Shown here: positions 1 through 64,000 of the stretch, piece by piece
How positions within the stretch are numbered: the stretch's first letter is position 1
Layout: the number at the start of each line of letters is the position of its first letter
Source of the DNA: Candidatus Pacearchaeota archaeon
GTDB lineage: Archaea; Nanobdellota; Nanobdellia; Pacearchaeales; GW2011-AR1
Direction: 5' to 3'
Assembly: GCA_040879785.1 (NCBI GenBank)
Contig: JBBDJR010000006.1
Location: 192,410-256,409, forward strand
Length of the DNA: 64,000 nucleotides
Notes under the pieces: model-generated
The model's database searches: none
The model's input: only the letters and a program-made list of their open reading frames with translations
What the model was told of the DNA's origin: nothing
Made by a program: the position numbers and the translations under genes

Positions 1-52
1 AGAAATACAAGCAACAGCAAAACCGTCGTAAATTCAACCATTTTATGATAAT

Positions 53-361
53 TTAACCTCTAAGAAAATTGTGTTTTTTGTAAAGGGCTTCAATCTTCTG
101 GTTGATTTCCTTATCTAAGTCCAAGTTGCAAGAGTTAGCCAGAATAATGGCCTCCAAAATTACATCAACAATTTCCTCTTTAAGATTATCTTCATCAAAT
201 TTTTCAGGACGAATTTTTTTGTTAGAAAGCTGTCTAGCCACCTCTCCAAGTTCTTCAGTTAGATGTATGTAGGATAATTCGGAGGTTAAATCAAACTTTT
301 TTGCTGATGCCCTTTTTCTTGCAAAGTCCACGATTTGTTTTTCTATTTCTTTTATATCCAT
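53..361 (-). CDS. MazG-like nucleotide pyrophosphohydrolase (small all-alpha NTP-PPase)
   Basis: 102-aa ORF. Acidic helix motifs TEELGEVARQL and EEIVDVILEAI fit the metal-binding pattern of MazG-type NTP-PPases. Confidence 0.55.
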   Translation of the reverse strand: MDIKEIEKQIVDFARKRASAKKFDLTSELSYIHLTEELGEVARQLSNKKIRPEKFDEDNLKEEIVDVILEAIILANSCNLDLDKEINQKIEALYKKHNFLRG

Positions 362-383
362 ATCATTAAACTAATTACCATTT

Positions 384-1334
384 TTAATTAGATTTTTCCA
401 GCTCGGCAATAATCTCGTCAGGATTAACATCATTAACACTCTCAGTAACAATCTCCATATTATTAAAATAATTATTCAACCTAACGTTTCCTGAAAAAAC
501 CATTTCCTTCCCAAGCAAGCCCTGTTTCTGAGATAAAAGTTTTTCCGGATCCTCTAAATTTGTAAGTCCCGCATCCCTAATAACCTCGTGGAACAGAACG
601 GCGCGTGTAGAATCGCTTCCATCATCAAGAACCAGTGTCATAACCGCTCTTTTCTCCGGAGCAACTTTCCCATGAGTCTTGCAAACAGAAGAATCCCCTT
701 CTTTCTCAACTTTCTTCCCGCACTCGGAACAAACCTCAAAAAACCTTGGCTCAAAAACCTGGACAATAAACGCCCTCACACTCGCACTCTCTCCTTTAGC
801 CAAATCAGATATTTTCTTTTCCTTAAACGTCTTTTCCGTTTTAATCTCATCGAAAGTCGCCTCGCTTGGCCTTACCTCCGAAAAACTCCCGAGATGCAAT
901 TCCTCTTCTCTCATGGAGCCGTTTGAAATCTCTACAGAAGTTCCTTCTTTTATTTTCCCTTCTTCAATAAGCTTTATCAGATTCGTATCCCACAAAACAA
1001 CTTTAATATTCGATGACTCGTCCGCTATCCAAAAATTAACTACTTTGGATTCATCTCCTTTTTTCGTCGTAAATGTCCTAACAGGAAACATCCTAAAAAC
1101 TTTCCCGACCGTATTGACTTTTCTCATACCTGGAAGAAGCTCGTCAATTTTCAATTTCTCGTTATCAAAAGAAATTCCCAACTCCGAAGCAACAATCTGG
1201 GCCGCGCCCTCTTTGCTAATAAATCCTGAAAGCTTGGCCTTCTTGCCCTCTATTTTCTCTTCAATATCCGAAACAGTATTCCCTGATGTCTCAGCAATCT
1301 TTTCAACGATTCTCTGGTAGTTATCCTTAGTCAT
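384..1334 (-). CDS. Replication protein A-like ssDNA-binding protein (OB folds plus zinc ribbon)
   Basis: The track ORF 384..1340 begins at TTG; the first ATG is at 1334. It has OB-fold-like repeats and a Cys/His zinc ribbon (CSECGKKV...CKTHGK), with an N-terminal helical domain as in archaeal RPA. Confidence 0.7.
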   Translation of the reverse strand: MTKDNYQRIVEKIAETSGNTVSDIEEKIEGKKAKLSGFISKEGAAQIVASELGISFDNEKLKIDELLPGMRKVNTVGKVFRMFPVRTFTTKKGDESKVVNFWIADESSNIKVVLWDTNLIKLIEEGKIKEGTSVEISNGSMREEELHLGSFSEVRPSEATFDEIKTEKTFKEKKISDLAKGESASVRAFIVQVFEPRFFEVCSECGKKVEKEGDSSVCKTHGKVAPEKRAVMTLVLDDGSDSTRAVLFHEVIRDAGLTNLEDPEKLLSQKQGLLGKEMVFSGNVRLNNYFNNMEIVTESVNDVNPDEIIAELEKSN

Positions 1335-1399
1335 TACCAAAAGAAATCCCTGTTCTTTTTAAGTATTATGATGGAGAAATAACTATAGGGATAATCACC

Positions 1400-1410
1400 A
1401 AATTTATAAA
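1400..1410 (+). promoter_or_regulatory. TATA box of the aEF-1beta gene
   Basis: aaatttataaa is centred about 27 nt upstream of ATG 1432, which is leaderless-type spacing. Confidence 0.5.
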
Positions 1411-1431
1411 CTCATTTAATTAGATTTTCTC

Positions 1432-1704
1432 ATGGGAACCGTACTAATAAAAATAAAAATGATGCCGGCCTCTCCAGAGACAAATCTTGAAGAGATAGAA
1501 AAAAAAGTGAAGGAAAAACTAGAAAAAGAAGAAGCCAACAACATTTCTTTTGAAATCCAGCCAATCGCATTTGGACTGAAGGCATTAATTGTTGGTTTTG
1601 CCTGGCCCGAAGAAAAAGAATTGGAATCCTTTCAAGAAACTCTGGAAAAGATTGAAAACGTAAACTCTGTAGAAGTGATTGATATGAGAAGGGCAATAGG
1701 ATAA
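1432..1704 (+). CDS. ef1b: Translation elongation factor aEF-1 beta
   Basis: 90 aa, with the typical archaeal EF-1beta length and pattern (VLIKIKMMPASPETNLEEI...QPIAFGLKAL...VEVIDMRR). Confidence 0.8.
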   Translation: MGTVLIKIKMMPASPETNLEEIEKKVKEKLEKEEANNISFEIQPIAFGLKALIVGFAWPEEKELESFQETLEKIENVNSVEVIDMRRAIG

Positions 1705-1758
1705 ATCTAATCCTCTCAAAACCAACAAACTTATTAAATAAATTCTCCTACTAATTCT

Positions 1759-2406
1759 ATGACACTAACTCCCGAACAAACAGAAGCAATAAAAGAACAA
1801 CTCGTCCAAAACATAGAAAAGAGTTTTCCAGAAGACAAGAAAGAATTTGCAAAAAGCCAGATTGAGTCTATGGATTCGGAACAACTTGAAGAATTCTTAA
1901 AGAAGAATAACCTCGAGGTCAAATCGGGCCAGTTAACAAGCTCCGGACAAGAAGGAACGAACTGTATTTTTTGTTCAATAGTCTCAGAAGATGTGGAATC
2001 ATACAAAATATCTGAAAACAACGATTCTATCGCCGTCCTTGAGCTAAACCCTCTATCAAAAGGCCACATAATTATAATCCCAAAACTCCACGTACCTTCA
2101 TCAGATGAAATGCCTTCCTCTGCATTCGAATTGTCAAAGAAAGTTTCTAAAAAAATAAAAGAAAAACTAACTCCAAAAAAAGTTGACGTTTCTACATCAA
2201 ATACGTTCGGCCACGAGATAATAAACATTGTTCCAATCTATGACGAAGAAACACCATCAAAAAGGAAACCCGCGAAACCTGAAGAGCTTGAAGAAATGAA
2301 AAAAACTCTTGAAATAAAAGAAGAAACTCCTGTCAAAAAAGAATCTAAACCAGAAAACATCGTGCTCGACTCAAACAACTTCTGGCTCCCAAAAAGAATT
2401 CCTTAA
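1759..2406 (+). CDS. HIT-fold protein with a degenerate histidine triad and N- and C-terminal extensions
   Basis: The core CIFCSIV...SIAVLELNPLSKGHIIIIPKLH matches the HIT fold. The position of the HxHxH triad reads GHEIINIVP. Confidence 0.5.
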   Translation: MTLTPEQTEAIKEQLVQNIEKSFPEDKKEFAKSQIESMDSEQLEEFLKKNNLEVKSGQLTSSGQEGTNCIFCSIVSEDVESYKISENNDSIAVLELNPLSKGHIIIIPKLHVPSSDEMPSSAFELSKKVSKKIKEKLTPKKVDVSTSNTFGHEIINIVPIYDEETPSKRKPAKPEELEEMKKTLEIKEETPVKKESKPENIVLDSNNFWLPKRIP

Positions 2407-2422
2407 GAATCAATAACTTCAA

Positions 2423-2698
2423 TCACAGATACCCTTTTATTTTTTCTTTGTATTCTGGGAAAAATTTCAAAATAACATTTAGATTAAAATTCTTAAGGAT
2501 ACTTCCCTTTGGTTCCCTATCAAGCAAAAACCTAAAGGAAGCCTCCACTAAATCCTCGACAGAACAATCTTCCTTAGATAATTTTTCATAATCGTCACCA
2601 CTCACAAAAACCCCGTGTTCAAACACTTCTCCATCTATTAATTTTACATCACAATCCCATCCGCCGTCCGTTTTCTCACACTTAACTTTTATCTCCAT
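2423..2698 (-). CDS. Hypothetical small protein
   Basis: 91-aa ORF with ATG start in a tight gene context. No recognised motif. Confidence 0.4.
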   Translation of the reverse strand: MEIKVKCEKTDGGWDCDVKLIDGEVFEHGVFVSGDDYEKLSKEDCSVEDLVEASFRFLLDREPKGSILKNFNLNVILKFFPEYKEKIKGYL

Positions 2699-2732
2699 AA
2701 AAAACCTAATAGAATCTAATTGAAAAATTTAA

Positions 2733-3575
2733 CTAAAATAAAGAATTCCACAACCCTGTTTCCCACAAATAAGCAAAAACCAAAAGGCTAATTAAAAAAA
2801 CCGGAGAAAACTGAACGCCATACCTGACAAGAACTTCTTTATGATTTTTCTTTATTTGCTTTATCTCCTCCTCGCTAACTCCGTCCCAATCCGCCTTGAC
2901 CTTCCCTTTTTGAACTTTAACATCTTTGTAAAGCCAATCTCCTTCCGTGAGCTGGCTCGTCTTAATTTTCTTTACCATACATGACTCATCAACTGCCTTT
3001 GTATAAACATATAAATAGGGAATAACAAAAACCAAAACTCCAAAATAAAGTAAAGCAGGCTCGTTAAAACCTAAAACCAAAAAAAGACTTGCAAGCAGGA
3101 TTAGAAGGTATGTCAGTTTTTTATTTTTCTTAAATTGTTTTGAAAACTCTTTTTTAAAAACCTTAAAATTTCTTAATCCTAGATAAACACTTGCAGACAG
3201 ACTATAAACAGCCCCTGCAATTAAAAATACTACAAGAAACACAAAAAACAATTTTACATTTAAATAAAAATTCGCTGTAAAAGGTAAAACAGCTCCAAGC
3301 GCCATCATAAGTTTCGCATCTCCTCCGGCAAAAAATCTCGCATAATAAAGAAGATGGCCTAAAATAACGAAAACCAGCAAACCTAAAAGCCCCTGATAAA
3401 AAAACCCAAAACCTACATCAGAAAAAAGAGAATGAAAAAATCTATAGCCGAGAACAAAAATAACCAAAGAAAAACTAACCCAATTCGCAATCTCCCTCGT
3501 CCTCAAATCCTGAACTACTGCAAACAGCGTCCAGACAATTGCCAATGCAAGCAAGAAATACACCTCTAAACTCAT
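2733..3575 (-). CDS. A24-family prepilin/preflagellin peptidase (PibD/FlaK-like) with a C-terminal soluble extension
   Basis: Polytopic membrane protein with the two aspartyl motifs (VVQDLRTREI and FFAGGDAKLMMALG). It lies adjacent to the pilin-like genes. Confidence 0.7.
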   Translation of the reverse strand: MSLEVYFLLALAIVWTLFAVVQDLRTREIANWVSFSLVIFVLGYRFFHSLFSDVGFGFFYQGLLGLLVFVILGHLLYYARFFAGGDAKLMMALGAVLPFTANFYLNVKLFFVFLVVFLIAGAVYSLSASVYLGLRNFKVFKKEFSKQFKKNKKLTYLLILLASLFLVLGFNEPALLYFGVLVFVIPYLYVYTKAVDESCMVKKIKTSQLTEGDWLYKDVKVQKGKVKADWDGVSEEEIKQIKKNHKEVLVRYGVQFSPVFLISLLVFAYLWETGLWNSLF

Positions 3576-3622
3576 GAAAAGATTTAGTTAAACTAATTTA
3601 TAAAATGTGCTAAAACGAATTA

Positions 3623-3757
3623 TTATTTAGAAGATTTCTTCCGACCCGAACTCTCCCTATTCCTTTCCTTTCCGCCCGTCTTATAAGGATGTCTCTTTTT
3701 TTCTTTCTTCTTGTGTTTTCTCTTCTGTCTTTTCTCAGGAAACCCATAGTCTGACAT
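3623..3757 (-). CDS. Possible 44-aa highly basic mini-protein (not in the ORF track)
   Basis: My translation is MSDYGFPEKRQKRKHKKKEKKRHPYKTGGKERNRESSGRKKSSK. A TATA-like tatttaaata lies about 20-29 nt upstream on the minus strand. Confidence 0.3.
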   Translation of the reverse strand: MSDYGFPEKRQKRKHKKKEKKRHPYKTGGKERNRESSGRKKSSK

Positions 3758-3816
3758 GCAAAAAACAATAATTAGGTATTTAAATAATTTAAGAAAATGA
3801 AAAAGACTTGTCCAGC

Positions 3817-4197
3817 TTATTCCTCGGAGTTTTCTTCCTCATCCACAGAACAGGTTATTTGTGGGCATTCACTTATACCATAGGCACTGTATTCTGGATT
3901 TGTCGCAAATTCCGAACAAGTCTCCGTCGCTACCTCTTCTCCCCCAGCTCTTAGAGTTCTCTCTTGTGAACAGAATGCGAATTTGTTTCCAAAATCACAT
4001 TCAATCTGACATTGTTGAACAATTGTATCAACATTATCCTGTTGTATCCAGGGCAACAAGGTTTGCCATCCAAAAAAGAAACCTATTGCAAGAATTGCAA
4101 GAACAATAACTCCGAGAATAATTAGAACAATTGCATTTGTACTCAAACCCTGTCCTTTTTTATCAGATAAAAAAACGTTTCCTCTTTTATTATGCAT
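3817..4197 (-). CDS. Type IV pilin-like protein (class III signal peptide)
   Basis: Basic N-terminus, then KKGQG followed by a roughly 22-residue hydrophobic helix (LSTNAIVLIILGVIVLAILAIGFFF). The globular part contains Cys. Confidence 0.55.
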   Translation of the reverse strand: MHNKRGNVFLSDKKGQGLSTNAIVLIILGVIVLAILAIGFFFGWQTLLPWIQQDNVDTIVQQCQIECDFGNKFAFCSQERTLRAGGEEVATETCSEFATNPEYSAYGISECPQITCSVDEEENSEE

Positions 4198-4273
4198 ACA
4201 AGTTATAGGGTTATTTTGTTTAAAAATGTTTTTATTCGGCTTCGCAAACTAATCTATGACATGAAAGAAACAA

Positions 4274-4582
4274 TCAGTCAGATAAAATATACCTGACAAC
4301 TATCCCTTCTCCTTCAATATGAATATGCCTTCTTCCGGCACCGTCCACTTCAATCGGAGAAATCTCATCTATTTCCTCCTCGCTAAAACCAAGTTCCCTG
4401 TACAAAGAGATTTTTTCCTTCTCAACAACCGAAGCGGACACGAGCTCGGTCAGTTTTAAACCCTCGGCGACGTCACTAGTTGAAAGATAAAAACTAAAAA
4501 TCACCAGTCCGCAAACTGCAAGAACTCCGATTACAAAAATCGTTATTGGCATATCTCCGCGTTTATTTTTTATTTTTATCAT
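4274..4582 (-). CDS. Type IV pilin-like small protein
   Basis: MIKIKNKRGD followed by a hydrophobic helix (MPITIFVIGVLAVCGLVIFSF). Confidence 0.5.
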   Translation of the reverse strand: MIKIKNKRGDMPITIFVIGVLAVCGLVIFSFYLSTSDVAEGLKLTELVSASVVEKEKISLYRELGFSEEEIDEISPIEVDGAGRRHIHIEGEGIVVRYILSD

Positions 4583-4590
4583 TTTATTTA

Positions 4591-5115
4591 TTATTCAATT
4601 TTATCTAAAATCAGTTCGACAATGTTCTCTTCATCTAAATAAACCTCTTCCGTGATAACTTGAATTACACCTACTCCAAAAAAACCTCTCCTCAATCCAA
4701 ATCCCTCTACTGCACTCGGCCTAAAACCAAAATAATCATTTGAGGGATCAATAATAATTCTTGTAGGGGCAACACCAAACCAAACACGCTCGTATTCCTC
4801 GCTATAAAAATCATCAAAAACATCAAGAGCAAGTTCTCCACTAAAATTATTTAAATTTTCTTCCTCTTTCATCTGCTCATAAACATTTACACCCTCATCA
4901 TTCTCCGTCAGCAAATACGAAAATAAAGACTTTGAAGCAAGCGGGTCGACGATATTCCTGGAACCTATCTCCTTACTTCCCTGCGGACCGAGAGTTGTAA
5001 TAAAAATAGATGCAAGCAAAATTATTATAATCGCGATTGTCGCTACTATCCACGTGACCGTTTTTCCCACCTGGGCTTTCTTTCCAATATCGTAAAAACT
5101 TTTTTTAATGAACAT
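4591..5115 (-). CDS. Pilin-like / pilus-associated protein with an N-terminal TM helix
   Basis: Basic N-terminus then TVTWIVATIAIIIILLASIFITT. Its start overlaps the upstream gene by 11 nt. Confidence 0.45.
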   Translation of the reverse strand: MFIKKSFYDIGKKAQVGKTVTWIVATIAIIIILLASIFITTLGPQGSKEIGSRNIVDPLASKSLFSYLLTENDEGVNVYEQMKEEENLNNFSGELALDVFDDFYSEEYERVWFGVAPTRIIIDPSNDYFGFRPSAVEGFGLRRGFFGVGVIQVITEEVYLDEENIVELILDKIE

Positions 5116-5623
5116 TTTTCTCCGTTTTTCTCACAATTGAGATTATGTTTACTTGAAACCGGTTTCCTTCTTCGTCCAATGAATAAAAGCTCCTTTCAAT
5201 ACAAACCGGAAGAGTCTTTCCCTCTTCTCCGCAAAAGTCTCTTAGATTTGCATCCCCTTCCTGAACCGAAAGAATATTTTCTCCTGAATCAAAATCCGAA
5301 ACGGCTGCGGCGACATAATACTGTTCTCGTTCTCTCCAATTGTAAGTATCCTCAACGTTAAATGTAATTCTGCACTCAGACAAAAAATTCTCCTGAAATT
5401 CTCCCTCAAAAATATCTTCTCTTAGATAATTATCTTCGGTCACGCAATTTGCAACTCTGTTAGCCAACGCACTTGCCTCAGCTTCCCTGATATCATACGG
5501 CTCTCCGTAAAAAGAAATAACCATAAAAGAAACGGCTGCGGCGACTATGAAAAGTATTGCAAACCAATAAACCGAAATCAGCTTATCTCCTTTCTTGTTT
5601 TTTATGTAAATATTTCTTTTCAT
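5105..5623 (-). CDS. Type IV pilin-like protein
   Basis: MKRNIYIKNKKGD followed by a hydrophobic helix (KLISVYWFAILFIVAAAVSFMVISF). There is an ATGA-type overlap with the upstream gene. Confidence 0.5.
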   Translation of the reverse strand: MKRNIYIKNKKGDKLISVYWFAILFIVAAAVSFMVISFYGEPYDIREAEASALANRVANCVTEDNYLREDIFEGEFQENFLSECRITFNVEDTYNWREREQYYVAAAVSDFDSGENILSVQEGDANLRDFCGEEGKTLPVCIERSFYSLDEEGNRFQVNIISIVRKTEKNVH

Positions 5624-6030
5624 TTTTTATCAATATGTATTACATACTCCTTATTTGTATTAGTATCCAAATTAACAGTTACATTAACATCATTAAAAAA
5701 AGAATAGCTATAACCTCCGTCTTCCCTAAGCTGAACCGTGACAACATTATCTCTAACCATGACAACCTCATCAAGATTCCTGTTTTCATCTTCGGCAATT
5801 TCTATCGCATCTTCCATATCAAGAGAAACGATTGTGTAAGGCTCCGCAGAATCAACGATAAGTGCAATTTGTTTTGCATGCTTTTCCTCTAAAACTGCCG
5901 CCCCGCCCATTTTTGAAAAAACAAATAAAACAAGTATTGAAATAAAAACAATATTAAGAATAAGAAAAATTATATTCTCGGTTAATATATTTCCCTTCTT
6001 ATTAGATTTAATCTTCCTTAATTTTTTCAT
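5620..6030 (-). CDS. Type IV pilin-like protein
   Basis: MKKLRKIKSNKKGN followed by ILTENIIFLILNIVFISILVLFVF. Confidence 0.5.
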   Translation of the reverse strand: MKKLRKIKSNKKGNILTENIIFLILNIVFISILVLFVFSKMGGAAVLEEKHAKQIALIVDSAEPYTIVSLDMEDAIEIAEDENRNLDEVVMVRDNVVTVQLREDGGYSYSFFNDVNVTVNLDTNTNKEYVIHIDKK

Positions 6031-6036
6031 TTTATT

Positions 6037-6825
6037 TTAAGCTTTTGTTATGAACTTCCTGGGAGTTGAAAGCCTTTCAGAAGTTTCCGAAGTAGGAATC
6101 ATGTAAACCTTTAAGATTAAATCCGGGTTGATAGATTCTTTTGTTCCTGCTCTGTTATCAATTCCTGTAATTATGGAGTATCTCCGGGAGGTGTCAATAG
6201 ATTCTGAAAAACTGAAATCGACCATTTCTTCCTCATCGATTCCTTCAATTACATTCGTGCCATAAATATACTGTAAATATGTTTGCGAGCCGGATTTTGA
6301 AGTAGTTCTCAGATAATCATAAAAATCAGAGTAGGAAATACCGGGGACATTTCCTTGGATATTATCGTCAAAAGAAACAATTGAGCAGATTGCATATTCT
6401 GTATTTCTCCCGACTACATCACTCTCTCCATAATTTACTTCTCCCTCACCAAACATCCACCAGCAATCTGCCATCTCTTCAGCAAGCACACTCATTACTT
6501 CTTCCTTCAACCCTTCGCCGACCGAAACATCTGCTGTAGAAGTTTCTGTTATGCTTTCACACTCTCCTCCTGCCGAAACACACAGATAATCCGTCCTGCA
6601 ATCTAAAGGTCCTCCGAACAATGAACCTTTCTCCTGAAGAAGAACCGAGTTATGACAGATTTCTTTATTATTTGTCTCGCCAAGATTCAGTCTAAAAAAC
6701 AAAAAGAGAATTATGACAAAACTCGCTATAAGAACTATTATTGTAATCAGCTGTTTTGTGGTCAGCTCCCCTTTTTTACTTCTAAAAAGATTTCTTATCT
6801 CTTCCTCTTTTTTTAATAAAACCAT
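6037..6825 (-). CDS. Pilin-like protein with a larger Cys-containing globular domain
   Basis: SKKGELTTKQLITIIVLIASFVIILFLFF at the N-terminus. 262 aa. Confidence 0.5.
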   Translation of the reverse strand: MVLLKKEEEIRNLFRSKKGELTTKQLITIIVLIASFVIILFLFFRLNLGETNNKEICHNSVLLQEKGSLFGGPLDCRTDYLCVSAGGECESITETSTADVSVGEGLKEEVMSVLAEEMADCWWMFGEGEVNYGESDVVGRNTEYAICSIVSFDDNIQGNVPGISYSDFYDYLRTTSKSGSQTYLQYIYGTNVIEGIDEEEMVDFSFSESIDTSRRYSIITGIDNRAGTKESINPDLILKVYMIPTSETSERLSTPRKFITKA

Positions 6826-6873
6826 ATATAACTAAATACAAACTAAATTATAAAGTTAACTAAATTATTTCGA

Positions 6874-6978
6874 TTACCCTAAAATACCCAGACTCCTGAC
6901 AAGAAAATAAATTCCTGTAAGCGCTATCGCAAAAAATGCTATCCAGACCATGTATTTTACAAGCTCCTCAAGACTCAT
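6874..6978 (-). CDS. Possible 34-aa single-TM mini-protein (not in the ORF track)
   Basis: My translation is MSLEELVKYMVWIAFFAIALTGIYFLVRSLGILG. The ATG overlaps the last 11 nt of the upstream pilin-like gene. Confidence 0.3.
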   Translation of the reverse strand: MSLEELVKYMVWIAFFAIALTGIYFLVRSLGILG

Positions 6979-7486
6979 TTTCCCTCCTGATTACCTCATT
7001 CTCATAATCTATCTCAAGAACTATCGGGGCATCACGTATTTTAATCGGCCCGTTAGTGGAAAAATCTGAAGGATTTTCTCTGCACGCACCTTCGTTTGAA
7101 TTTCCTTTAAGTTTCTCAATTCTTCCATCAGCTAAAGGAACAGAATCCCTCCATTCTCCAGCATCCTCGACAATGCAAATACAATTCTCCCATCCAACAT
7201 TTGAACACGCGTCAGGAACCATCCCTTCATAAGGCCACGAAACAACAACCCATCCTTCAGGATTAAAGATTTCTACATCTTCTACTTCAGCATTAATCCC
7301 TTCAAGCAAAAAATCAACAGACTCTTCCGCAAACTCAAGATCCTGAGAAGATTTGCCCGCATTATATAACGAAAAAAGCAGGAAAGCAAGAAACCCGATA
7401 GCAATCACTGAAAGAATCATCTTTAGAGTTTCTTCTGCAAGCAAAAACCCTTTTCTATCAATTAACATTTTATTTTGATTTATCAT
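6968..7486 (-). CDS. Type IV pilin-like protein
   Basis: MINQNKMLIDRKG followed by FLLAEETLKMILSVIAIGFLAFLLF. The globular part contains Cys. Confidence 0.5.
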   Translation of the reverse strand: MINQNKMLIDRKGFLLAEETLKMILSVIAIGFLAFLLFSLYNAGKSSQDLEFAEESVDFLLEGINAEVEDVEIFNPEGWVVVSWPYEGMVPDACSNVGWENCICIVEDAGEWRDSVPLADGRIEKLKGNSNEGACRENPSDFSTNGPIKIRDAPIVLEIDYENEVIRRENES

Positions 7487-7641
7487 TTCACCATTGCCAA
7501 AAAAACATTCGCAGTTTCATTTCCAACTTTAAAAAATTCAATAACATGGTCTCTAAAAAAAGTATAAACTCCAAAAATCACAACTCCGACCACAAGAACA
7601 CCTATTATTATTTTTATCAGATTTGATATCGTTAATTCCAT
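7483..7641 (-). CDS. Possible 52-aa single-TM mini-protein (not in the ORF track)
   Basis: My translation is MELTISNLIKIIIGVLVVGVVIFGVYTFFRDHVIEFFKVGNETANVFLAMVK. Its stop overlaps the ATG of the downstream gene (ATGA). Confidence 0.35.
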   Translation of the reverse strand: MELTISNLIKIIIGVLVVGVVIFGVYTFFRDHVIEFFKVGNETANVFLAMVK

Positions 7642-7642
7642 C

Positions 7643-7807
7643 TTACCTTAAAATGTCTCCTACTTTATCAATCAGTGAAACCCCTCTCTCCCTAAGGATG
7701 AAAATTGTAATCATTAAAATCGCCAAAACAGCCACAGCAATCAAAATCCACGGGAGATAATCTGCAATGATTCCTCTTTTACTTTTCTTCAAAACACCTC
7801 TTATCAT
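7643..7807 (-). CDS. Possible 54-aa pilin-like mini-protein (not in the ORF track)
   Basis: My translation is MIRGVLKKSKRGIIADYLPWILIAVAVLAILMITIFILRERGVSLIDKVGDILR, with KRG followed by a hydrophobic helix. Confidence 0.35.
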   Translation of the reverse strand: MIRGVLKKSKRGIIADYLPWILIAVAVLAILMITIFILRERGVSLIDKVGDILR

Positions 7808-7844
7808 AATTAAAAAAGAAGAAAGGAATTAATAAAGTTAACTC

Positions 7845-9995
7845 TTAAAGATTCCCGAGCACAACTCCTACCAAGATGAACAATGCTATTGTTGCAAAAA
7901 GCGCGGTGATGAAATAAAGAGTCACACCTTTCGAGAAGTTTTTCCCTGTCTCGTGAGTCTGCCTCAGCCTGTCTTCACCCGAGTCAACAGTCACAAGAGT
8001 CCTCGTCAAAATATAAATTATCTGTATCAAATACACTCCAATAATTATCTGCAAGAAGTAAGGAGGAATCATGACCTCTCTTGCAAATATATCTAAGATT
8101 GTATCTAAATTTGAAAACGCCCCCGTCTCTACACCCTCAACGGTTTGTAATTCAAGCTTTGACAAAATAGATGTTATCATCGCAGCCAGGCCAACGACAA
8201 CTCCTGAAAGAAGAGGAGCGAGGAAAGACATATTACTTTTCATATCTGAGGCAATTTCTGCGAGCATATCTTTAAGTCTTGTAGTTATCTTTCCAATATT
8301 TTTAACATACTCTGAAATGCTCATCATGCTGACAGCGGCAATCTTCAACCCCTTTTTTGAAGACTCTATCAAAATCTTCATGCTTATAGAAATTAAGTCC
8401 GAAGGATAATATGCAATCGCCCCTCTACGCTTATCAAAAATTGCTTTCTCGACGCTCATTCCTGCCTGCCGGAGATTATAACTAACTCTCCTAAAAAAGT
8501 TCTCCGTTTGAAGTCCTTTTGAAGACTCTGCAACTTTCCCAAAAACAAGTTCAGGAGGAACGCCGTTACCAAGCCGGTTTCCAATCTGGAATAGCGAATT
8601 ATTAAATTCTTTCTCCAACTGCTCCGTCTTTTCCCTCTCTTTTATCAGCTCTTTAGTTCTCTCTTTGCTAGCAACAGAAAAAAACAATGCAAGTCCGAGA
8701 GGGATAAACATACTAAGAATTAATGCGCCAACTCCAAACGGACCCTTCGTTCCGGTAGAGGTTTCAATAAATCCAAAAATCTCCCCTTCACCAAAAAATC
8801 CTAGGCCCAACTCTGTAAAAGAATAATCAGTTTGTAACCCTACCGCTCCGGGAAGAGGTGTAAACTGGAATATGAATGGCAAAAGACCTAAAATAAAAAA
8901 CGGAAGAACAAGTAAAAACGCCTTAAAGTATGGTTTCTTACTCGCATATTTATAATAAAGAGGATTTCTCTCGAGAAGTTTTGTTTCCCCATATCCTCCA
9001 GGCCTTAAAAAAATAATTTTGTCCGTAAGATAAAATACAAAAAAAGGTACAATTAGATTAAATAAAATTAATACATGAACCCATGTAAGCAACCCTCCTA
9101 ACATCGCCGTTGCAAGAGGTAACAATGCAAGTCCGAGAGTCGGAAGCACAACCCCCAACATATAAACATTTGTCAAAGGACTTTTTACAGTGTGCGTAAA
9201 TTTTAACATCTTATCCTGAACGCCATCAAGAACAACCTTCAATGATTTTTCAAGAGTGGCAATTCTCCTGGAATCATCCGGCTCATACAAACTGCTTTCA
9301 ATAAGATGGAACGACTCCACAAACTCCGTAGAATAACCTCTCCATGACTCAAGATAATTATCAAGACTCTCTTTTATTGTGGAAAATTTTCCTACCTGAA
9401 CATTATAAAAAACTTTTTTGAAATCCAGAGCGAGCGGAGGTTGTAAATGTTCCGAAGCGAAAGCTATTGCCCTCTCAAGATTTGGCGTGTGGCGCATATA
9501 AACAACAACATACAAAATCGCAGGAACCATCTGACTCGAAGCCTTTAATCTCCATTTGTGAGCCAAACGCTCAGGATAAGCCTTCATAAAATAAAATAAG
9601 AACAATGAAAATATTACAACAAGAAAGAAGAACAGCAAAGGAAATTCATTAAAACTACCTCTTATAAGAACAACCGCAATAGAAATTAAAAAACCAACAA
9701 AAAACACTAAAAGAAACGAAACAACACTTAAGGTTAATGGTTGCCACGGCTCAAGATCTAAATGCGCTCCCTCAAGATGTTCTTGTGTTTTTTTCGCATC
9801 TTCCTCAGAAACATTCAGTTTTATAATACTCCCAAGACTTTTACAAAGTTTTTCATACCGGGAAATCTCTTTTGCCCTTTCCTGCTTAAACGTAAGATAC
9901 TGCTGACTGTAACCTTTGTCCACGTCAATCTTAGACTCTATCTTTTTCCCATATTTCCTAAGGATATCATCTACTTCTTTATCTCGTACAGCCAT
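7845..9995 (-). CDS. Polytopic membrane platform protein (FlaJ/TadC/PilC-like) of the pilus machinery
   Basis: 716 aa with many TM helices and cytoplasmic helical domains. It lies between the pilin genes and the secretion ATPase. The assignment rests on topology and context only. Confidence 0.55.
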   Translation of the reverse strand: MAVRDKEVDDILRKYGKKIESKIDVDKGYSQQYLTFKQERAKEISRYEKLCKSLGSIIKLNVSEEDAKKTQEHLEGAHLDLEPWQPLTLSVVSFLLVFFVGFLISIAVVLIRGSFNEFPLLFFFLVVIFSLFLFYFMKAYPERLAHKWRLKASSQMVPAILYVVVYMRHTPNLERAIAFASEHLQPPLALDFKKVFYNVQVGKFSTIKESLDNYLESWRGYSTEFVESFHLIESSLYEPDDSRRIATLEKSLKVVLDGVQDKMLKFTHTVKSPLTNVYMLGVVLPTLGLALLPLATAMLGGLLTWVHVLILFNLIVPFFVFYLTDKIIFLRPGGYGETKLLERNPLYYKYASKKPYFKAFLLVLPFFILGLLPFIFQFTPLPGAVGLQTDYSFTELGLGFFGEGEIFGFIETSTGTKGPFGVGALILSMFIPLGLALFFSVASKERTKELIKEREKTEQLEKEFNNSLFQIGNRLGNGVPPELVFGKVAESSKGLQTENFFRRVSYNLRQAGMSVEKAIFDKRRGAIAYYPSDLISISMKILIESSKKGLKIAAVSMMSISEYVKNIGKITTRLKDMLAEIASDMKSNMSFLAPLLSGVVVGLAAMITSILSKLELQTVEGVETGAFSNLDTILDIFAREVMIPPYFLQIIIGVYLIQIIYILTRTLVTVDSGEDRLRQTHETGKNFSKGVTLYFITALFATIALFILVGVVLGNL

Positions 9996-10133
9996 TGAAA
10001 AACCTCTTTTTAGTTTCTTTATTATGATCCATCATATATAACACAGTATATCCTTAAAAAACTAATAAAAACCAGTTAATAAATTTTTAGAAAGCACTTA
10101 AAACTTATTAAAGACGTTTTTCTATAATGTTTT

Positions 10134-11150
10134 ATGAAAACCTCCTTAAGGATAGCTCTCGGGGTAATTATTCTTGCAGCTATTATCTACTTCCTAAAAG
10201 ACATTGATTTTAGAGAAGTTTATTCTCTTCTCGCCGAAGCAAACAATTTCTACCTCTTTTTAGCGTTCGTTTCTCTCGGAATCTCTGTCCTAATATTTAA
10301 CCTCAGAGGTATCTATTCCATAAGCCCCGTTGCAAAAACAGGATTCTGGTTTAACCTAAAGGCAACCCTTGCAGGGCACTTTGTCAACATAGCAACTCCT
10401 GGCGCTCAAATCGGAGGCGAGCCAGTAAGAGCATACTATCTAAGCAAACGCTACAAAAAATCTGCAACTGACTTCTTCGGCGCGATAATTGCAGACAGGC
10501 TTTTCCATGTCATCACAGCACTGATTTTTATCTTAATATCTGTTCTCTATATTTTAACAATAATTGATCTTCCTTCTGAATTAAAGGTAGGCCTTCAAAC
10601 AGCCTTAATCCTTATCCTATTTATTTCTCTTTTGGCATTACTCCTCAACTCAAAAAAAGTAAGAAGTAAGATGATAAAAATCGTGGAAATGATGGGGTGG
10701 AAAGAATTCAAAAAGAACAAGAAAGGAAAAATTGGAAAAATAAGGAATATGGTATCTAAGCACTCTAAGAAATTCTTTAAAATGTTTCTAAAAGTTATCA
10801 AAAATAAAAAAATTGTTGCTATAGGAATAACACTCTCTCTAATTCACTGGTTATTTGTGTACTTGGCTTCTTATTTCCTTTTCTTATCTTTCGGAATGCA
10901 AATAAATTTTTTGATTGTTTTAGCAGTGTATAGTGTTGGAAGTGCAATTGGAGAAGTTTCACCAACCCCTGGGGGCGTCGGGCTTATCGAAGGCTCCATG
11001 ATTCTTATGTACTCTGCTTTTGGAATAGGATTTTCCGCAGCATTTGCAGTTTCTGTCCTTAGCAGAATGATACTCTATTTCTACTTCTTAGTGTTGGGAG
11101 GAATAAGTATAATAATTCTCAATAAAGAAACCAGCAAGTTGGATAATTAA
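10134..11150 (+). CDS. UPF0104 / lysyl-phosphatidylglycerol-synthase-TM-like (flippase-like) membrane protein
   Basis: 338 aa with about 8 TM helices. The N-terminus (ALGVIILAAIIYFLKDIDFREV) and the motif GEVSPTPGGVGLIEG are typical of this family. Confidence 0.55.
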   Translation: MKTSLRIALGVIILAAIIYFLKDIDFREVYSLLAEANNFYLFLAFVSLGISVLIFNLRGIYSISPVAKTGFWFNLKATLAGHFVNIATPGAQIGGEPVRAYYLSKRYKKSATDFFGAIIADRLFHVITALIFILISVLYILTIIDLPSELKVGLQTALILILFISLLALLLNSKKVRSKMIKIVEMMGWKEFKKNKKGKIGKIRNMVSKHSKKFFKMFLKVIKNKKIVAIGITLSLIHWLFVYLASYFLFLSFGMQINFLIVLAVYSVGSAIGEVSPTPGGVGLIEGSMILMYSAFGIGFSAAFAVSVLSRMILYFYFLVLGGISIIILNKETSKLDN

Positions 11151-11196
11151 ATCTTCCTTAAACTCGGCTACACTTAGACGAGTTTCTCGGTTACAC

Positions 11197-13488
11197 TTAG
11201 ACAATTTTTCTCTTCTTAATCTCCTGGTTAAGCCATTTCTGCCACTCAGGAAAAACTCTGTCTCCGGTAGGAAGCCCGACTTCTTCCCTCACACTCTCAG
11301 AAATTCTATGGAAAGCGTGATTTGAATCAGAGCTAAACCCGGACTCAAGAATATTATTGTTCCCTATCTTTTCTGCAGTTTTAACTAACTCCTCTTTTAT
11401 CTTTGCCCTAAGAAGAATATTATCCCAAACAGCATCCCAGTTTCCTGCCCATCCTCTAACTCCTGAGGCAACGTCCTTAACAACCTCACTATCTCCATTA
11501 ATCAAATCTTCTGTTGGCTCAAGCTCATCCTTTTCAACATTATACTTCATCAAATCAACAAAACCCTTCTCTTCAAGAGGGTCTTCCTTCCAATGCTTTC
11601 TCACTTCTGAAATGCTAACAAGTCTTTTAGTAGCATGCAAACCATCTGCAGTTTTTATTGGATTCGCAACAGAAATTATGTCCGTAGCCTTGAAGCTTGT
11701 CGCAGGAACATCCAAATCATTTACAACTCTATCAAAAACACCATACGGGCTTGCTCCGTGAATTGTTCCAGCAACGACATTCGCCAAAGCCCCAACCCTC
11801 ATAGCCTCATAAAGAGCCTGAGCCTCAGTAGAACGAACCTCTCCAATTATTAAACAACTATCTCCTAATCGAAGAGATGTCCTTATCCCATCATCCGCAG
11901 AAACCTCTGTTGTTGTCTTAAGAAGAGCCGACCTAACTTTCATCCTCAAAATATCATACTTTAATTTCCTTAGAGCCTCGACGGGAAGTTCCAACGAATC
12001 CTCTATAACAATTACCCTAAATTTAGGAATTATCTCTAACATTAAACTTCCAAGTAAAGAAGTTTTACCCGAGCTCCTCGTTCCCGCAACAAGCATTGTC
12101 CTCGAACCATCAACCAAAAAACTTTGAAGGCCTGCGGCAAGAGGATTTATCATTTTATTCTGGATAAATAAAGGGAACGTCCACGGCTCTTCTCTGTGTC
12201 TCCTTATAGAATACGAAACCCCGTCAGGACTTAACGGTCTCTGAACAATTGCAATCCTGGCTCTTATTTTTCCTATCTCCAGTTGCGTGTCGAGAATGGG
12301 ATTTGCCTCATCGAGTGGCCTGCCAGAAATCATTCTAAACTTAGCTGCCCAGGAATTAGTATCCTCATAACTTGGAATTATATTAGTTAAGCATTCATCA
12401 TATTTCTGGTGTCTCACAAAAATAGGTATCATAGAAATGGGGGCATTTAAAGAAATATCCTGAAGATTCTTATCCTGCAACAAAACCTCCAAAACACCAA
12501 AACCAATTGTGTGCCTTACAAGAATCGTTGCAAGTTTATTTATATCTAAATAAGTAACTTTTATCCCCTTACTCTGCGCAAGATCCTGTAAAAGGTCTTT
12601 TGAAATATTAAAAAAAACCTGCCTCGTCCTCTCGGTATCCGTAAACTCCTCTGCCTTAGGCTGATGCTCAATAAGAACTTTCCTTGCAAAATTCAAAAGT
12701 ATCTGGTGGTCCTCATTCAAAACATTCTCAGGCGGAACTAAATGATAGATAAGTTTTGGTTCATTTGTTTTTTTAAGAATTGTGACAAGTGATTTATCAT
12801 AATCATTAATAGAAATCTCATACTGATTTATTATTTCAGCATCATTAGGAAGATCAGAAACAAGTCTCGTAAACGTGAAATTAGGTATAACATCCGGCCT
12901 GAATAATCTATGGTAAATCTCCCTATCCCCCCTTCTATAATCCTCCAAATAAGGAACTGCCGCTTTAATCAGGCCCAAATTCTCAACCATTCCGACTATC
13001 CTTTCAAGAACACCAATATAATTTTCCTGGTCAGACCTCCGGGATATTTCAAGCTTCCCTAAAAGAACCTTCCCATTTATTATTTCATTCTTCAAATCCG
13101 AATACGCAAGTAAAGGATCTCTTTTAAGATTAGTAAGGAATGAAAATATTTCATTATACCTCTTCGGGAATGCCCTAATATTCCCTTGAGAAAGTTTCTC
13201 CTTAGATAAAACATTTTCCTGTTTCAAAAGATACGTGTAAAGGTGGGCTATCTCTAAAAGGAACGAAGTCTCTTTAAAATCATAATTGTAATTCTTTTGT
13301 TGAACAAGAACAATCCGTGAAGCGTTCGGATTTTCAATAAGTGCACTTACCGCCCTTTCCATAACTTCAGGATGTTCGGCCAAACTAGGAACAAACGGCG
13401 CTCCCAAATAATTAATATGAAGAATGTCCTCTCCACCCTCTCTCTTAACTTCATAAGAATAAAGCTTATTTCCCTCTTTTGGTTCCAT
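11197..13488 (-). CDS. Type IV pilus/archaellum-type secretion ATPase (GspE/FlaI/VirB11 superfamily)
   Basis: The track ORF starts at TTG 13497; the first ATG is at 13488. Walker A is LVAGTRSSGKTSLLGSL and Walker B is FRVIVIEDSLEL. There is a long N-terminal domain. Confidence 0.85.
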   Translation of the reverse strand: MEPKEGNKLYSYEVKREGGEDILHINYLGAPFVPSLAEHPEVMERAVSALIENPNASRIVLVQQKNYNYDFKETSFLLEIAHLYTYLLKQENVLSKEKLSQGNIRAFPKRYNEIFSFLTNLKRDPLLAYSDLKNEIINGKVLLGKLEISRRSDQENYIGVLERIVGMVENLGLIKAAVPYLEDYRRGDREIYHRLFRPDVIPNFTFTRLVSDLPNDAEIINQYEISINDYDKSLVTILKKTNEPKLIYHLVPPENVLNEDHQILLNFARKVLIEHQPKAEEFTDTERTRQVFFNISKDLLQDLAQSKGIKVTYLDINKLATILVRHTIGFGVLEVLLQDKNLQDISLNAPISMIPIFVRHQKYDECLTNIIPSYEDTNSWAAKFRMISGRPLDEANPILDTQLEIGKIRARIAIVQRPLSPDGVSYSIRRHREEPWTFPLFIQNKMINPLAAGLQSFLVDGSRTMLVAGTRSSGKTSLLGSLMLEIIPKFRVIVIEDSLELPVEALRKLKYDILRMKVRSALLKTTTEVSADDGIRTSLRLGDSCLIIGEVRSTEAQALYEAMRVGALANVVAGTIHGASPYGVFDRVVNDLDVPATSFKATDIISVANPIKTADGLHATKRLVSISEVRKHWKEDPLEEKGFVDLMKYNVEKDELEPTEDLINGDSEVVKDVASGVRGWAGNWDAVWDNILLRAKIKEELVKTAEKIGNNNILESGFSSDSNHAFHRISESVREEVGLPTGDRVFPEWQKWLNQEIKKRKIV

Positions 13489-13611
13489 TTTATACAAAAA
13501 GAAGAAGAGCGAAGTTTAAAATATTTTGTATAGTCTTAAATTTAATCAGATAATTTATCAAAAAACCATTCAAACACAAACAAATTTAAACCTTTTTAAC
13601 TTTGGAAGGCC

Positions 13612-13950
13612 ATGGCCGAAGAACAACAAGATTACCAAAATCAGCTCCAGGACAGTTTCAATGTAAAGATAAGGGACCTAGAAGAAAAGAATAGGATGTT
13701 AAGAGACAGACTCCTCCTTGTCGGCCAGAACCTTATTGAAACAAAAGAAAAAACAAATGAGGATATTTTAAATATAAAAAAAGAAATAGAAAAAATAAAA
13801 AGAAATATGGAAAAGGTTGTATCGTTTTTGGAAACTGCTTCTGCAGAATTTTCAAAGTTTGCGAAAAAAGAGGATTTGGAGATTTTGTCAAAACAGGCAA
13901 AGATGTTCCAGCCACTTGAATTCGTTAGAAAAAAAGATTTAAAAAAATAA
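13612..13950 (+). CDS. Coiled-coil protein, function unknown
   Basis: 112 aa, heptad-rich and K/E-rich. It is transcribed divergently from the ATPase gene. Confidence 0.45.
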   Translation: MAEEQQDYQNQLQDSFNVKIRDLEEKNRMLRDRLLLVGQNLIETKEKTNEDILNIKKEIEKIKRNMEKVVSFLETASAEFSKFAKKEDLEILSKQAKMFQPLEFVRKKDLKK

Positions 13951-13970
13951 AGAGTTTAATATAATAAAAG

Positions 13971-14888
13971 ATGGGTATTTTAGAGCAAGTTACAGGATTA
14001 AAGGAAAGAGGTGCTTCTGAAGATGAAATTGTCAAAACGCTAAAAAATCAGGGAGTGTCTCCTAATGAAATAAGTGAAGCACTAAATCAGGCAAAAATAA
14101 AAAACGCTGTTTCTTCAGAGCAATCAGAAGGAGGCGAAGGAAAACAAGAAGAGGGAATGACTCCTTCAATGATGGGTACAGAAGAATCTACTGAAGAAAG
14201 CGGTGCGGGAAGTCTTCCTACAGAACATATTTCTGATGAGGACCTGACACCTCCGACGCCTTCAAAATCAGGTCAAAAAGGATATCAACCAGGCAAGAGG
14301 TTTAAGTCCATGACCAGAGAAGTTTCTGAAGAGCCCAAAGAAGGAAGCCAGGAAGATTATGTTCCTCGCCCACAACCACAACAAGCCCCTCAACAATACT
14401 CCGGTTACCAGGACCAGGGACAATACTCTCCCGAATACCAAGACTACCAAGGTCAGGATTACGGAGACTCATCTTACTACGGGCAGGACTCTTCAGACAA
14501 CATAATAGAAATATCTGAACAAGTATTCTCTGAAAAAATTAAAGACATACAAAAACAGGTAAATGGGTTCAATGAATTTAAGATTCTGACTGAAGAAAAA
14601 ATAGAGAATATATCCGACAGATTAAAAAGAATAGAATCCAGCATTGACCGGCTTCAGGCAGAGATTCTTGAAAAAGTCGGCTCTTACGGGCGCGGACTGG
14701 AAAGCGTTAAAAAAGAAATGGGGATGATGCAGGATTCTTTTGGAAAAGTCGTTAACACTCTTGCAGATAAGGCAGAAGAAAAACACTCTCATACATCCAG
14801 ACACTCGACACACTCTGGTGGACATACAAAACACGCTTCTTCCCACTCCAAGAAAAAATCAACTTCTAAGAAAAAATCCAAAAAGTAA
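13971..14888 (+). CDS. Protein with a UBA-like N-terminal helical domain, a Q/E/P/Y-rich disordered linker, a coiled coil and a basic His/Ser/Lys tail
   Basis: N-terminus is ILEQVTGLKERGASEDEIVKTLKNQGVSPNEISEALNQAK. The low-complexity centre and C-terminal coiled coil were read from the translation. Confidence 0.45.
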   Translation: MGILEQVTGLKERGASEDEIVKTLKNQGVSPNEISEALNQAKIKNAVSSEQSEGGEGKQEEGMTPSMMGTEESTEESGAGSLPTEHISDEDLTPPTPSKSGQKGYQPGKRFKSMTREVSEEPKEGSQEDYVPRPQPQQAPQQYSGYQDQGQYSPEYQDYQGQDYGDSSYYGQDSSDNIIEISEQVFSEKIKDIQKQVNGFNEFKILTEEKIENISDRLKRIESSIDRLQAEILEKVGSYGRGLESVKKEMGMMQDSFGKVVNTLADKAEEKHSHTSRHSTHSGGHTKHASSHSKKKSTSKKKSKK

Positions 14889-14950
14889 GAAATAATTTTT
14901 CTAAATAAGAATAAAATCTAATTATTTAAACAACAAAAAGATAAATCTGA

Positions 14951-15535
14951 TTACTTTTTTATGTCATAAGGAACTGCATATTTCGGAACCTTGAAATCTT
15001 TTTTAGGTCCGACCGAGTTCCACATTAAGGCAATTCCTCCGATAACAACTGCAATTAATATTATTCCGGGCCAGTTATCATAAAGATACCACTGCCACTG
15101 ACCTGTCCCGATTCCTGCCCACGCAAAACTCTGAGTAAGCACCACTATAAAGACAACAAGAGCACCTATGAAAAAGAACCATCCCATAAATTGACTGTCT
15201 TCCTTAGCTGGCAAGAATAATCCAAGAAGGATAAGTCCAACAAGAACTATTGCGAGACCTAAACCAAGCCGGGGAAAAATCTCCGAGAAAAATACCGGAA
15301 CAAAGTGAAACTGTAATGATAATAGCGAGACTGTAAGGGCAAGAATTCCATTTATTGATTTATTATCCTTAAACATGTTTACTCTCGTTAAAATTCCAAA
15401 AACGAGAGCGAAAATCAAAAGGAATGGAAGAACATAACTAAAAACTCCTAACTGCTCCCATCTAGCCAGAAGAAATCCTACGTCACCTCCAAAGAATCCG
15501 CCCCCAAACTGGAGACTTAAAATCTTATCAATCAT
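14951..15535 (-). CDS. Membrane protein, paralog of 15598..16110
   Basis: Probable start is ATG 15535 (MIDKILSLQ), with a TATA-like atatttaaatat about 28 nt upstream. It shares LPFLLxFxxVFGIL with the neighbouring gene. Confidence 0.5.
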   Translation of the reverse strand: MIDKILSLQFGGGFFGGDVGFLLARWEQLGVFSYVLPFLLIFALVFGILTRVNMFKDNKSINGILALTVSLLSLQFHFVPVFFSEIFPRLGLGLAIVLVGLILLGLFLPAKEDSQFMGWFFFIGALVVFIVVLTQSFAWAGIGTGQWQWYLYDNWPGIILIAVVIGGIALMWNSVGPKKDFKVPKYAVPYDIKK

Positions 15536-15597
15536 AAAAAGATTTAGTTTATAATATTTAAATATGTTTCGGGGTTGCAAAACTACCTTTCACAATC

Positions 15598-16110
15598 CTA
15601 TTTACCGCTTTTAGGTTTCAAAACCAAAACAAGTGCAATTATTATTACTGCTATAAACGAAACATTCGTCCAGAAAGCCCCGCTCCATGAACTCTGGAAA
15701 AGGAAATTAAAGATTGTATCAAACACCTCAACAGAGGTTCCAGCCGCCCAAAGAAGCCCTGCAAAAACAGCAATAGCGATAAAAATTCCTATAAACCATT
15801 TTAAAGTAGGAGGAACATTTTCAAACTTCAATCCATCTTCCCCTGCAACAAATCCCCAAAGCAAAAGACCGACAAACATAACAACAAGGGCAACAGTCAG
15901 GAAAAGTATGAGATTTGAGACGACAAGTTTAGGCGCAACAGCAACAACAAAAATCATTCCTATAATGAATGCGATTCCTGCATTAAGCTGCTTTCCCTCG
16001 CCAAAAAGCTTTGATTTTTCAAGAATACCAAAAACTATGAAGAACACCAACAAAAACGGCAGAGCAAAGTCTGTAAAAATCCAGTGTTGTAATAATGTTT
16101 CTTGAGCCAT
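15598..16110 (-). CDS. Membrane protein, paralog of 14951..15535
   Basis: 170 aa with 5 TM helices. FALPFLLVFFIVFGILEKSKLF matches VLPFLLIFALVFGILTRVNMF in the neighbour. Confidence 0.5.
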   Translation of the reverse strand: MAQETLLQHWIFTDFALPFLLVFFIVFGILEKSKLFGEGKQLNAGIAFIIGMIFVVAVAPKLVVSNLILFLTVALVVMFVGLLLWGFVAGEDGLKFENVPPTLKWFIGIFIAIAVFAGLLWAAGTSVEVFDTIFNFLFQSSWSGAFWTNVSFIAVIIIALVLVLKPKSGK

Positions 16111-16197
16111 TAGAAAAGAGTTATTTTTATAGTATTTAAATTTTCTGGGAACGCAAAATATCCTTTACTAAGATTAAACAGTCAAAAAACCAACAAA

Positions 16198-16491
16198 CTA
16201 AATCAAATCTTCACTAGAAATCTCTTCTTCCCCAGAATCGGAATCTGATTCCTGGCTTGGCAACGCCGCCTTATTAATTATAAAAATATCACTTATTGCT
16301 CTTACAAACTGGTGCGGAATAATTACTCCTCTTGCTCCGCCCATCAAAGACATAACACTTCCACCTACTTTTATTCTCCACCCGTCTACTTTGTTTTCCT
16401 GGAGATTAGCTTCCTCAACCTCTCCGAAATAATCTCCCGAATCAGTATAAACTTTAGAACCTACAGCCTCTGTTATTTTCTTAACTCTCAT
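16198..16491 (-). CDS. PRC-barrel domain protein with an acidic tail
   Basis: GSKVYTDSGDYFGEVEEANL...VDGWRI...IIPHQFV fits the PRC-barrel pattern. Confidence 0.6.
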   Translation of the reverse strand: MRVKKITEAVGSKVYTDSGDYFGEVEEANLQENKVDGWRIKVGGSVMSLMGGARGVIIPHQFVRAISDIFIINKAALPSQESDSDSGEEEISSEDLI

Positions 16492-16594
16492 AAAACAAAT
16501 TTAATCAAACTCATTTAAATACTTTTCCGTGCTGTCGAATATATTGTATTTTAACAATAACAAACTTTATAATAAAATTATCCCTAATTATTTC

Positions 16595-17221
16595 ATGATA
16601 AAAACAAAAGAGTTTCTTCCGGCAATCCTGACTGTAATAATAATCTCGTTTTCATTAGCTCTTTTCAGAGAAATCGGCCTCTTCCTGACGATTCTTCTCG
16701 CAGTATTTCTCGCAATACTCATAAACATTCTCGCCAAAAAGATTTCCGCATTTTACCTTGATTCCGAGATTGAAATCAAATTCTGGGAAATAGAAAGATA
16801 CGGATTTAGGCCGTGGATGTATTTCAAGAAACCGGTCTATTTGGGAGCATTTCTACCAGTCATAACCTCATTACTCTCAGTAGGGAATTTTGTCTGGATG
16901 GCTTCCTTAATCTTCGATGTCAAACCAAAAACATACAGAGCGGCAAAAAGACACGGACTTTACTCATTTTCCGAGATGACGGAAGACCACATCGGACTCA
17001 TTGCATCCGCAGGCGTTCTTGCCAACCTTTTCTTCGCAATAGTCGGATACCTTATAGGCTTCTCCGAGTTTGCAAAAGTTAACATTTATCTCGCTTTCTT
17101 CAGCATGATTCCTCTATCCGACCTCGACGGGAACAAAATCTTCTTCGGAAATCTCACACTATGGACGTTCCTAGCAACACTTGTATTAATAGGTCTCGGA
17201 TATGCGCTTTTTATAATCTAA
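16595..17221 (+). CDS. Site-2-protease (M50)-like membrane protein lacking the HExxH zinc site
   Basis: Start reassigned to ATG 16595, with TATA aactttataata about 27 nt upstream. SAGVLANLFFA and IPLSDLDGNKIF resemble S2P motifs, but the HExxH position reads NILAK. Confidence 0.4.
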   Translation: MIKTKEFLPAILTVIIISFSLALFREIGLFLTILLAVFLAILINILAKKISAFYLDSEIEIKFWEIERYGFRPWMYFKKPVYLGAFLPVITSLLSVGNFVWMASLIFDVKPKTYRAAKRHGLYSFSEMTEDHIGLIASAGVLANLFFAIVGYLIGFSEFAKVNIYLAFFSMIPLSDLDGNKIFFGNLTLWTFLATLVLIGLGYALFII

Positions 17222-17252
17222 CAAAAAACATTTAAAGACGAAAAACAATCAC

Positions 17253-17489
17253 ATGATAGATAAAATGAACAAACCAAGGAAATCCGGATTACATAAAGGC
17301 AAGAGCATTGCAGCAGTATTCGCAGGAGTTTCATTTATCACAGGCTTCTTTTTCCTGGACAGGGGCAGCGAAATCACAGGAAACGTGATTGTAAATGGGA
17401 ATGTTCCTCCATTCAGCATAATCTCTCTAATCGGACTTTTTCTTGTCTTTTGTTCCGCAGCTCTTGTTGTTTATATCGTTAAGAAATAA
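17253..17489 (+). CDS. Small membrane protein (2 TM)
   Basis: 78-aa ORF with two hydrophobic helices. Confidence 0.4.
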   Translation: MIDKMNKPRKSGLHKGKSIAAVFAGVSFITGFFFLDRGSEITGNVIVNGNVPPFSIISLIGLFLVFCSAALVVYIVKK

Positions 17490-17532
17490 TCTTCCCGGGA
17501 ATAAATTCAGACAATTCCTAAAACTACACGAA

Positions 17533-17543
17533 ACTTTTTATAG
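17533..17543 (+). promoter_or_regulatory. TATA box of the hef helicase gene
   Basis: actttttatag is centred about 26 nt upstream of ATG 17564. Confidence 0.5.
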
Positions 17544-17563
17544 ACAACCCTATTTTTTAGTAT

Positions 17564-19141
17564 ATGGAAATTCTAAAAAACATTTCGCCAAGAGAATACC
17601 AAAAGGAAATTTTTGAAACATGCAAAGAAAAAAACTGCCTTGTCGTAATTCCTACTGGCTTGGGAAAAACACTCATAGCTTTGATGTTAACAATTGACAG
17701 AATGAGTAAATTCCCGGGGGAAAAAGTTGTTTTTCTCGCTCCGACAAAACCTCTCGCAGAACAGCACCTTATCTATTTTAAAAAAAACCTCCCCGAACTT
17801 TATGGTGAGATGCAACTATTTACCGGAAGCGTAAACGCAAAATCAAGGCAAAAAATATGGCAGACGGCAGACATTATTTTCTCAACACCTCAATGCGTTG
17901 CAAACGACCTGAAAAAAGGACTTTACTCTCTTGAAGAAGTTTGTCTTCTTATCGAAGACGAAGCCCACAGATGTGTAAGAAATTATGATTATAATTACAC
18001 TGCAAAAAAATATATGGAACAAGCAATAAACCCAAGAATACTCGGACTTACCGCATCTCCGGGAAGTGAAGTTTCAAAAATAAAAGAAATCTGTAAGAAT
18101 CTTTCGATAGAAGAGGTAGAATTAAGAACAAGGGATAGCCCGGATGTAAATCAGTACATTCAGGAACTAAAGTTTGAAAAGATCCTTGTTGACCTTCCTC
18201 CAGAATTTCAAAAAATAAGGAGCGCGCTGCAAAAACTTTTTGATGGACATATAAGCGAATTAAGAAACAGAAAAGTTTTATGGGGTATGCCAAGCAAGAG
18301 CGAACTCATAAAACTCCAAAAAAAGATTATGTTTGACATATCAAGAAAAAATAGAGATTACAATCTTATGCTCGCCTCGAGCGCGTGTGCCACAGCAATA
18401 AAAATCCAACACGCCCTTGAACTCCTTGAAACTCAAACACTATACGGATTCAATAAATACCTAAAAGAAATCTTCAGACAAGCAGCAAAAAAAGAAAACA
18501 AAAGTTCCACCAAGCTCGTTTCAAAACCAGAATTCAATTATTCATTTATTAACTCTAACGAACTTATTGGAAAAAATATTGAACATCCTAAAGTTCTCAG
18601 AATCTCAGAAATAATCAAAGAAGAAAAGGCCAACGACAAAGACATGAAAATAATCATATTCACTCAATTCAGAGACACTGCCCATTTAATCTCGGACAAC
18701 CTAAACGAAATTGAGGGAATTAATTCAAAGGTTTTCATAGGGCAGGCAAAAAAATCTACTTCATCAGGAAAATTATCCGGACTAAGCCAAAAAGAACAAA
18801 AAAAGATAATCGACGAATTTTCCGGGAAAGAAATAAATGTTCTCTGTGCAACTTCGATTGGAGAGGAGGGTCTTGATATTCCCGAAGTCAACACCGTAAT
18901 TTTTTATGAACCTGTTCCCTCGGCAATAAGAGCGATACAAAGAACGGGAAGAACAGCAAGGCTGAAAGAAGGAAAGCTAATCATGATAATCACAAAAGGA
19001 ACAAGAGACGAGGCACATTTTTATGTTTCAAAAGCAAAAGAAAAAAAGATGCACAATGCAATAGATTCAATAAAGAAAACTCTCTCTAACAAACTCCCTG
19101 GAAAAATAAAAAATGATGTCCAAAAGAAAATAGGAGAATAA
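17564..19141 (+). CDS. hef: Hef/FANCM-type SF2 helicase (helicase half of Hef)
   Basis: Motif I is PTGLGKT and motif II is DEAH (LIEDEAHR). There is an inserted helical domain. Motif VI is QRTGRTAR. Confidence 0.85.
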   Translation: MEILKNISPREYQKEIFETCKEKNCLVVIPTGLGKTLIALMLTIDRMSKFPGEKVVFLAPTKPLAEQHLIYFKKNLPELYGEMQLFTGSVNAKSRQKIWQTADIIFSTPQCVANDLKKGLYSLEEVCLLIEDEAHRCVRNYDYNYTAKKYMEQAINPRILGLTASPGSEVSKIKEICKNLSIEEVELRTRDSPDVNQYIQELKFEKILVDLPPEFQKIRSALQKLFDGHISELRNRKVLWGMPSKSELIKLQKKIMFDISRKNRDYNLMLASSACATAIKIQHALELLETQTLYGFNKYLKEIFRQAAKKENKSSTKLVSKPEFNYSFINSNELIGKNIEHPKVLRISEIIKEEKANDKDMKIIIFTQFRDTAHLISDNLNEIEGINSKVFIGQAKKSTSSGKLSGLSQKEQKKIIDEFSGKEINVLCATSIGEEGLDIPEVNTVIFYEPVPSAIRAIQRTGRTARLKEGKLIMIITKGTRDEAHFYVSKAKEKKMHNAIDSIKKTLSNKLPGKIKNDVQKKIGE

Positions 19142-19142
19142 A

Positions 19143-19838
19143 ATGATAAAAGTCAAACCAATCACAGATATATTTTCAAAAAAGAAAGAGAAAAAAACTT
19201 CTATTGAAGAGACTACAATCACAGGGGACTACAGGGAAAAAAATTCACTAGTCATTTCCGAACTTTTCTCACTTGGAATAAAAACAGATTTCAAACAACT
19301 AAAAGTAGCAGACTATCTCGTTAAGGATGTTGCAATAGAAAGAAAAACCGTTTCAGATTTCATTTCTTCTATGATAAACCGCCGACTCCTAAACCAACTT
19401 GAAGAACTCGGACAGTATCCAAACAGATTATTAATCATAGAAGGAATATACGAAAAGGAGCTTTACACTGACTCTGAAGAAAGAACCGGGATGCACCCGA
19501 ATTCGATAAGAGGGTTCCTTCTTTCAATTCTTTTAAAATACAACGTCCCAATAATCTTCACAAAAGATTACAGCGACACCGCAAAATTTATTTCTGTCCT
19601 CGCCAAAAGAAAATCAAAAGAGCTTCCTTTAAACATAAGCAAAAAAACACTTGACAAAAAAGAACGGCTTCAATTTATTCTCGAAGGTTTCCCTGGAATC
19701 GGGCCAAAAACCGCAAAACAACTCTTAAAAAAATTCAGCACACTAAAAGAAATTTTCAATGCATCCGAAGAGGAATTAGAAGAAATCCTCGGGAAAAAAG
19801 CAAGAATAATAAATAAAATAATTAACCAAGAATACTAA
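19143..19838 (+). CDS. XPF/ERCC4-type nuclease with (HhH)2 domain (nuclease half of Hef)
   Basis: The ERCC4 signature is VADYLV...AIERKTVSDF. The C-terminus has GFPGIGPKTAKQLLKKF. The ATG lies 1 nt after the helicase stop. Confidence 0.85.
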   Translation: MIKVKPITDIFSKKKEKKTSIEETTITGDYREKNSLVISELFSLGIKTDFKQLKVADYLVKDVAIERKTVSDFISSMINRRLLNQLEELGQYPNRLLIIEGIYEKELYTDSEERTGMHPNSIRGFLLSILLKYNVPIIFTKDYSDTAKFISVLAKRKSKELPLNISKKTLDKKERLQFILEGFPGIGPKTAKQLLKKFSTLKEIFNASEEELEEILGKKARIINKIINQEY

Positions 19839-19840
19839 TC

Positions 19841-20380
19841 CTAACAATACTCTTCAATAGTCTTGTACTTCGGCCCGTTCTTTCCAAGCACAGATTCTTT
19901 CAATCTAAAACTCTTAACATTAAACCTAATCTTCGGCAAATTAATCTCTTTCAACTTTTCAACAAACTCTTCTTCCCCTCCCGCCTTAACTTCTTTAACA
20001 CGTGCAATAGTCAAATGAGACATAAATCTTTTTTCAGACTTAAATAATCCTGAAAGGGCCTCGTCGACTTTTCTCTGCAACTCTTCACAATTAACCAAAT
20101 GAAGCCAAACAATAATTTTCCTTTTATATTTGCCAGACTTCCTGTTGTCAAAAACTCCTATCTCGTCTGCCTTTGTTTCAAACGAATTAAAATTAACTTC
20201 CTTCAATCTTTTCCCTACCTCTTCAACTTTTTCCTCGCCAACCTCTCCAAGAAATTTCAGTGTTAGATGTAAATTCTCCCTCTCAGTATTCTTGCCTTTA
20301 AACTCCGGAAGACTTTCCTGAATTTTAGAAATCTTTTCTTTAACATCTTCGGGAATATCTATTGAAATAAACGCTCTCAT
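19841..20380 (-). CDS. thpR: 2H phosphoesterase / RNA 2',3'-cyclic phosphodiesterase (LigT-like)
   Basis: Two HxTx motifs are present: LHLTLKFLG and SHLTIARV. Confidence 0.75.
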   Translation of the reverse strand: MRAFISIDIPEDVKEKISKIQESLPEFKGKNTERENLHLTLKFLGEVGEEKVEEVGKRLKEVNFNSFETKADEIGVFDNRKSGKYKRKIIVWLHLVNCEELQRKVDEALSGLFKSEKRFMSHLTIARVKEVKAGGEEEFVEKLKEINLPKIRFNVKSFRLKESVLGKNGPKYKTIEEYC

Positions 20381-20398
20381 AAAAATAAACTATATCTC

Positions 20399-21085
20399 TT
20401 ACCTAAAAAACTTTCTTTTCAATTTTTCTCTTTGCTTTCTCCTCTTTCCTTTTTCAAATGCCTTCCTTCTCTTTTCTCTTTCCCTAAATTCCTTTTTCTT
20501 TTTCCTTTCTGCCCTTCTAAAATCCCTTCCTTCAACCCTATCAAGAACTATCAGAATCGCAAAACCTGCAAGAGCCAAAGCACCAATAACGAAGAACAAC
20601 GCCTTAAAACTAAAATAATCTACAACCTTAGCTCCAAGAAACGCCGAAATAGCAATCCCTATCCCTATGCTTGTGTTCCAAACAGAATATTCAAATCCTT
20701 TATGTCTTTTGTCCATATAAGTTGTAAACAAACTAAACCATGCGGGATATGCCAACGCAGTCCCAAGCCCGTAAACCGCCTGGGCAATAAAAATTGTATT
20801 CACATGGCTCGCCATCAGGTAAATGAACGGAACCAGAATTATCATAAATGTTCCAAAAAGGAGAAGTCTCGTCTGGTGCTTATTCTTATCAATCAGATAT
20901 CTTGAAAGAGGCAACTGCGCAGCAGACCTCACAATCCAGAAAATAGAGACAGCGATTCCTGCAGTAACAAGATTCCCTCCCACGAGATTTTCACTGATGA
21001 ATATCGCAAATATAGGAGCAATAAGTCCAAAACTGCTAATCATCAAAACATCCGAAAGTATCAATAACTTAAGCTTTTTATTCAT
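20399..21085 (-). CDS. Six-TM half-size MFS-like transporter with a polybasic C-terminal tail
   Basis: 228 aa with 6 TM helices and MFS-like loops. The tail is RRAERKKKKEFREREKRRKAFEKGKRRKQREKLKRKFF. Confidence 0.45.
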   Translation of the reverse strand: MNKKLKLLILSDVLMISSFGLIAPIFAIFISENLVGGNLVTAGIAVSIFWIVRSAAQLPLSRYLIDKNKHQTRLLLFGTFMIILVPFIYLMASHVNTIFIAQAVYGLGTALAYPAWFSLFTTYMDKRHKGFEYSVWNTSIGIGIAISAFLGAKVVDYFSFKALFFVIGALALAGFAILIVLDRVEGRDFRRAERKKKKEFREREKRRKAFEKGKRRKQREKLKRKFFR

Positions 21086-21145
21086 TTTCCTCTTTTACAT
21101 GTTTTATTAAGAAGTGTCGCTTATAAGCTTTAGGTTTTAACGGTT

Positions 21146-21964
21146 TCAAACCAATTCTCCTAAAATCTTCGCGCCGAGTTTGACAGTCATTCCTTTAAAA
21201 TCTTCTTTAGGATTTATCTCGACAATATCAACTGCCCTGAGAGCCCTGACTCTGTTAATCCTCTGCAAAAAATAAATAAGTTGTCTGCTTGTAAGTCCTC
21301 CCGGCTCTTTTCCAGATGTTCCTGGAGCATAAGCAGGATCAACAACTCCAATATCAATAGAAAGATAAACTTCTTTTCCTGAAGAGAACTCCATTAAAAT
21401 ATCACAAGAATCATCTATATTCTCAATAATCTGGTTAACCTTCATAATCTTCACTCCTTTTTCTTTAAGAAATGAAATCTCCTCCGCCCTAAAATTCCTT
21501 GCACCAACCAAAAAAATGTTTTCTGATGGAAAACCAGACTCAATCAAACTTCTCAACCATTCCTCGTTTGAGGGAAAATCGCCTTCTTTCTTCTTACAAT
21601 CAGGACGAGAATCAAAAACAATCAGACACGGCTCTTTCTCTGAATCCTTACAATGTTCAAAAAAAGCCCTTGTCAAAGAATAACTTATTGAATGGTCTCC
21701 TCCAAGAAAAATCGTCTTCGGTTTCGTTTCAAACATCTCTAAAGAATTCTTATAAATTAAATCATTTGTCAACTTCAAATCAGAATTATCAAGATGAATC
21801 TCCTCCAAATCAAACAACCTTACATCGATAGGAACTCCCGACTCATTGCTATGAATTTTATTCAAGGCCTCCAATACAGAAACTCCTGCCTTCTCACATC
21901 CTTCCGTTTTTCCCAATCCATTTATTCCCGGAACCCTGACTATGAATGCCATGAAAAAAACCAT
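21146..21964 (-). CDS. Arginase-family hydrolase (agmatinase/arginase-like)
   Basis: Motifs are GGDHSIS and DIGVVDPAYAPGTSG. The start is uncertain: ATG 21964 or 21952, while the track start 21967 is TTG. Confidence 0.7.
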   Translation of the reverse strand: MVFFMAFIVRVPGINGLGKTEGCEKAGVSVLEALNKIHSNESGVPIDVRLFDLEEIHLDNSDLKLTNDLIYKNSLEMFETKPKTIFLGGDHSISYSLTRAFFEHCKDSEKEPCLIVFDSRPDCKKKEGDFPSNEEWLRSLIESGFPSENIFLVGARNFRAEEISFLKEKGVKIMKVNQIIENIDDSCDILMEFSSGKEVYLSIDIGVVDPAYAPGTSGKEPGGLTSRQLIYFLQRINRVRALRAVDIVEINPKEDFKGMTVKLGAKILGELV

Positions 21965-22014
21965 CAAGAGAAGTTTATAAGATTATTTATAGGAATTCTA
22001 ACTCTAAGCTATCC

Positions 22015-24066
22015 TCAAAACCTATTTCTAAACCAACCAAGAATTCTTTGGATAAGTCCTCCGCTTACACACTCTCCGTCAAGACATAAATTACTGTCGC
22101 ACTCAAAATTATTCTCACATTGTTGCCCCTCACCTGACTGAGGAATAAAATCATATCCAAGACCGCAATACTCTTCTCCAGATCGATACCCTATTGGAAC
22201 ACAACTACCTTCTAGCTCACAAGAATTGAGGCAATCCTCAACAGAAACATTTGCAGTAGGCTGCAAATCAGAGGGGTATTTATCTGTGTAAGCTAACATC
22301 AGAGGCAACACAGCTTCCGATTCAAAAAAGTCTCGGGACCCACTCAACAGAACAAGAGAAAGGATTTTATTATCATGCGTCCATACGAAACCCTCTCTAC
22401 CATTAGAAATATAATGCCTGCCCTCATCATCTTCAACAAATATGTTCTCTTCAAGAGATACCCCTTCAACTACAAAAGTCCCTCCGGGACTATACCCTAC
22501 CTGTGCCCCCTCTCCAAATACAGATGAAAGAAAGAATTCTATAAAATCGTCTGAATCTATTTTCTCAGAATACTCTATAATATGTAACCCTACAACGGGA
22601 TAATTCAACTCACTCCAAGAAGGATAACTATATTCTGCAAAATAAAGAGAACAGTGTTCATCTGGGTTAAATCCTCCCACCTGATTAGAACATTCCTCTC
22701 CTTCAGGCAAATATGCTCCTCTCGAGAAAACTCCTTCACCAATATCCTCAGCGATTATTTTATCCTCCGAAACCTCTGGAACAGAGAGTTCTAAATTAAT
22801 CACTGCACTATTTGAGTTTTCAACCTCGCTATTCTCATTTCCGTCTCGAACAATATTTATACTCTCAACACTTACATCCACAAAAGATTCAACAGAATCT
22901 TCTGGAGTAGGAAAGTAAGGCAGATTCCTTGATCCACTTTCATTTAACTCATTCCATCCTTTTGTGATATTTGTTACAGAAAGATCATAATAAAATCTAA
23001 CTCCTCCTATCTCTGTAATTGCTATCAAAGCCTCAGGTCCTACGGGAAATCGGATTATGTCTCCTGTTTTTACCTCGTATTCTCCGTAAGAATCTATGAT
23101 TTTTGTGGAGGAAGGAGCCTCTAATGCTTCTTCCCTAAACAAACTAAAAGTTGCTTTCTTGATGCCACCAACATATTCCTGGAAAACAACGTCGTGGACA
23201 GATAAAACCACGTTTCCATCAGACAATGTTTGACTTTCTCCTGCAGACATATAGTTTGTAAATTCTGGATTAGGCATGTTTAAGGACTCAGGGTCTCTTC
23301 TTACAAAAAATGAGGCTACATCTGAATTCTTACTTGGACTATGTCCAACAAATCTTAATTCAAGAGTATATTTTATATCTCCAAGGCTTATAATCATTGA
23401 CTGCCCTCCTTGCAAAGAATAATTTTCTCCCTCCAATCCGAGACACGCTCCATCATAACATCCATTGGGACATTTATATTCCTCAGTGAAATTAGTTTGA
23501 CTATCTCCACAATATCTTTCAATAAGAGTTTGGTTATCTAAACAATATTCAGGATATGTCATATTTTCCTCGGAATTTTTTACTCCAAGATTTCCTGAAA
23601 CAGATCCTTTAACATAATAATTAATCCCTCCATCGCTATCACTACATATAACCTCTACTCTTTCTTCTTCAACAACGCACTCATAACTCTGTTTTTCAGA
23701 AGTATAATCTCCAACATTCCCTCTATCTTTCCAACCTTCAATAGTTTCCATTTTATACTCTGGAGATGCTGTTACATTTTCTCCATAAAACTTTTCACAA
23801 TATTCAATACGTCCTTCTTCTGTTTCTCCAAGTTCTGCTCCAGAAACCCCGTCAGGGTCAGTATTCCATTCTCCTGATTCAACATCAAAATGCTGGTTAA
23901 CCTTCCCCTGCCAAAATGCAACTCTCGGAGTCAAATCTTCTTCTGGACCATCATCAGTCGCACTTCCGGTTATCCCAAAAAAATCAGAAAACCAACCAGC
24001 AGAAACAATTCCGACAGAAAGAACTAATATAAGCGAGAGTGAAATTAATGCTAAACCCCTTTTCAT
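22015..24066 (-). CDS. Large secreted Cys-containing protein, function unknown
   Basis: N-terminal signal peptide (MKRGLALISLSLILVLSVGIVSA). There are CxDSDGG...YC modules near the N-terminus and a Cys-rich C-terminus (CENNFECDSNLCLDGEC). Confidence 0.5.
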   Translation of the reverse strand: MKRGLALISLSLILVLSVGIVSAGWFSDFFGITGSATDDGPEEDLTPRVAFWQGKVNQHFDVESGEWNTDPDGVSGAELGETEEGRIEYCEKFYGENVTASPEYKMETIEGWKDRGNVGDYTSEKQSYECVVEEERVEVICSDSDGGINYYVKGSVSGNLGVKNSEENMTYPEYCLDNQTLIERYCGDSQTNFTEEYKCPNGCYDGACLGLEGENYSLQGGQSMIISLGDIKYTLELRFVGHSPSKNSDVASFFVRRDPESLNMPNPEFTNYMSAGESQTLSDGNVVLSVHDVVFQEYVGGIKKATFSLFREEALEAPSSTKIIDSYGEYEVKTGDIIRFPVGPEALIAITEIGGVRFYYDLSVTNITKGWNELNESGSRNLPYFPTPEDSVESFVDVSVESINIVRDGNENSEVENSNSAVINLELSVPEVSEDKIIAEDIGEGVFSRGAYLPEGEECSNQVGGFNPDEHCSLYFAEYSYPSWSELNYPVVGLHIIEYSEKIDSDDFIEFFLSSVFGEGAQVGYSPGGTFVVEGVSLEENIFVEDDEGRHYISNGREGFVWTHDNKILSLVLLSGSRDFFESEAVLPLMLAYTDKYPSDLQPTANVSVEDCLNSCELEGSCVPIGYRSGEEYCGLGYDFIPQSGEGQQCENNFECDSNLCLDGECVSGGLIQRILGWFRNRF

Positions 24067-24109
24067 GAAACTACATAGAAATTAGATATATAAGTTTTTT
24101 GGTGATAAA

Positions 24110-25324
24110 TCACGAAGGAACCAGCGCAAAAAAGCTATACTTCTTCGCTGCCTGTTTTGCGACGGCCTTTACATCTTCAAGCTTAACCTTTTTTATGTTT
24201 TTTTCAGTTTCATAAAAATCTTTTGCGTTTCCTTCAATTTCGTGATGTAAAAGATATGCCATCTGTGCCTGAGAATCTTCCATTGAAATCTGCAAATTCC
24301 CAATCATTTCTTCTTTCGCCTGAGCCAGCTCCTTTTCGTCAAGCTCTTTAGAAACTTTCTTCATCTCATCAATAATTATCTTTTTTATATTGTTAACGTT
24401 CTCTTTTTTGGTTCCTGCATAAATAAAACTATGAGCAAAATCTCTTGCAATCTCTGAACCTCCTTTAATCGCATAAGCCAGATTCCTCTTTTCCCTTATC
24501 TCATGGAAAAGTCTTGAAGACATCCCTCCTGCAAGAATAACATTAAGAACTCTCGCGGCATAATTCTTTTCATCTTTTAGAGTTGGAACATGGAACGCAA
24601 AAACAAGGTTTGCCTGGTCTACCCCTTTTCTCTTCTCTGTTTTGGATTTGTTTCTTTTTACTATCCTCTGCCTCGATTTTTTTCCAGACATCTTCCACTT
24701 AAAATCAAAATTCTTTTCCGCAAAATCAACAATCTTCCTAAAGTCAGTATCTCCTACAACACACAAAACCAGATTCTCAGGACGGTAAAATTTTTCAAAC
24801 CTACCTAAAAGTTCTTTCCTCGTCAGAGATTTAAGTGTTTTCTCCGTCCCTATGAGAGGATCTCCAAAAGGCTCTTTGTAAAGTAGTTTTTGCATTTCAT
24901 TAAAAACATAATGAGAAGGAGTGTCTTTATACATATTTATCTCTTCAAGAATAACATTTCTTTCTCTTTCAATATCCTGCTCCATAAAAAGAGGATTTTT
25001 TACAACATCACTCAAAATATCAAAGGCAACGCCGACATGTCTGCTCGGCATCTTGCACCAGAAAGCCGTAACCGTCTCGTCCGTAAAACCATTCAAAACC
25101 CCTCCCTTTTTTTCAATGGCCGAGGCAATCTGCCTAGAGTCTCTGTTTTTAGTTTTTTTGAAAATCATGTGCTCAATAAAATGAGAAATCCCTTTTTCCG
25201 AGGAGGCTTCATCAATTCCTCCCGACCTAACCGCAAACGCCACACTCACAGTAGGAGAATCTCTTTTCTCAAAAACAACAGTCATTCCGTTCTTCAAAAC
25301 TTTACGATAGAATCTTGGCTTCAT
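24110..25324 (-). CDS. M16 (pitrilysin/insulinase) family zinc peptidase
   Basis: The inverted zinc motif HxxEH is present (GISHFIEHMIFK). The length is typical at 404 aa. Confidence 0.8.
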   Translation of the reverse strand: MKPRFYRKVLKNGMTVVFEKRDSPTVSVAFAVRSGGIDEASSEKGISHFIEHMIFKKTKNRDSRQIASAIEKKGGVLNGFTDETVTAFWCKMPSRHVGVAFDILSDVVKNPLFMEQDIERERNVILEEINMYKDTPSHYVFNEMQKLLYKEPFGDPLIGTEKTLKSLTRKELLGRFEKFYRPENLVLCVVGDTDFRKIVDFAEKNFDFKWKMSGKKSRQRIVKRNKSKTEKRKGVDQANLVFAFHVPTLKDEKNYAARVLNVILAGGMSSRLFHEIREKRNLAYAIKGGSEIARDFAHSFIYAGTKKENVNNIKKIIIDEMKKVSKELDEKELAQAKEEMIGNLQISMEDSQAQMAYLLHHEIEGNAKDFYETEKNIKKVKLEDVKAVAKQAAKKYSFFALVPS

Positions 25325-25368
25325 GCGAAGAAAAAATCAGAAGAGTATTTAAGGTTAATCCCAATCAA

Positions 25369-25584
25369 TCACGGGCCTGATTTCAATATCCAAAAAACTA
25401 TCGCAATAATCAAGACAAGAGATACACCTATAATAAATAAGAAAAAATTCTCGTTCAATTCAAAAAAATCAGGCTCAGAAACATCCTCAGATTGCCCTTC
25501 ATATGTAGGCGCTATTTCAAAATAAAGATACAAGTTAGAAAGTATCAACAAGAAAATTACAACAGCCCAAATACCTTTTTTCAT
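25369..25584 (-). CDS. Small membrane protein (2 TM)
   Basis: 71-aa ORF with hydrophobic helices at both ends. Confidence 0.35.
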   Translation of the reverse strand: MKKGIWAVVIFLLILSNLYLYFEIAPTYEGQSEDVSEPDFFELNENFFLFIIGVSLVLIIAIVFWILKSGP

Positions 25585-25615
25585 ATATCATTACAATTAA
25601 CTAAGTATAAAAATC

Positions 25616-26047
25616 TTATCCAACAAAAACAAAATAAGCTACGACTCCAAGCAAAATTAAAATTCCAAGGCCTAAAAGAACCCACATCCACCATTTTGAG
25701 CCTCCTTGTTGTGGCATGGGCTGTCCTGCAACCCCTGGCTGTGTTCCCGGAGCTCCCTGTCCTGGCATCTGACCTTGAGCGCCTTGTTGCGACTGAGGTT
25801 GTCCTGCCTGTCCCTGGGGCATTGAAGATGTTTGTGGTGTCCTTGTCTGAGGAGTTTGTGGCGTTTGCGGAACTTGCGGCTTTTGTGAATTTTGGGTTCC
25901 GGCAGATTGTTGAGTTTGAGAAGCCTGTTGAGATGGTTGTTGCCTCCGAACCTGAGAAGACTTTCTCTGTGTTCCGGACCCTTGTGAAGTTCCTGAAGAC
26001 GAACTGCTTGAAGAACTCATCCCTCTTTTATTATTCTGTTGCGGCAT
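25616..26047 (-). CDS. Q/P/S/G-rich low-complexity protein with a C-terminal TM anchor
   Basis: First ATG is at 26047 (the track start is TTG). TATA aaaatttataata lies about 30 nt upstream. The C-terminus is WWMWVLLGLGILILLGVVAYFVFVG. Confidence 0.4.
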   Translation of the reverse strand: MPQQNNKRGMSSSSSSSSGTSQGSGTQRKSSQVRRQQPSQQASQTQQSAGTQNSQKPQVPQTPQTPQTRTPQTSSMPQGQAGQPQSQQGAQGQMPGQGAPGTQPGVAGQPMPQQGGSKWWMWVLLGLGILILLGVVAYFVFVG

Positions 26048-26086
26048 AAACAAACTAAGAAAAACCCTATTATAAATTTTACTCTT

Positions 26087-26896
26087 TTATCTTTTGCAAA
26101 AAACAACAAACCTCTCGGAGCCAATTTCAAAATCATCAACAACACTAAAATTTTCCTTTATGTAATTAAGAATCCAACCTCTCCCAACCTTAAATCTCTT
26201 CCTCTTATTCATACTTTCCGTCGCGAAACTCAAAACGACTTTTGAAACAAGCGGAGCAATTTCCGAAAGAAGTTTTTTGGAATAATCTCTCTCCAACATT
26301 TCAAGAGAATCCAAGACCTTAAACAAAAAAACAACCTTGTCCTTTTTACTTCCTTTCTCTTTCTTTATTAATTCTTTAACTTTTTCGAGTTCAAACAAAC
26401 TCAAATGGACAGCCTTTCCATCAATTTTTTCTTTTCTGAAATAGTCATTCATCAAATCAACCCACTGGCCGACAGCCTCGGCAGCCACATACCTCACTCT
26501 CCTGGGAAAATAATCATAACTAAATCCGTTAATCCCTGCCCCTAAATCAAGAACAACTTTTTCTTTTTCCAGTATTTTCTTATAAATCTCATCATAAAAA
26601 CCAATCCGTTCTCTAGTTTGGCCACACCTGGACGAACTCGGAACGTCCATACGTTCTCTTGTTGAAAGGTGTTTTCTTAAAATCCATTCAGGACTTTTGT
26701 CTTTAAGACTAAGAAGCTTCCTGCTTCCGAACGCTCCAAAAACCTTATGAAGAAGTTCCCTCGTTAACCTAACTTTTTCTTTATCGCTAACCTGCCGATT
26801 TTCAAAATGTGAAAACGCCAACTCTACATCTTTCGCAGGCAAATGCGAAAAATCCCTTTTCTCAGTAATTTTCCTAATTAATTCCTCTTCGTTCAT
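26087..26896 (-). CDS. ArmA/Rmt/Sgm-family (FmrO) 16S rRNA (guanine1405-N7)-methyltransferase homolog
   Basis: LHKVFGAFGS, HLSTRER and the SAM motif VLDLGAGINGF resemble ArmA (LHQIWGSYYS, HSSTNER, ILDFGCGFNP, recalled from memory). Confidence 0.55.
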   Translation of the reverse strand: MNEEELIRKITEKRDFSHLPAKDVELAFSHFENRQVSDKEKVRLTRELLHKVFGAFGSRKLLSLKDKSPEWILRKHLSTRERMDVPSSSRCGQTRERIGFYDEIYKKILEKEKVVLDLGAGINGFSYDYFPRRVRYVAAEAVGQWVDLMNDYFRKEKIDGKAVHLSLFELEKVKELIKKEKGSKKDKVVFLFKVLDSLEMLERDYSKKLLSEIAPLVSKVVLSFATESMNKRKRFKVGRGWILNYIKENFSVVDDFEIGSERFVVFCKR

Positions 26897-27420
26897 TTTC
26901 TACTTATATGCTTATTTCCTTTAATATAAAATCTAAACTTTTTTGGGAGGTCTTTTCTAACTCCTATCCTAAAATCCTCTCCAATCTCAAAAACATCATT
27001 ATTTCCCTCTAACCACAAATCTTCAGAATCAAAAGCATTTTCCTTATGAAACTTTTTATCTATATTCATTGCTTTCGTCAACAGCCCCGGGCCTTTCGTA
27101 TTCAAATCAAAATTCAACGGCTCCAAGGCACGAATCAAAACAGCCTCTGCTTTCCCTTCTTCTTTCGTTACAAAATTCAAAATCCAGTTATCATGAACTC
27201 CATAAACAAGAATCGTTCCAGGAACCATTAACATAGTCTTCCTCAAATCCCCGTTCTGCACTGCCCGGGACGCAGGATCACTCTCTCCAAAATACGCCTC
27301 TGTTTCAACAATTTTTGCTTTCAGTAATTTACCCCCAAACCTCCTGACTAAAATCTTTCCGAGCAAATCTCTTGCAACTCTGTCTGCGGGCCGACTAAAA
27401 AACTCTTTTTCCGGTCTCAT
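26893..27420 (-). CDS. AAG/MPG-family 3-methyladenine DNA glycosylase
   Basis: FFSRPADRVARDLLGKILV...IVETEAYFGESDPASRA matches the MPG family pattern. There is a 4-nt overlap with the downstream gene. Confidence 0.8.
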   Translation of the reverse strand: MRPEKEFFSRPADRVARDLLGKILVRRFGGKLLKAKIVETEAYFGESDPASRAVQNGDLRKTMLMVPGTILVYGVHDNWILNFVTKEEGKAEAVLIRALEPLNFDLNTKGPGLLTKAMNIDKKFHKENAFDSEDLWLEGNNDVFEIGEDFRIGVRKDLPKKFRFYIKGNKHISRK

Positions 27421-27486
27421 AAAATCTTTAAGTAGAGGATATTTAAAAGATGTATGTAAAATTGATATTCTTAAAAGAATAATAAA

Positions 27487-28395
27487 ATGGCTTCAACAAA
27501 CCAATCTCCTTTCTACCAAAAAGCAGAGGCAAAGTTTTTAGCAGCGCAGACAAGCAGAGAGAAACTAAAATATCTCGACGAAATGATTCGTGAATGTCCT
27601 AAACATAAGTCTGCAGAAAAGATGCTTGCTCAGCTTAAAACGAGAAGAAAAAAACTCCTTGAAAAAATAGAAAAGGGAACAAAAAAAGGAAAGACAAACA
27701 AACAAGGAATAAAAAAAGATGATATGCAGGCAGTAATTATAGGGTTTACAAATACCGGAAAATCTTCTCTTCTTTCTGCACTGACAAACGCCGAACCCGA
27801 AATCGCTTCTTATGAATTTACAACAAAAACTCCTGTTATAGGAATGGCTCCTTTCTCAGGAACAAAAATACAATTGATAGAAATCCCTGCATTTGAATCG
27901 GAATATTATGATAAGGGAACAGTCAATACTGCAGATGTAATCCTCATTCTCGTAGAGGACCTCGCGCAAATAGAACAAATTAAAAAAGACCTTGACAACG
28001 CACCGGGAAAAAGAATAATTGTATTCAACAAAAAAGGCGACGAAGACATTAGGAAACTGGAAGCAACATTAAAATCAAAAAAATACAACTTCATAATCCT
28101 AAACGCGAAAGAACCGGGGGAAGAAACTCTTAATAAATTAAAAGAAAAACTCTTTCACAGTTTCGGAAAAATCCGCATCTACACAAAAGAGCCCGGAGAA
28201 GAAAAAAGCGAAAAGCCAATTGTCCTTGAGCCAGATTCAACAGTCAAAGATGTCGCGGAAAAAATTCTTCACGGATTCTCAAAAAAAGTCAAAACTACTT
28301 TTGTGACAGGGCCCTCATCAAAATTCCCAAAACAAAAAGTCGGCCTCCAACACAAACTCAAGGATTTGGATGTTGTGGAGTTTAGGACTTGGTGA
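27487..28395 (+). CDS. DRG/Obg-like GTP-binding protein with a C-terminal TGS domain
   Basis: G1 is [11 protein letters not shown] and G4 is FNKKGD. The C-terminal TGS-like segment is [10 protein letters not shown]...VVEF. Confidence 0.7.
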
Positions 28396-28448
28396 AATAT
28401 ACTCTTCAATACAATAATTGATTTAAATCTATAAAACATAGATTGCTA

Positions 28449-28748
28449 ATGAAACTTGTCAAAAAAGATGTTGTACAAATAATAACTACTACAATTATAG
28501 GACTCCTTCTCACTATCTTTGGTGGTTTGGCCTTAGAAAAGGATATATTAGTTGGGATAATTTCTATTTTAATTGGTTTCTCACTAGTATATATTCTATT
28601 TTACACTCTTCAAATAGAAGAAAACTCTACCAATGCCGAAAAAAACAAGGCATCAATAGAAGAATTATCAAACAAGTTCGATAGAATGGAAGATTTAATA
28701 AATATAAAAAGCGATATTAAGATGTTAAAGGAGAAAATTAAAAGATGA
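28449..28748 (+). CDS. Small membrane protein with a coiled-coil tail
   Basis: First ATG is at 28449 (the track start is TTG). Two TM helices are followed by a K/E-rich helix. Confidence 0.35.
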   Translation: MKLVKKDVVQIITTTIIGLLLTIFGGLALEKDILVGIISILIGFSLVYILFYTLQIEENSTNAEKNKASIEELSNKFDRMEDLINIKSDIKMLKEKIKR

Positions 28749-28855
28749 ATAAAAAGGGACGGTTTACTGCAAGTGATATGTTAGAGGTAATAAAAATAAT
28801 TATCATAGCAATAATTGGTTTTATAATTATTCGCGCTCTTTTAGGAGTGGCATAA
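28745..28855 (+). CDS. Possible 36-aa single-TM mini-protein (not in the ORF track)
   Basis: My translation is MNKKGRFTASDMLEVIKIIIIAIIGFIIIRALLGVA. There is an ATGA overlap with the upstream stop. It ends 2 nt before the 25-bp repeat. Confidence 0.25.
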   Translation: MNKKGRFTASDMLEVIKIIIIAIIGFIIIRALLGVA

Positions 28856-28857
28856 AG

Positions 28858-28882
28858 ATTATTCATAATTCCAGGTTTCTAA
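28858..28882. repeat. 25-bp direct repeat, left copy (attattcataattccaggtttctaa)
   Basis: Perfect match to 31043..31067. It is intergenic here, whereas the right copy is the 3' end of a CDS. Confidence 0.95.
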
Positions 28883-28953
28883 GTTTATGTTATTGAAAGA
28901 AAAAAATTGAATCTCCGATAACAGATTTCAGATTAACAAGAAGGTAGATTGAA

Positions 28954-30960
28954 TTAAGGTCTTCCAGAAGATTTTCCTGGAGAAGAAGGCGCATTTCCGG
29001 AAGATCCCGACGACGGCCCTTGACTTGCAGACGTTTTTGATTTGACTTTATCTTGTATATCTTTTATCTTGTTTCTTGCAGGGTTTTCAAGACCATTTAA
29101 AACCTCATCAATATCTGAATCTTCTTTTTCCTCGTCAGATTCCTCTCCTGTAACTCCTGCTTCTGTTTCTTCAGGTACCGGCTCTGAAGATTCGTCTGTT
29201 GTATCCTCTTCTGTTTCACTTTCGTCTTCCTTTTCTCCTTCATCAGACTCCGAAGGAATTCCTGAAGTCGGTCCTTCTCCTCGAGATTCTCTTATTGCAT
29301 TAATTGAACTTTCTCTTCCTCTTGCACTTGCTTCAATAGCCCTCTCAATCGAAGGTTTTGCAACATCCGGGACTTTATTATATACATCTCCGAGAACCCT
29401 TAAATGGGTCGACGTTGCCTCTGCCACCAACTCATCAACTGAACTTGTATTTTCCCCAAGACCTCTCGCAGTCTCAGAAACTCTTATTGAATTGTTAATG
29501 CTCCTCTCATAATCTTCAAGAGCCTTTCCTGTACCTTCTAAATCTCCTTTCTCACTTAGTGCTTCCGCCTCTGCAAGCCTCTCTTCAGAGTGTCTCACGT
29601 GAAGCTTTGCTTTTTCCAGAGGGTCAAAAGTTAATGCCAGTCCAATCCTCTCAAAAAGTCTTTCGATACCATAAAAAACATCTCCAGGTTTAGTTCCCGG
29701 ACTAACTCTTTCTGAATCTTCTTCTGTTTCCTCAGAGTCCTCTTCAGTTTCATTTGTTTCTTCAGTCTCACCTTCTGCCCCTTCCGTGTCTTCCTCAGTT
29801 ACATTAGCAACATATGCATAAGCCTCAAAAGCATCAACTCTTCCAAATCCTTGAGTGTTATCATCAAGACCCAAATCAATAGAAGTATCTCTGAAAATAT
29901 CTTTTAAATCTTCTGAAGTCAATGAGGAATCTTCCTGAAGAAGCAATGCAATTAATCCTGAAACGTGGGGTGTTGATGCAGAGGTTCCCGAACCAATAGC
30001 AAACTCTCCATCATTCCTCGTGGATATTATCGAAACTCCCGGAGCCAAAACATCTGGCTTAATTCTCCCATCGGCTGTAGGCCCTCTTGAACTCCAATCA
30101 GGAACATTATCATTATTGTCTGATGCTCCAACAGCAATACCTTTTTGAGAGCATCCAGGGATTGTGATTGTCTCAGAGTCTGGTCCAGAATTTCCTGCTG
30201 CAATAACTACTACAAGTCCTTTATCCACGGCACTATCAACTGCCCTCGACAAAACATCTGTTCCGTCACAACTATCTACTTCTGCTCCAAAACTCATGCT
30301 TGCAATGTCTGCACCATTTTCAAGAGCCCAGTCCAATCCTTCAATTATATCGCTGGAGTACCCAACTCCCTCTTGATTCAAAACTTTCACATTAAACAAA
30401 TTCGCTCCCGGAGCAACCCCTTTGTATTCTTCATCATTTGAAGCGACTATTCCTGCAACATGCGTCCCGTGTCCGTGTAAGTCATTAGTTCCTTCTCCAG
30501 TATAATCAATCTCCAAATCAACACTCAATGCAGAATGTTCATCATAAATCCCTGTATCAAAAACAGCAACATTTATCCCTTCTCCAGTAATGTTAAAATC
30601 CCATACTTCATTCGCACGAATTTTTGGAACGCTTTCATCCAACACAAGGCTAACCTCGTAATCCATTTCTGCAGATTCTACAAAAGGTCTCTCAACGATT
30701 CTATCGACAGCGTTCTTTGGAACCGAAACCGAAACTCCATTAATTACTCCATACTGATATTTGACACTCGCGCCATCTGATTTTATCGTGCTTATTTCCG
30801 AAGGTCCTGGAACCTGATTAAATAAAAGAATCAAATCAACTCTCTCACTCTGCCCTTTTGTCTCAAGAAAACTCGCAAGGCCCTCACTGACTTCTCCTGC
30901 AGAAACAAACGAAACAGCAAGAGCAAATACAAGTGCAACAATCACCAACTTTTTTAACAT
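28954..30960 (-). CDS. Secreted S8 subtilisin-like serine protease with acidic linkers and a C-terminal helical domain
   Basis: Signal peptide is present. The catalytic triad contexts are AVFDTGI, HGTHVAGIV and GTSASTPHVSG. An E/T/D-rich linker follows, then the helical segment FYGIERLFERIGLALTFDPLEKAKLH. Confidence 0.9.
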   Translation of the reverse strand: MLKKLVIVALVFALAVSFVSAGEVSEGLASFLETKGQSERVDLILLFNQVPGPSEISTIKSDGASVKYQYGVINGVSVSVPKNAVDRIVERPFVESAEMDYEVSLVLDESVPKIRANEVWDFNITGEGINVAVFDTGIYDEHSALSVDLEIDYTGEGTNDLHGHGTHVAGIVASNDEEYKGVAPGANLFNVKVLNQEGVGYSSDIIEGLDWALENGADIASMSFGAEVDSCDGTDVLSRAVDSAVDKGLVVVIAAGNSGPDSETITIPGCSQKGIAVGASDNNDNVPDWSSRGPTADGRIKPDVLAPGVSIISTRNDGEFAIGSGTSASTPHVSGLIALLLQEDSSLTSEDLKDIFRDTSIDLGLDDNTQGFGRVDAFEAYAYVANVTEEDTEGAEGETEETNETEEDSEETEEDSERVSPGTKPGDVFYGIERLFERIGLALTFDPLEKAKLHVRHSEERLAEAEALSEKGDLEGTGKALEDYERSINNSIRVSETARGLGENTSSVDELVAEATSTHLRVLGDVYNKVPDVAKPSIERAIEASARGRESSINAIRESRGEGPTSGIPSESDEGEKEDESETEEDTTDESSEPVPEETEAGVTGEESDEEKEDSDIDEVLNGLENPARNKIKDIQDKVKSKTSASQGPSSGSSGNAPSSPGKSSGRP

Positions 30961-31042
30961 TTTGACTTCTTAACAATATGATGTGACTTGTATTTAAATT
31001 TTATGGAGGAATTGTTTTAGTAGAGTAGAATTAAAGTAGGAA

Positions 31043-31067
31043 ATTATTCATAATTCCAGGTTTCTAA
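31043..31067. repeat. 25-bp direct repeat, right copy
   Basis: Identical to 28858..28882. On the minus strand it encodes the last 7 codons plus stop (LETWNYE*) of ORF 31044..31799. Confidence 0.95.
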
Positions 31068-31799
31068 ATCAATATTGTCAAAGTCATAGAATTTATTGTT
31101 AAGTAAATTGTATTGTCCAGGAAATTTGTTATCAGTTTTAAAATTGAAGGGGTTCTTTTGGAACAAATAAATCTGTGCTTTAGGTGGAACTCCCGGATAA
31201 GAAAGCAAGATCCATTTCTCTCTACCCTGAACATATTCGTTCCTAAATTTAATTTTCTTATTTAGAATTAAATAAGCCATAAGATGTTCCTCTAAAAAGA
31301 AATCTTTTTGAATTTTTGTTAATTTTCTTTTAAAGAACTTAGCATCTTCTTTCAAATATTTTTGAAACTTTTTGTCTTTTTTGTAAATATCCTTGATTTT
31401 CCTAAGATATATATTAAAATCTCCCTCAAGATTAAGATATATGTTGCCCCAAGTTTCAAAATGAAATGCATGTTGAATTTGCATCTTTTTTCTCTTTTTC
31501 CAAAAAGATTTTCTTAGACCTTTTTTATGGTGGATTGATTCTGCCATAAATTTGTCTTTTAATTTTTTTGCAGACTCTCTTGAATTTAGATACAAAAAAT
31601 CACAATAAACAAAATTTAACCCTATTTTAGGTTCTCCTACTTTGCTATCTCCAAGAAAATCAATCCAATTTACACAATTTGAGACTTTTTGTGATGTTGA
31701 AATATTAGACATGGAAATAGGAAGCCAAATAATTCCCCAATCCTTCAGAGGCTTTATATCAAAAAATTCATTCTTCTTTGGGATTTTTCCTTTTGCCAT
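31044..31799 (-). CDS. Cyclodipeptide synthase (CDPS)-like protein
   Basis: 251 aa. IWLPISMSNISTSQKV resembles AlbC LIGISAGNSYFSQKN (Ser37 pocket). NFVYCD resembles VVYVD, DFFLEE resembles NYVLAE (Glu182), and LLSYPG resembles LCYHID (Tyr202). The AlbC and YvmC sequences are recalled from memory. Confidence 0.6.
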   Translation of the reverse strand: MAKGKIPKKNEFFDIKPLKDWGIIWLPISMSNISTSQKVSNCVNWIDFLGDSKVGEPKIGLNFVYCDFLYLNSRESAKKLKDKFMAESIHHKKGLRKSFWKKRKKMQIQHAFHFETWGNIYLNLEGDFNIYLRKIKDIYKKDKKFQKYLKEDAKFFKRKLTKIQKDFFLEEHLMAYLILNKKIKFRNEYVQGREKWILLSYPGVPPKAQIYLFQKNPFNFKTDNKFPGQYNLLNNKFYDFDNIDLETWNYE

Positions 31800-31840
31800 T
31801 TTATTTATAACTAATTTTTTAGGGGTTTGTGAATCTTTAA

Positions 31841-32926
31841 CTATTTAGTAATTTTCAATTTTTTAACAACCTCATAAAGTTTTTTTGCTTCTTTATTTTT
31901 CTCGAAATGTTCTCGAACAGGTTTGATTAGTTTATCCAATTCTGTTGCACAGCTATTCTTTAAATCAAGAGGATGAAGTTTCTTATTAACAAAATCTTTT
32001 TCCATTTCATCATAGTTAGAATAAACCAATTCTCCCCCAAATTTTTCTGGACGATTAATCTTAACACTTTCAGTGTTCCTGAAGATTATGTATTTGAAAT
32101 ATTCCAATATAGGATTTCCTTCCACAATCCCTTCTGGACAGTACGCCTTACTGATTTTCTCTTTCAATTCCTTTAAGGAATCGTGCATATAGATGCATGT
32201 TTTAGGATCCGATTTAGACATCTTAGAAGCCATTAGTGTTTCCTCGTCACTTCCTTTTTTCTGAAGACCTTGAAGTCCCAAGAGAATATGATGGTGTATT
32301 GCTACAGGTTTTTTCCATCCGTGTTTTCCCGCAATATCTCTTGCCAACATATTTGCCCTACGTTGATCCATACCTAACTGACAGATATCTAAATCCATTT
32401 CAAAAATATCTGCAACCTGCATGCTTGGATAAAATAGCTGTGCGGTACTAAGGGTATCTCCCTCTTTTCTTCCTGCAATAGTTAGAGATTTTTTAGTCCT
32501 ATTGATGCTTGTAGATTTAGCAACCCTAAAAACCCTATCCCAATACTTAATATTATCCATTAGTTCGCTTGCCCATATTATTTCAACTTTTTTTGTATCA
32601 ATTCCGCACGCCTTCCAGACTTCAATAAAATATTTTCCTGCTAATTGAATCTTTTCAAGATCTCCTCCTAATTTATTATTTATAAACCCAAAATAATCTG
32701 CCAAATATAATTTAAATTTTATTCCTGTCTTTAACATATTTTTGAGATTAGTTGCCCTTAATAATCCAAAATGGATCGGAGCGACTCCAGAAGGCTCAAA
32801 TCCATCATAAGCTGTAATTGTGTCTCCTTTCTTAAAAAGATCTCTTAGCCCGTCTTCACTAACAATCTCTTGGGCAAATTCTTTTATCAAATCAATCTTC
32901 TCATCAACACTCATTTTCTTTGCCAT
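31841..32926 (-). CDS. tyrS: Tyrosyl-tRNA synthetase (archaeal type)
   Basis: The KMSKS motif is present. The C-terminal block KISKAYCPEGIVEGNPILEYFKY...RPEKFGGEL...LHPLDLKN closely parallels M. jannaschii TyrRS. Confidence 0.9.
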   Translation of the reverse strand: MAKKMSVDEKIDLIKEFAQEIVSEDGLRDLFKKGDTITAYDGFEPSGVAPIHFGLLRATNLKNMLKTGIKFKLYLADYFGFINNKLGGDLEKIQLAGKYFIEVWKACGIDTKKVEIIWASELMDNIKYWDRVFRVAKSTSINRTKKSLTIAGRKEGDTLSTAQLFYPSMQVADIFEMDLDICQLGMDQRRANMLARDIAGKHGWKKPVAIHHHILLGLQGLQKKGSDEETLMASKMSKSDPKTCIYMHDSLKELKEKISKAYCPEGIVEGNPILEYFKYIIFRNTESVKINRPEKFGGELVYSNYDEMEKDFVNKKLHPLDLKNSCATELDKLIKPVREHFEKNKEAKKLYEVVKKLKITK

Positions 32927-33026
32927 AACATCTAAAGCAATCTCTGATTATTAAAGGTTTTTATTATACTCAACGCCAGTAATATTTAACTATTGAAATA
33001 TCTTACAAAAATAAAAAGAGTTGAAA

Positions 33027-34262
33027 ATGCTCGCAGAAATAATTTTATTCCTGGGCCTTGGGATTCTTGCAGGAACGTTTACTGGATTAATTCCAGGTAT
33101 ACATATGAATCTAGTAGGAGTTACACTAATCTCAGTTTACGCTTCAATTCTCTCAGGACTCAATCCTTTATTCCTCGCAGTCTTTATTACCTCGATGGCA
33201 ATGTCCCATACATTTATTGATTTCATCCCGTCAGTGTTTTTAGGATGTCCTGACACAGATACGGAACTCTCTGTTTTGCCCGGACACGAACTTCTCAAAA
33301 AAGGTGGTGGGTTTGAAGCAGTTTCGCTAACAGCATATGGTAGCCTCGCGGCGGTCTTTCTTCTTTTTTTAATTATATATCCTTCATTTTTTCTGGTTCC
33401 AAAAATAAACAACTTCCTTCTAAAAAGCATTGAACTCTCTCCATCCCTGAGCATTTCCTTTATGCCTATTTTATTAATCCTTGTTTCTTTTCTTCTGATT
33501 TTTATGGAAGAAAAAAAGCAGGCAGGATTCCTGGTTTTTCTAATTTCCGGGGCCTTAGGTTTAAGTGTTCTTAACATAGATTTTCTTAAAGAACCTCTGC
33601 TCCCTCTTCTTACAGGACTTTTCGGTTCCTCAATGATAATTTTAAGCATAAGAGCAAAAACAAAAATTCCTCCTCAGGAAATTTCAAAACCAGAATTAAA
33701 GGGAAATTTTTTGCGTCCGTTGTTTGGCTCTCTTTTGGCTTCACCTCTTTCAAGCATGCTTCCCGGACTCGGCTCAGGACAAGCAGCAATAATAGGAAAC
33801 ACCTTCACGGGCCGCAAAGACAATCTGAAAGGGTTTCTCGTTCTGCTCGGAGCAACCAACACGCTTGTTATGGGATTTTCATTCATCACATTTTATCTAA
33901 TAGGAAGAACAAGGACGGGTGCGGCCGTCGCAATCAATGATTTAATCGGGGGATTTTCATGGCAGGTCTTAACTATCATCCTCGCAGTGGTTTTAATTTC
34001 AGGAATAATTTCTTTCTTCTTAACAATAAAAACAGGAAAAATCTTCTCGACTAAACTTCCAAAAATAAACTATCTTAAAATATCTCTTTCAGTTCTCGTA
34101 CTTCTCACAATAATCGTATTTCTTATCTCAGGATTTTTTGGATTGGTTGTTTTCGCAGTCTCGACCCTCACCGGAATTTTTTGCATAAACACTGGAGCAA
34201 GAAGAACTCAAATGATGGGTTGCTTATTGCTTCCAACCATTGTTTTTTATTTGATGTTGTAG
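33027..34262 (+). CDS. TctA/DUF112-like polytopic membrane transporter
   Basis: First ATG is at 33027 (the track start is TTG). GLIPGIHMNLV and LSVLPGHELLKKGGGFEAVSL resemble the TctA-family pattern. Confidence 0.5.
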   Translation: MLAEIILFLGLGILAGTFTGLIPGIHMNLVGVTLISVYASILSGLNPLFLAVFITSMAMSHTFIDFIPSVFLGCPDTDTELSVLPGHELLKKGGGFEAVSLTAYGSLAAVFLLFLIIYPSFFLVPKINNFLLKSIELSPSLSISFMPILLILVSFLLIFMEEKKQAGFLVFLISGALGLSVLNIDFLKEPLLPLLTGLFGSSMIILSIRAKTKIPPQEISKPELKGNFLRPLFGSLLASPLSSMLPGLGSGQAAIIGNTFTGRKDNLKGFLVLLGATNTLVMGFSFITFYLIGRTRTGAAVAINDLIGGFSWQVLTIILAVVLISGIISFFLTIKTGKIFSTKLPKINYLKISLSVLVLLTIIVFLISGFFGLVVFAVSTLTGIFCINTGARRTQMMGCLLLPTIVFYLML

Positions 34263-34273
34263 AAAGAAATTTA

Positions 34274-34837
34274 TTAGTAGCGCCGCCCCTGATAGTTTAA
34301 AGGCCTGCCAGTGTTTTTTCTTGAAGAAATATTTCTTGATCCTTCTCCCCACGCAGCAATACCTATAATAACAAGATTTACGAGAGATATCAACAACAGG
34401 ATTGCCCACCACCCTGGCCTTCCAATTCTCTCAAACATCTTCCAACTCCAAATCAGGACGATAACTATAGAAACCAGAACAAATAGATAATAAATATATT
34501 CAACCACTCCAGATATTGTATCAATGAAAAATCCGGCGATAAAGGATACTCCCATGACTACCCAAGGCCACCAGTGCATATCAGACGCCTGAAAAGCGAT
34601 AATCGTTGGGCCTATTACAGGAATCCATGCGAGTCCCGGCGTACTAAGCCCTGCCTTCTGGCCAATTCTCATATAAGCAAAGGACACGTAGATATAAAGA
34701 GCAATTCCAATCAATATTGATACAATAAGTATTGCAATAAAAAACGCCATAAGGCCTCCAAACAACTGCCCTGCTTCACCCTCACTAATTGTATGACTGA
34801 CGCTAAAAAGAAAATTCTCTAATAATGAAAACGACAT
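34274..34837 (-). CDS. Membrane protein with DUF5684-like motifs
   Basis: YMRIGQKAGLSTPGLAWIPVIGP and FERIGRPGWWAILLLISLVNLVI resemble that family. Confidence 0.4.
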   Translation of the reverse strand: MSFSLLENFLFSVSHTISEGEAGQLFGGLMAFFIAILIVSILIGIALYIYVSFAYMRIGQKAGLSTPGLAWIPVIGPTIIAFQASDMHWWPWVVMGVSFIAGFFIDTISGVVEYIYYLFVLVSIVIVLIWSWKMFERIGRPGWWAILLLISLVNLVIIGIAAWGEGSRNISSRKNTGRPLNYQGRRY

Positions 34838-34869
34838 GAAAACAAGAGAGAAACATAATTTAAAAAGAT

Positions 34870-35496
34870 TTACTTTTCAAACTTCTTAGATGCATTAAAG
34901 AACATGACTATGACCAATATTAATGCTACTAATCCCAATATCTGGGCTATAAAAAAACCCATTGTCGCAATTATGCCCAAATAAACAGACAAGTCAAAGG
35001 CACTTACATCCCACGCCCATAAATACATTGTATGAGAAATAGGATAAATAATAGAAATGATAATTGTAAAAATTCCTGTAGTTTTGGCCAATTCTACATT
35101 TTTTCCAATTTTTACAAGACCTATCCCAAAAAAGATCATTCCCACAAAAGAAGCTATAATAAGGAGCCATGAGACATTAGCGCTCCCTAAGATTAATGTT
35201 TCAAATGAAAGACTAATAAAGTATAGCACTCCTATAAAAAATAAAATAAAGAGGGTCCACGAAGCATAAACCAAAAGTTTACTCTTAAATCTCTTTCCTA
35301 ACTCGGCAAATCCGTTAACGACCAAAAGTAAATTTAAAATAAATGCCAAAAATAATATTGTTGCAAACGTTATATGCATTCCTACACTGAAAATATCTAC
35401 TCCTATTAAAGCTAGGAAAAAAATTGCAAAGGCCAAAAATGGAAGAACAATCAAACTCCAAGCAGCAACCTTCAACGGCTTTTTAATGCCAAACAT
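34870..35496 (-). CDS. Polytopic membrane protein, unknown function
   Basis: 208 aa with about 6 TM helices. Confidence 0.4.
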   Translation of the reverse strand: MFGIKKPLKVAAWSLIVLPFLAFAIFFLALIGVDIFSVGMHITFATILFLAFILNLLLVVNGFAELGKRFKSKLLVYASWTLFILFFIGVLYFISLSFETLILGSANVSWLLIIASFVGMIFFGIGLVKIGKNVELAKTTGIFTIIISIIYPISHTMYLWAWDVSAFDLSVYLGIIATMGFFIAQILGLVALILVIVMFFNASKKFEK

Positions 35497-35533
35497 GAAA
35501 CCCCCAAGATTCTAACATTTAAAAACATTCCTT

Positions 35534-38500
35534 TCAAAACCACTTCCCTAAATTTTCCTGTTGTTCTGGTTCCTTTCCAAAAACAGAATCAATATATCTT
35601 TTTGTTAACTCAAGACTTTGTTTCATATATGTTGAAAGATTGTACTTGTTCGCGATATCGAGAGCAGGCTCAAGATATTTTTTAATTCCGCCTTCATGCG
35701 TTGTAAAAATAATTTTCCCATCGCACTTTAAACACTTTCCTGAGATTGGAGGTCTCCTCATAATCTCGTTACATGCAACACACCTAAAACTCTGCATCGA
35801 AAACTTTCTCAAATTTCCTTTCATATCTTTGATAAAATGCCTTTCAATAACTAACCGCGCGGTCTCCGAAGTGTTCGCCGCGCGAATCTTTTCAACAAGC
35901 TCCATCTGATGCTGAACTTTTTCATGCATTGTAGCAAGAATCTTATAATTAGAACAGGCTACCCCATCATTAATATTATTTGTATCATGAGTAAAACCAA
36001 TATTTATGAAAGGGTCCTTACCTTCTTTTAGCGCCTGGCGAACATCATAGACCCTTACTGTAGAAGAATGCTCTCTTTTATCTGCAGCCCTATAAAGTTC
36101 AAGAGGATACTCTCTAACGAGTTCCAAATCAAGAATTTGATCGTCAACTTCTCCCGCACTTATTTTAGCATTCAAAACAAGCGGAGCATCCTGAGTTCCT
36201 CCTCTGTGACCTGGAAGAAAACTCCTCGAGAAATTCAAAAGGACATCTCCTAAAAGCATCACCGCAGCCTCGTCCCCATCACAATCTCTTCTAACCGCCG
36301 CATGCATATAAGGACTCGCAAACATTCCCAAGGTACTCGAAAAACCAATAATCCTACAAACAACACCTGCACAATTATGGGGCGCCATAAAAACACCTAA
36401 CTTCCCGACGAGGTCTTCTTTTTTCTTAACATTATATAATGGTTTTTCCCCATAAAGATTTACAAGAGTATCATCAATAAAATTACAAACTCTCGTGAAA
36501 ACCTCGTCAGCCCTTCCTTCGGGAGAATGAGGGGAACTAGGAAGAAGAACATCATGAGGCTTCAGTTCAAGTATCTGGTCATCTCTTGCAAGCTCATTTC
36601 CCTCAATATCTTCAGTATACCCAATCTCTCTAAGCTTTTCAATACTCACAAAAATCTCTTTAGGTTTAAATGAAACAAGAGGCATTTCTGTTGCATCAAA
36701 TCTTACTGTGCCGTCCTTATTTACCTGTAAATCATGAATCGCTCTAAAAATCCCTTTTTCAAGCGGCTCTATCGAATGACTTTCAGAACTTGTTCCCCTA
36801 ACACCTTTAATCAACTGAGGCATTTCAGAATCTTTCAAACCCACTCTCTCTTTTGCCTTCTCCATATAGTGCCTTATATCTATTGGCCTAAAATAGTTCG
36901 GCCGCGAAGTTGGAAACTCTTCATTTTTATGTTTTTCACAAACCTCCAAACTTGTTCCCTCACATTCAGAACAATAAAACATCTTTTTACATTTACTTCC
37001 ACAATCCTCACAAACAGGATAAATTGTTTCCTTTTTACAACCTTCAGAATCACAAAAATACACAGGGAAATTATTCTTTATTGTTCCAACCTCACACGCC
37101 TCCTGAACGCTTCTAAACCTTCCTCCTTCATTCCCAACAGGAAATAAAACATTGGGGCTTCCGATTAACTTTCGAAGTTTTGCTTTCTCCGGACGACCCA
37201 TCCTCGCCCCTACAAAATCCCCTGCCTTGTCTCTTATTTCAAAATGAGAAACATGATTAATTGCAGAAAGAATTATCTCTTTTTCATCCTCTTGTTTTGA
37301 ATTATCTTCTTTATAAAAAAATTCCTTTAATTTTTTCTCAGTTTCCAGCATCTCTTCTTTAATAGATTCCTTTTCTTCAATAGCGAGAGGATTAATTCCT
37401 AAATTTACAAGAAATGCCTTTGCCTCATCACAGCCTATAATAACATTTTCTATAGTGGTTCGGTGTTCGATTCCTAAAAGTTCTAATGCCCTTTTACCTT
37501 CCACAAACTCCTCTTGATCTTTTTTCCCATAAGGAAGAATTATCTTTTTATCAACATTAGATCGTTTAAGCCACGAAACCAAACCTAAAAGTTGTTCCTT
37601 AGAAAGTTCGGTCCAATAAAAAATATACTTTGGATAAAGTGAAACTCCATTCTCCTCACTCATCTTCAACGCATCGTCAAAACCAACATTGAAGGAATTA
37701 ATTTTTTTCTCAAGCCTGGGATTCTTTTCTCTCAACTCAAGCCCCCAGATTTCTTCAACATATCCTGGCTTAATCAGAGTAGCATTCCTGTTTGTCACGT
37801 CGCTAAAAGGGAATAACAAGTCTCCAATATAAATTATCTCTTCGATATCATTATAGATTCTCTTAGCTTCTTCCTTATCATAAATTCTCTTCACGCTTCC
37901 ATCAAATAACTTAACTATCGGACCCTCAATACTATCACAAGAAGTAACGATACACCCTTTTGTAGGTTTCTCGATTTTTAACTGAGTTCCTATCGCAAGA
38001 AACCCGTCTGTAATCTCCATAGTTGCAGGATGAATCGCCACTGCACTAAATCCAGAGCTTCTTCCTCTTCCATACCTAAACCTAAACGCACCTGACTCTG
38101 AGGGGTGTCCGAAAATAGGTCTGCCTGCAACAATATCATTAATGTACGTCGGAGAATCATCAACTTTTCCTTTATCTCTCTTCTCGTGGAGTTCTATATA
38201 CTCATCAAGAAAATCAAAACCCGAAGATTTCAATCCCTTTACCTTCATGCTTTTTAACAATCTAAGACCTTTTGCAGCTTTCTGTGCAAGCCCTTCCGAG
38301 AAAATCAAACACATTCCTCCCCTAATCCTATTCGTCTTAACTCTCTCCAGATTCTTATAGTTTGAAACTTCAAACTTTTCTGTAGGGTCTCCTTCTACCT
38401 GAATTGGGAGATTTTTAGCTAAGAAAACTGCTTCCTCTTTTGTAGGCATGTACTGCAAATTTGTGACCCTATCATGATAATCCTGATTCTCAACAACATA

Positions 38501-39058
38501 TCTCTGAATCTCGTCTTCTGAAGGATCGTATTTTGCATACCCAAATGTTTCCCTAAGATAATCTATTAACATCAAGACTAAACAAGATGCGGTCGTTCCT
38601 GCACTCCTTATTGGTCCTGAAAAATAAGCTACAAAATAATCCTTGCCTTCTTTTGTTTTTTCTGTTTTCAGTCCGGTAAATCCTTCAATCGGAGAAGAAA
38701 CAACCCCTAGAGTTGTATAGGCAAAACCCACTCTTATCCCTGCTTCAATCGCCTCAATCAAAGATGAAAACTTACAATATTTTTGTTTGGCTACCTCTTC
38801 CGCTATGACAAAAGAAACCATCGGATCAAGCTTCCCGTGTTCTTCCTCAAGCTCAAGAATTCTCTTTGCGATTCCCGTCCCTTCCATCTGAGGACAAACT
38901 GTAGAAATAAGCCCAACAACCTTTTCAGCCAGGCTTCTTGCAAGAGGGACTTCTACCTTAGGCACAGGATCAAATCCTTTCGCCCTCGCTTTGTTCATAA
39001 CATCGTAGACCTTTCTCGTCTGACTTTCTATTTCACTAAGATATTGTTGCGTGTTCAT
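35534..39058 (-). CDS. dp2: DNA polymerase II (PolD) large catalytic subunit DP2
   Basis: 1174 aa. It has multiple Cys clusters (CDSEGCKKE..CEDCGSKC, CVACNEIMRRPPISGKCLKCDG) and PolD-typical blocks (GRPIFGHPS, RRDCDGDE). No intein is evident. Confidence 0.9.
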   Translation of the reverse strand: MNTQQYLSEIESQTRKVYDVMNKARAKGFDPVPKVEVPLARSLAEKVVGLISTVCPQMEGTGIAKRILELEEEHGKLDPMVSFVIAEEVAKQKYCKFSSLIEAIEAGIRVGFAYTTLGVVSSPIEGFTGLKTEKTKEGKDYFVAYFSGPIRSAGTTASCLVLMLIDYLRETFGYAKYDPSEDEIQRYVVENQDYHDRVTNLQYMPTKEEAVFLAKNLPIQVEGDPTEKFEVSNYKNLERVKTNRIRGGMCLIFSEGLAQKAAKGLRLLKSMKVKGLKSSGFDFLDEYIELHEKRDKGKVDDSPTYINDIVAGRPIFGHPSESGAFRFRYGRGRSSGFSAVAIHPATMEITDGFLAIGTQLKIEKPTKGCIVTSCDSIEGPIVKLFDGSVKRIYDKEEAKRIYNDIEEIIYIGDLLFPFSDVTNRNATLIKPGYVEEIWGLELREKNPRLEKKINSFNVGFDDALKMSEENGVSLYPKYIFYWTELSKEQLLGLVSWLKRSNVDKKIILPYGKKDQEEFVEGKRALELLGIEHRTTIENVIIGCDEAKAFLVNLGINPLAIEEKESIKEEMLETEKKLKEFFYKEDNSKQEDEKEIILSAINHVSHFEIRDKAGDFVGARMGRPEKAKLRKLIGSPNVLFPVGNEGGRFRSVQEACEVGTIKNNFPVYFCDSEGCKKETIYPVCEDCGSKCKKMFYCSECEGTSLEVCEKHKNEEFPTSRPNYFRPIDIRHYMEKAKERVGLKDSEMPQLIKGVRGTSSESHSIEPLEKGIFRAIHDLQVNKDGTVRFDATEMPLVSFKPKEIFVSIEKLREIGYTEDIEGNELARDDQILELKPHDVLLPSSPHSPEGRADEVFTRVCNFIDDTLVNLYGEKPLYNVKKKEDLVGKLGVFMAPHNCAGVVCRIIGFSSTLGMFASPYMHAAVRRDCDGDEAAVMLLGDVLLNFSRSFLPGHRGGTQDAPLVLNAKISAGEVDDQILDLELVREYPLELYRAADKREHSSTVRVYDVRQALKEGKDPFINIGFTHDTNNINDGVACSNYKILATMHEKVQHQMELVEKIRAANTSETARLVIERHFIKDMKGNLRKFSMQSFRCVACNEIMRRPPISGKCLKCDGKIIFTTHEGGIKKYLEPALDIANKYNLSTYMKQSLELTKRYIDSVFGKEPEQQENLGKWF

Positions 39059-39064
39059 TTTAAT

Positions 39065-40048
39065 TCATTGAAGAACCACTTCGTGGTCTGCTTCGGTTTC
39101 CTCTCTTTCTTTTTCTAAAAGATCCTCATACTCCTTTGATTTCTCTGACAGGCAAAAAAGATTTCCTTTTTGGACAAACCCCGGATCAACATGTCTAAAT
39201 TTTTTAATTAATTTTACGCTTTCGTGATTTGAAATATCTTTTTTTGAGATAATATTAAATCCATTTTTTAGCATTTCAAGCTTCCCTTTTATTTCTCTAC
39301 TTGATTTTTCTTCTAGCACGTCAAGTATCTGCATATCTGTAGAATTAGAAACTCCCTCAAAAGAAATTATTCCTTCCTCTATAGATTTTCTCAGGATTTC
39401 TGAAAGAATATGATATCTTGCTCTTGCCTCATATCCCGCCCAGTGATTTTTGTTTAAGTGAATATAATATTTAGCAAACTTCTCCGCAGATATCTGGGAA
39501 CAAAAAACAATCTTTTGATTAAAATTTCTCAAACATTCATAAAGATCCTTAGCATCTTTCTCAGAATGAAGTAATGAAATTTCTCTTAAAGAATAATCCA
39601 CCCTATCAGCACACAACTCGGGGGCGGGCCTTTCAAGAAGAGAAAAACTTTCTATATCTGCTATTTTCTTAGACTTAAACCCGTACTTTTCCAATATTTC
39701 TGCTAACTCACTTTTTTTGATAAATTCTTCTAAAATTTCATCTTGATAGTTCTCCTTAGAAGGGTCTCCTACCATCTGATCAATAACATGAGAAAATGCG
39801 GTGTGAGAAACATCGTGAAGAAGTCCTGCAACCTGTTCCTCTAAATTGGCTCCAAGCCTCCTAAGCAAAATAAGAGTTCCTAATGAATGTTCATACCTAG
39901 AGAACACCTCATCTAGATGGTAATAGTCTTTAGGCATTCCAAATTGAGACACCCCTTTCAGTCTTTGAAGAGAAGACGAACCCATAAGTTCAACTAAGAC
40001 AGGCTCGTTAATTTCTTCTTCTCCATAGACTCTATCTTTTATTTTCAT
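39065..40048 (-). CDS. HD-domain phosphohydrolase of the COG1078/SAMHD1-like type
   Basis: KDRVYGEEEINEPVLVELMGSSSLQRLKGVSQFG...FSRYEHSLGT...AGLLHDVSHTAFSH. There is an ATGA overlap with dp1. Confidence 0.65.
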   Translation of the reverse strand: MKIKDRVYGEEEINEPVLVELMGSSSLQRLKGVSQFGMPKDYYHLDEVFSRYEHSLGTLILLRRLGANLEEQVAGLLHDVSHTAFSHVIDQMVGDPSKENYQDEILEEFIKKSELAEILEKYGFKSKKIADIESFSLLERPAPELCADRVDYSLREISLLHSEKDAKDLYECLRNFNQKIVFCSQISAEKFAKYYIHLNKNHWAGYEARARYHILSEILRKSIEEGIISFEGVSNSTDMQILDVLEEKSSREIKGKLEMLKNGFNIISKKDISNHESVKLIKKFRHVDPGFVQKGNLFCLSEKSKEYEDLLEKEREETEADHEVVLQ

Positions 40049-41631
40049 TCAAAATCCAAAATTTTAATTTCTCCTGTTTTCATATTCATCATAGGCACCT
40101 TGCAAAAATCAGGTTTGTTTCCTTTCCTCTTCTGATATTCGGTCTCAGATTCCCATGCTGCGGTGGAAACGATAAGAATATTATTATAAGAAGAAACAGC
40201 ACACTTATGAGAATGACCGGAGACAAAAATATCAGGGACGTTTTTTATCACAAGTTCATCTTCTTCATAAGGGATATACTGAACAGAGGAGTGTGTTGGG
40301 GCAAGATGCCTGTGTTTCATGAGATATTTCATTATGTCCTCAGGAGCATTCATTCCTTTTTGAATCAGACTAGGAATATTGTTTGCATAAAAGGGGTAAG
40401 AAAACCCATGATATGTCAGAACATCAAACCCTGGAAAATCCCCTTTCCCGCCAAGGTTAATTGTTGCAGGGTTTCCAGTCATTATGATGTTTCTCAAATT
40501 ATAGAGGGGCCATGCATATTTCTCATCTAGAAACGGCTGTGGCTCCAAAAGCCTCACTCCATCGTGATTCCCTGGAGAAACAATTATTTTTATGTCTTTT
40601 CTTATCTTTCCCAAAAGTTCTGCAATCCCTTGGAATTGCTCTTCTAAATCTTTAATTTTAAGATCCTTAAATTGCGAGGGATAATTCCCTACACCAGAAA
40701 CCAAATCTCCAACGATAAAAAGATATTTTATTTTATCAACCTCTCCACTATTAGGTGTCTTCCCATTCAGATAATCAATGAATTTCCTAAAACTATCCTC
40801 TAAAAAAAGGTGGCTCCCATAATGAATATCTCCCACAAACAACACCCTTTCATCTTTAGGAGATTTCTTCTTATCTAAAATGACGGCATCAGGAAAAACG
40901 ATGTTGTTCGCAAAGAAAATCTCCCTGTCTCCCGAACCAATAAAACCAAGAACAGAATCTGGAGTTATATCTTCTGCTTGTTTGTAAATATCAGGTTTGT
41001 TTTGATTTATTAAAACTCTTGTTCTTCCGGTTAAATCCTCTATGTCGAGAAGAATATTCCCATTCTTTGTAACCCTTTTCTCTCCGACCATCCCTATTAT
41101 AGAAACTCTCTGGCCTTTTGTAAGTTTACTAACTGAAACGAGATTCTCAAGCTCCCTATGTTCCTGCAAGATATTCTTCAACCCAATAAACTTGCTTCTC
41201 AAATTTCCCACAAAATCCTGAACTTCTATTTTTTTCCTAAATGGTTTTGAAACTGTAGAAAGAACTTTTACACCATCGGAGGAATCTAGTTCTTCACTTT
41301 TTCCAATGACATATTCTTCTTGTTGAGACTTAGGCATGGATTCTTCTGAGAACTCTTTTGAAATCTCTATCTTCAAACCCAATTTAACCTTAAGCCTCTC
41401 TAAATTTCTTTTATTCTCTTCAGGAAGTTTAAAAAAAAACTCACTTATGCTCTCTTTATTTTCCTCGACCAACCTCTTAGTTATTACCTTTTTTTGAGTG
41501 TGGTTTTTAAGTTTCTCTATAATCAGCTTTACAGATTCTCCATCATTAGTTTCTTTGAAGAGATTGAGGACTTCGGGTTCTATCAATAAACCTTTTTCAA
41601 CACAATAATTTAATATCTCTTTTGAATCCAT
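40045..41631 (-). CDS. dp1: DNA polymerase II (PolD) small subunit DP1 (Mre11-like phosphodiesterase plus OB fold)
   Basis: Calcineurin-like motifs are present: LFVGDIHYGS, FIVGDLVSG, PGNHD and VSGHSH. The N-terminal helical domain is typical of DP1. Confidence 0.85.
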   Translation of the reverse strand: MDSKEILNYCVEKGLLIEPEVLNLFKETNDGESVKLIIEKLKNHTQKKVITKRLVEENKESISEFFFKLPEENKRNLERLKVKLGLKIEISKEFSEESMPKSQQEEYVIGKSEELDSSDGVKVLSTVSKPFRKKIEVQDFVGNLRSKFIGLKNILQEHRELENLVSVSKLTKGQRVSIIGMVGEKRVTKNGNILLDIEDLTGRTRVLINQNKPDIYKQAEDITPDSVLGFIGSGDREIFFANNIVFPDAVILDKKKSPKDERVLFVGDIHYGSHLFLEDSFRKFIDYLNGKTPNSGEVDKIKYLFIVGDLVSGVGNYPSQFKDLKIKDLEEQFQGIAELLGKIRKDIKIIVSPGNHDGVRLLEPQPFLDEKYAWPLYNLRNIIMTGNPATINLGGKGDFPGFDVLTYHGFSYPFYANNIPSLIQKGMNAPEDIMKYLMKHRHLAPTHSSVQYIPYEEDELVIKNVPDIFVSGHSHKCAVSSYNNILIVSTAAWESETEYQKRKGNKPDFCKVPMMNMKTGEIKILDFE

Positions 41632-41698
41632 TTTGATTTTTGTAATTTAGGAACTCTCAACTCTTTTCAATTAATCTAAATATTTTAATATATTCATC

Positions 41699-42910
41699 TC
41701 AATTATAATTAATTGAATCTTCAAGTATTGCCCTTGCTTTCTCAACTATTCCTTTCGCGATCGCGAGTTTGATTTCTCTCATCCTTCCTCCTCTTCCTTT
41801 TGAAATCACTCTCACATTAATTATCCCTAACATATCAAACTCCTGAATTATATCCCCCACACGACGCTGAGTAAGAACCTCTGACTTGTTCTTCAAACAA
41901 AGCTCCTGATAATAATTATAAACATCTCCTGTAAAATAGGACCCGTCAGGATTTTTATCTGAAAGCTCGATTATAGAATACAACACATACTGAAACTGCC
42001 TGGGCTCTGATTTGATTATATCGAGAATCTTGTCTTTTTCTATTTTAGTATTTGATTCATCTATATGTTTCAGGAGTATTTTATCAGACCCGTCTCTCTC
42101 AGCCAACTCTCCGGCAATTCTAAGAAGGTCCAACGCGCGTCTGGCATCTCCATGCTCTCTCGCAGCAAACGCAGCACACTTTTGAATAACTCCTTCCTGA
42201 ACGACCGTTTCTTTAAATGCCTGCTCTGCCCTCTTACTAAGAATTTCCTGAAGCTGTAATGCATTATATGGAGAAAAGACAATCTCCTCTTCCGACAAAG
42301 AACTCCTTACCCTCGGATCTATCCCTTCCAAAAACGTTAAATCGTTACTAATCCCCACAACCCCTACCTGAGCCTTAGAAAGCTCTGAATTAATTCTTGT
42401 TAAATTATATAAAAAATCTGTAGATATTTTTTTAACTGCCTGATCAACCTCATCAAGAATTAAAATCAAAAATTGTTTTTCAGAATCAACAAGGTCTATA
42501 AATCGATTATAAACTGTTTCTGTTGGAAGCCCTGTTTCAGGAACGCTCCCCCCTAACTTTTTAATAAGCTCTGCCAAAATTCTATATTCTGTATCTGAGA
42601 CTTTCCTTAATTTACAATTTAAATATTCTATCTTAATTTTATAATCAGCGTCTTTCTTAGCCCTTTTCAACAACTCCTCCTTAACATAATTCATTGATAA
42701 TGTTTTCCCTGTCCCTGTCTTTCCATAAAGAAAAAGATTGCTTGTCCTTTCTCCTCTTAAAACCGGAGCTAACATGGAAGCAACTTGCTTTATTTGTTCG
42801 CCTCTATGAAGAATCTCATTAGGCATATAATTCGATTGCAAAATTGACTTGTTTTTAAAAATCAAATTATTGTCAAAAGATTCGAAAATTTTATCAAGTT
42901 CAGACACCAT
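41699..42910 (-). CDS. cdc6: Orc1/Cdc6 replication initiator
   Basis: First ATG is at 42910 (the track start is GTG). AAA+ Walker A is GKTGTGKT and Walker B is ILILDEVD. There is a C-terminal winged helix. It lies adjacent to the candidate origin. Confidence 0.9.
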   Translation of the reverse strand: MVSELDKIFESFDNNLIFKNKSILQSNYMPNEILHRGEQIKQVASMLAPVLRGERTSNLFLYGKTGTGKTLSMNYVKEELLKRAKKDADYKIKIEYLNCKLRKVSDTEYRILAELIKKLGGSVPETGLPTETVYNRFIDLVDSEKQFLILILDEVDQAVKKISTDFLYNLTRINSELSKAQVGVVGISNDLTFLEGIDPRVRSSLSEEEIVFSPYNALQLQEILSKRAEQAFKETVVQEGVIQKCAAFAAREHGDARRALDLLRIAGELAERDGSDKILLKHIDESNTKIEKDKILDIIKSEPRQFQYVLYSIIELSDKNPDGSYFTGDVYNYYQELCLKNKSEVLTQRRVGDIIQEFDMLGIINVRVISKGRGGRMREIKLAIAKGIVEKARAILEDSINYN

Positions 42911-43049
42911 TTTCACAAGTTATTATTTTTGTCATTTTTATTTAAAGGCCCACACGTTGATTTCGTATGGAAAAAAGATTTTACAATCAAAACCTAACGG
43001 GAAAAAATTTATTTCCTATATAAAGACTTATGACCACTAATAAAGAAGG

Positions 43050-43068
43050 ACACCTAGATTTCCTGTGG
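43050..43068 (-). promoter_or_regulatory. ORB-like Orc1-binding box 1 (minus-strand reading CCACAGGAAATCTAGGTGT)
   Basis: Matches box 2 at 15 of 19 positions in inverted orientation. It contains the ttcctgtggaa dyad. Confidence 0.5.
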
Positions 43069-43308
43069 AACCCATAGAACAATAACAAAATACTACTACT
43101 GCCCTACATGTTCTACATGTTCTACTGCTAATATTTTACTCCCCTTATTATTCTTCTACCGCTAATTTTACAATTACTCTTACTTTTACTAATACTACTT
43201 ATATTATTATTATTATTATTATTATTACTTATCTATATACTATATAATATAAAAATTTATAAATAAAAATTAAAAATTAAAAAATCGATTTTTTCTTTTT
43301 AAATGTTT

Positions 43309-43327
43309 TCATAGGAAATCAAGGGGT
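43309..43327 (+). promoter_or_regulatory. ORB-like Orc1-binding box 2 (TCATAGGAAATCAAGGGGT)
   Basis: A GGAAAT core plus a G-string, as in archaeal ORB elements. It is inverted relative to box 1 and lies about 240 bp away. Confidence 0.5.
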
Positions 43328-43370
43328 GAGGCAAAACAATGTTGATTTAAACTCTATTTAGTTTTACAGA

Positions 43371-43382
43371 AAAGTTTATATA
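43371..43382 (+). promoter_or_regulatory. TATA box of the PRC-barrel gene
   Basis: aaagtttatata is centred about 27 nt upstream of ATG 43404. Confidence 0.5.
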
Positions 43383-43403
43383 TCATTTCCGTTTGGGTTA
43401 GAT

Positions 43404-43661
43404 ATGCAAGAAAAAAACCCCTTTAATTCCGTTGTAGGGAAAATGATTGTTACCAAAGAAGGTAAAAGACTTGGCTTCGTCAGAGACATAACTTTTGAAA
43501 CGAGATCAGGCGAACTTATTAATGTTGTTGTCAAAGATTCAACCCCTTATACTAGGAATCTTAATTTAGAAAAATCTTCCGACAAAGAACTTCTTGTTCC
43601 TTATAGCGCGATTATAGCAATCGGAGATTTTGTCGTCGTCTCAGAAGAAGATTTGATTTAA
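43404..43661 (+). CDS. PRC-barrel domain protein
   Basis: VVGKMIVTKEGKRLGFVRDITFETRSGELINVVV...LVPYSAIIAIGDFVVV fits the PRC-barrel pattern. Confidence 0.6.
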   Translation: MQEKNPFNSVVGKMIVTKEGKRLGFVRDITFETRSGELINVVVKDSTPYTRNLNLEKSSDKELLVPYSAIIAIGDFVVVSEEDLI

Positions 43662-43745
43662 TTCTAATCACCTGATGATATATTCTATTAAAATATATTT
43701 TAAGACTAAGGAAATATTTAAAAACGCTTTTTTTGTTAGTTTATC

Positions 43746-44162
43746 ATGAAAGTTGTTGGTTTTAATTTTTCAAAGATAAGCATAGAAAGAATGAAAGATT
43801 CTTTAAATTCGAAAGAAGAGCTCAAAGCAAATACCTCTATAGATGTTTCTGAAATAAAAGAGGTTAAATCCCACATACTAAAAACCAAAGAGCAGGTACT
43901 TGACGCCAAATTCACTTATGGTATAAAATATGACCCTGGTTTCGCAGAGATAAATATAGGTGGAAATATCATTGTCACAATAGAACCAAAACTCGCTAAA
44001 GAAGTTCTCAAACAATGGAAGAACAAAAAGATGCCTGAAGATTTCAAAGTATTCTTATTTAATACAATTCTAAAAAAATCTACACTAAAAGCGCTATATC
44101 TTGAAGAAGAGCTTAACCTACCTCTTCACATGCCTTTACCTTCATTTAAGAAGAAAGGTTAA
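43746..44162 (+). CDS. Hypothetical protein
   Basis: 138-aa ORF with a TATA-like aaatatttaaaaa upstream. No secure family assignment. Confidence 0.45.
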   Translation: MKVVGFNFSKISIERMKDSLNSKEELKANTSIDVSEIKEVKSHILKTKEQVLDAKFTYGIKYDPGFAEINIGGNIIVTIEPKLAKEVLKQWKNKKMPEDFKVFLFNTILKKSTLKALYLEEELNLPLHMPLPSFKKKG

Positions 44163-44218
44163 GCATTTCGTTTATTTCTAATAAAAAACTAATTAAAGCC
44201 CATCTGTGATTATCTTCT

Positions 44219-44485
44219 ATGAGAATATCCAAAGAAAAACAAGAGAAGATCTCAGAACATATTCTTGAAACAATTTACTTAAACTCACCTTCAGCTCTTT
44301 TTACGTCCCATATATCCAAAGAAGTGGCCAGGGACGAAGAATTTGTTAAGAAGATTCTCCACGAATTAAAAAAGAAAAAACTTGTGGTTAAAATAAATAA
44401 AAACCCTCAAGGAGAGCCTTATTTAAGAAGGTCCCGGTGGAGATTAAGTGATGCGGCTTACAATATATACAAAAACCACAGATAA
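44219..44485 (+). CDS. Small winged-helix DNA-binding-like protein
   Basis: 88 aa with a helix-turn-helix-like segment (FTSHISKEVARDEEFVKKILHELKKKKLV) followed by a basic wing. Confidence 0.4.
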   Translation: MRISKEKQEKISEHILETIYLNSPSALFTSHISKEVARDEEFVKKILHELKKKKLVVKINKNPQGEPYLRRSRWRLSDAAYNIYKNHR

Positions 44486-44511
44486 TAATAGTTATATACT
44501 AGACCCTGAAA

Positions 44512-44522
44512 GTTTTTATATA
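44512..44522 (+). promoter_or_regulatory. TATA box of gene 44542..45324
   Basis: gtttttatata is centred about 25 nt upstream of the ATG. Confidence 0.5.
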
Positions 44523-44541
44523 GGCAACTTCTAATTTAGAC

Positions 44542-45324
<783 letters not shown>

Positions 45325-45603
45325 ATCCCAGTTTTCGCTTAACCGAATAAGTCTAATCCTCTCTTTTACAATATATCTTCTGATTATACCATCTAATATC
45401 CTCTTATTTTAGCCCATTTCTCCCACCTTAGAGCCCTAAACTCTCTTTTTGTCGTTTTATTCTCTCATAGATCCTCTTTACACCATCAAAAGCCAGATAT
45501 ACCTCACTTTTACCTCTTTTTTCACATAAATCAGGATATAATCTCTAAAATTAAACCAAATCAACTCTCACTTTTTTAATTTTTATCTATTCTTAACCCC
45601 CTT

Positions 45604-46218
45604 TTATTCATCTCCTTCGCTTTTTTTCTTACTTCTAACTCTCACTTTTGCCTTTTTTAAGAGTTTTTCCCTCGTTTCTTCAGGAATAAACACCCTTTTT
45701 TTCCCGTTTTTCTCTACTACTTCCTCAACCAAACCATCACTTTTCTGTTTTATCCGGTTTATATGGCCCCTCACAGTTGATCTCTCCTTTCCAAGTATTG
45801 ACGAAATATCATCATAACTAAGCCTCATGTCCGAATTAAGTAACACCCAAAGTATTGCTCTCTCAGTTACTGAAAATTGGTCAAAATTTGGTGTTTGAAC
45901 ACCTGTTTGAACACCTGTTTGAACAGCATAAACACCTGTTTGTTTATCAAACACCTGTTTGGCTGTTTGTTTTTGCTGTTTAGGTTTGAGCTCATTCATG
46001 ATAGAAACAACATTTTTTATACCTTCTATCTCTTCATTTATCGTCGATAAAGTTTCTTTTATTTCTTCAATGTCTTCTTTTTGTAAATTTCGCTCAGAAT
46101 CAAGGTGTTTAATCCATGTACTCATGGAATTTATGTCTTTTTTAACTAAATCAAAACTGTTTTTTGTGTCCTCTTTTAGACTTTCAACATCTTTTTTCTT
46201 AAAAAACCACCCAAACAT
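45604..46218 (-). CDS. Coiled-coil / repeat-linker / C-terminal wHTH protein (paralog B)
   Basis: Same architecture as 44542..45324. It has a coiled coil, a QTGVYAVQTGVQTGVQT linker, and the C-terminus FSVTERAILWVLLNSDMRLSYDDISSILGKERSTVRGHINRIKQK. Confidence 0.5.
   Translation of the reverse strand: MFGWFFKKKDVESLKEDTKNSFDLVKKDINSMSTWIKHLDSERNLQKEDIEEIKETLSTINEEIEGIKNVVSIMNELKPKQQKQTAKQVFDKQTGVYAVQTGVQTGVQTPNFDQFSVTERAILWVLLNSDMRLSYDDISSILGKERSTVRGHINRIKQKSDGLVEEVVEKNGKKRVFIPEETREKLLKKAKVRVRSKKKSEGDE
45897..45960. repeat. Four copies of [g/a]aacacctgttt within the CDS 45604..46218
   Basis: Copies are at 45897-45908, 45909-45920, 45930-45941 and 45949-45960. Confidence 0.9.
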
Positions 46219-46313
46219 GGATTTATTTATCTAACCATGTTTAAAAACCTTTCTCTTTTCCGTCGGAGAAAAGAATGATTGTCCATAATAAAACCTCCAA
46301 TATTTTATCTAAA

Positions 46314-46431
46314 AAACACCCTCCAAAAATACACTTTTATCATAAATCAAACACCTAAACACCCTTTAAACACCATCAAACAGCCTGTTTAAACACCCCC
46401 AAACAGCTGTTTATTTTTTAAACAGCTGTTT
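46314..46431. repeat. Iteron-like array upstream of gene 45604..46218: five aaacacc half-sites and three aaacag(c)ctgttt palindromes
   Basis: aaacacc is at 46314, 46349, 46357, 46368 and 46391. aaacagcctgttt is at 46378-46390. The perfect palindrome aaacagctgttt is at 46401-46412 and 46420-46431. Confidence 0.85.
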
Positions 46432-46525
46432 GGTTCTTAAAAATCTATTCTATCTTTCCGTCGACAAACTTAGAAAATCTAAGATAAATATCATAAAAAA
46501 CAGCCTCTTTTAGTAAACCTTAACT

Positions 46526-46544
46526 AAGATAACCTAAGTGAACA
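46526..46544. repeat. 19-bp repeat copy 1 (aagataacctaagtgaaca)
   Basis: Matches copy 2 at 18 of 19 positions and copy 3 at 18 of 19. Confidence 0.85.
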
Positions 46545-46574
46545 TGCCCCGCCCTTCAAAAAGATCAGTTAAAA

Positions 46575-46588
46575 ATTTCGGCCGAAAT
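46575..46588. promoter_or_regulatory. Perfect 14-bp palindrome atttcggccgaaat upstream of gene 46658
   Basis: It lies about 16 nt upstream of a TATA-like catttaaatta. The gene itself has a strong SD (ggaggtg at 46647-46653), which is unusual among the leaderless-type genes here. Confidence 0.4.
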
Positions 46589-46657
46589 CTAAGGAAAGAA
46601 ACATTTAAATTAGGAAAAAACTACATATTTTCATAAAAGGATGAAAGGAGGTGTAAA

Positions 46658-47002
46658 ATGTCAAATTTAAAAAACGCAGGTAAGTGGTCATTCATAATTG
46701 GTCTTGTAATAGCTATTTTGGCTGCCCTAATAACTGTTATTGATCAATCGATTGTCCTTATAGTGCTGTTTATTTTAGGTCTTGGGGTAGGTTTCCTAAA
46801 CATATCTAACAAAGATTCGACAAAATTCCTAACAGGACTTATTGCTCTTTTCCTAATCGGCGCTACAAGCCTTGGAGCTTTAACAATCCTAGGGGCTGTT
46901 GAATCATATGTTGATAGCATCTTGGAGAACTTCCTTGTATTTGTAGGATCTGCAGGACTGGTTGTTTCAATAAAGGTAATCTTTGAGACCAGCAAACAGT
47001 AA
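46658..47002 (+). CDS. Small membrane protein (3-4 TM)
   Basis: 114 aa, hydrophobic. It is preceded by a GGAGGTG Shine-Dalgarno. Confidence 0.5.
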   Translation: MSNLKNAGKWSFIIGLVIAILAALITVIDQSIVLIVLFILGLGVGFLNISNKDSTKFLTGLIALFLIGATSLGALTILGAVESYVDSILENFLVFVGSAGLVVSIKVIFETSKQ

Positions 47003-47046
47003 TTACACAACAATTTTTTATTTTATTTTATTTTTTATTTCTAATT

Positions 47047-47065
47047 AAGACAACCTAAGTGAACA
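47047..47065. repeat. 19-bp repeat copy 2 (aagacaacctaagtgaaca)
   Basis: Same orientation as copy 1, 521 bp downstream of it. Confidence 0.85.
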
Positions 47066-47131
47066 GAGGCAGTTTTCTGGACAAGCACAGAACACAATAA
47101 TTCTTAAAAAGTCGAGATATTTTGAATTTTT

Positions 47132-47410
47132 ATGCATAGAGATTCAGCAAATAGGGAGCTAATTAAAGGAGAATATTATCATGACACGCTCTCTACAAGG
47201 GTTTTTCATTTTACTGGAGAAGATGATAGCGGCAACGCACTTCTTCAGGATTTTTCAGAAAAGATAAGTCCTTACACACCAGGGTTTACATCTGACCTAA
47301 GAGGGATTTATGATATCAAAGAATATGTTTCAAGGAGAGAGCAAGAAATCTCCTGGTTACGTGGGAAAATCTCAATGTTAGAGGAAAAAGGAAAAGAATC
47401 ACAAAGATAA
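47132..47410 (+). CDS. Hypothetical 92-aa protein
   Basis: ORF with ATG start. Its stop codon lies inside 19-bp repeat copy 3. Confidence 0.4.
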   Translation: MHRDSANRELIKGEYYHDTLSTRVFHFTGEDDSGNALLQDFSEKISPYTPGFTSDLRGIYDIKEYVSRREQEISWLRGKISMLEEKGKESQR

Positions 47411-47422
47411 CCTAAGTTAACA
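47404..47422. repeat. 19-bp repeat copy 3 (aagataacctaagttaaca)
   Basis: Same orientation, 357 bp downstream of copy 2. Confidence 0.85.
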
Positions 47423-47456
47423 CAAACAAAAAACAAGGCAGAGATTTCCTTCCATA

Positions 47457-47579
47457 AGGCTAGATTTTAACCAAAAAACGCTCAAAATACAGTTTTCTAG
47501 CCTAAAACCCATTTTACGCGTAAAAGATTCGCATAATGTAGATTGTGCGAAGTCCATATATTGGGCATGTTCGAACGTG
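47457..47579. other. Cluster of four inverted repeats in a noncoding region (candidate structured RNA or protein-binding sites)
   Basis: aggctaga (47457-64) pairs with tctagcct (47496-503). The palindrome ttttacgcgtaaaa is at 47512-25. ttcgca (47528-33) pairs with tgcgaa (47546-51). The near-palindrome catgttcgaacgtg is at 47566-79. Confidence 0.35.
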
Positions 47580-47656
47580 ATTTATCTCAAAAAATCTCGA
47601 AAATACAAATTCTTAAAAATTTATTTTTACCAAATCTACCACCCCTTATTCCTTAA

Positions 47657-48103
47657 TTAAATTCTCAAACCAGAAACACTAAGAAGAACGAAAATCCACC
47701 AGGAGAGGAAGGAGATAATCATGCTTGTTGCTATTTTGTTTTGTAGGGATGAATGAAGAAGGACATTTTTTCCTGCAAGTTTGTCCAATCTCGGGCTAAC
47801 ATAAAAAGATAAGAAAGAACCATTTAAGGCCATGATTACCAATAGGCCAGATTTTGCCAGGTTTAATGTGGTAATGCCCTCTCGCGGGAAGATAAATACA
47901 AATGTTGCAATTAAGAGAAGTGAACCAATCCAGATTAACGGCTTTGTAACATGATGCGCCTGAATCGTTGTCCGAGTCCACTTTTTGTCTTTTCTGGATA
48001 TAAAACCCATCAAATCAATTACAGTAACAGCCCCTAGTCCGATAATTATGCCTGCAAAATGAAAAAACAAAAGCCAGTCAATTTCTAAAATAAAATCTAT
48101 CAT
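47657..48103 (-). CDS. Membrane protein (4 TM), unknown function
   Basis: 148-aa hydrophobic ORF. Confidence 0.45.
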   Translation of the reverse strand: MIDFILEIDWLLFFHFAGIIIGLGAVTVIDLMGFISRKDKKWTRTTIQAHHVTKPLIWIGSLLLIATFVFIFPREGITTLNLAKSGLLVIMALNGSFLSFYVSPRLDKLAGKNVLLHSSLQNKIATSMIISFLSWWIFVLLSVSGLRI

Positions 48104-48181
48104 TTATTACTAAGCAGAATCTCACTTAAAACCCTTTCTACAACACCAATATTTTTTAAGTGCAGATTATTTACCTTTTCC

Positions 48182-49378
48182 ATGACAATCTTAAACTTCC
48201 TGAAAAAATTTGCTCGAAAGAAGAAGGCGCCAGAGCCCGAGCCAGAGAAACAAAAGCTGAGCTTTTCGGAACTTGGTGCCTGGCTGGATGAAAAAGAGAA
48301 AGAAAACAAACAGAAAGAGAAAGAGATATTTTCCTCGATTAAAGAGAGAACAGATGCTTTTGAAAAAGAGGCGGAAGAAAAAATAAAAGTTCTTGAAGGA
48401 GTTGATGTTGATTCAAAAAAAGCGGACGAAAGGCTTAAGTCGCAGTCAAAAGAAGGAAGGGAGAAATATGTTGGTTTTGTAAAAGAGTTGATACAGAATT
48501 TTAAATCACTTGAAGAAGAAAGCCTGCAACAGACAGTTTCAAAATTTGAGAGTCTTTTTGCAACCTTCGCCAAAAAAGCAGGAAAAAGCTATGAGAGAGC
48601 AACAATTCTTATAGGGAAAGAAGCCAGAGAACTCCACGAAACAACAAAAGAATTCTCTAACAAACTAAAAAATATATTCAAGAATAACGATGAACTAATC
48701 CAAAAATCAAAAACGATTTCTCTTCTTAAAAAAAGGCTGAAATATATCAGGCACGCGGATAGCGAGACTGAAAAATTCCAAAAAGAGATTGAGGAAGCTG
48801 AAGAAAAAATAAAAGAGAAACAGGAAGAAAGCAAAAAACTTCTAAAAGAAACCGAAGAGATAAAAGAAAGCAACGACTACAAAAACTATCTTGAAAAACA
48901 AAACAAACAGAGATCTTTAAGAGAGGAAATTGACCGAGATATTTTCTCTTTGAGACAGCTAATTGATTTTAAGACTCTCGGAAATTTTTACCACCAGTTT
49001 TCCGATAAAATGGAAATTATTAAGTCATACAGAGATGATTTTAGAGATTCTTTTAATGAGGATAAAGGAAAAAGAATTCTTGAACTAATTGAAAAAGCTA
49101 ATCTTCCCAACGAGAGGTTTAAAGAAAAAATAAACAAGATTGAAGATAGAAATAAAGAACTATCAAATGTTGAAGATGAAATAAAAGAGGACAAATCAAG
49201 ACGGAGACTAAGTGAATTGACATCTAAAATAACTAATACTACAATGGAATTAGGCGGGCTAAGAAGCAAAAAATCAGTCCAAGAAGCCAAACTCGAAAAA
49301 CTCAAGATTAATAAAGGGCAAATTACTGAAAAAATTAAGGAAGATGTTAATAACGTCGGTGCAGAGATTACAAACTGA
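48182..49378 (+). CDS. Long K/E-rich coiled-coil protein
   Basis: 398 aa, heptad-rich throughout. The antisense Ser-rich ORFs are shadows of this gene. Confidence 0.5.
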   Translation: MTILNFLKKFARKKKAPEPEPEKQKLSFSELGAWLDEKEKENKQKEKEIFSSIKERTDAFEKEAEEKIKVLEGVDVDSKKADERLKSQSKEGREKYVGFVKELIQNFKSLEEESLQQTVSKFESLFATFAKKAGKSYERATILIGKEARELHETTKEFSNKLKNIFKNNDELIQKSKTISLLKKRLKYIRHADSETEKFQKEIEEAEEKIKEKQEESKKLLKETEEIKESNDYKNYLEKQNKQRSLREEIDRDIFSLRQLIDFKTLGNFYHQFSDKMEIIKSYRDDFRDSFNEDKGKRILELIEKANLPNERFKEKINKIEDRNKELSNVEDEIKEDKSRRRLSELTSKITNTTMELGGLRSKKSVQEAKLEKLKINKGQITEKIKEDVNNVGAEITN

Positions 49379-49500
49379 CAATTAAATTCTTTGGGTTATT
49401 GCCTTATGGCACTTTACTCTAGCTTTACTATTCTAGTAAGGCCAGGAAAAGAAGGAAAACAATAAGCTTAAAAGAAACTTCCTGTTGAAAATTATGTAAA

Positions 49501-50928
49501 ATGAAAACCTTTGAAGAATTAGGACTCGGAAAAGAATTGTTGGAGATAGTCGGAGATGCAGGATTTGATTCTCCGACGGAAATCCAGGAAAAAGCAATTC
49601 CTCTCGCGCTTGAAGGGAAAGATGTTATTGGAGGAAGCGCCACAGGCTCGGGAAAAACCCTCGCCTTTGCAGTACCAATCATAAAAAAAGTAAAGCCAAA
49701 TGAAGGAATACAATCACTCGTTTTAACACCGACGAGAGAGCTTGCCCAGCAGGTCTCACAAGCAATAAGAGATTTTTCAAAAAATAAACATCTTAATATT
49801 GCCACAGTTTACGGAGGAGTTTCAATAGAAGACCAGATAAGAGATTTGAGAAGATCAGAAGTTGTCGTCGGAACTCCGGGAAGAATCCTGGACCATCTTT
49901 CAAGAAAAACAATAGATTTATCGAATGTAAAAGTTCTTGTTCTCGACGAGGCAGATAGAATGTTCGACATGGGATTTATTCATGACGTTACAGACATTAT
50001 TCAGTTCTGTCCAAAGGAAAGACAAACCCTGCTATTTTCTGCAACAATCTCTTCAGATATTGCAAAAATATCAAAAAGATATATGAAAGACCCTGAACAA
50101 ATCTCTGCAGAGCCAGAAGTTGACCCCTCAAAACTAAGCCAGGCATTTTATGATGTTCCTCAAAGCCAGAAGTTCTCACTATTAGTTCATTTACTTCAAG
50201 AAGAAGGCTCGAATCTTGTAATGGTTTTCTGTAACACAAAAAGAAATGCAGACCTTGTTACTGCTAATCTTGAAACACAAGGATTTGATGTAATGGCTCT
50301 CCACGGGAATCTAAGCCAGTCAAAAAGAGAAAAGGTCCTTAAACATTTTCACAAAAGCCAGAAGTTTATTCTTGTTTGTACTGACGTGGCTGCGCGAGGG
50401 CTCGACATAAAAGGAGTTTCGCATGTTTATAATTATGATTTCCCAAACACAAGGGAAGATTATACTCACAGAATCGGAAGAACCGCCAGAGCAGGAAAAG
50501 ACGGGAAAGCAATAACAATTCTAACTTCGAGAGATTATCAGAATTTTAGGAAAGCAACGAGATACATGCAACAGAGCATAGAACAAATGTCTCTTCCTAA
50601 ATTTGAAAGAGTTTATTTTAAAGCCAGCGAAAATGCAAACAAACCAAGAGGTCAACAAAGGTCAAGAAGGCCTGGAAGACCGGATGGGCAAGGTCCACGT
50701 CCCGGAAGAAGATTTCCCTCAAGAGGAGCCAGAACAACTCACGGAAGCAGAGATTCAAGAGGCGGAAGAAGCGGGAGAGATAATCGTGGCGGAAGCAGAG
50801 GATTTAGAAGCAGAGACGGAGGGTCTTCGGATTCAGGAAATCAGAGAAGATTCCATAAAAGTAGAAGTTCAAATCCCCAAGGCAGAAAAATAAGAAACGC
50901 CAGAAGGCAGGGTTCCGGAAGAAGATAG
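49501..50928 (+). CDS. DEAD-box RNA helicase with an RG/RGG-rich C-terminal tail
   Basis: The Q motif region is present, along with GSGKT, DEAD (VLDEADRM), SAT and HRIGRTARAG. The tail is RGQQRSRRPGRPDGQGPRPGRR...RGGRSGRDNRGGSRGFRSRDGG. Confidence 0.9.
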   Translation: MKTFEELGLGKELLEIVGDAGFDSPTEIQEKAIPLALEGKDVIGGSATGSGKTLAFAVPIIKKVKPNEGIQSLVLTPTRELAQQVSQAIRDFSKNKHLNIATVYGGVSIEDQIRDLRRSEVVVGTPGRILDHLSRKTIDLSNVKVLVLDEADRMFDMGFIHDVTDIIQFCPKERQTLLFSATISSDIAKISKRYMKDPEQISAEPEVDPSKLSQAFYDVPQSQKFSLLVHLLQEEGSNLVMVFCNTKRNADLVTANLETQGFDVMALHGNLSQSKREKVLKHFHKSQKFILVCTDVAARGLDIKGVSHVYNYDFPNTREDYTHRIGRTARAGKDGKAITILTSRDYQNFRKATRYMQQSIEQMSLPKFERVYFKASENANKPRGQQRSRRPGRPDGQGPRPGRRFPSRGARTTHGSRDSRGGRSGRDNRGGSRGFRSRDGGSSDSGNQRRFHKSRSSNPQGRKIRNARRQGSGRR

Positions 50929-50971
50929 TTCTTCCTTATATATTAAATCTGATTATAAAATAAGTATATTT

Positions 50972-51619
50972 ATGAACATTGTTCAATCTGGATTATTTAT
51001 GGAAAAAGTTGGACAAGGATTACAATTTAATGTTTATTCTAATAGAAATAAAGTAATCAAAAAATCCACATCTAAAATTCAGAGGGCTTCAAAGTTGATT
51101 AAATGGACACCGGGTTTATTATTGAAACCAATTAAATTAATGAACGAAATAAACAAATCTGTTTTAATTGGAAAAAACTCAATTGATAATATTCGGAAAT
51201 CAGGAATTGATTTGGAGTTGTTAGCAAACCCCATTTTTAATAAAAATGAAATTCAACAAGATAAAGTTGAGATTCTGAGTGATTACTTAAGGAGAGATTT
51301 TGAAAAATCAAAAATTTGGATTGATAAATTCATAGAGTTAATGGTTGAATGCTGGAAGAATGGTTTTTCTGAGAGAGTTTTTAATTTGACAATAAATAAT
51401 GGAGTTGATAAAGAAGGGAGAGTTGTTTTGATTGATCTTGGAGAATTAACATTTGAGAAGAAAGAGGTTAGAAATGCAATTAAAATTAAGAGATGGGAAA
51501 AAAGTTGGAGTTTTAATTGCGATATGAACAAAGAAGTTAAAGAATATTATAAAAAACAAATGAGAGAAAGATTAACATTACACAACTTAAATAAATATTG
51601 GAATTTAAATAAAAGATAA
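50972..51619 (+). CDS. Hypothetical AT-rich gene; possible degenerate protein-kinase-like fold
   Basis: VGQGLQFNVY...VIKK (Gly-loop/Lys-like) and RVVLIDLGEL (DFG-like) are present. The catalytic HxD position reads SER. The call is weak. Confidence 0.35.
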   Translation: MNIVQSGLFMEKVGQGLQFNVYSNRNKVIKKSTSKIQRASKLIKWTPGLLLKPIKLMNEINKSVLIGKNSIDNIRKSGIDLELLANPIFNKNEIQQDKVEILSDYLRRDFEKSKIWIDKFIELMVECWKNGFSERVFNLTINNGVDKEGRVVLIDLGELTFEKKEVRNAIKIKRWEKSWSFNCDMNKEVKEYYKKQMRERLTLHNLNKYWNLNKR

Positions 51620-51645
51620 TCTAATTATTTGTCTTAGAACAATTT

Positions 51646-52143
51646 TTACTGAGAATCTGCCGCCTCTGTTCCTTCACTTGCTCCTGCTGAACCTGCACCT
51701 TCTTGAACATCTACAACTTCAATATTAAAGAAAAGGTCTTTTCCTGCAAGAGGGTGGTTAAGGTCAAGGGTTATCGTTTCTTCTTTAACATCAACAATTT
51801 GTGCAGGGAACTGCTGTCCTTGAGGTGACTGAACCATCAAAACCATTCCTGGCTCCGGCTGTTTTCCGTCAGGGTTTTCAGGAACAGAACTTTTTGGAAT
51901 ATCTTTTTTTAAATCATCCCTTTTTTCGCCATAAGCCTGATCTGATGAAATTTTGAATTCTTTTTTCTGTCCTTTTTCCATTCCCTTTACAGCATCTTCA
52001 AATCCAGGGATAACCTGTTTTGCCCCAACCTCAAATTCAAGAGGCTGGCCTTGCTCTCCCTGTTTGGAACTATCAAAAACCTGTCCGTCTTCGAGCTTTC
52101 CTTCATACTCTACTTTTATCTTATCTCCATCTTTTATAGCCAT
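51646..52143 (-). CDS. FKBP-type peptidyl-prolyl isomerase (SlyD-like, with inserted flap domain)
   Basis: GDKIKVEYEGKLEDGQVFDSS...PLEFEVGAKQVIPGFEDAVKGM...LNHPLAGKDLFFNIEVVDV. Confidence 0.85.
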   Translation of the reverse strand: MAIKDGDKIKVEYEGKLEDGQVFDSSKQGEQGQPLEFEVGAKQVIPGFEDAVKGMEKGQKKEFKISSDQAYGEKRDDLKKDIPKSSVPENPDGKQPEPGMVLMVQSPQGQQFPAQIVDVKEETITLDLNHPLAGKDLFFNIEVVDVQEGAGSAGASEGTEAADSQ

Positions 52144-52267
52144 GAAATATCCAATAAGAGACCCCTTTTAAGTTTTGCGGGTTTATTTTACATTTTAACA
52201 TACAGAAAATGTTCGATATATTTTTAAGCTAGGACGGCTCTAATAAATTAGGACAGAAGAGGGAAAA

Positions 52268-52813
52268 ATGAAAATATTTGATAAAAATTTTAAAGAAATC
52301 TTTTCAGCCCAGTTTTTTGCAATTATAGGAGGATTGGTTTCAGGAATTGTCTTGGTAGTATATTTAGATAAAATTTTTATTATTCCTGGAATGCTCATTA
52401 TCATCCCGGGGTTTATGGCAATGAGGGGGAATATAAGCGGAGGCCTGGCATCAAGGGTAACTGTCGGACTTCTTCTCGGGCTTATAAGTCCTGATAGAAA
52501 AAACGACAGAATTGTTAAAGGAAATCTTTCTGCATCACTCTTCCTCGCAGCAATCATTTCACTCCTTCTAGGTCTTGTCGCATTCACATTTAATTATTTT
52601 GTTTCAGGCATAATCACACCAAAAATAATCCTTGTTCCCCTACTTGCAGGCATCATCTCAACATTCCTCCTCGACCATATAACACTTTACGCTACAATTA
52701 AACTATTCAAAAAAGGCTACGACCCTAACAATATGATGGGTCCTTTGGTAACAACAGCGGGAGATGTTACAAGCATTCTTTCCCTACTCATAATAATTTT
52801 CCTAATCGTTTAA
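52268..52813 (+). CDS. MgtE-type divalent cation transporter membrane domain protein
   Basis: PGFMAMRGNISGGLASRV and TTAGDVTSILSLL resemble the MgtE TM domain. It is a tandem paralog of the next gene. Confidence 0.55.
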   Translation: MKIFDKNFKEIFSAQFFAIIGGLVSGIVLVVYLDKIFIIPGMLIIIPGFMAMRGNISGGLASRVTVGLLLGLISPDRKNDRIVKGNLSASLFLAAIISLLLGLVAFTFNYFVSGIITPKIILVPLLAGIISTFLLDHITLYATIKLFKKGYDPNNMMGPLVTTAGDVTSILSLLIIIFLIV

Positions 52814-52814
52814 A

Positions 52815-53522
52815 ATGAAAATGATAACAAAAGAACTGAAAAAATATTTGCAGGACATAAGAAAGCTTGAGAGAGAGAAAAATCATGATCTGATTCATAA
52901 AGTTCACAAAAAACACGGCATCTCTAAGCAGACATTATTTTATGTCAAAGAGTACGGAAAAAGTAAGAACGTTTCGGGAACGATAATAAAAGAAAGTATA
53001 AAGATACTAATCCTTGCATCAATCATAAGCTCTTTTGGAGGTTTTGCACTTAATAGTATAGAAACACTTTTCCTTTCCATTTTCCCTCTCGTTCTTCTTT
53101 TACCCGCGCTAAATAATATGGTAGGAAATTATGCAACGGTGGTTTCCTCAAGATTCTCTGAGATGTTATATGACGGAAAAGTAAAAAAGAAGTGGTGGAA
53201 AACACCGGATTTAAGAAAATTATTTTCACAGATTTTAATAATGGCAATCTTTGCGTCTGTTCTAAGCTCTCTTGTTGCAATTGGAATTACATATTTTTCT
53301 CCGGAAGGGATTGTTTTAGGAGTTGCAATAAAAGTATTTTTGATAGTTTTTATAGATATGATTCTCCTTACAAACATTCTTTTTTTGGTAGCGGTTTTTT
53401 CAGGACTCTATTTTTATAAAAAGAACGAGGACCCCAACAACTTTTTGATTCCAATTACTACGGGCGTGGCTGATTTTTCAAACATGGTTGTTCTTGCAGT
53501 TCTTGTTGTGATTCTTTTTTAA
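52815..53522 (+). CDS. MgtE-type divalent cation transporter membrane domain protein with an N-terminal extension
   Basis: LPALNNMVGNYATVVSSRF and PITTGVADFSNMVVLAV are present. It starts 1 nt after the upstream stop. Confidence 0.55.
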   Translation: MKMITKELKKYLQDIRKLEREKNHDLIHKVHKKHGISKQTLFYVKEYGKSKNVSGTIIKESIKILILASIISSFGGFALNSIETLFLSIFPLVLLLPALNNMVGNYATVVSSRFSEMLYDGKVKKKWWKTPDLRKLFSQILIMAIFASVLSSLVAIGITYFSPEGIVLGVAIKVFLIVFIDMILLTNILFLVAVFSGLYFYKKNEDPNNFLIPITTGVADFSNMVVLAVLVVILF

Positions 53523-53564
53523 TCAACAGCTTTTTATAAGCAGTTCTTTTTATTCCTGAATAAA

Positions 53565-54233
53565 ATGGATGAATCCCAAAGAAAAATAAATTTTAAACTT
53601 TCTCCGAGTTCGCTAAACCTAATGAAAGATTGCCCAAGATGTTTCTGGCTCGAAAAACACGGAGTCTGGAAAAGGCCCGCAGGAATATTTCCAAGCCTCC
53701 CGTCAGGAATGGATAGAGTTCTAAAAAAACACTTTGATAAATTCATGGAAAAAGATGAGCTTCCTCCTGAAATAAGAGAACATCCCGACTGCACAGAAAT
53801 GAAACTTTTCAAAGATAAGGATCTTCTGACTGCCTGGCAAAATAACTGGAGAGGAATCTCATGGATTGATGAGAAAGGAAATTTACTTAGGGGCGCGGTA
53901 GACAACATTCTTCAAAAAGGAAACAAATTGATTGTTCTTGATTATAAAACTCGCGGATATGATTTAAAGGAAAACACACACGAGCACTACCGGCTTCAAA
54001 TGGATTTGTATAATTTCCTTCTCAGGAAAAACGGCTATGAGACTGAAGATATTGGATTTCTGCTTTTTTATGTTCCAAAGGAAGTTACGGAAACAGGAGA
54101 AGTCATTTTTGATACAACACTTAAGAAAATGCACACAGATACGGAAAATGCAGAAAAAGAATTTAGAAAAGCAATTAATCTTCTTGAAAGCGAATGCCCC
54201 TCTGAAGGGTGCGAATGGTGCCAAAGAATTTAG
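53565..54233 (+). CDS. PD-(D/E)XK nuclease of the Cas4/RecB-like type with Cys cluster
   Basis: N-terminus has CPRCFW. The core is GAVDNIL...LIVLDYKT...RLQMDLY (QhxxY). The C-terminus has CPSEGCEWC. Confidence 0.6.
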   Translation: MDESQRKINFKLSPSSLNLMKDCPRCFWLEKHGVWKRPAGIFPSLPSGMDRVLKKHFDKFMEKDELPPEIREHPDCTEMKLFKDKDLLTAWQNNWRGISWIDEKGNLLRGAVDNILQKGNKLIVLDYKTRGYDLKENTHEHYRLQMDLYNFLLRKNGYETEDIGFLLFYVPKEVTETGEVIFDTTLKKMHTDTENAEKEFRKAINLLESECPSEGCEWCQRI

Positions 54234-54237
54234 TTAT

Positions 54238-54666
54238 TTAATCCGTAATTTTGATAGTTCCTTTAAGCCCCGGATTTCTATGGTCATGATATTCCCATGT
54301 TCCTAATCTCTCAAAAGTAAAACTCCAACTTTCCCCTGGAGAGATTCCTTTTCTTGAATCAAATTGAGGATAAATGTCATGAACAGGGTGGGCGTCAGAT
54401 GCAGGCCAATGAGACCTTGTTCCTACATTAACGAAAGTAACACTATCCCCTTGAGAGATTGTAATCTCCGATGGAGAAAAACTATCAGAGCTCATCTCAA
54501 TAACCACTCCTTCCGTTTCTTCAGGATTTTGAATTGCTTCTTGTCCAATATTTTCAACAGTCTCTCCCGTCGCGTTTTCTCCAGGACCTAAAAACAACGT
54601 TAATGAAATTCCTGCAATTATAATCAGTCCTATTACAATTCCCACAATCATCTTTGAATTGACCAT
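54238..54666 (-). CDS. Secreted/anchored cupredoxin-like domain protein
   Basis: N-terminal TM helix. ITISQGDSVTFVNVGTRSHWPASDAHPVH...WEYHDHRNPGLKGTIKI resembles a cupredoxin-like fold. Confidence 0.4.
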   Translation of the reverse strand: MVNSKMIVGIVIGLIIIAGISLTLFLGPGENATGETVENIGQEAIQNPEETEGVVIEMSSDSFSPSEITISQGDSVTFVNVGTRSHWPASDAHPVHDIYPQFDSRKGISPGESWSFTFERLGTWEYHDHRNPGLKGTIKITD

Positions 54667-54739
54667 TATCTAAAGAAATAATCCTTATATTTAAATTTAA
54701 CCAAATCCTTATAAACAAGAGTTCGTATAATCTTCTAGA

Positions 54740-55387
54740 ATGGAACAAGAAATAAAAGCGGTGATTTTTGATATGAACGGCGTTCTTTCATTGGATGTTG
54801 AGCTTAAGCCAGGATCCAGCCTTTCAAAAAGTTTTCATAACCTCATGGCGAAAAGCCTTAAGATTGACTTGGATAAATGGGTAGATTCAATCGATAGAGT
54901 TTATGAAAGGAGTATTGAGGGGAAGGTTTCCGAGAAAAAAACTCTGAACACCATAGCAAAAAATCTTGGCATGGAACCCAAAAAAATAGAAAGAATAATC
55001 GTTAAAAATTACAAAAAGACTTTTAAGAATAACAAGGAGCTTTACACTTATGCATTCAAACTTAAAAAAAGAGGATATAAGATTGCAATACTCTCCGACC
55101 AATGGCATTTTTCCAAAAAAGCTTTACTCGATAAAAAGAAAGCAGATAAATTTGATGCTGTGATTGTTTCTTGTGATGTGGGAATAAGAAAACCAGATCC
55201 AAAAATATACAATCTCGCTTTAAAAAAACTAAAAGTTAAACCTTCAGAGGCAGTTTTTATTGACAACAGGGACTGGAATACAAAACCTGCAGAAAAGCTC
55301 GGGATAAAAACAATTTTGTTTAAAAACAATGAACAGACTTTTAGGGAACTTGAGAAAATCCTCAAAGATTCTCGAAACATAAAATGA
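54740..55387 (+). CDS. HAD-superfamily hydrolase
   Basis: Motif I is VIFDMNGVL, motif II is AILSDQ, and motifs III/IV are IRKPDP and FIDNRD. Confidence 0.7.
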   Translation: MEQEIKAVIFDMNGVLSLDVELKPGSSLSKSFHNLMAKSLKIDLDKWVDSIDRVYERSIEGKVSEKKTLNTIAKNLGMEPKKIERIIVKNYKKTFKNNKELYTYAFKLKKRGYKIAILSDQWHFSKKALLDKKKADKFDAVIVSCDVGIRKPDPKIYNLALKKLKVKPSEAVFIDNRDWNTKPAEKLGIKTILFKNNEQTFRELEKILKDSRNIK

Positions 55388-55710
55388 CTAGAATGTGGAA
55401 CCTTCCTCCAGAAATATTGTGTAACCAGCACCTGCTAGGAGAACATAAAGAACTCCATCAGGCAGTAGGAAGCATGAACAAAGGAAAAAGCCTTAAAGGA
55501 CATATAGAGATGGGCCAGATAGAGATTCATAACATAAAGAAGAGACACGACGAACTAGTTACTGAAATGATAAAAAGAGGATTCGTTCATATGTCGCCCT
55601 TACCTAAATTTAAATCGTTTAATGCAGGATATATTGACAAGGATTTTAATAAAAGAGATTTAATCTCAAGGTGTAATCAGTGTAAGAAGAGGTTTGAAAA
55701 TGGAATCTAA
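55384..55710 (+). CDS. T4 endonuclease V (DenV)-like pyrimidine dimer DNA glycosylase
   Basis: MTRMWNLPPEILCNQHLLGEHKELH parallels the N-terminus of T4 endoV (MTRINL...DQHL.AEYREL). There is a 4-nt overlap with the HAD gene. Confidence 0.65.
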   Translation: MTRMWNLPPEILCNQHLLGEHKELHQAVGSMNKGKSLKGHIEMGQIEIHNIKKRHDELVTEMIKRGFVHMSPLPKFKSFNAGYIDKDFNKRDLISRCNQCKKRFENGI

Positions 55711-56527
55711 AAAATTTCTCGAAAAAGTTGAAACAGATATAAAAATCTCAAGAGCCTCAGAACATACCTTAAAAAATTACATTAGGGCAAACAAAGAGTT
55801 GCTTGATTTTACCCGGAAAAATCCTGAAGAAGTCGATGAAGACGATGTAAAAAGGTTCATGGCAGAAAAACTCTCTGACAAAGCATCGTCCTCAGTCACT
55901 CTTTTCCTTTCTGCAATAAGATATGCATTTTCAAATGTTCTTAAAAAAGACCCTACACTCGGAATTAAAAGACCAAGAAAGGAAAAAAGAATCCCGTCCG
56001 TCTTAACAAGAGCAGAGGTAAAAACTCTTTTGAATTCTATAGACAATAAAAAATCTAAACTTATGATTTCCATGATATATGCTTGTGGGTTCAGAGTTTC
56101 AGAACTTGTGAGTCTTAAAATAAATGATCTAGACATAAAAGAAAAAACAGGAAGAGTTGTCCAGGCAAAAGGAAAAAAGGACAGGTTATTCAACATTCCC
56201 TCAAATCTTAAGAAAGCACTTGTAAAACATATCGAGGAACAAAAACAAAAAGAACAAGAGTATCTGTTCTCTGGACTGAGAGGAAGAATGACTGAAAGAA
56301 ATATACAAAAAATCCTGAAGAAATATGTAGGTAAGGTCGGAATAAAAAAAGATGTTCATCCCCACACATTAAGGCACAGTTTTGCGACACATCTTTTAGA
56401 GAAAGGAGTTGATATAAGAAAAATCCAGGAATTGCTTGGACATGCCGATCTCTCAACGACCCAAATTTATACCCACATCTCAAGTGAAGAATTGAAGAAA
56501 ATAAAATCTCCTTTGGATGGACTTTAA
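55700..56527 (+). CDS. xerA: XerA-type tyrosine recombinase
   Basis: First ATG is at 55700 (the track start is TTG). The catalytic region is HPHTLRHSFATHLLEKGVDIRKIQELLGHADLSTTQIYTHI, and an ACGFRVSEL box is present. Confidence 0.85.
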   Translation: MESKKFLEKVETDIKISRASEHTLKNYIRANKELLDFTRKNPEEVDEDDVKRFMAEKLSDKASSSVTLFLSAIRYAFSNVLKKDPTLGIKRPRKEKRIPSVLTRAEVKTLLNSIDNKKSKLMISMIYACGFRVSELVSLKINDLDIKEKTGRVVQAKGKKDRLFNIPSNLKKALVKHIEEQKQKEQEYLFSGLRGRMTERNIQKILKKYVGKVGIKKDVHPHTLRHSFATHLLEKGVDIRKIQELLGHADLSTTQIYTHISSEELKKIKSPLDGL

Positions 56528-56824
56528 ATGAAAGAATGTTTTAATGAACGCTGTTACATTTTCCTTAAGAAAGTCCCAAAAGGAAAAGTCACAACATATA
56601 AAGAAATTGCGAAGTCCCTCCAACCAAAAGCATATCGCGCGGTTGGAAATGCAATGAATAAAAATCCTCACAAAGATGTCCCATGCCACAGGGTTGTGAA
56701 ATCAGACGGAGACGTTGGAGGATTTGCAAAAGGGACAAAAGAAAAAATAAAATTACTTAGGCAGGAAGGAATAGAGATTAAAAAAGAAAAGGTAAATCTT
56801 ATTAAACACCTTTACAAATATTAG
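56528..56824 (+). CDS. ogt: O6-alkylguanine-DNA alkyltransferase, C-terminal (DNA-binding/active-site) domain only
   Basis: The active site is VPCHRVV, preceded by TTYKEIAKSL...RAVGNAMNKNP. The ATG directly follows the xerA stop. Confidence 0.8.
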   Translation: MKECFNERCYIFLKKVPKGKVTTYKEIAKSLQPKAYRAVGNAMNKNPHKDVPCHRVVKSDGDVGGFAKGTKEKIKLLRQEGIEIKKEKVNLIKHLYKY

Positions 56825-56831
56825 TATTAAG

Positions 56832-57035
56832 ATGAAAAAGAAAAAGAAAAACAAAAAACTATCCAAAAGAAAAAAACAGGTTCCTGAAAACCAGAAACCA
56901 AATTACCGTGTCGTGGTTTATTCAATAATCGCTCTGGGATTTATTGCCTTGTCTTTCACTGTTAACTGGCTTTACATAATTCCTGCAGTCATTTTAATGA
57001 TTCTTAATCAAAGAGAACTAATCAAGAAAAGATAG
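56832..57035 (+). CDS. Small polybasic single-TM protein
   Basis: 67 aa. A K-rich N-terminus is followed by a hydrophobic helix. Confidence 0.3.
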   Translation: MKKKKKNKKLSKRKKQVPENQKPNYRVVVYSIIALGFIALSFTVNWLYIIPAVILMILNQRELIKKR

Positions 57036-57041
57036 ACATTT

Positions 57042-58697
57042 CTATTTTTTCCTTAGTTTTTTACCGCTCTTTTTTCTGCTCTGATTTAAAACACTAAAGC
57101 CTTCACGAGCCACAAAAATACCCAGAACAAACATCAATACAGAGATTATTGTAAGAGAGTAATTCCCTTCACTTATATATCCTCCTGGGAAGAACGTCAG
57201 GTAAACCAGTGCAGACAGGGTTGTGATAAGCACAAATATCGCAGGAATTACTATGAATTTGACCTTAGTCGTTTTTTTAGAAATAAAGAATGCAGAAACA
57301 CCTATCATTGTTATTGAGGCGATAAGCTGATTGCTCGTTCCGAAAAGCCTCCAAAGGGTTTCGTAAGAATTTGTAACTGCAAGAAGCCAGGCAGGAACAA
57401 GAGTAATCATCGTTATAAGAACTTTGTTTTTGAGTTTTGGGAAAAGGTTTTCTGATATGATAAATCTTCCAAGTCTTGTTGATGTATCTACAGATGTAAG
57501 TATAAACTGATTCACCATGAAAGCTCCGAGAAGAGCTGCAATACTGACACTTAAAACCGGAACTATGTTTCCTACAATATTTCCAAATCCGGTAGAGAAC
57601 AGGACAATCCATCCCTGGTCAAGAGTTCCCTGGAAACTTCCAGCCCCAGAACCCCAACTTAGTCCGGCTATCGCAACAATCGTTACGAGTATAGCAAGAA
57701 GCCCTTCAAGAATCATACTTCCATATCCAACCGCTCTTCCGTGACTTTCCTTGGATAACTGTTTGCTTGTCGTTCCCGAGGAAACAAGCCCGTGGAATCC
57801 TGAGATGGCTCCGCACGCAACTGTAATGAACAGTATCGGCCAGAGAGGGAACGCACTTCCAGAAACATAAACAGGTGCATTAATCACCGGTCTTGCAATA
57901 AGAACTGCAAGGAATCCTAAACCAAGAATAAGAGTCATTTGTATCGCACTCAAATAATCTCTCGGCCTTAGAAGAATCCAGACCGGAATTATTGAGGCAA
58001 GGAACGCATATCCAAAGATGATTGTTACCCACGTATTTCTCAACAACATTGGATTTTCTATTGGAAGTGTTAAAGGGAACATGTTTCCTATCCAGACAAA
58101 AAAGAAAATAAGGATTATTGCAACAACACTAGAGATTTTATAATTCCAATCATATTTTCTCACCCCGAATCCAAGAGCCACTGCAATTAGTGTTATGGCA
58201 AGAAGAGGTATCACTAGGTCGGGTTTTTCAATGATGCTTTCTGCAGCAGACACGCTAAATACAGTTATGATAAGAATTAATGTAAGCAATATCATCACCC
58301 CAAAAATCCAGCCTGCCTTTGAACTAAGATATTTTTTTGTTATAACCGAAACACTTTTTCCCTTGTTTCTCACAGAGGCCATCAACGCAGTGTAGTCGTG
58401 CATCGCTCCAATTAAAACAGCACCAAGTAAAACCCATAAAACAACAGGGCCCCATCCAAAATAAGAAACTGCGAGGATTGGCCCGATTATCGGTCCTGCC
58501 CCTGCGATAGACGCGAAATGATGTCCAACGAGGAAGGGTTTTGTCGATGGAGAATAATCAATATCTTCTTTTTGTGTTGTGGCAGGCGTTTTATTTTTAT
58601 CACTAATCTTTAGCCTTTTTTCAATAAATCTCCCGTAGAAACGGTATCCTATAAAAAACCACACAAATGCAATAACTAAAATCCAGACAGCGTTCAT
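57042..58697 (-). CDS. cstA: Carbon starvation protein CstA-family transporter
   Basis: VGHHFASIAGAGPIIGPILA and SGFHGLVSSGTTSKQL are typical CstA blocks. 551 aa, polytopic. Confidence 0.85.
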   Translation of the reverse strand: MNAVWILVIAFVWFFIGYRFYGRFIEKRLKISDKNKTPATTQKEDIDYSPSTKPFLVGHHFASIAGAGPIIGPILAVSYFGWGPVVLWVLLGAVLIGAMHDYTALMASVRNKGKSVSVITKKYLSSKAGWIFGVMILLTLILIITVFSVSAAESIIEKPDLVIPLLAITLIAVALGFGVRKYDWNYKISSVVAIILIFFFVWIGNMFPLTLPIENPMLLRNTWVTIIFGYAFLASIIPVWILLRPRDYLSAIQMTLILGLGFLAVLIARPVINAPVYVSGSAFPLWPILFITVACGAISGFHGLVSSGTTSKQLSKESHGRAVGYGSMILEGLLAILVTIVAIAGLSWGSGAGSFQGTLDQGWIVLFSTGFGNIVGNIVPVLSVSIAALLGAFMVNQFILTSVDTSTRLGRFIISENLFPKLKNKVLITMITLVPAWLLAVTNSYETLWRLFGTSNQLIASITMIGVSAFFISKKTTKVKFIVIPAIFVLITTLSALVYLTFFPGGYISEGNYSLTIISVLMFVLGIFVAREGFSVLNQSRKKSGKKLRKK

Positions 58698-58769
58698 TTA
58701 ATCCCTCTTTATTTTTTAACTAGAAAACCGCTGTATAAAAACTTTCTTGATTTTTGTTTAGGAATCAAT

Positions 58770-59927
58770 CTACTTAAAGAAGACTTCCCTCGATTCTTTT
58801 AAACTCTTTTCAACCAGCCCTTGAATATCAATTCTCTTTACCTCTCTTTCAAAATCTTTCATTTTTGTTTTTGTTGAAGGTTTCTTCGAGAGAATACTAC
58901 AACAATCTTTATACTTCTGTATGCTTATATCATACATTCCAATATTCTTTGAGAGTGAAATTATTTCCTGTTTGTCATAAGTAATTAAAGGCCTAAGAAT
59001 AGGAACGCTAATTTCGTGTGATGAAGCTCTTAGATTTTCTATTGTCTGACTCGCAACCTGGGCAAGATTATCTCCTGTTACAATCGCATCATACTTTTTT
59101 TCCAAAGCAATTTTCTCAGCGACTTTCATAATATAATGTTTGAATACAACCAAATCAAGACCCTGCATAACCTTGCCTTGGCTTTCAATTTCATAAAGAT
59201 GATAGGGGATGAAATACACTTTGGACTTTACCTGATATGAATTTATTGTTTCTATAACATTTTTCATCTTTGTTTTCAAAACTTCCTTTTCATTTTTATT
59301 AGCATAGAAGTGTAAAAAATCTACTCTACATCCTCTCTTCATCGCAAGCCACGCTGCTACTGGAGAATCAATTCCTCCCGAGAGAAGAACAAGAACCCTT
59401 CCAGAAGTTCCCACAGGCAAACCTCCGTTTCCTTCAACTTTTTCGGTATACATAAAAACTCTCGTCCCTATTTCTATGAAGAGAATATTATCTGATTTGT
59501 AATTTACTTTCATTCCAAGGCTTGTCGCAATATCCCCCAATTCCTTATTTATTTCAAGAGAATTCATTGAAAACTTCTTATCTCCTCTTTTTGTTTTAAA
59601 CGCAATCTCTTTTTCTTCCATTCCTAAGAGAATCCTTTTTGCCTCTTTCCTAATACTTTCAATATCTTTTTTTGATTCAGAAACAAATGCAAAATACTTT
59701 ACTCCAAACACGCATTTAAGCGCACCCTTTATCTTTCTTCTGATTGAATCGCTATCTCTCCCGTCAAACTCACAAAAAATCTTTTTATCTTTTCTTTTAA
59801 TTTCTTTCAACGATAAGCCATCTTTCTTACAAATCTTTCTTACATTTTCCACTAACTTCTTTTCAAAATATGAAAAATTGCCTCCCTTTAACCCAATCTC
59901 TGCATGATGAACTAAAACTTTGACCAT
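58770..59927 (-). CDS. thiI: tRNA 4-thiouridine synthase ThiI (THUMP plus PP-loop ATPase)
   Basis: The PP-loop is LLSGGIDSPVAAW. There is an N-terminal ferredoxin-like/THUMP region. 385 aa. Confidence 0.85.
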   Translation of the reverse strand: MVKVLVHHAEIGLKGGNFSYFEKKLVENVRKICKKDGLSLKEIKRKDKKIFCEFDGRDSDSIRRKIKGALKCVFGVKYFAFVSESKKDIESIRKEAKRILLGMEEKEIAFKTKRGDKKFSMNSLEINKELGDIATSLGMKVNYKSDNILFIEIGTRVFMYTEKVEGNGGLPVGTSGRVLVLLSGGIDSPVAAWLAMKRGCRVDFLHFYANKNEKEVLKTKMKNVIETINSYQVKSKVYFIPYHLYEIESQGKVMQGLDLVVFKHYIMKVAEKIALEKKYDAIVTGDNLAQVASQTIENLRASSHEISVPILRPLITYDKQEIISLSKNIGMYDISIQKYKDCCSILSKKPSTKTKMKDFEREVKRIDIQGLVEKSLKESREVFFK

Positions 59928-59961
59928 GCTTTTGCGAGATTATTCCCCTATAAAAAACTAC

Positions 59962-60357
59962 TTATTCTTCTTTACTTTCTTCAGATTCTTTCTCTTCTTG
60001 TACTTCTTCAGGTTTTTCCTCGGAGTTGTTCTCTTCCTTTTTTTCAGGCTCTGCTTCTGGCTTCTCTTCTGCTTTCTGAGGAGATTCTTTTTTCTCCTCT
60101 TCTTCATTCTTTGGAGGCCTTGCTTCTTTTACAGACAGAGGTCTTCCTTCAACCTCTTTCTCGTTCATGCCTTCAATTGCCTTGTCCGCATCCGCGTCAT
60201 TCTTAAAAGTTACGAATCCGAAACCTCTGGAACGACCGGTGTACTTATTGGCAATAACAATTGCGTCTTCCATGTCTCCATAAGACGAGAAAAGCTCTTC
60301 AAGCTTGTCCTTGGTAACACTCCAAGGTAAATTTCCTACATAAATTCTTTTACTCAT
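59962..60357 (-). CDS. RRM (RNP-type) RNA-binding protein with an acidic E/K-rich tail
   Basis: RNP-2 is IYVGNL and RNP-1 is RGFGFVTF, within an approximately 80-aa RRM. Confidence 0.8.
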   Translation of the reverse strand: MSKRIYVGNLPWSVTKDKLEELFSSYGDMEDAIVIANKYTGRSRGFGFVTFKNDADADKAIEGMNEKEVEGRPLSVKEARPPKNEEEEKKESPQKAEEKPEAEPEKKEENNSEEKPEEVQEEKESEESKEE

Positions 60358-60425
60358 TTACCCCTCCGTTTCATTTATTTTCAGAACAAGACTAAGTCTG
60401 TCCATCTACAATTAGAAAAAACCCC

Positions 60426-60437
60426 AATTTTATAAAG
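60426..60437 (+). promoter_or_regulatory. TATA box of gene 60458..60979
   Basis: aattttataaag is centred about 27 nt upstream of the ATG. Confidence 0.5.
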
Positions 60438-60457
60438 TTTACTAAACTAAAGAATAT

Positions 60458-60979
60458 ATGAAATGTGAAAAGTGCGGTCATGAATCAGATTCAAATAAAG
60501 AGATTTTGGGTGTTTTTCTTTGCAATATTTGTTATAAGCTTTCTCCAAGTGATGAAAATTCATTCGAGGAATATCTAAAAGAGAAGGTTGAGGGAGTCCA
60601 TCTTGAAAGCTTTAGAAAGCATTTCAAACCAGGAGAAAGACAACTAAACGGAATGGTAAAGAAAGCGATTAAAGGAAGCATTATGTCAAGGGCTCCTTTC
60701 GGATATAGAATTGAAAAAGGGAAACTCGTGCCGGCAGAAAACTCAAAAGAGGTGGAAGAAATATTTGAGGAATTTCTGAATGAAAACCTAAGCCTTAGAA
60801 GAATTGCAGATAAACACAAACTTTCCGTTAACGGTCTAAAAAAGATTCTTAGGAATTTCGCATATATAGGAAAGATAAAATTCAACAATCAGGTTTTTGA
60901 AGGAACCCACGAGCCAATAATCTCTTCAACTCTTTTTAATCATGTTCAGAACAAGCTTGAGAGGATTGGCGTTAAATAA
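60458..60979 (+). CDS. Zinc-ribbon protein carrying only the 'recombinase domain' of large serine recombinases (no resolvase catalytic domain)
   Basis: N-terminus has CEKCGH...CNICY. APFGYRIEKGKLVPAENSKEVEEIFEEFLNENLSLRRIADKHKLSVNGLKKILRNFAYIGK matches the recombinase-domain pattern. Confidence 0.55.
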   Translation: MKCEKCGHESDSNKEILGVFLCNICYKLSPSDENSFEEYLKEKVEGVHLESFRKHFKPGERQLNGMVKKAIKGSIMSRAPFGYRIEKGKLVPAENSKEVEEIFEEFLNENLSLRRIADKHKLSVNGLKKILRNFAYIGKIKFNNQVFEGTHEPIISSTLFNHVQNKLERIGVK

Positions 60980-61029
60980 ATACTTTCCACAACACAATTC
61001 TTTATAACTGATTTTTTATTATATAACCT

Positions 61030-61560
61030 ATGCTGAAAAAAGAGGTGCTCTACATTGGTATGGATGAGTCAAACCATGGAGAAACAAAACCCAGGATAGG
61101 AGAAATAATTGTTGCATCTTATTCTTACGATAGTTTTTTCTGGGAAGAAAAGAAACACCCTAACCGGAGAAATTACGCAAGAGTCGTTGAATGCATGGAA
61201 AATGATTTCAATTATGTTTTTACGATTGTTCCTCACGGAATGGCAAAGATAAATTATTCAAATCTCTCCAATGTAGCTCCTTTTTTAATAAAAGAGATAA
61301 TATCTGATAAAGATAAACCGGATAAAGTAAAGTTGGGTCTTGATGGAGAACTAAAAAGAAAGGATAGAAGAGGATTCCTTGAGAAGATTGCAGAACAAGA
61401 CCTTGATGTTACTCTAAAAAACTTTGTTAAAAGAAAAGGAGTTCACCAGTGTCCGGAACTAATCTATTTATCTCACCAAATTGCAAATAACCTACTTAAT
61501 AAATCACCACTGGTTGAAATTGCAAGAAATCTCCATTATATTCCTTTAAACTTTGATTAA
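61030..61560 (+). CDS. Hypothetical protein with an N-terminal GMDESNHGE motif (possible RNase H-like/DUF3800-like fold)
   Basis: 176-aa ORF with TATA upstream. The resemblance to GIDEAGRG-type motifs is weak. Confidence 0.35.
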   Translation: MLKKEVLYIGMDESNHGETKPRIGEIIVASYSYDSFFWEEKKHPNRRNYARVVECMENDFNYVFTIVPHGMAKINYSNLSNVAPFLIKEIISDKDKPDKVKLGLDGELKRKDRRGFLEKIAEQDLDVTLKNFVKRKGVHQCPELIYLSHQIANNLLNKSPLVEIARNLHYIPLNFD

Positions 61561-61983
61561 CTACCTCTTAGAACTCTGTCTCTTACTTCTTGCCTTGCTG
61601 TCTCCGGGTTTGTATCCTTCTTTTCTCCTAACATCGGCAACAAGAAGATTTCTATCATAACCAGTGAATGATTTTTCAATATCTTTGTTTTTTGTGAACG
61701 CGATTATTGCTCTTGCAAGTGAAAGTCTTGCAGCCTCAATCTGGCTTACCGAGCCCCCTCCTTTAACGCTAATAGAAATGTCAAAATCAAAATTATCTTT
61801 TCCAAGAACGTCTTTTGAAATTCTTAAAGGCTCTTCAATCTTTAGCTTCTCTAAAAATTTAAGATTTTCATAATTCTTTTTGTTTATTGTTATTATCCCT
61901 GTACCTTTTTTAGCTACCGCTCTTGCGACGGCCCTTTTTCTTTTTCCTGAAGTAACTATTCTATCCATTTTATTTTTATTCAA
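61561..61983 (-). CDS. rps9: Ribosomal protein uS9
   Basis: GGGSVSQIEAARLSLARAI is present, and the C-terminus is basic, ending in KR. Confidence 0.9.
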   Translation of the reverse strand: MNKNKMDRIVTSGKRKRAVARAVAKKGTGIITINKKNYENLKFLEKLKIEEPLRISKDVLGKDNFDFDISISVKGGGSVSQIEAARLSLARAIIAFTKNKDIEKSFTGYDRNLLVADVRRKEGYKPGDSKARSKRQSSKR

Positions 61984-62384
61984 TTTCTAAGTTTACCCGA
62001 AATTTCTTTAACCTGAACAAACCGGGATTTAACTCCTTTTCCAGCAACAATCTTCTTTTTGTCTTCAAATTCCTTAGGAATTCCAGAGTAACATTTTATT
62101 TTTTTGAATGCAATTTTTCCCCTTCCTGATCTATGGTCTGGCAACATGCCTCTAATAGCTCTCTTAACTATTAAATGAGAAAGTCTTGAATGTTTCGGAC
62201 CCTTCTGCCCCGAACCGACTCTCTGCCTTCTTTTACACCATTTATCTTCTATATCTTTTCTTCTTCCGGTTACTATAACACTGTCACAATTGAGGACAAC
62301 TATTTCCTCTCCCTTTAGAGATTCCTTAGCCACATAACTTGCAAGTCTCCCCAAAACAGCGTTCTTTCCATCAATTATCTTCAT
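61980..62384 (-). CDS. rpl13: Ribosomal protein uL13
   Basis: IIDGKNAVLGRLASYVAKESLKGEEIVVLNCDSVIVTG is present. There is a 4-nt overlap with uS9. Confidence 0.9.
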   Translation of the reverse strand: MKIIDGKNAVLGRLASYVAKESLKGEEIVVLNCDSVIVTGRRKDIEDKWCKRRQRVGSGQKGPKHSRLSHLIVKRAIRGMLPDHRSGRGKIAFKKIKCYSGIPKEFEDKKKIVAGKGVKSRFVQVKEISGKLRN

Positions 62385-62785
62385 TTTTTGTTTGTTATAA
62401 TCTTTATTTTTTTACCTTCAGGATTTTTCCGGATTTCTTCAAGTATTGTTGAATGAGTAATTTTAGACTTTAATAGTTTCTCCCTTGCCCCTCTCGAGAA
62501 ATTTAATGCCGCAATTTTTACCTTTTTATTTGGGTCTCCCTGAGAAAGAATTTTTCCCGGAACAACAACAGTCTCCCCCTCTTCAGATATAGATTCTAGG
62601 TCATTTAAGTTAACATTAATCCTTTTCTTCCTTGGCCCTGAAAGTAATTCGGCAACCCTCTGCCACCCTTTATTTTTTTGTGCCGCAATTATTGTTTCAA
62701 CTAACTGAGGATCTGTTTTTCTTTTTATCTGATTATTTATTTTCGCTTTAGTTTTCATTTTTTTATTATTTGAATCAATTAACAT
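62381..62785 (-). CDS. rpl18e: Ribosomal protein eL18 (L18e)
   Basis: The pattern TDPQLVETI...LSGPRKKRINVNL...VVVPGKILSQG fits, as does operon order with uL13 and uS9. Confidence 0.8.
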   Translation of the reverse strand: MLIDSNNKKMKTKAKINNQIKRKTDPQLVETIIAAQKNKGWQRVAELLSGPRKKRINVNLNDLESISEEGETVVVPGKILSQGDPNKKVKIAALNFSRGAREKLLKSKITHSTILEEIRKNPEGKKIKIITNKK

Positions 62786-62864
62786 TAACAGAACTAAAAA
62801 GTCCCGCTAACGCCGAGTTCTCAACTCGCAGGTGTAAATGTCCACAATTTACAGTATTTAAAAC

Positions 62865-63866
62865 TTATGCATCAACAAATCCTTTCTCCTCAATTGTTTT
62901 AAGGACCTTCCCTAAAGATTTTTTCATATCGGTTGTTTCTAGAAGAAATGCTGAAGCTTTCTGATGCCCTCCCCCTCCAAGAGCTTTTGAATATATGGTT
63001 GTGTCCAAATCTTTACTTCTAAAAGAACCTTTAATTTCTCCTTCAAGTTCTGTCAGTATAAAGATTAAATCCCATCCGGCCATGCCCTGCATACAAATCA
63101 CACCTAATCTCAAATCAGAAACCTCAAGGCCTAACTCTCTCCACTCATCTTTTGTTGCGTAACTATAGAAAATATTTTTTCCTCCAATAACTTTTCTTTC
63201 CATATTAGTGAGGAGAATTCCGTGAAACTTTTTTAATTCCCAGGAATCACTTCTTAAGATAGGAATCACAAACTCTTTTTGAAAATTTATCTCTCCTTTT
63301 TTTACAAGGAAAGCCATTTTTTCAAGAGAATCCGCAGAATCTCTGTACTCTCCAAAATTAGTGTCAGTACAGATTCCTAAAAGTAATGCCCTGCATATTT
63401 TGTTGTCAAACTCCACCCCTATTTCTTTAAACATTTCAACCAAAACAGAAGCACAAGAAGGAGCGTTACTATTTACATAATTCATCTTACCATAAAAGGA
63501 GTTTGTTTCATGATGGTCGATATTAACCATTTTTTCTTTAATTCTCTCGCTATTTATTATTTCTTCAGAATGCCCGCCTAAAGTTCCATGGTCCAGAAAA
63601 ATAATAAACTCAAATTCTTCTAAGTCAAAATCTTCAAGTTTTTTTTCAAATTCAATCTCATCAGAATAAAATCCCTTGAGGTTTTCGTTAACCTGGTCTC
63701 TACTTATTAATCTAACTTCCACACCTTCTTTTTCAAGAGCAGTTTTCATAGCAATACATGAACCCTGGCTGTCTCCATCTGGTTTTGGATGTAAGGTTAT
63801 TAAAACTTTTTTTGAGTCTTTCAAAGTATTCCAGATTTCTTCAAAGGAATTATTTTTTCTTTCCAT
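62865..63866 (-). CDS. DHH/DHHA1 phosphoesterase (NrnA/RecJ-like)
   Basis: Motifs are HPKPDGDSQGS, ICTDT, NIDHHETN and LGGGGHQKASAF. Confidence 0.75.
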   Translation of the reverse strand: MERKNNSFEEIWNTLKDSKKVLITLHPKPDGDSQGSCIAMKTALEKEGVEVRLISRDQVNENLKGFYSDEIEFEKKLEDFDLEEFEFIIFLDHGTLGGHSEEIINSERIKEKMVNIDHHETNSFYGKMNYVNSNAPSCASVLVEMFKEIGVEFDNKICRALLLGICTDTNFGEYRDSADSLEKMAFLVKKGEINFQKEFVIPILRSDSWELKKFHGILLTNMERKVIGGKNIFYSYATKDEWRELGLEVSDLRLGVICMQGMAGWDLIFILTELEGEIKGSFRSKDLDTTIYSKALGGGGHQKASAFLLETTDMKKSLGKVLKTIEEKGFVDA

Positions 63867-63927
63867 ATCTCTATCTGGAAACCTGATTTAAAAATATTGG
63901 GATTGAAGACATCTCAAGAGGAATTCA

Positions 63928-64000
63928 TGCGGGCGAAAGGATTCGAACCTGAAAACCACCTGCGGGTTTTCGATCCTGCGACCGTCGAATCCTGAGTGCG
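63928..64000 (-). tRNA. 3' portion of a tRNA gene, probably intron-containing, truncated by the window end
   Basis: The minus strand ends ...AGGTTCGAATCCTTTCGCCCGCA (consensus T-loop, 7-nt acceptor strand, discriminator A). The complementary 5' acceptor strand GCGGGCG is not within the 73 visible nt. Confidence 0.45.

Follow-up and report, generated by a model that had tools for sequence, protein, structure and literature searches.

[quoted passage not shown] The locus described here lies in a 64-kb stretch of Pacearchaeota DNA that was analysed as a whole (the window), and it resembles those loci in that a module is anchored in the conserved upstream part of a gene, the resident 3' end survives downstream as a fragment, and the hot spot differs in content among relatives. 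In contrast, the conserved gene here is not a toxin gene and lacks a variable 3' end, the cargo consists of an unrelated protease gene that is self-contained, the relic measures 40–54 nt, the hosts are DPANN archaea, and we infer the route. The genomic island H47 of Escherichia coli, which is 13 kb long, recombinase-less and flanked by imperfect direct repeats, undergoes excision and integration as seen by PCR (PMC5426353). H47 and the present locus have in common that the flanking direct repeats are extended and imperfect with identical blocks, that no recombinase is encoded internally and that mobility is attributed to host functions, whereas the unit here is a single-gene unit of 2.2 kb and all the evidence for its movement is comparative divergence.

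Islands and proviruses that integrases place in gene 3' ends resemble this locus in their bracketing direct repeats, with one repeat serving as the functional end of the gene, and in the empty sites that relatives have. In contrast to them, the insert here contains or adjoins no integrase, excisionase or other mobility gene in any lineage, the cargo is an ordinary DPANN gene with native codon usage, and the second copy is a longer, decayed relic. Integrons, including those of archaea, carry gene cassettes, and the present unit is like such a cassette in being a single-gene unit at a fixed site. On the other hand, it has no integron integrase nearby and no attC-like fold, it has its own promoter, and its repeats are the end of a coding gene. 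An integron attC site or a structured RNA was rejected because the 3' UTR and spacer fold no better than shuffled sequences (z 0.2), Rfam gave no match, and no integrase is nearby. The type of scar is already known. The locus is probably a scar left when homology guided a recombination event to the end of a conserved gene, with host recombination spreading the unit within a variable hot spot (probability roughly 0.6).

The protease unit and the repeats around it

The repeat is the 25-mer ATTATTCATAATTCCAGGTTTCTAA, present in two forward-strand copies whose perfect identity (25/25) is bounded exactly at the edges, by g/a before and g/a after the repeat. No other match exists in the 64 kb even at three mismatches, and none is expected (100 shuffles). 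The original prediction had described perfect 25-bp direct repeats in the same orientation around one subtilase gene with its own promoter and with no integrase in between. All of this holds, since the two copies are the only ones in the 64 kb, the S8/DUF5667 protease is the sole gene of the 2.2-kb insert, and its TATA-like box is kept in a second lineage. Both junctions are reproduced exactly in a unitig-type assembly of run SRR27977663, in which contig L001 corresponds to window positions 30520–40100 and contig L083 to 27303–28933. These contigs break at 30520 and 28933, and the part in between (28934–30519) is backed by the window assembly alone, no independent contig having been retrieved over it. 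The features of the locus are collected in Table 1.

Table 1. Features of the locus in window coordinates; the relic is that of an ORF251 3' end
Feature	Coordinates	Strand	Remarks
Ribosome-binding GTPase (MMR_HSR1 + TGS)	27487..28395	+	conserved left anchor of hot spot
ORF101, small membrane protein	28443..28748	+	variable slot gene, GTPase side
36-aa membrane ORF (small36)	28745..28855	+	stop 2 nt from relic stop
Left repeat copy	28858..28882	-	perfect 25-nt tip of relic; outer edge 28858 is the end of L090 homology
Inner diverged part of relic	28883..28912	-	..QFFSFNNIN in ORF251 frame; colinear with L090 relic
Protease 3' UTR	28913..28953	-	short hairpin 28908–28930, reaching 5 nt into relic
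Secreted subtilase	28954..30960	-	signal peptide, S8 domain, acidic linkers, DUF5667
Protease promoter region, downstream of ORF251	30961..31042	-	CTCTACTAAAACAATTCC element 31008–31025; TATA-like box CATAAAATTTAAATACAAG 30987–31005
Right repeat copy	31043..31067	-	last 7 codons and stop of ORF251 (LETWNYE*) plus 1 nt
ORF251	31044..31799	-	251 aa; conserved in DPANN archaea and CPR bacteria
Tyrosyl-tRNA synthetase (TyrRS)	31841..32926	-	right anchor of hot spot

The protease matches Peptidase_S8 (PF00082, E 6e-58) and DUF5667 (E 2e-20), and the triad motifs FDTG at residue 134, HGTHV at 164 and GTSAS at 325 identify it as a subtilase (peptidase S8). Its promoter region is conserved upstream of the protease on contig L082 of the second lineage, and the CTCTACTAAAACAATTCC element recurs downstream of the relic on contig L090 and downstream of ORF251 in L002. 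The closest full-length database homologue is 57% identical and the close matches all come from DPANN archaea, so the origin outside the lineage that the original prediction had contemplated was rejected. Among full-length homologues the nearest are P0076 and P0077; they lie in another neighbourhood (SOD/DUF1858) without flanking repeats, and through them a general tie of the protease family to ORF251 or to flanking repeats was discarded. The protease gene is indeed richer in GC than ORF251, as had been noted (0.418 versus 0.279), but this is not a foreign signature. GC3 is equal in both genes (0.260 in the protease, 0.258 in ORF251, with a window mean of 0.32), and the contrast therefore reflects amino-acid composition rather than foreign codon usage; a foreign composition of the protease was rejected on this basis.

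ORF251 has 74 homologues of about 250 aa each and no sequence match in Pfam, NCBIfam or the PDB. An AF2 model (pLDDT 86) gave cyclodipeptide synthases as all of the top 30 Foldseek hits (E 2e-5 to 2e-2, TM 0.42–0.53), from which a cyclodipeptide-synthase-like fold is predicted, and the candidate of a hidden recombinase was rejected on the same prediction. The relatives of ORF251 share its C-terminus DLETWNYE, which identifies the right copy as the native end of the gene, and the reading of this copy as the last seven codons and stop of the ORF was correct. At the DNA level, the tail of ORF251 is unusually conserved: the 25 nt of the right copy are kept at 24/25 in L082 and 23/25 in L003, where the ORF251 proteins are just 70–74% identical.

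The left copy is non-coding and starts 2 nt past the stop of the 36-aa ORF, in agreement with its earlier description as an orphan fragment in intergenic DNA, but it is not a bare core. Searches with nhmmer using the ORF251 3' ends of relatives aligned 28858–28897 (E 1e-5) and 28859–28912 (E 7e-5), and such gene-end profiles give the relic a length of 40–54 nt in the window and of 56 nt in L090. The claim that similarity stops at the repeat edges does not hold at the inner edge of the left copy, past which similarity continues for 15–30 nt: a comparison of the next 30 nt with the native gene end gives 16/30 matches (P 0.004; random 30-mers of the window, 8.8 ± 2.5), and the corresponding extension in L090 matches at 18/30 (P 0.0004). 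Homology with L090 stops precisely at the outer edge of this copy, and a different gene follows there in L090. The relic and the native end differ at 14 positions, none of them within the 25-nt core (P 3e-5 if evenly spread). The L090 relic reads FNNLDLET*NYE* and is followed by CTCTACTACAACAATTC, which agrees at 17/18 positions with the element that follows the intact stop of ORF251 in the window; the L090 relic thus retains a promoter-like flank from downstream of ORF251. The left copy is thus the perfect end of a longer ORF251 3'-end relic that is fused to the 3' UTR of the protease.

Related loci and the age of the unit

The locus is a variable hot spot between convergent TyrRS–ORF251 and GTPase blocks. 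Variable content between conserved flanks, mosaic divergence and a displaced gene-end relic beside the insert are all found there. Four related Pacearchaeota lineages with conserved synteny (L002/L006, L007, L038 and L091) lack the protease. In L091, ORF251 (73% identical) is separated by a 13-nt gap from the convergent GTPase; in L038, ORF251 faces the GTPase across 16 nt; and L002/L006 and L007 have the order TyrRS–ORF251–(x)–GTPase. In L085, TyrRS directly abuts the GTPase. The empty site anticipated in relatives therefore exists in four lineages, whose ORF251 is 43–73% identical to that of the window, and none of them is near-identical to the window strain; neither an exact-protein look-up nor a JGI metagenome scan, which gave relatives of ≤51% identity only, yielded an empty site in a near-identical strain. 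Between ORF251/TyrRS and the GTPase, the slot holds nothing in L091, L038 and L085, ORF128 in L002, ORF141 plus the protease unit in L090, and ORF101/small36 plus the protease unit in the window and L084. No homology was found between ORF141 and ORF128, ORF101 occurs elsewhere as a pseudogene in L084 only, and the 36-aa ORF has no homologue in any related locus examined. The TyrRS genes adjoining ORF251 are of two non-orthologous types. The reconstructed empty-site junction of the window is GGAGTGGCATAAAG followed by the 25-mer and ATCAATATTGTC, in which the 36-aa ORF and ORF251 would form a tight convergent junction, and the junction of an excised circle would be AAAGTAGGAA followed by the 25-mer and GTTTATGTTATT.

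The protease unit is also present in co-occurring Pacearchaeota DNA of run SRR27977663, on the three contigs L081, L082 and L090, which probably represent one second lineage. L090 is assigned to the same presumed organism as L081/L082 because of their co-occurrence and because contigs end at shared k-mers (the pairs L001/L081 and L083/L090 each end at the same one), which is consistent with the presence of both lineages in the run. L081/L082 carry ORF251, the conserved promoter and the protease, whose first 224 aa in L082 are 90% identical to the window. Their left junction was not recovered directly, and L090 was reached via the GTPase. L090 contains the GTPase, ORF141, the relic and the protease 3' UTR, with 91% identity to window positions 28858–28933 and no mismatch in the covered part of the 3' UTR (28913–28933). 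The genes that abut the relic differ between the loci, with small36/ORF101 next to it in the window and ORF141 taking that place in L090. The repeat pair of the second lineage is 23/25, including a TGG-to-TAG change, if L090 and L082 belong to a single genome, and such imperfection is what a passive scar should show and a maintained att site should not.

Between the window and the second lineage, the pS of the protease is 0.33 (0.25–0.41), about half that of ORF251 codons 1–180 (0.61, 0.48–0.74), with non-overlapping bootstrap intervals. The TyrRS proteins are 41% identical (dS 1.8), and the pS for the L090 GTPase is 0.72 (saturated); the 76 nt of non-coding 3' UTR and relic diverge by 9% from L090. 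The protease unit is much younger than its flanks, and we infer that the unit bounded by the two repeat copies moved horizontally. ORF251 protein identity to L082 changes from 66% to 91.5% at about codon 180, and a crossover inside the gene is backed by pN (0.04 versus 0.20) and not clearly by pS (0.54, CI 0.36–0.73). In the comparison with L084, pS is 0.24 for the GTPase, 0.24 for a glycosylase and 0.15 for the protease fragment, versus 0.62 for FmrO and 0.68 for M16, so that a low-divergence block of about 5 kb with the protease is common to the window and L084. The breakpoints of block-wise divergence lie at about 26.9 kb and near ORF251 codon 180. This block-wise pattern favours homologous recombination by the host in a hot spot over a decayed integrative element.

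Routes of entry and competing explanations

Based on the order of the product (ORF251 end, promoter, protease, 3' UTR, relic of the ORF251 end), two possible routes of entry are proposed. A linear fragment anchored by ORF251 homology could have been rejoined at the tail of the resident gene, or a circle carrying a copy of the tail could have entered by a single crossover; both routes would give the identical product. The 3' end of ORF251 would be the recombination target in either case, and recombination would have proceeded presumably without a site-specific recombinase. The unit would then possess ORF251 homology at both ends, and host homologous recombination could consequently place it behind ORF251 in related genomes, with no need for an integrase of its own. 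Each transfer would swap the outer part of the relic for the conserved gene tail of the recipient. Such refreshment of the tail would account for a perfect stretch of 25 nt beside a decayed inner part of 15–30 nt. It is possible, if only as a tentative extension, that the unit is a recombinase-free single-gene cassette with a decoy of its target's 3' end, which has repeatedly entered behind ORF251 in naive co-occurring DPANN genomes via host recombination. The core would then be reset at each transfer, and the differing neighbours of the relic in the window and L090 would reflect independent insertions, not later replacement of a flank.

Site-specific integration in trans, with the 25-mer as the att core, the protease unit as a non-autonomous passenger and the integrase supplied from elsewhere (by the XerA-like gene at 55.7 kb, by a different integrase gene of the chromosome or by a helper element), is unlikely. 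A perfect core with diverged arms does resemble a recombinase-recognised att site, the unit is bounded by the outer repeat edges in two flank contexts, and the cassette is younger than its flanks. Furthermore, the window contains a tyrosine recombinase (XerA-like, 55700–56527) and a Recombinase-domain ORF (60458–60979), the recombinase-family ORFs nearest to the unit. No integrase adjoins any of the loci, however: none was found in or beside the unit in the window locus, L081, L082, L084, L090 or the empty-site loci, in the sense of no integrase-family Pfam match among the called genes of these contigs. The core lacks 11-6-11 dif-type dyad symmetry by inspection, its conservation in the right copy (24/25, 23/25) is explained by coding constraint, and the pair of the second lineage is only 23/25, with the TGG-to-TAG change. 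In addition, the relic extends well past the core and in L090 includes the downstream flank, and the block-wise divergence breaks away from the repeats. A viral or plasmid counterpart is also lacking; IMG/VR has no match for the 25-mer, a 21-mer of it or the protease, PHROGs gave a generic protease family only, and a virus or plasmid as the carrier is accordingly not supported. The insertion at the ORF251 end, the duplicated gene end and the empty sites agree with the attL/attR-like geometry of the original prediction, but an integrase-driven element is unlikely.

Still less probable is an old vertical insertion without horizontal movement, in which the protease would merely be more constrained and the left copy would be kept identical by gene conversion from the right one. 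The block of about 5 kb common to the window and L084 does imply that the insertion predates their split, and at pS 0.15–0.24 the probability of zero change in 25 nt is about 0.03–0.15 by a rough estimate, which is not extreme. In contrast, vertical descent does not account for the halved pS of the protease relative to ORF251 codons 1–180, for the 91% identity of non-coding 3' UTR and relic to L090 beside a saturated GTPase, for the unrelated genes that abut the relic, or for the two non-orthologous types of TyrRS next to ORF251.

Very improbable explanations are an artefact or chimera of the assembly and a regulatory or terminator motif of frequent occurrence: an approximately 90% identical protease shared by co-occurring lineages fragments assemblies, as the breaks at 28933 and 30520 illustrate, but L001 and L083 reproduce both junctions exactly, L090 independently shows the same relic junction, and the 25-mer and the gene-end profile match two places only in the 64 kb, with no Rfam match, which argues against the widespread motif named in the original prediction. 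A target-site duplication by transposon-like or casposon-like insertion, suggested by a discrete insert with flanking direct repeats, can be dismissed almost entirely, since usual target-site duplications are far shorter than 25 nt, no terminal inverted repeats pair the insert ends (on which ground a transposon was rejected), no transposase or Cas1 is present in the unit, the left copy belongs to a longer diverged relic, and the downstream flank in L090 could not arise from a staggered cut.

Gene exchange in compact DPANN genomes

Homology-guided recombination at the end of ORF251, followed by spread through host recombination, would make this locus a base-resolved case of gene entry and spread at a hot spot in compact DPANN genomes, for which the mechanisms of gene exchange are poorly known. 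Co-occurring Pacearchaeota lineages would exchange kilobase blocks by recombination, and crossovers can take place at a conserved gene end. In annotation, a gene 3' end that is duplicated as perfect direct repeats does not by itself point to an element driven by an integrase, and amino-acid composition can fully account for a GC contrast. If the cassette does re-insert repeatedly via its tail relic, it would represent a simple form of recombinase-free gene mobility.

The repeat pair and the gene it encloses

The host of the window is a Pacearchaeota-type DPANN archaeon; the window carries both DNA polymerase D subunits, Cdc6, an archaeal-type TyrRS and ribosomal proteins, and its closest database relatives bear the Pacearchaeota label. 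From left to right, the local gene order is M16 peptidase, a 145-aa low-complexity ORF, FmrO-like methyltransferase, 3-methyladenine glycosylase, GTPase (+), ORF101 (+), a 36-aa ORF (+), the left repeat copy, the protease gene (-), the right copy, the 251-aa gene ORF251 (-) and TyrRS (-). No tRNA (ARAGORN) and no Rfam family at gathering score were found in the whole 64-kb window.

The 25-mer ATTATTCATAATTCCAGGTTTCTAA occurs at exactly two places in the window, where none is expected by chance, and its perfect identity ends precisely at each edge of both copies. No third copy is present in the window with up to three mismatches tolerated, and the repeat is therefore not a widespread motif there. 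Both junctions are reproduced base for base by unitig-type contigs of run SRR27977663 (L001, window 30520-40100; L083, window 27303-28933), and only the protease interior (28934-30519) lacks such contig support. The repeat pair is thus real and beyond chance, and the geometry originally predicted, with two copies around the protease gene and one of them the 3' end of ORF251, was borne out.

As had also been predicted, the S8 protease gene is the sole gene between the repeats, and no integrase lies there. Its product comprises a signal peptide, Peptidase_S8 (E 6e-58), DUF5667 and acidic linkers. A 51-nt repeat within the gene (73% identity) codes for the two linkers, rich in E/D/S/T, that flank DUF5667. 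The gene is indeed GC-richer than ORF251 (0.418 vs 0.279), but this excess arises at codon positions 1 and 2, and the GC3 values (0.260 vs 0.258) rule out a foreign composition. The best full-length homologues (57% and 54% identity) both belong to other Pacearchaeota, an argument against an origin outside the lineage; they lie in a different, partly conserved neighbourhood, with no flanking repeats around them.

Features of the window and their coordinates
Feature	Position	Strand	Remarks
Prepilin peptidase (Peptidase_A24) and T2SSE-type ATPase	2733-3575, 11197-13488	-	Amid unannotated ORFs; probably a type IV pilus-like or archaellum-like cluster
683-aa secreted Cys-rich protein	22015-24066	-	Pfam match APP_N (amyloid A4 N-terminal heparin-binding domain), E 7.6e-7, over gathering score; unexpected in an archaeon
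145-aa protein	25616-26053	-	Q/P/G/S-rich, C-terminal membrane helix; GC 0.49, highest in window; a non-homologous small ORF takes its position in relatives
36-aa ORF	28745-28855	+	
Left copy	28858-28882		Non-coding; 2 nt past stop of 36-aa ORF
Protease	28954-30960	-	
Protease-internal repeat	29114-29164, 29711-29761		
Right copy	31043-31067		Final seven codons and stop of ORF251
ORF251	31044-31799	-	
TyrRS	31841-32926	-	
Cdc6/Orc1	41699-42910	-	Adjoins DNA polymerase D small subunit
Tandem palindromes AAACAGCTGTTT	46390-46430		~3.5 kb from Cdc6/Orc1; may be origin or operator elements
24-nt motif TAACTAAGATAACCTAAGTGAACA	46521, 47042, 47399		Three copies, 88-92% identical; 2/3 upstream of small ORFs; may be origin or operator elements
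XerA-like tyrosine recombinase	55700-56527	+	275 aa; Phage_integrase and SAM-like N-terminus
PF07508 ORF	60458-60979	+	173 aa; sole domain 'Recombinase'; may be a serine recombinase fragment

ORF251 and the origin of the two copies

ORF251 belongs to an unannotated family without sequence matches in Pfam, NCBIfam or PDB, the 74 homologues of which (~250 aa) occur in DPANN archaea and CPR bacteria (CPR/Patescibacteria). The top 30 Foldseek hits of its AlphaFold model (pLDDT 86) are cyclodipeptide synthases (CDPSs; E 2e-5 to 2e-2), including the Parcubacteria CDPS 7qaq, which rules out ORF251 as a recombinase; an invariant Ser29 sits in the motif PISMS. CDPSs use aminoacyl-tRNAs, and the position of ORF251 immediately downstream of TyrRS in Pacearchaeota is therefore suggestive.

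The right copy is the native ORF251 end; the nearest relatives end alike, in ...(D/N)(L/I)E(T/N)WNY(E/D/N). This tail is unusually conserved in DNA: 24/25 and 23/25 nt match the window in the relatives' loci L082 and L003, the proteins of which are just 70-74% identical. The left copy is the tip of a longer relic of such a gene end. A profile of relatives' ORF251 ends, built without the window's own gene, found only two significant places in the window, namely the native end and 28858-28897 (E 1e-5), and a 150-nt gene-end profile aligned 28859-28912. In the 30 nt past the core, 16 match the native end, vs 8.8 +/- 2.5 for random window 30-mers (P 0.004), and, translated in the frame of ORF251, the relic gives ..QFFSFNNIN-LETWNYE* vs the native ..KFYDFDNID-LETWNYE*. 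The statement that similarity stops at the repeat edges hence holds for perfect identity only, because the gene-end homology runs beyond the core. Of the 14 positions at which the relic departs from the native end, none falls inside the 25-nt core (P 3e-5).

The protease locus in related lineages

The predicted empty site was seen in relatives with ORF251 identities of 43-73%; none near-identical to the window was found. A convergent GTPase follows ORF251 after 13 nt in L091 (73% identity) and 16 nt in L038 (43%), the order is TyrRS-ORF251-ORF128-GTPase in L002/L006 (71%), and in L007 (60%) the GTPase lies ~460 nt beyond TyrRS-ORF251, with no protease. ORF251 itself is missing from L085, in which TyrRS stands directly against the GTPase. 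The two convergent blocks are thus conserved, and the protease has been inserted into the variable slot that separates them. Without 28883-31067, ORF251 would face the 36-aa ORF tail to tail across just 2 nt, a spacing typical of such compact genomes.

The inserted unit was also found elsewhere. L081 (SRR27977663) and L082 (SRR27977659) show the right junction in a second lineage: behind an ORF251 homologue (73% aa) lie a homologous promoter region, in which CATAAAATTTAAATACAAG is identical to the window, and a protease 90% identical across the first 224 aa. The left junction is seen in L090 (SRR27977663), from a co-occurring lineage, which overlaps a contig end in MAG GCA_040879805.1; here a GTPase (70% aa) and, on the minus strand, the unrelated ORF141 precede a 91% match to window 28858-28933, comprising the relic (core 24/25, TGG -> TAG) and the protease 3'UTR; we infer that L090 and L081/L082 represent one organism. 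The relic/3'UTR junction is colinear with that of the window, and the relic therefore formed once. Homology stops precisely where the 25-mer ends on its outer side; L090 continues there with CTCTACTACAACAATTC, a 17/18 match to the element that, in the window, follows the stop codon of the intact ORF251 (31008-31025); together with the related ACAACAAT-plus-TATA element behind ORF251 in L002, this indicates that a gene end plus its downstream promoter, not the 25-bp core, was originally duplicated. The differing left flanks of the window and L090 reflect either independent insertions or a later left-flank replacement. The common contig ends (L001 and L081 at window 30520; L083 and L090 at 28933) are expected if two lineages of one sample share k-mers within the unit.

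A decayed form of the locus occupies 3800-4620 of L084 (GCA_964439895.1; GTPase 95% aa), where an in-frame stop interrupts ORF101, the protease retains only frameshifted codons 1-88 and ORF251 its first 15 codons; this may be true gene decay or a co-assembly artefact. Separately, in L056, a locus of the distant MAG SI048_bin106, two ORF251 paralogues 1.8 kb apart (3455-4210 and 5983-6750) enclose two minus-strand genes and may represent another gene insertion between duplicated ORF251 sequences.

Between the window and L082, pS is 0.33 (bootstrap 0.25-0.41) in protease codons 1-224, 0.61 (0.48-0.74) in ORF251 codons 1-180 and 0.54 (0.36-0.73; pN only 0.04) in codons 181-251, with a step in ORF251 protein identity from 66% to 91.5% at ~codon 180. 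The 3'UTR and relic differ from L090 at 7/76 non-coding nt, whereas the GTPase is saturated (pS 0.72), and TyrRS is 41% identical to that of L081 (dS 1.8). The unit is therefore much younger than the surrounding genomes. Against L084 (contig CAYTPG010000021), pS is 0.24 for glycosylase plus GTPase (0.15-0.24 with the protease fragment) and 0.62-0.68 for the FmrO-like and M16 genes; the sharp breakpoint at ~26890, the FmrO/glycosylase boundary, indicates kilobase-scale mosaicism between Pacearchaeota lineages. Two non-orthologous TyrRS types share the place beside ORF251 in closely related lineages, one in the window and L002 (62% identity to each other) and the other in L081 (152-1150), L084 (4580-5413), L085 (2782-3495), L007 and L008 (30-41% identical to the window type); in L084 the change of type falls right at the ORF251 start codon. 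The whole neighbourhood is a recombination mosaic, broken at several places.

Probable recombination at a conserved gene end

The structure of the unit is most likely the product of homology-guided recombination at the conserved gene end. A fragment consisting of the ORF251 3' part, promoter, protease and 3'UTR could have been anchored by ORF251 homology and joined close to where the resident gene ends; the same product would result if a circle with a tail copy entered via a single crossover. With ORF251 homology at both ends, the resulting unit could be shifted by host recombination behind ORF251 of related genomes, and in each transfer the outer part of the relic would be swapped for the recipient's functional tail, held constant by selection. 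Such swapping would explain why the mismatches lie outside the core (14/14) and also why the pair of the other lineage matches at only 23/25. The identity step at ~codon 180 fits a crossover within ORF251, which pS does not clearly support.

Alternatively, a recombinase may have acted in trans on the 25-nt core, since att sites, too, typically combine diverged arms with a core that is identical; the recombinase-family ORFs of the window are only those at 55700 and 60458, and no integrase lies in or beside the unit in any lineage compared. The decayed integrase-type element of foreign composition envisaged by the original prediction is unsupported, given this absence and the native-like GC3. 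A transposon (no terminal inverted repeats), an integron or RNA element (no end folded like an attC site, no Rfam family) and a virus (no counterpart among viral contigs) are ruled out.

Parallels to homology-guided recombination at the ORF251 end are the orphaned 3' ends in Rhs/CDI/T6SS loci, ascribed to homology-facilitated illegitimate recombination (PMC5361080), and the H47 island, a recombinase-less insert with imperfect repeats on both sides (PMC5426353). The repeat pair is most likely a scar left by recombination at a hot spot, of a kind already known, for which the protease locus provides a fresh example; it marks a protease gene that DPANN lineages living together have passed among themselves.

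Follow-up and report, generated by a model that had tools for sequence, protein, structure and literature searches.

Does the gene that directly follows tyrS in this Candidatus Pacearchaeota archaeon encode a cyclodipeptide synthase (CDPS)? CDPSs divert charged tRNAs into the formation of small cyclic peptides. A preliminary description of this DNA, made by aligning motifs by eye, proposed that reading and regarded such an enzyme as unexpected in a reduced symbiont. Here we examine the gene and its neighbourhood, the fold and homology of its product, and the conservation of its active site across a family of relatives, and weigh what the protein may do.

The gene, its neighbours and its family

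The CDPS-like gene occupies positions 31044..31799 on the reverse strand of the window, by which we mean the whole 64,000-nt stretch of DNA that was analysed. Its translation is exactly the 251-residue protein that had been quoted for it, and the motifs PIS, FFLEE and YPG are encoded where they had been placed. Upstream on the same strand lies tyrS (31841..32926), which encodes an archaeal-type tyrosyl-tRNA synthetase of 361 residues (NF006330, E = 6.6e-115; PF00579 tRNA-synt_1b, E = 1.9e-42). As described earlier, 41 nt separate the tyrS stop codon from the CDPS-like start, and this spacer (31800..31840, reverse strand) is A/T-rich.

The order of tyrS followed by the CDPS-like gene is kept in only three or four close relatives (loci L006-L008 and possibly L046) and is missing from most family members, bacterial ones included. 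Neighbours were clustered over 85 loci, found with 11 family sequences as the query, and no conserved partner or tailoring genes emerged among them, the largest neighbour cluster covering 8 loci. An aminoacyl-tRNA synthetase (aaRS) gene lies within 4 kb in about 12 of the 85 loci (8 class Ia, 4 TyrRS). A rough estimate for genomes of this size predicts at least as many, so the adjacency to tyrS is not taken here as a sign of functional linkage; tyrS simply lies upstream of the gene, and it is not a partner conserved across the family. The CDPS-like gene stands alone amid housekeeping genes.

The 3' end of the gene is repeated elsewhere in the window. The 25-nt direct repeat reported previously is real: 31043-31067 is identical to 28858-28882, with 0 such matches expected by chance. 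The first copy (31043..31067) spans the last 7 codons of the CDPS-like gene and its stop codon. At the second, which lies beyond the S8 protease gene, the match continues at 76% identity to a length of 51 nt (28858..28908); the remnant that it encodes, 'FSFNNINLETWNYE*', duplicates the C-terminal end of the CDPS-like gene. Apart from this 16-residue remnant, the 64,000-nt window holds no second copy of the CDPS-like gene.

Homologue searches with the protein found 74 and then 137 sequences, and the protein has more than 135 full-length homologues, every one annotated as hypothetical. Their hosts are almost exclusively ultrasmall symbionts, namely DPANN archaea and CPR bacteria. All conservation counts given below refer to an alignment of 135 family members with identities down to ~23%. 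Members P0119 and P0124 are fused to a SET domain, and the canonical CPR CDPS OGI28858 is likewise fused to one, while no SET-domain gene adjoins the CDPS-like gene in the 85 loci. SET domains are typically protein lysine methyltransferases, and their repeated fusion suggests a partnership with a tailoring or target-modifying enzyme.

Fold and profile kinship with CDPSs

The preliminary description had named the absence of a CDPS profile match as telling against its own reading, and for the Pfam CDPS model PF16715 this is formally the outcome: the model returned no match at E<=10 either for the 251-residue protein or for 16 further family members. Scans of Pfam, NCBIfam and PHROGs gave no relevant match, and neither a single-sequence query nor a profile query found a sequence match in the PDB. 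As positive controls, PF16715 detected AQS34941 (E = 5.9e-16) and ParcuCDPS (E = 1.2e-7). The experimentally active CDPS 101, however, scores 20.7 bits, which is under the gathering score of 27 bits. The PF16715 model is thus weak on XYP enzymes such as CDPS 101.

A confident AlphaFold (AF2) model of the protein (pLDDT 95.4, pTM 0.91) was compared with the PDB using Foldseek. Ranks 1-43 are exclusively CDPSs, with AlbC the best (E = 3.4e-6), and TyrRS and TrpRS structures come next. A different predicted fold had been named as an outcome that would tell against a CDPS, and the best matches of the model are CDPSs. These matches have TM scores of 0.45-0.53, an rmsd of ~5 A and sequence identities of 10-18%. 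As modelled, the protein adopts a class-Ic aaRS-like Rossmann fold of ~230 residues, and its 251 residues include no anticodon-binding domain. Its predicted secondary-structure elements pair one-to-one with those of an AlbC comparison model built in the same way.

Profile comparison leads to the same relatives. Aligned by hhalign to 11 XYP CDPSs, the family (135 sequences) gave a probability of 93.3%, P = 2.8e-7 and a score of 52.8 over 173 collinear columns, compared with null scores of 14.5 for the reversed alignment and <=23.8 for 30 block-shuffles. A second, independent hhalign run against XYP CDPSs gave 91.5% and E = 8.5e-7. Against 114 NYH CDPSs the family profile scored 32.8 (P = 3.7e-4), again collinear, with shuffles at <=23.6. 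The first profile comparison, which used a narrow AlbC-centred alignment, was not significant. Profile-profile alignment recovers the blocks that had been paired by eye, namely Ser29 with Ser37 of AlbC, NFVYCD with VVYVD, the 128-152 block with AlbC 128-152 and LLSYPG with LCYHID. With the 43 best Foldseek matches, the XYP alignment bears out the original reading of a CDPS-like enzyme, and we conclude that the 251-residue protein is a true but very distant CDPS relative. How distant can be gauged from the XYP and NYH profiles, which score 158.8 against each other. Judged by profile score, the family lies much further from XYP and from NYH than these lie from one another; by that measure it is closer to XYP than to NYH, at a divergence too great for a reliable tree.

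One register of helix alpha7 was considered and rejected. In the NYH-only alignment, which is weakly significant, Tyr178 is matched by Tyr176 and Glu182 by Asn180, and FFLEE, invariant in the family, drops into a gap. We reject this register because the XYP alignment pairs FFLEE with Y-x-L-E-E at a far better score, because under the XYP register the sites conserved in one family fall on those conserved in the other, and because the centres of the modelled helices (162-179 here, 169-193 in AlbC) fit an offset of ~+11.

The active site and what it may do

The segment Pro27-Ile28-Ser29 (31713..31721, reverse strand) carries the predicted acyl-enzyme nucleophile, Ser29. This residue is Ser in 133 of the 135 members and is paired with AlbC Ser37 in every profile alignment. 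In the models it comes directly after strand 22-28, just as Ser37 of AlbC comes after strand 31-36. The replacement of Gly35 by Pro that had been pointed out holds for the family at large, with Pro at position 27 in 114/135 members and Gly in 13/135. In AlbC the G35A variant is poorly active (PMC3105412). The active XYP enzyme CDPS 101 has Pro at position 35 too ('FIPISLGN'), so Pro at this position is no disqualification. Asn40 had been thought to be retained, and Asn32 does occupy the equivalent position in this protein, but the family as a whole does not keep it (R 79, K 29 and N 17 among the 135 members).

Residues 77-105 (31485..31571, reverse strand) include 13 K/R in 29 positions, form a helix over 77-101 in the model and align to helix alpha4 of AlbC, whose basic patch binds the tRNA acceptor arm (PMC3105412). 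We predict that they form the corresponding acceptor-arm binding surface here. Trp117 (31449..31451, reverse strand), which is Trp in 119/135 members, is paired with the Trp of ParcuCDPS 'YATW' and corresponds to pocket position 119. Trp at this position belongs to the P1 pocket motifs of XYP CDPSs and is present in most of them. Six other predicted pocket positions (25, 64, 66, 174, 175 and 199) vary between family members while the catalytic positions are fixed, as is the case for the specificity pockets of CDPSs.

In helix alpha7, Phe167-Phe-Leu-Glu170-Glu171 (31287..31301, reverse strand) is aligned to Y-I-L-E-E of ParcuCDPS. The proposal that DFFLEE carries catalytic Glu182, with Phe in place of Tyr178, agrees with this alignment, by which Glu171 would be equivalent to Glu182, Glu170 to position 181 and Phe167 to Tyr178. 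All three are close to invariant (F167 in 133/135 members, with Tyr in 1; E170 and E171 each in 134/135). In CDPSs, the Tyr178 hydroxyl binds the substrate amino group. The Y178F variant of AlbC has poor activity, and less of the acyl-enzyme is formed (PMC3105412). The position of Pro184, which is invariant in the 114-sequence NYH CDPS set, is Leu173 here (L 84, V 22, A 10 and I 10 across the 135 members).

Between alpha7 and beta6, a conserved loop of residues 180-195 (31215..31262, reverse strand) holds the ~10-residue insertion relative to CDPSs that had been seen ahead of the cyclisation Tyr. Its gaps sum to 10 in the XYP alignment, and the modelled secondary structure has a coil of 16 residues before beta6, as opposed to 4 after helix 169-193 in the AlbC model. 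Asn187 within the loop is invariant in one family alignment (A1). The insertion leads to Tyr201-Pro202-Gly203 (31191..31199, reverse strand), an XYP-type Tyr202-Pro203 motif in which Tyr201, at the end of predicted strand beta6 (196-201), matches the cyclisation Tyr. Tyr201 is present in 133/135 members, and Pro202 and Gly203 each in 122/135. The motif lines up with YP in XYP CDPSs and with YH in AlbC, and the earlier view that this Tyr is followed by Pro as in XYP enzymes is upheld. Beyond the catalytic residues, the family has invariant positions of its own (Y65, Y70, H91, D142, D152, N187, Y211 and Y230). Three features point to a remodelled active site: Phe is invariant where CDPSs have Tyr178, Pro184 has been lost, and the insertion that carries Asn187 is conserved.

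Our best explanation, to which we give a probability of roughly 55%, is that the gene is a highly divergent member of the CDPS superfamily, from a third deep branch that is nearest to XYP and common to DPANN and CPR, with the CDPS ping-pong mechanism as the most likely mode of action. The protein probably uses aminoacyl-tRNA by way of a Ser29 acyl-enzyme. In such a mechanism, the basic helix 77-105 would bind the acceptor arm of an aminoacyl-tRNA, and the aminoacyl group would enter the pocket formed by the variable positions and Trp117. Attack of Ser29 on the ester bond would then form an aminoacyl-enzyme, with Glu171, together with Glu170, holding the alpha-amino group. A second aminoacyl-tRNA would produce a dipeptidyl-enzyme, and Tyr201 would assist its cyclisation to a diketopiperazine.

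The alternative that best survives this evidence keeps the CDPS fold and the Ser29 acyl-enzyme formed from aminoacyl-tRNA and gives it another fate: the aminoacyl or dipeptidyl group might pass to some other acceptor (a lipid, a protein or a small molecule), a linear dipeptide might be released, or particular aminoacyl-tRNAs might simply be hydrolysed. We regard it as unlikely, if well short of negligible. The remodelled active site with its many extra invariants would suit such a change of outcome, as would the low family scores against XYP and NYH (53 and 33) beside that of XYP against NYH (159), and the setting of the gene, which is surrounded by housekeeping genes and lacks tailoring genes nearby. 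The SET-domain fusions could point to a macromolecular target, but a canonical CDPS bears such a fusion as well. The near-universal retention of Tyr201-Pro202, the pair linked to cyclisation, also speaks for a cyclic product, and we know of no described CDPS-fold enzyme with a product other than a cyclodipeptide.

It is improbable that the protein is a non-catalytic relic, whether a tRNA-binding or regulatory protein with a CDPS/TyrRS-like fold or a degenerate tyrS paralogue. Class Ic aaRSs are its second-best fold matches, the gene adjoins tyrS, and Tyr178, Gly35 and Pro184 have been lost. Yet the best-ranked aaRS, the TyrRS 2cyb (E = 6.7e-3), is ~1000-fold weaker in E-value than the CDPSs. 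The paralogue idea in particular is rejected, since neither Pfam tRNA-synt_1b (PF00579) nor the NCBIfam aaRS models match the protein (0 matches) and most family members lack the adjacency to tyrS; HIGH and KMSKS motifs were also looked for in the protein sequence, and none was seen. The near-absolute conservation of Ser29, Glu170, Glu171 and Tyr201 down to ~23% identity argues for catalysis. A chance or convergent Rossmann-like similarity to CDPSs is very improbable: the lack of an HMM-to-sequence match, the insignificant first comparison and the identities of 10-18% would allow it, but they are set against a full-length collinear profile alignment far above its controls, 43 best fold matches from one family, secondary structure that pairs one-to-one with the AlbC model, and coinciding conserved sites in both families (the Ser, positions 178/181/182 as x-x-x-E-E, Y-P-G and Trp119).

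Place among known enzymes

CDPSs are currently divided into the NYH and XYP subfamilies, and if the gene does represent a third branch of the CDPS superfamily, this would be a much deeper one. A 2018 census placed every putative CDPS in NYH or XYP (PMC5816076), and no further subfamily is listed in a review of January 2026 (PMC12945691). The family motif does not occur in the part of the 2018 CDPS alignment that we considered, and literature searches on a CDPS-like family in DPANN/CPR and on structure-based CDPS mining found nothing relevant, nor any paper tying CDPSs to SET-domain fusion. Nor is a CDPS as unexpected in a reduced symbiont as was first thought: the 2018 census catalogued canonical XYP CDPSs from a single uncultured archaeon as well as from many CPR bacteria, and a Parcubacteria CDPS (ParcuCDPS) has already been characterised and crystallised (PMC5816076). 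The present family is missed by both the Pfam model and BLAST-style mining, and tRNA-dependent peptide synthesis is thus likely undercounted in surveys.

We tentatively propose, at a little under even odds, that this gene is the founding member of a third clade of CDPSs with catalytic activity (P/G-x-S ... F-x-L-E-E ... Y-P-G) that has been exchanged between DPANN and CPR, holds its substrate in a modified way (Phe for Tyr178, with Glu170 added) and has been missed by current CDPS models and censuses. The invariant Phe would make the family a natural test of the role of Tyr178 in CDPS catalysis. The hosts are almost exclusively ultrasmall, host-dependent DPANN and CPR organisms with few biosynthetic genes, whose exchange with their own hosts is poorly understood. 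Such a clade may make products that serve the interaction between episymbiont and host, and in some lineages a fused SET-domain methyltransferase may take part as well.

Among known systems, class Ic aaRSs (TyrRS/TrpRS, including the product of the adjoining tyrS) share the Rossmann-type catalytic-domain fold and rank after CDPSs; unlike them, the protein has no aaRS model match, HIGH, KMSKS or anticodon-binding domain. The NYH CDPSs (AlbC 3OQV, Rv2275 2X9Q, YvmC 3OQH) supply the top Foldseek match in AlbC, and their Ser37, Tyr202, basic alpha4 and 128-152 block all have family equivalents. They differ in that their His203 is Pro202 in the family, which has Asn40 in 17/135 members only, does without Gly35, Tyr178 and Pro184, and is less similar to NYH than to XYP by profile. 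The nearest XYP CDPSs are those of a CPR/archaeal group, comprising ParcuCDPS (CDPS 90; 7QB8/7QAU), AQS34941 from an uncultured archaeon and CDPS 101 from Thalassomonas viridans. The family departs from XYP enzymes in its Phe for Tyr178, its Leu for Pro184, the ~10 extra residues between alpha7 and beta6, the lack of a PF16715 match and its own extra invariant residues. With them it shares the predicted fold and profile homology (93%, P = 2.8e-7), the Ser after strand beta3, x-x-L-E-E in alpha7 and Tyr-Pro-Gly after beta6, Trp at 119 and a precedent for Pro at 35 in CDPS 101. Hosts overlap as well (CPR and uncultured archaea), SET-domain fusions occur on both sides, and the hallmark of XYP enzymes, a variable position 40 with Tyr202 and Pro203, is found throughout most of the family.

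A conserved family gene beside tyrS

The 251-aa product proposed in the preliminary description as a cyclodipeptide synthase (CDPS) is encoded exactly by a minus-strand ORF at 31044-31799. As had also been proposed, tyrS lies directly upstream, across a counted, A/T-rich spacer of 41 nt. This gene (31841-32926, minus strand) encodes an archaeal-type tyrosyl-tRNA synthetase of 361 aa, with matches to NCBIfam NF006330 (E 6.6e-115) and Pfam tRNA-synt_1b (E 1.9e-42). The database record identical to the window protein, from a 285-kb contig, is titled 'hypothetical protein [Candidatus Pacearchaeota archaeon]'. By word-indexed search the protein has 74 homologues (35-100% identical), none of which bears a name or a Pfam domain. 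When phmmer was run exhaustively over 1.84 billion cluster representatives, 137 clusters matched at E<=0.001. When 135 full-length members are aligned, some as little as ~23% identical, Ser29, Phe167 and Tyr201 (each 133/135) and Glu170 and Glu171 (each 134/135) are near-invariant, as are Tyr65, Leu69, Tyr70, His91, Pro202, Gly203, Tyr211 and Tyr230. These sequences mark the ORF as a genuine gene on which purifying selection acts strongly.

Among 85 loci carrying a family gene, tyrS precedes it only in L006-L008 (60-71% identical) and possibly L046, so the family as a whole is not linked to tyrS and the arrangement is local synteny passed on by descent; no conserved neighbor gene was found across the 85 loci. 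In L006-L008, the closest relatives (Pacearchaeota/Nanoarchaeia), the two genes share a strand and the end of tyrS lies within a few bases of the CDPS-like start, a tighter gap than the 41 nt seen in the window. This spacing is compatible with an operon, in this lineage only.

Fold and homology to cyclodipeptide synthases

The preliminary description had looked to the Pfam CDPS model for confirmation, and it gave none: the window protein has zero matches in Pfam and NCBIfam even at E<=10, so neither PF16715 (CDPS) nor any class I aaRS model picks it up, and six further family members do not match PF16715. PHROGs gave just one short unannotated match, and no CDPS came up when PDB sequences were searched with the protein alone or with a 57-sequence profile. 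A PF16715 match turns out to be too insensitive a criterion for CDPSs. The model recognizes the archaeal XYP CDPS AQS34941 (5.9e-16) and ParcuCDPS, the XYP enzyme of Parcubacteria (1.2e-7). CDPS 101 of Thalassomonas viridans, an experimentally active XYP enzyme with product cYY (PMC5816076), reaches 20.7 bits, under the gathering cut-off of 27, and thus mining with the curated model already misses part of known XYP diversity.

AlphaFold2 with the family alignment predicts the window protein's structure confidently, at a mean pLDDT of 95.4 and pTM of 0.91. In a Foldseek search of the PDB, ranks 1-43 are all CDPSs, with TyrRS and TrpRS from rank 44 on. The top match is AlbC (3OQV, E 3.4e-6), an enzyme of the NYH subfamily, followed by Fdum, Shae, Rv2275, BcmA-like 9J61, BtCDPS, YvmC, Rgry, Cglo, Nbra and ParcuCDPS. 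TM-scores of about 0.45-0.53 and rmsd of about 5 A make the window protein a distant CDPS relative, and its secondary-structure elements correspond one-to-one, in identical order, with those of AlbC modelled in the same way.

Profile-profile comparison indicates homology to both known subfamilies. Against 110 NYH CDPSs (AlbC sequence confirmed against 3OQV), the family aligns collinearly, residues 16-207 on AlbC 23-208 (P 3.7e-4, score 32.8; reversed alignments 15-17, 30 block-shuffles <=23.6). This maps Ser29 to Ser37, Pro27 to Gly35, helix 77-101 to alpha4, Phe128 to Tyr128 and Tyr201-Pro202 to Tyr202-His203, and leaves the invariant FFLEE of helix alpha7 in a gap. The XYP set comprised 11 sequences from the PMC5816076 supplements: ParcuCDPS, five other named CPR/archaeal sequences, CDPS 86, 89 and 101, and two unnamed sequences adjoining the CPR/archaeal ones in that alignment. 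Here the match is stronger (Prob 93.3%, P 2.8e-7, score 52.8 over 173 columns; reversed 14.5, block-shuffles <=23.8), and a second profile-profile run gave 91.5% and E 8.5e-7. The XYP alignment pairs the nucleophile Ser37 with Ser29, the XYP hallmark Trp119 with Trp117, Tyr178 with Phe167, position 181 (Glu in many XYP CDPSs) with Glu170, the catalytic Glu182 with Glu171, Pro184 with Leu173, and the XYP motif Tyr202-Pro203-Gly with Tyr201-Pro202-Gly203. It reproduces exactly the earlier by-eye alignment (Ser29/Ser37, Glu171/Glu182, Tyr201/Tyr202). The departures noted at that stage are likewise borne out: Phe at Tyr178 (133/135 members), Pro at Gly35 in the NYH alignment, and an insertion before the Tyr202 equivalent, which comprises ten residues between alpha7 and beta6 relative to XYP CDPSs.

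Distribution, fusions and a possible local rearrangement

Of the 84 loci that a scan of GTDB species representatives turned up, 80 were retained; their record titles assign 21 to archaea and 59 to bacteria. The archaeal loci belong to Pace-, Woese- and Nanoarchaeota, Micrarchaeota and one labelled Methanosarcinales; the bacterial ones are almost all Patescibacteria/CPR, with a few others whose automatic labels are probably unreliable. Flanking genes (MCM, TBP and L15e at L001; RuvA, S20 and sigma-70 at L003; MraZ, Mur ligase and PBP at L004; DprA at L012) confirm that the family occurs in both Archaea and Bacteria. The window protein shares 53-56% identity with some bacterial members and only 42-51% with several other archaeal ones, which suggests exchange between domains. 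In some CPR and Pacearchaeota genomes the gene is present as two or three diverged copies (L032, L058 and L069 in DASZOX01; L008 and L067 in JBDGRI01), in line with paralogues that differ in pocket residues and specificity.

Two members, P0119 (429 aa) and P0124 (406 aa; L086 1477-2697), carry a C-terminal SET domain (Pfam E 1e-9 and 1e-10) after a complete CDPS-like domain. OGI28858.1, a canonical XYP CDPS of Moranbacteria (PMC5816076 supplement), also combines PF16715 (2.8e-15) with SET PF00856 (1.5e-8), its CDPS part apparently truncated before beta6. SET fusions occur independently in the family and in this canonical enzyme, and their recurrence suggests that CDPS-type enzymes and SET methyltransferases are functionally coupled in CPR. 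Our literature search found no paper describing a CDPS-SET fusion. Another member, P0084 (525 aa), has an N-terminal extension of ~280 residues; its sole Pfam match is a weak winged-helix HTH_24 (E 0.049).

The 25-nt perfect direct repeat read earlier as a duplicated 3' end of the CDPS-like gene is just that: the second copy lies at 28858-28882, similarity extends to 51 nt at 76% identity (28858-28908 versus 31043-31093), and the distal copy, 28858-28908, still codes for 'FSFNNINLETWNYE*', a C-terminal remnant. Between the two copies lies a single gene for a 668-aa secreted-type subtilase (28954-30960, minus strand; Peptidase_S8 E 6.2e-58 plus DUF5667). This suggests insertion of the protease gene at the end of the CDPS-like gene, or recombination with donor DNA in which the end of a gene was homologous. 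The protease gene contains its own 51-nt direct repeat (29114-29164 and 29711-29761, 73% identity), which probably encodes the protein's two acidic low-complexity stretches rich in Glu/Asp/Ser/Thr.

Putative chemistry and relation to known enzymes

The window protein most likely works by the ping-pong mechanism established for CDPSs (PMC3105412; PMC12945691). The fold, homology and conservation are documented directly; every chemical step is inferred. The basic helix 77-105 (13 K/R in 29 residues) would bind the acceptor arm of an aminoacyl-tRNA, Ser29 would be acylated while Glu171 and Glu170 hold the substrate amino group, and after a second aminoacyl-tRNA is accepted Tyr201 would assist cyclodipeptide release. 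The main rival is that the same aminoacyl-tRNA chemistry leads to a different outcome. Reservations about the ping-pong reading are the invariant Phe where AlbC has Tyr178 (AlbC Y178F is poorly active; PMC3105412), the loss of Pro184, the conserved insertion, additional family-specific invariant residues, and a position 35 that is mostly Pro, though this is shared with the active CDPS 101 ('F-I-P-I-S-L-G-N'). The predicted pocket positions 25, 64, 66, 174, 175 and 199 differ from member to member and the catalytic ones are constant, the pattern of CDPS specificity pockets.

A CDPS in a reduced symbiont is less surprising than first expected: CDPSs are already known in CPR bacteria and one uncultured archaeon, and one has been characterized (PMC5816076; PDB 7QAU/7QB8), so such an occurrence is not new in itself. 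Our literature search found no description of this family, and the searched part of the 2018 CDPS alignment (568 sequences) lacks its motif. The family's likeness to the XYP motifs 'Y-I-L-E-E-L-P', 'Y-F-I-E-E' and 'Y-P-G', and to the CDPS 101 segment quoted above, is visible directly, and its profile score is somewhat closer to XYP (52.8) than to NYH (32.8). The XYP and NYH profiles match each other at 158.8 (P 4.6e-24), and thus the family is far more distant from either than they are from one another. What is new is the family itself, unannotated, overlooked by the curated CDPS model and set apart more deeply than NYH and XYP are from each other, together with its altered catalytic set and its distribution almost only among DPANN archaea and CPR bacteria.

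Follow-up and report, generated by a model that had tools for sequence, protein, structure and literature searches.

A dense array of AAACAS half-sites, arranged in two clusters upstream of and inside a winged helix-turn-helix (wHTH) gene, is a real and locus-specific feature of the 64-kb stretch of DNA analysed here (the window). Within the gene it is under selection as DNA, and its motif changes together with the recognition helix of the encoded protein. From the comparison of sequences, we lean moderately towards the view that this two-part array provides the cognate sites of the gene's own product, which would act in autoregulation and/or in an origin-proximal nucleoprotein complex. To our knowledge, there is no experimental work on the control of chromosome replication or on segregation in the Pacearchaeales and Woesearchaeales, ultra-small archaea of which nearly all are uncultivated. 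The locus is a candidate protein-DNA pair beside the only recognisable origin of these lineages.

The 204-aa protein and its two-part array

The gene (45604-46218, minus strand) encodes a 204-aa protein. Its N-terminus bears the motif MFGWFFKKK; a long helix spans residues 3-77, a disordered linker about 78-116 and the wHTH domain 117-177. The AlphaFold2 model has a single wHTH, MarR-like, which the disordered linker connects to the coiled coil formed by the long helix, and the segment encoded by the array (residues 81-108) is the sole part predicted to be disordered. The best Foldseek matches are the MarR-type wHTH proteins MepR and AbfR2 (E 2e-4 to 2e-3, TM to target 0.45-0.54), a likeness confined to about 90 residues of the wHTH. 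Searches of Pfam, NCBIfam and PHROGs gave sub-threshold HTH and sigma-70 region 4 matches only, with no Pfam MarR match and no Rep_3/RepA (WH1-WH2) match in the three collections, and a PDB sequence profile search returned noise (E at least 0.08). An amphipathic membrane helix at the N-terminus was considered and rejected on its low helical hydrophobic moment (0.11-0.18). The protein is 100% identical to the NCBI Candidatus Pacearchaeota MAG entry WDZ69_03280 and has 2482 homologues, with 68-85% identity among the 120 matches listed; the gene is highly conserved in Pacearchaeota and Nanoarchaeia. A literature search found no papers on this locus, motif or protein; one preprint lists a wHTH regulator among the single-copy core genes of the phylum and says no more of it.

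The motif AACASCTGTT gives eight strand-hits in the window, equal to six sites, against 0.16 expected; AACA[C/G][C/G]TGTT likewise has six places. All six lie within 45898-46430, with no site elsewhere in the 64 kb, and none of 100 shuffles matched the count. Similarly, AAACACC occurs 23 times in the window (8.5 expected), ten of them in 45688-46397, and 22 AAACAS half-sites on both strands fall in 45880-46435, a density of 39.6 per kb (window-wide, 2.25 per kb). Half-sites of 6 bp and palindromes of 12 bp, in mixed orientation, make up the array. An earlier note on this DNA had described an array centred on a putative DNA-binding gene, and these counts, together with a frequency of 0.02 per kb in other DNA, bear it out as locus-specific and non-compositional; its coordinates for the motif copies are all confirmed in the sequence.

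The intragenic cluster (45891-45981) comprises nine AAACAS/STGTTT half-sites, including four AACACCTGTT 10-mers at 45898, 45910, 45931 and 45950, and encodes the linker KQQKQTAKQVFDKQTGVYAVQTGVQTGVQTP. The four 10-mers were already recognised in the earlier note, but the cluster is bigger than they suggest, and one further half-site, AAACAC, is found at 46105-46110 (minus strand; codons K37-H38) in the part coding for the coiled coil. This isolated copy is conserved as well (AAA 97%, CAC 90%), with 58 of 73 loci contributing to a peak at +100. Three of the four 10-mers encode QTGV, as had been proposed for all of them, but the fourth (45949-45960) is read in the other frame and encodes KQVF.

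The upstream cluster (46314-46431) contains 12 half-sites, with two perfect palindromes AAACAGCTGTTT (46401-46412 and 46420-46431), the core GGTGTTTAAACAGGCTGTTT in the minus-strand reading, AAACAGCCTGTTT at 46378-46390, and AAACACC copies at 46314, 46349, 46357, 46368 and 46391. Both its position (-120 to -220) and its core are kept in relatives. The TATA-like box TTTTTAAA (46240-46247, minus strand) is located 29 nt upstream of the ATG, which implies a leaderless mRNA, and occupies -28/-29 in 56 of 65 related loci. The dense array upstream of the gene is thus as described before, but "promoter-proximal" has to be read as 96-213 bp from the ATG: since it begins some 70 bp or more beyond the TATA box, it does not overlap the core promoter. 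The centres of the two clusters are about 455 bp apart.

Other elements surround the gene. A CCGTCGG copy of a TCGWCGA-type motif (46258-46266), part of the promoter consensus in relatives, lies just upstream of the TATA box, with more copies at 46041-46047 (within the coding sequence, codons S58-S59), 46458-46464 and 45218-45224; the window holds 17 matches against 7.4 expected, four of them clustered at this gene, and the codons of S58-S59 are fixed in relatives as TCG TCG (100% and 91%). Directly upstream of the upstream array stands a promoter-like TCGACGG-N14-TTTTTAAG. The distal element TGTTCACTTAGGTTATCTTAGT (46511-46544, minus strand) marks the far edge of the conserved block, is present in 47 of 65 loci and has further copies at 47053-47065 and 47410-47422. 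Scanning the window with Rfam at gathering thresholds and for tRNAs gave no matches, and two diagnostic patterns detected no arrays in IMG/VR viral contigs.

Conservation and turnover of the motif

The motif census covered related loci of about 12 kb and the window. In 80 related loci, the density of AACASSTGTT is 2.45 per kb over the 500 nt preceding the gene, 4.9 per kb within it and 0.02 per kb across 704 kb of their other DNA, an enrichment of more than 100-fold over flanking DNA. Per locus, upstream half-sites average 8.7 against 1.0 expected and lie between -120 and -220; the gene itself has a mean of 10.1, between +220 and +340. Spacings peak at 10, 13, 20, 23 and 33. A few extra sites are found 2-5 kb upstream in some genomes. 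Linker repeat number is near constant among relatives, unlike that of slippage-prone repeats.

Synonymous sites of the linker were analysed in 77 orthologues. Codon entropy at four-fold sites is 0.29 bit for linker residues 83-109 versus 1.23 bit for other conserved columns (Mann-Whitney p = 6e-5); glycine is encoded by GGT in 96% of cases (33% elsewhere), alanine by GCT in 97% (33%) and threonine by ACA in 93% (52%). Variable linker residues use GGT, GCT or CCT only, bar a single ACT at one of three positions, and the choice among these codons is that of the motif's central S-S. The 10-mer occupies two reading frames in 51 of the 77 genes. Because synonymous sites are frozen, two frames are used and variable residues are limited to GGT, GCT or CCT, selection acts on the DNA, and the suggestion that the array extends into the gene as a DNA element holds, also in view of the turnover of the motif in step with the protein. 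The companion idea of a linker derived from the repeat by recruitment, or overprinted by it, is consistent with the data. The array-coding segment alone is predicted to be disordered, and the coding region would tolerate an array because it encodes a disordered linker. This is an unusually clean case of dual coding, in which a dense array of candidate binding sites has long been maintained inside a protein-coding region.

The orthologues of subfamily B (Woesearchaeales-type) are 29-35% identical, share the synteny and carry the recognition helix GLSIVTVRRHINDIKK, compared with GKERSTIRGHLNRIKQK in subfamily A, the type found in the window; recognition-helix positions 146, 147, 151 and 155 differ between the two. 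Their linkers are full of the palindrome TGAACGTTCA/CGTTCA. Half-sites reach 14.4 per kb in the gene and 2.8 upstream versus 0.09 elsewhere, with no occurrence of GAACGTTC in 247 kb of other DNA, and 41 of 44 genes use all three reading frames for the half-site. The region directly upstream of the TATA box also holds an array of this half-site, repeating every 10 bp, in 11 of 41 loci; the other 30 lack the upstream cluster. The two motifs are mutually exclusive, neither occurring at loci of the other subfamily. A distant homologue (31% identical), encoded away from orc1 and from the neighbour genes of the block, has 14 TTCGACA half-sites with 11-bp phasing right after its stop codon. Sites specific to the protein's own gene therefore co-vary with the recognition helix in both subfamilies, and a third motif accompanies the distant homologue, while the N-terminal motif and the coiled coil are kept even where the DNA motif differs. 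In other words, the motif of a dual-coded array has turned over together with its protein.

The gene block and the replication origin

The array opens a block formed, in order, by the 204-aa gene, a second coiled-coil wHTH gene, wH88, p138, a PRC-barrel gene, oriC, orc1 and PolD. The block is syntenic in 58-78 of 80 species, and the array lies exactly at its border with a variable region. The canonical oriC (42917-43403) has origin recognition boxes (ORBs) at 42961-42972 (minus), 43059-43070 (minus) and 43307-43318 (plus) around an AT-rich stretch (about 43150-43290), a layout that recurs in relatives; orc1/cdc6 (41699-42916, minus strand) follows, and then PolD DP1 (40045-41631) and DP2 (35534-39058). 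The locus is chromosomal, and the distance from array to oriC is 2.6-3.2 kb. No ParA/SegA/ParM/TubZ-type NTPase is encoded in the ten genes around the locus or in the syntenic block of the 80 loci.

The convergent neighbour (44542-45324, plus strand) encodes a 260-aa protein in which a linker separates a coiled coil from an HTH_36-type wHTH, and which gives weak matches to the replication-initiator wHTH models HTH_36, DnaD_N and phrog_428. It had been named a paralogue ("paralog A"), which its comparison with the 204-aa protein does not sustain (BLASTP E 0.56): the two have architecture alone in common. The DNA of its linker contains a canonical ORB (44835-44855), (GACA)8 (44859-44890) and five TTCGACAC copies (44730-44898). 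Of 81 loci scanned, 63 place an ORB within an open reading frame, and subfamily B paralogues carry one too; this conservation of the canonical Orc1 recognition box in another coding sequence of the block bears on the extent of archaeal origins. The archaeal ORB consensus is a TTCCAnnGGAAA dyad followed by a G-string, and the array motif AAACAS is unrelated to it. True ORBs of the window start at 42961, 43059, 43307 and 44835; beside its own array there is a degenerate resemblance by eye only, and short T-runs but no AT-rich unwinding stretch next to it. Among 65 related loci, 11 to 18 have an ORB plus CTTCGACAC between array and promoter, with the array on the side of the ORB's duplex unwinding element (DUE). 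The cumulative GC skew has a local minimum at 46.5-47.0 kb, at the array, a position confounded over 3 kb by gene strand and motif composition.

Candidate binder and function

Conserved as DNA rather than as peptide, and varying along with the protein, the motif is most probably that protein's docking site, and binding by the gene's own product, bridging or looping of the clusters and an autoregulatory effect make up the most likely account. The 204-aa product would form a coiled-coil dimer or oligomer with its winged helices on flexible tethers of about 35 residues, which could fill half-sites at any orientation or spacing. With both clusters occupied, the promoter and the gene's 5' third would be covered or looped out, giving negative feedback, and a single large nucleoprotein complex would arise at a constant position on the margin of the conserved block, 2.6-3.2 kb from oriC. 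Several observations qualify this account. The array of subfamily A lies outside the TATA/BRE region, the usual site of action of archaeal repressors, and about 20 half-sites are far above the need of simple feedback; such dense sites, almost exclusively at the regulator's own gene, suggest a structural role. Looping could not be a universal mechanism, because 30 of the 41 subfamily B loci have no upstream cluster, and some genomes have a few extra sites 2-5 kb upstream. Covariation does not separate the own product from other binders, because the block also encodes two more wHTH proteins.

One of these, the 260-aa neighbour or the 88-aa wHTH protein, might bind the motif instead, which we regard as improbable. 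All three wHTH genes are inherited along with the array, and in some loci the (GACAAACAGAC)n runs of the neighbour's linker include AAACAG units as well. Against this, the motif is embedded in the 204-aa gene, and not in other genes of the block, in both subfamilies; the neighbour's linker holds a different and constant element, the ORB, in both, and the distant homologue has an adjacent array although those neighbours are missing. It is quite improbable that the array is a replication element, whether as iteron-like binding sites of an accessory initiator or as a portion of a second origin, acting together with Orc1. The scatter of ORBs through the block (one in the neighbour's linker, within an ORF in 63 of 81 loci, subfamily B included), the 11 to 18 of 65 loci with an ORB and CTTCGACAC between array and promoter, the skew minimum and the neighbour's weak initiator-wHTH matches would fit such a role, and Sulfolobus origins require an extra motif-binding protein, UBP-ucm (PMC12141716). 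However, a complete canonical origin, with inverted ORBs and an AT-rich DUE by orc1, exists 3 kb away; the window's array adjoins neither ORB nor unwinding stretch, the half-sites measure 6 bp instead of the 17-22 bp of iterons, no Rep or initiator family exceeds threshold for the 204-aa protein, and the skew is confounded as noted. A plasmid-like iteron replicon, hinted at in the earlier note, is likewise unsupported: half-sites and palindromes are not iterons, no Rep_3/RepA initiator is present, and the locus is chromosomal, 3 kb from an Orc1/ORB/DUE origin. Selection of the repeat as peptide or RNA (a VQT-type linear motif, mRNA structure), or an artefact of composition or slippage, with coincidental upstream copies in either case, is highly improbable. 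The linker peptide is indeed conserved, V-Q-[ST] recurs in both subfamilies, the palindromes could pair in RNA, and the upstream segment, preceded by the promoter-like TCGACGG-N14-TTTTTAAG, folds strongly if transcribed (z = -4.7), a trivial result because the palindrome is present twice. Nonetheless, one DNA word yields different peptides by frame within one gene (KQVF/QTGV, or VHERS/FMNVQ), its synonymous sites are frozen, and it is also arrayed in the untranslated region beyond the TATA box; RNA structure was rejected as the cause of the coding copies, their fold being non-significant (z = -1.8), and near-constant repeat number and the more than 100-fold enrichment over flanking DNA oppose slippage and composition.

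A centromere-like or origin-anchoring site, with autoregulation as a side effect, is an unlikely reading. Here the coiled-coil wHTH protein would coat the locus, and its hydrophobic-basic N-terminus (MxFWFFxKK) would tether or organise the origin for segregation or as a domain boundary. Several features are in line with it: the locus is dense and essentially unique, keeps a constant distance from oriC and borders a variable region, and its block shows synteny in 58-78 of 80 species; identity of the protein across the 120 closest homologues listed is 68-85%; the N-terminal motif and coiled coil persist where the DNA motif changed; and mixed half-site orientations with about 10-bp phasing resemble ParR/parC or omega-heptad centromeres. 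A site within the binder's own gene has a precedent in the parS inside spo0J of Bacillus subtilis. On the contrary, the block and the genes scanned around it encode no ParA/SegA/ParM-type NTPase, the hydrophobic moment (0.11-0.18) leaves a membrane-targeting amphipathic helix unsupported, and the distant homologue has its TTCGACA array away from orc1. More speculatively, and we consider it doubtful, Nanobdellota (DPANN) may possess an unrecognised origin-flanking, chromosome-organising module, its binding sites overprinted on the codons of disordered linkers, in which one coiled-coil wHTH gene would carry an ORB and the other the cognate half-site array, protein and site being inherited together, and in which the complex of the 204-aa protein (wHTH204) would mark or anchor an origin-proximal boundary, centromere- or insulator-like, beyond self-repression.

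The preferred reading, an array bound by the gene's own product, can be set beside known systems. In ParB-parS, parS sites lie within the spo0J/parB gene and cluster near oriC (B. subtilis), ParR-parC and omega-heptad are plasmid centromere/operator arrays, and arrays of these types can be operator and assembly platform at once. As in them, a repeat array is found next to and inside the gene of its putative binder and near a replication origin, and, as in ParR-parC and omega, its repeats are short, direct and inverted, and phased at about one helical turn. Unlike partition systems, no partner NTPase gene was found in the block, the protein is a MarR-like wHTH on a coiled coil instead of a ParB HTH/CTPase or a ribbon-helix-helix protein, and about ten sites fall within one disordered-linker coding segment, a dual coding in an archaeal lineage (Nanobdellota). 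Iteron plasmids, such as P1 (RepA with incC/incA), R6K (pi) and pPS10/pSC101 (RepA), likewise combine a winged-helix protein with repeats that flank or overlap its gene, one half-site serving both inverted, as operator, and in direct repeats, and bridging or looping between two arrays as the proposed control step; the locus differs in its 6-bp half-sites and 12-bp palindromes in place of 17-22-bp tandem iterons, and in having no adjacent DUE, no Rep_3/RepA match and a chromosomal Orc1/ORB context. The closest winged-helix structures are those of MarR autoregulators (MepR, and the archaeal AbfR2/BldR), with palindromic sites near their own promoter as at this locus. Unlike them, the 204-aa protein has no Pfam MarR match and would dimerise through its 75-residue N-terminal helix, followed by a flexible linker, instead of the MarR interface, and about 20 half-sites, some within coding sequence, replace one or two operators. 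UBP-ucm is likewise an additional DNA-binding protein with its motif at an archaeal Orc1-type origin (the binding being putative here), but ucm is a single 11-bp site in the DUE, UBP is an unrelated 111-aa protein with more than 300 genomic sites (PMC12141716), and the present array is locus-specific and 3 kb from the DUE.

The candidate pair exists as two natural specificity variants, AAACAGCTGTTT versus TGAACGTTCA, which could be swapped in vitro. For scanning Nanobdellota genomes, the motif words are AAACASSTGTTT and TGAACGTTCA.

wHTH204 and its place beside the origin

The 204-aa protein encoded by wHTH204, a candidate DNA-binding gene (45604-46218, minus strand), is 100% identical to NCBI entry WDZ69_03280, from the 285-kb contig of a Candidatus Pacearchaeota MAG. 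Among its 2482 homologues, the best 120 are about 200 aa long and 68–85% identical; the family is small at 50% clustering (287 clusters) and the source organisms are uncultivated. In an AlphaFold2 model built on a 27-sequence alignment, residues 3–77 form a single long helix, residues 81–108 are structure-less and of low confidence, and a winged helix-turn-helix (wHTH; 117–177) is followed by a short C-terminal helix. The nearest structures to this domain in Foldseek are the MarR-type regulators MepR (including its DNA complex), archaeal AbfR2 and BldR (E 2e-4 to 2e-3), and the protein matches no curated family above threshold. The intragenic part of the array, that is, of the AAACAS half-site clusters lying upstream of and inside the gene, encodes precisely this predicted disordered segment.

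wHTH204 sits about 2.7 kb from a textbook-type archaeal origin. The orc1/cdc6 gene (41699-42916), with the PolD genes DP1 and DP2 beyond it, adjoins an intergenic region with inverted origin recognition boxes (ORBs) at 42961-42972 (minus), 43059-43070 (minus) and 43307-43318 (plus), between which lies an AT-rich, repeat-laden stretch (about 43150-43290). According to tblastn searches of 80 species-level GTDB loci, the order is almost invariant: array, wHTH204, a convergent gene for a 260-aa coiled-coil wHTH protein (44542-45324, plus strand), an 88-aa wHTH, p138, PRC-barrel, oriC, orc1 and DP1; the block partners of wHTH204 occur in 58 to 78 of these loci. No conserved genes were found in these loci on the far side of the array; the conserved block next to the origin thus has its edge here. 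The rest of this block (43404-44485) encodes an 85-aa PRC-barrel protein, p138 without a family match, and the 88-aa wHTH with a sub-threshold HTH_69 match; in other archaea, PRC-barrel proteins are linked to cell division. The cumulative GC-skew minimum (38000-54000 analysed) falls at about 46.5-47.0 kb, in the intergenic region of the array and not in the ORB-flanked AT-rich stretch at 43.2 kb, and the skew is strongly negative (-0.23 to -0.41) over 44.5-46.5 kb despite the plus-strand 260-aa gene.

The array upstream of and inside the gene

The coordinates of the earlier note all proved correct when re-read in the window. AACASCTGTT is found at six distinct places in the 64 kb, all inside 45898-46430, against an expectation of 0.16 from dinucleotide-preserving shuffles (0 of 100 as high as observed). 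There are 23 copies of AAACACC vs 8.5 expected, ten of them within 45688-46397, and the AAACAS half-site, counted on both strands, reaches 22 copies in 45880-46435 (39.6 per kb vs 2.25 per kb window-wide). The sites reported inside the gene are present, but their cluster is larger than had been described, with nine half-sites at 45891-45981 and a lone one at 46105-46110. Three of the four coding copies described as QTGV repeats indeed read cAA ACA GGT GTT (Q-T-G-V), but the fourth (45949-45960) uses another frame, AAA CAG GTG TTT (K-Q-V-F). The array called promoter-proximal does lie upstream of the gene, but not inside the core promoter, because it is further upstream than the TATA-like box (46240-46247), at 96-213 bp from the ATG.

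Sites of the forms GGTGTTT, CTGTTT and AAACAG occur at -120 to -220 in almost every related locus, and a recurrent core, STGTTTAAACAS(n)STGTTT, is found in 35/65 (median position -176). The mean number of half-sites per locus is 8.7 upstream (1.0 expected) and 10.1 in the gene, raw counts that overstate independence because of the shared phylogeny of the loci; there are peaks at start-to-start spacings of 10, 13, 20, 23 and 33 bp. The possibility of a compositional artefact does not hold in locus DNA, where AACASSTGTT occurs at 2.45 per kb upstream and 4.9 per kb in the gene vs 0.02 per kb in the remaining 704 kb. The 13 stray sites examined are partly mini-arrays 2-5 kb upstream, and four lie within the 3′ end of a serine-recombinase gene, so a few additional targets may exist. 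In four loci (L037, L049, L051 and L063) AAACAGCTGTTT is found in this recombinase 3′ end, about 2.4-2.7 kb upstream of wHTH204 in the variable region, where it encodes ..DKQLFEQVQ.., a word shared with the wHTH204 gene and a peptide shared in part (KQLF). The position of the TATA-like box at -28/-29 in 56/65 loci implies that the mRNA would be leaderless.

The linker peptide KQVFDKQTGVYAVQTGVQTGVQTP is conserved, an oddity in a disordered tether; an alignment of the codons from 77 orthologues indicates that this is because the codons are held as DNA. Codon entropy was compared between well-conserved columns of linker residues 83–109 and those of the rest of the same genes, so the contrast is not explained by shared ancestry. 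It is 0.29 bit vs 1.23 bit elsewhere in four-fold columns (Mann-Whitney p = 6e-5) and 0.18 vs 0.56 bit in two-fold columns (p = 1.5e-4). In the linker, Gly is encoded by GGT in 96% of cases (33% elsewhere), Ala by GCT in 97% (33%) and Thr by ACA in 93% (52%). The varying positions 95, 102 and 106 are almost exclusively GGT, GCT or CCT, and position 89 is mainly GTG (37/77) or CTG (26/77); these codons form the central S-S of AAACA-SS-TGTT, and in the upstream sites, too, nothing but this S-S varies. The 10-mer occupies two reading frames in 51/77 genes. From these frozen synonymous sites and double frames, the coding copies are evidently selected as DNA, in line with the earlier suggestion that the array extends into the gene.

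Covariation in distant relatives

A profile search returned distant full-length wHTH204 relatives with the same architecture and different linkers. Subfamily B, the Woesearchaeales-type orthologues (Nanoarchaeia and Woesearchaeota labels; full-length gene in 52 of 61 loci examined), is 29–35% identical to the window protein and has the recognition helix GLSIVTVRRHINDIKK vs GKERSTIRGHLNRIKQK in the window type (subfamily A). Its position relative to the PRC gene, oriC and orc1 is unchanged apart from the insertion of ArgRS and LonB. Copies of the palindrome TGAACGTTCA (half-site CGTTCA) fill the linker DNA: in the 52 loci, the genes contain 80 copies of GAACGTTC and the 300 nt upstream another 8, against 0 in 247 kb of other DNA, and the half-site has densities of 14.4, 2.8 and 0.09 per kb, respectively. 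In 41/44 distinct genes CGTTCA appears in all three frames; for instance, the 15-mer GTTCATGAACGTTCA encodes V-H-E-R-S at one place and F-M-N-V-Q at another in the same gene. An upstream CGTTCA array with a 10-bp period (e.g., GTTCAatcgcGTTCAatcgcGTTCA) is found in 11/41 loci immediately before the TATA box (-90 to -45; background 0.23 per 150 nt). The A motif is absent from all subfamily B loci, and GAACGTTC from 817 kb of subfamily A loci. A full-length homologue of even greater divergence (31% identical, E 9e-18), not near orc1, has no repeats in its linker and is followed at once by two blocks of TTCGACA half-sites with 11-bp phasing, which hold 14 of the 17 copies in 12.6 kb (1.5 expected); this case comprises two loci, one with an assembly gap in the array. 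Each of the three lineages thus shows a half-site of its own, physically linked to the gene.

Function of the array and neighboring elements

We lean towards reading the AAACAS motif as a cognate self-site array of the wHTH204 product, with an autoregulatory or architectural role. Recognition by the gene's own product would be the simplest account, and it is unlikely that another wHTH protein of the block binds the motif instead. The wHTH domains, joined by the coiled coil and carried on long flexible tethers, could use half-sites head-to-head, tail-to-tail or in direct phase. The two clusters of the window's lineage are about 455 bp apart, with the promoter and the first third of the gene between them, and their bridging would produce both negative feedback and one large complex. 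To explain the repeat by a peptide, an RNA or an artefact is highly improbable; the fold of the coding array does not stand out from shuffles (z = -1.8), and an RNA structure is a weak explanation of the coding copies.

A centromere-like or origin-organising function is a less likely alternative: about 20 half-sites, a near-unique locus, strong conservation of wHTH204 among the closest homologues listed and a constant site beside oriC, at the synteny boundary, speak for it, but no partner NTPase gene was found around the locus or in the syntenic block. A second origin or iteron function is quite unlikely, even though ORBs adjoin the array in some relatives and a local GC-skew minimum lies at 46.5-47.0 kb, since a complete origin with ORBs and an unwinding element (DUE) is only 3 kb away. 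The iteron-like layout proposed at the outset is not supported, on this ground and because neither the units nor the protein fit iteron systems. The closest functional analogues include the centromere/operator arrays of partition systems (among them parS inside spo0J), the operator/iteron duality of winged-helix Rep proteins, and MarR-type autoregulators. However, the locus lacks the NTPase partner and the ParB or RHH fold of the first, the array lacks the iteron-sized repeats and DUE of the second, and wHTH204 lacks both the Rep profile match of the second and the MarR profile match of the third; because these defining features fail, the locus is not filed under any of them. We call it a putative self-site array overprinted on a disordered-linker coding segment and apparently kept across orders with motif turnover. 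No publication describing this locus was found in the literature; the UBP-ucm pair at Sulfolobus origins is a precedent for an extra origin-associated motif binder in archaea (PMC12141716).

Several other elements were noticed in the neighborhood. The linker coding sequence of the 260-aa gene contains a canonical ORB, TTTCCAnnGGAAATCAAGGGGT, followed by (GACA)n (44835-44890; peptide ..STGNxGVPTDRQTDRQTD..). This ORB, oriented like the right-hand ORB of oriC 1.5 kb away, lies within an open reading frame in 63/81 scanned loci (position shared by L001-L080, L082 and L083). It recurs in the subfamily B paralogues, which are deeply divergent and have (CACT)n instead of (GACA)n. The same linker has TTCGACAC five times (44730-44898; 0.87 expected) in two frames (STHP, IRHI). 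The TTCGACA / GACAGACA element of this linker recurs in large 11-bp-phased arrays downstream of the distant wHTH204 homologue (L143 6638-6816; L144 6650-6960) and after an ORB (GGGGCTTCGACAC) upstream of wHTH204 in 11-18/65 relatives. At the 3′ end of wHTH204, AAAGTGAGnGTT (plus strand AACTCTCACTTT) is synonymously fixed (codons K191-V194, about 45637-45648; AAA GTG 100%); it occurs five times in the window with 60-95-bp spacing (45439-45751), across this 3′ end and the convergent intergenic region, and AAAGTGAG is likewise repeated downstream of the stop codon in relatives.

TCGWCGA-type motifs cluster around wHTH204 (46041-46047, 46260-46266, 46458-46464 and 45218-45224; YCGWCGR, 17 copies in the window vs 7.4 expected). 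All relatives have a copy (tCGTCGAAAAAgAAAAGATTTTTAAA) some 45 nt before the ATG; another is in the coding sequence, where codons S58-S59 are fixed as TCG TCG (100%, 91%), and a further one lies beyond the array; in subfamily B genes, GTCGACGA immediately precedes the CGTTCA array. Finally, the imperfect-dyad element TGTKCACTWAGGTTAnCTTWGT is found on the minus strand at 46511-46544, 47032-47065 and 47389-47422, in three successive intergenic regions separated by single small genes (tm114, p92). It is present in 47/65 relatives, often in two or three copies, in a region whose gene content is not conserved and which holds serine recombinases in A loci and tyrosine integrases in B loci; the arrangement may be cassette-like or att-like.
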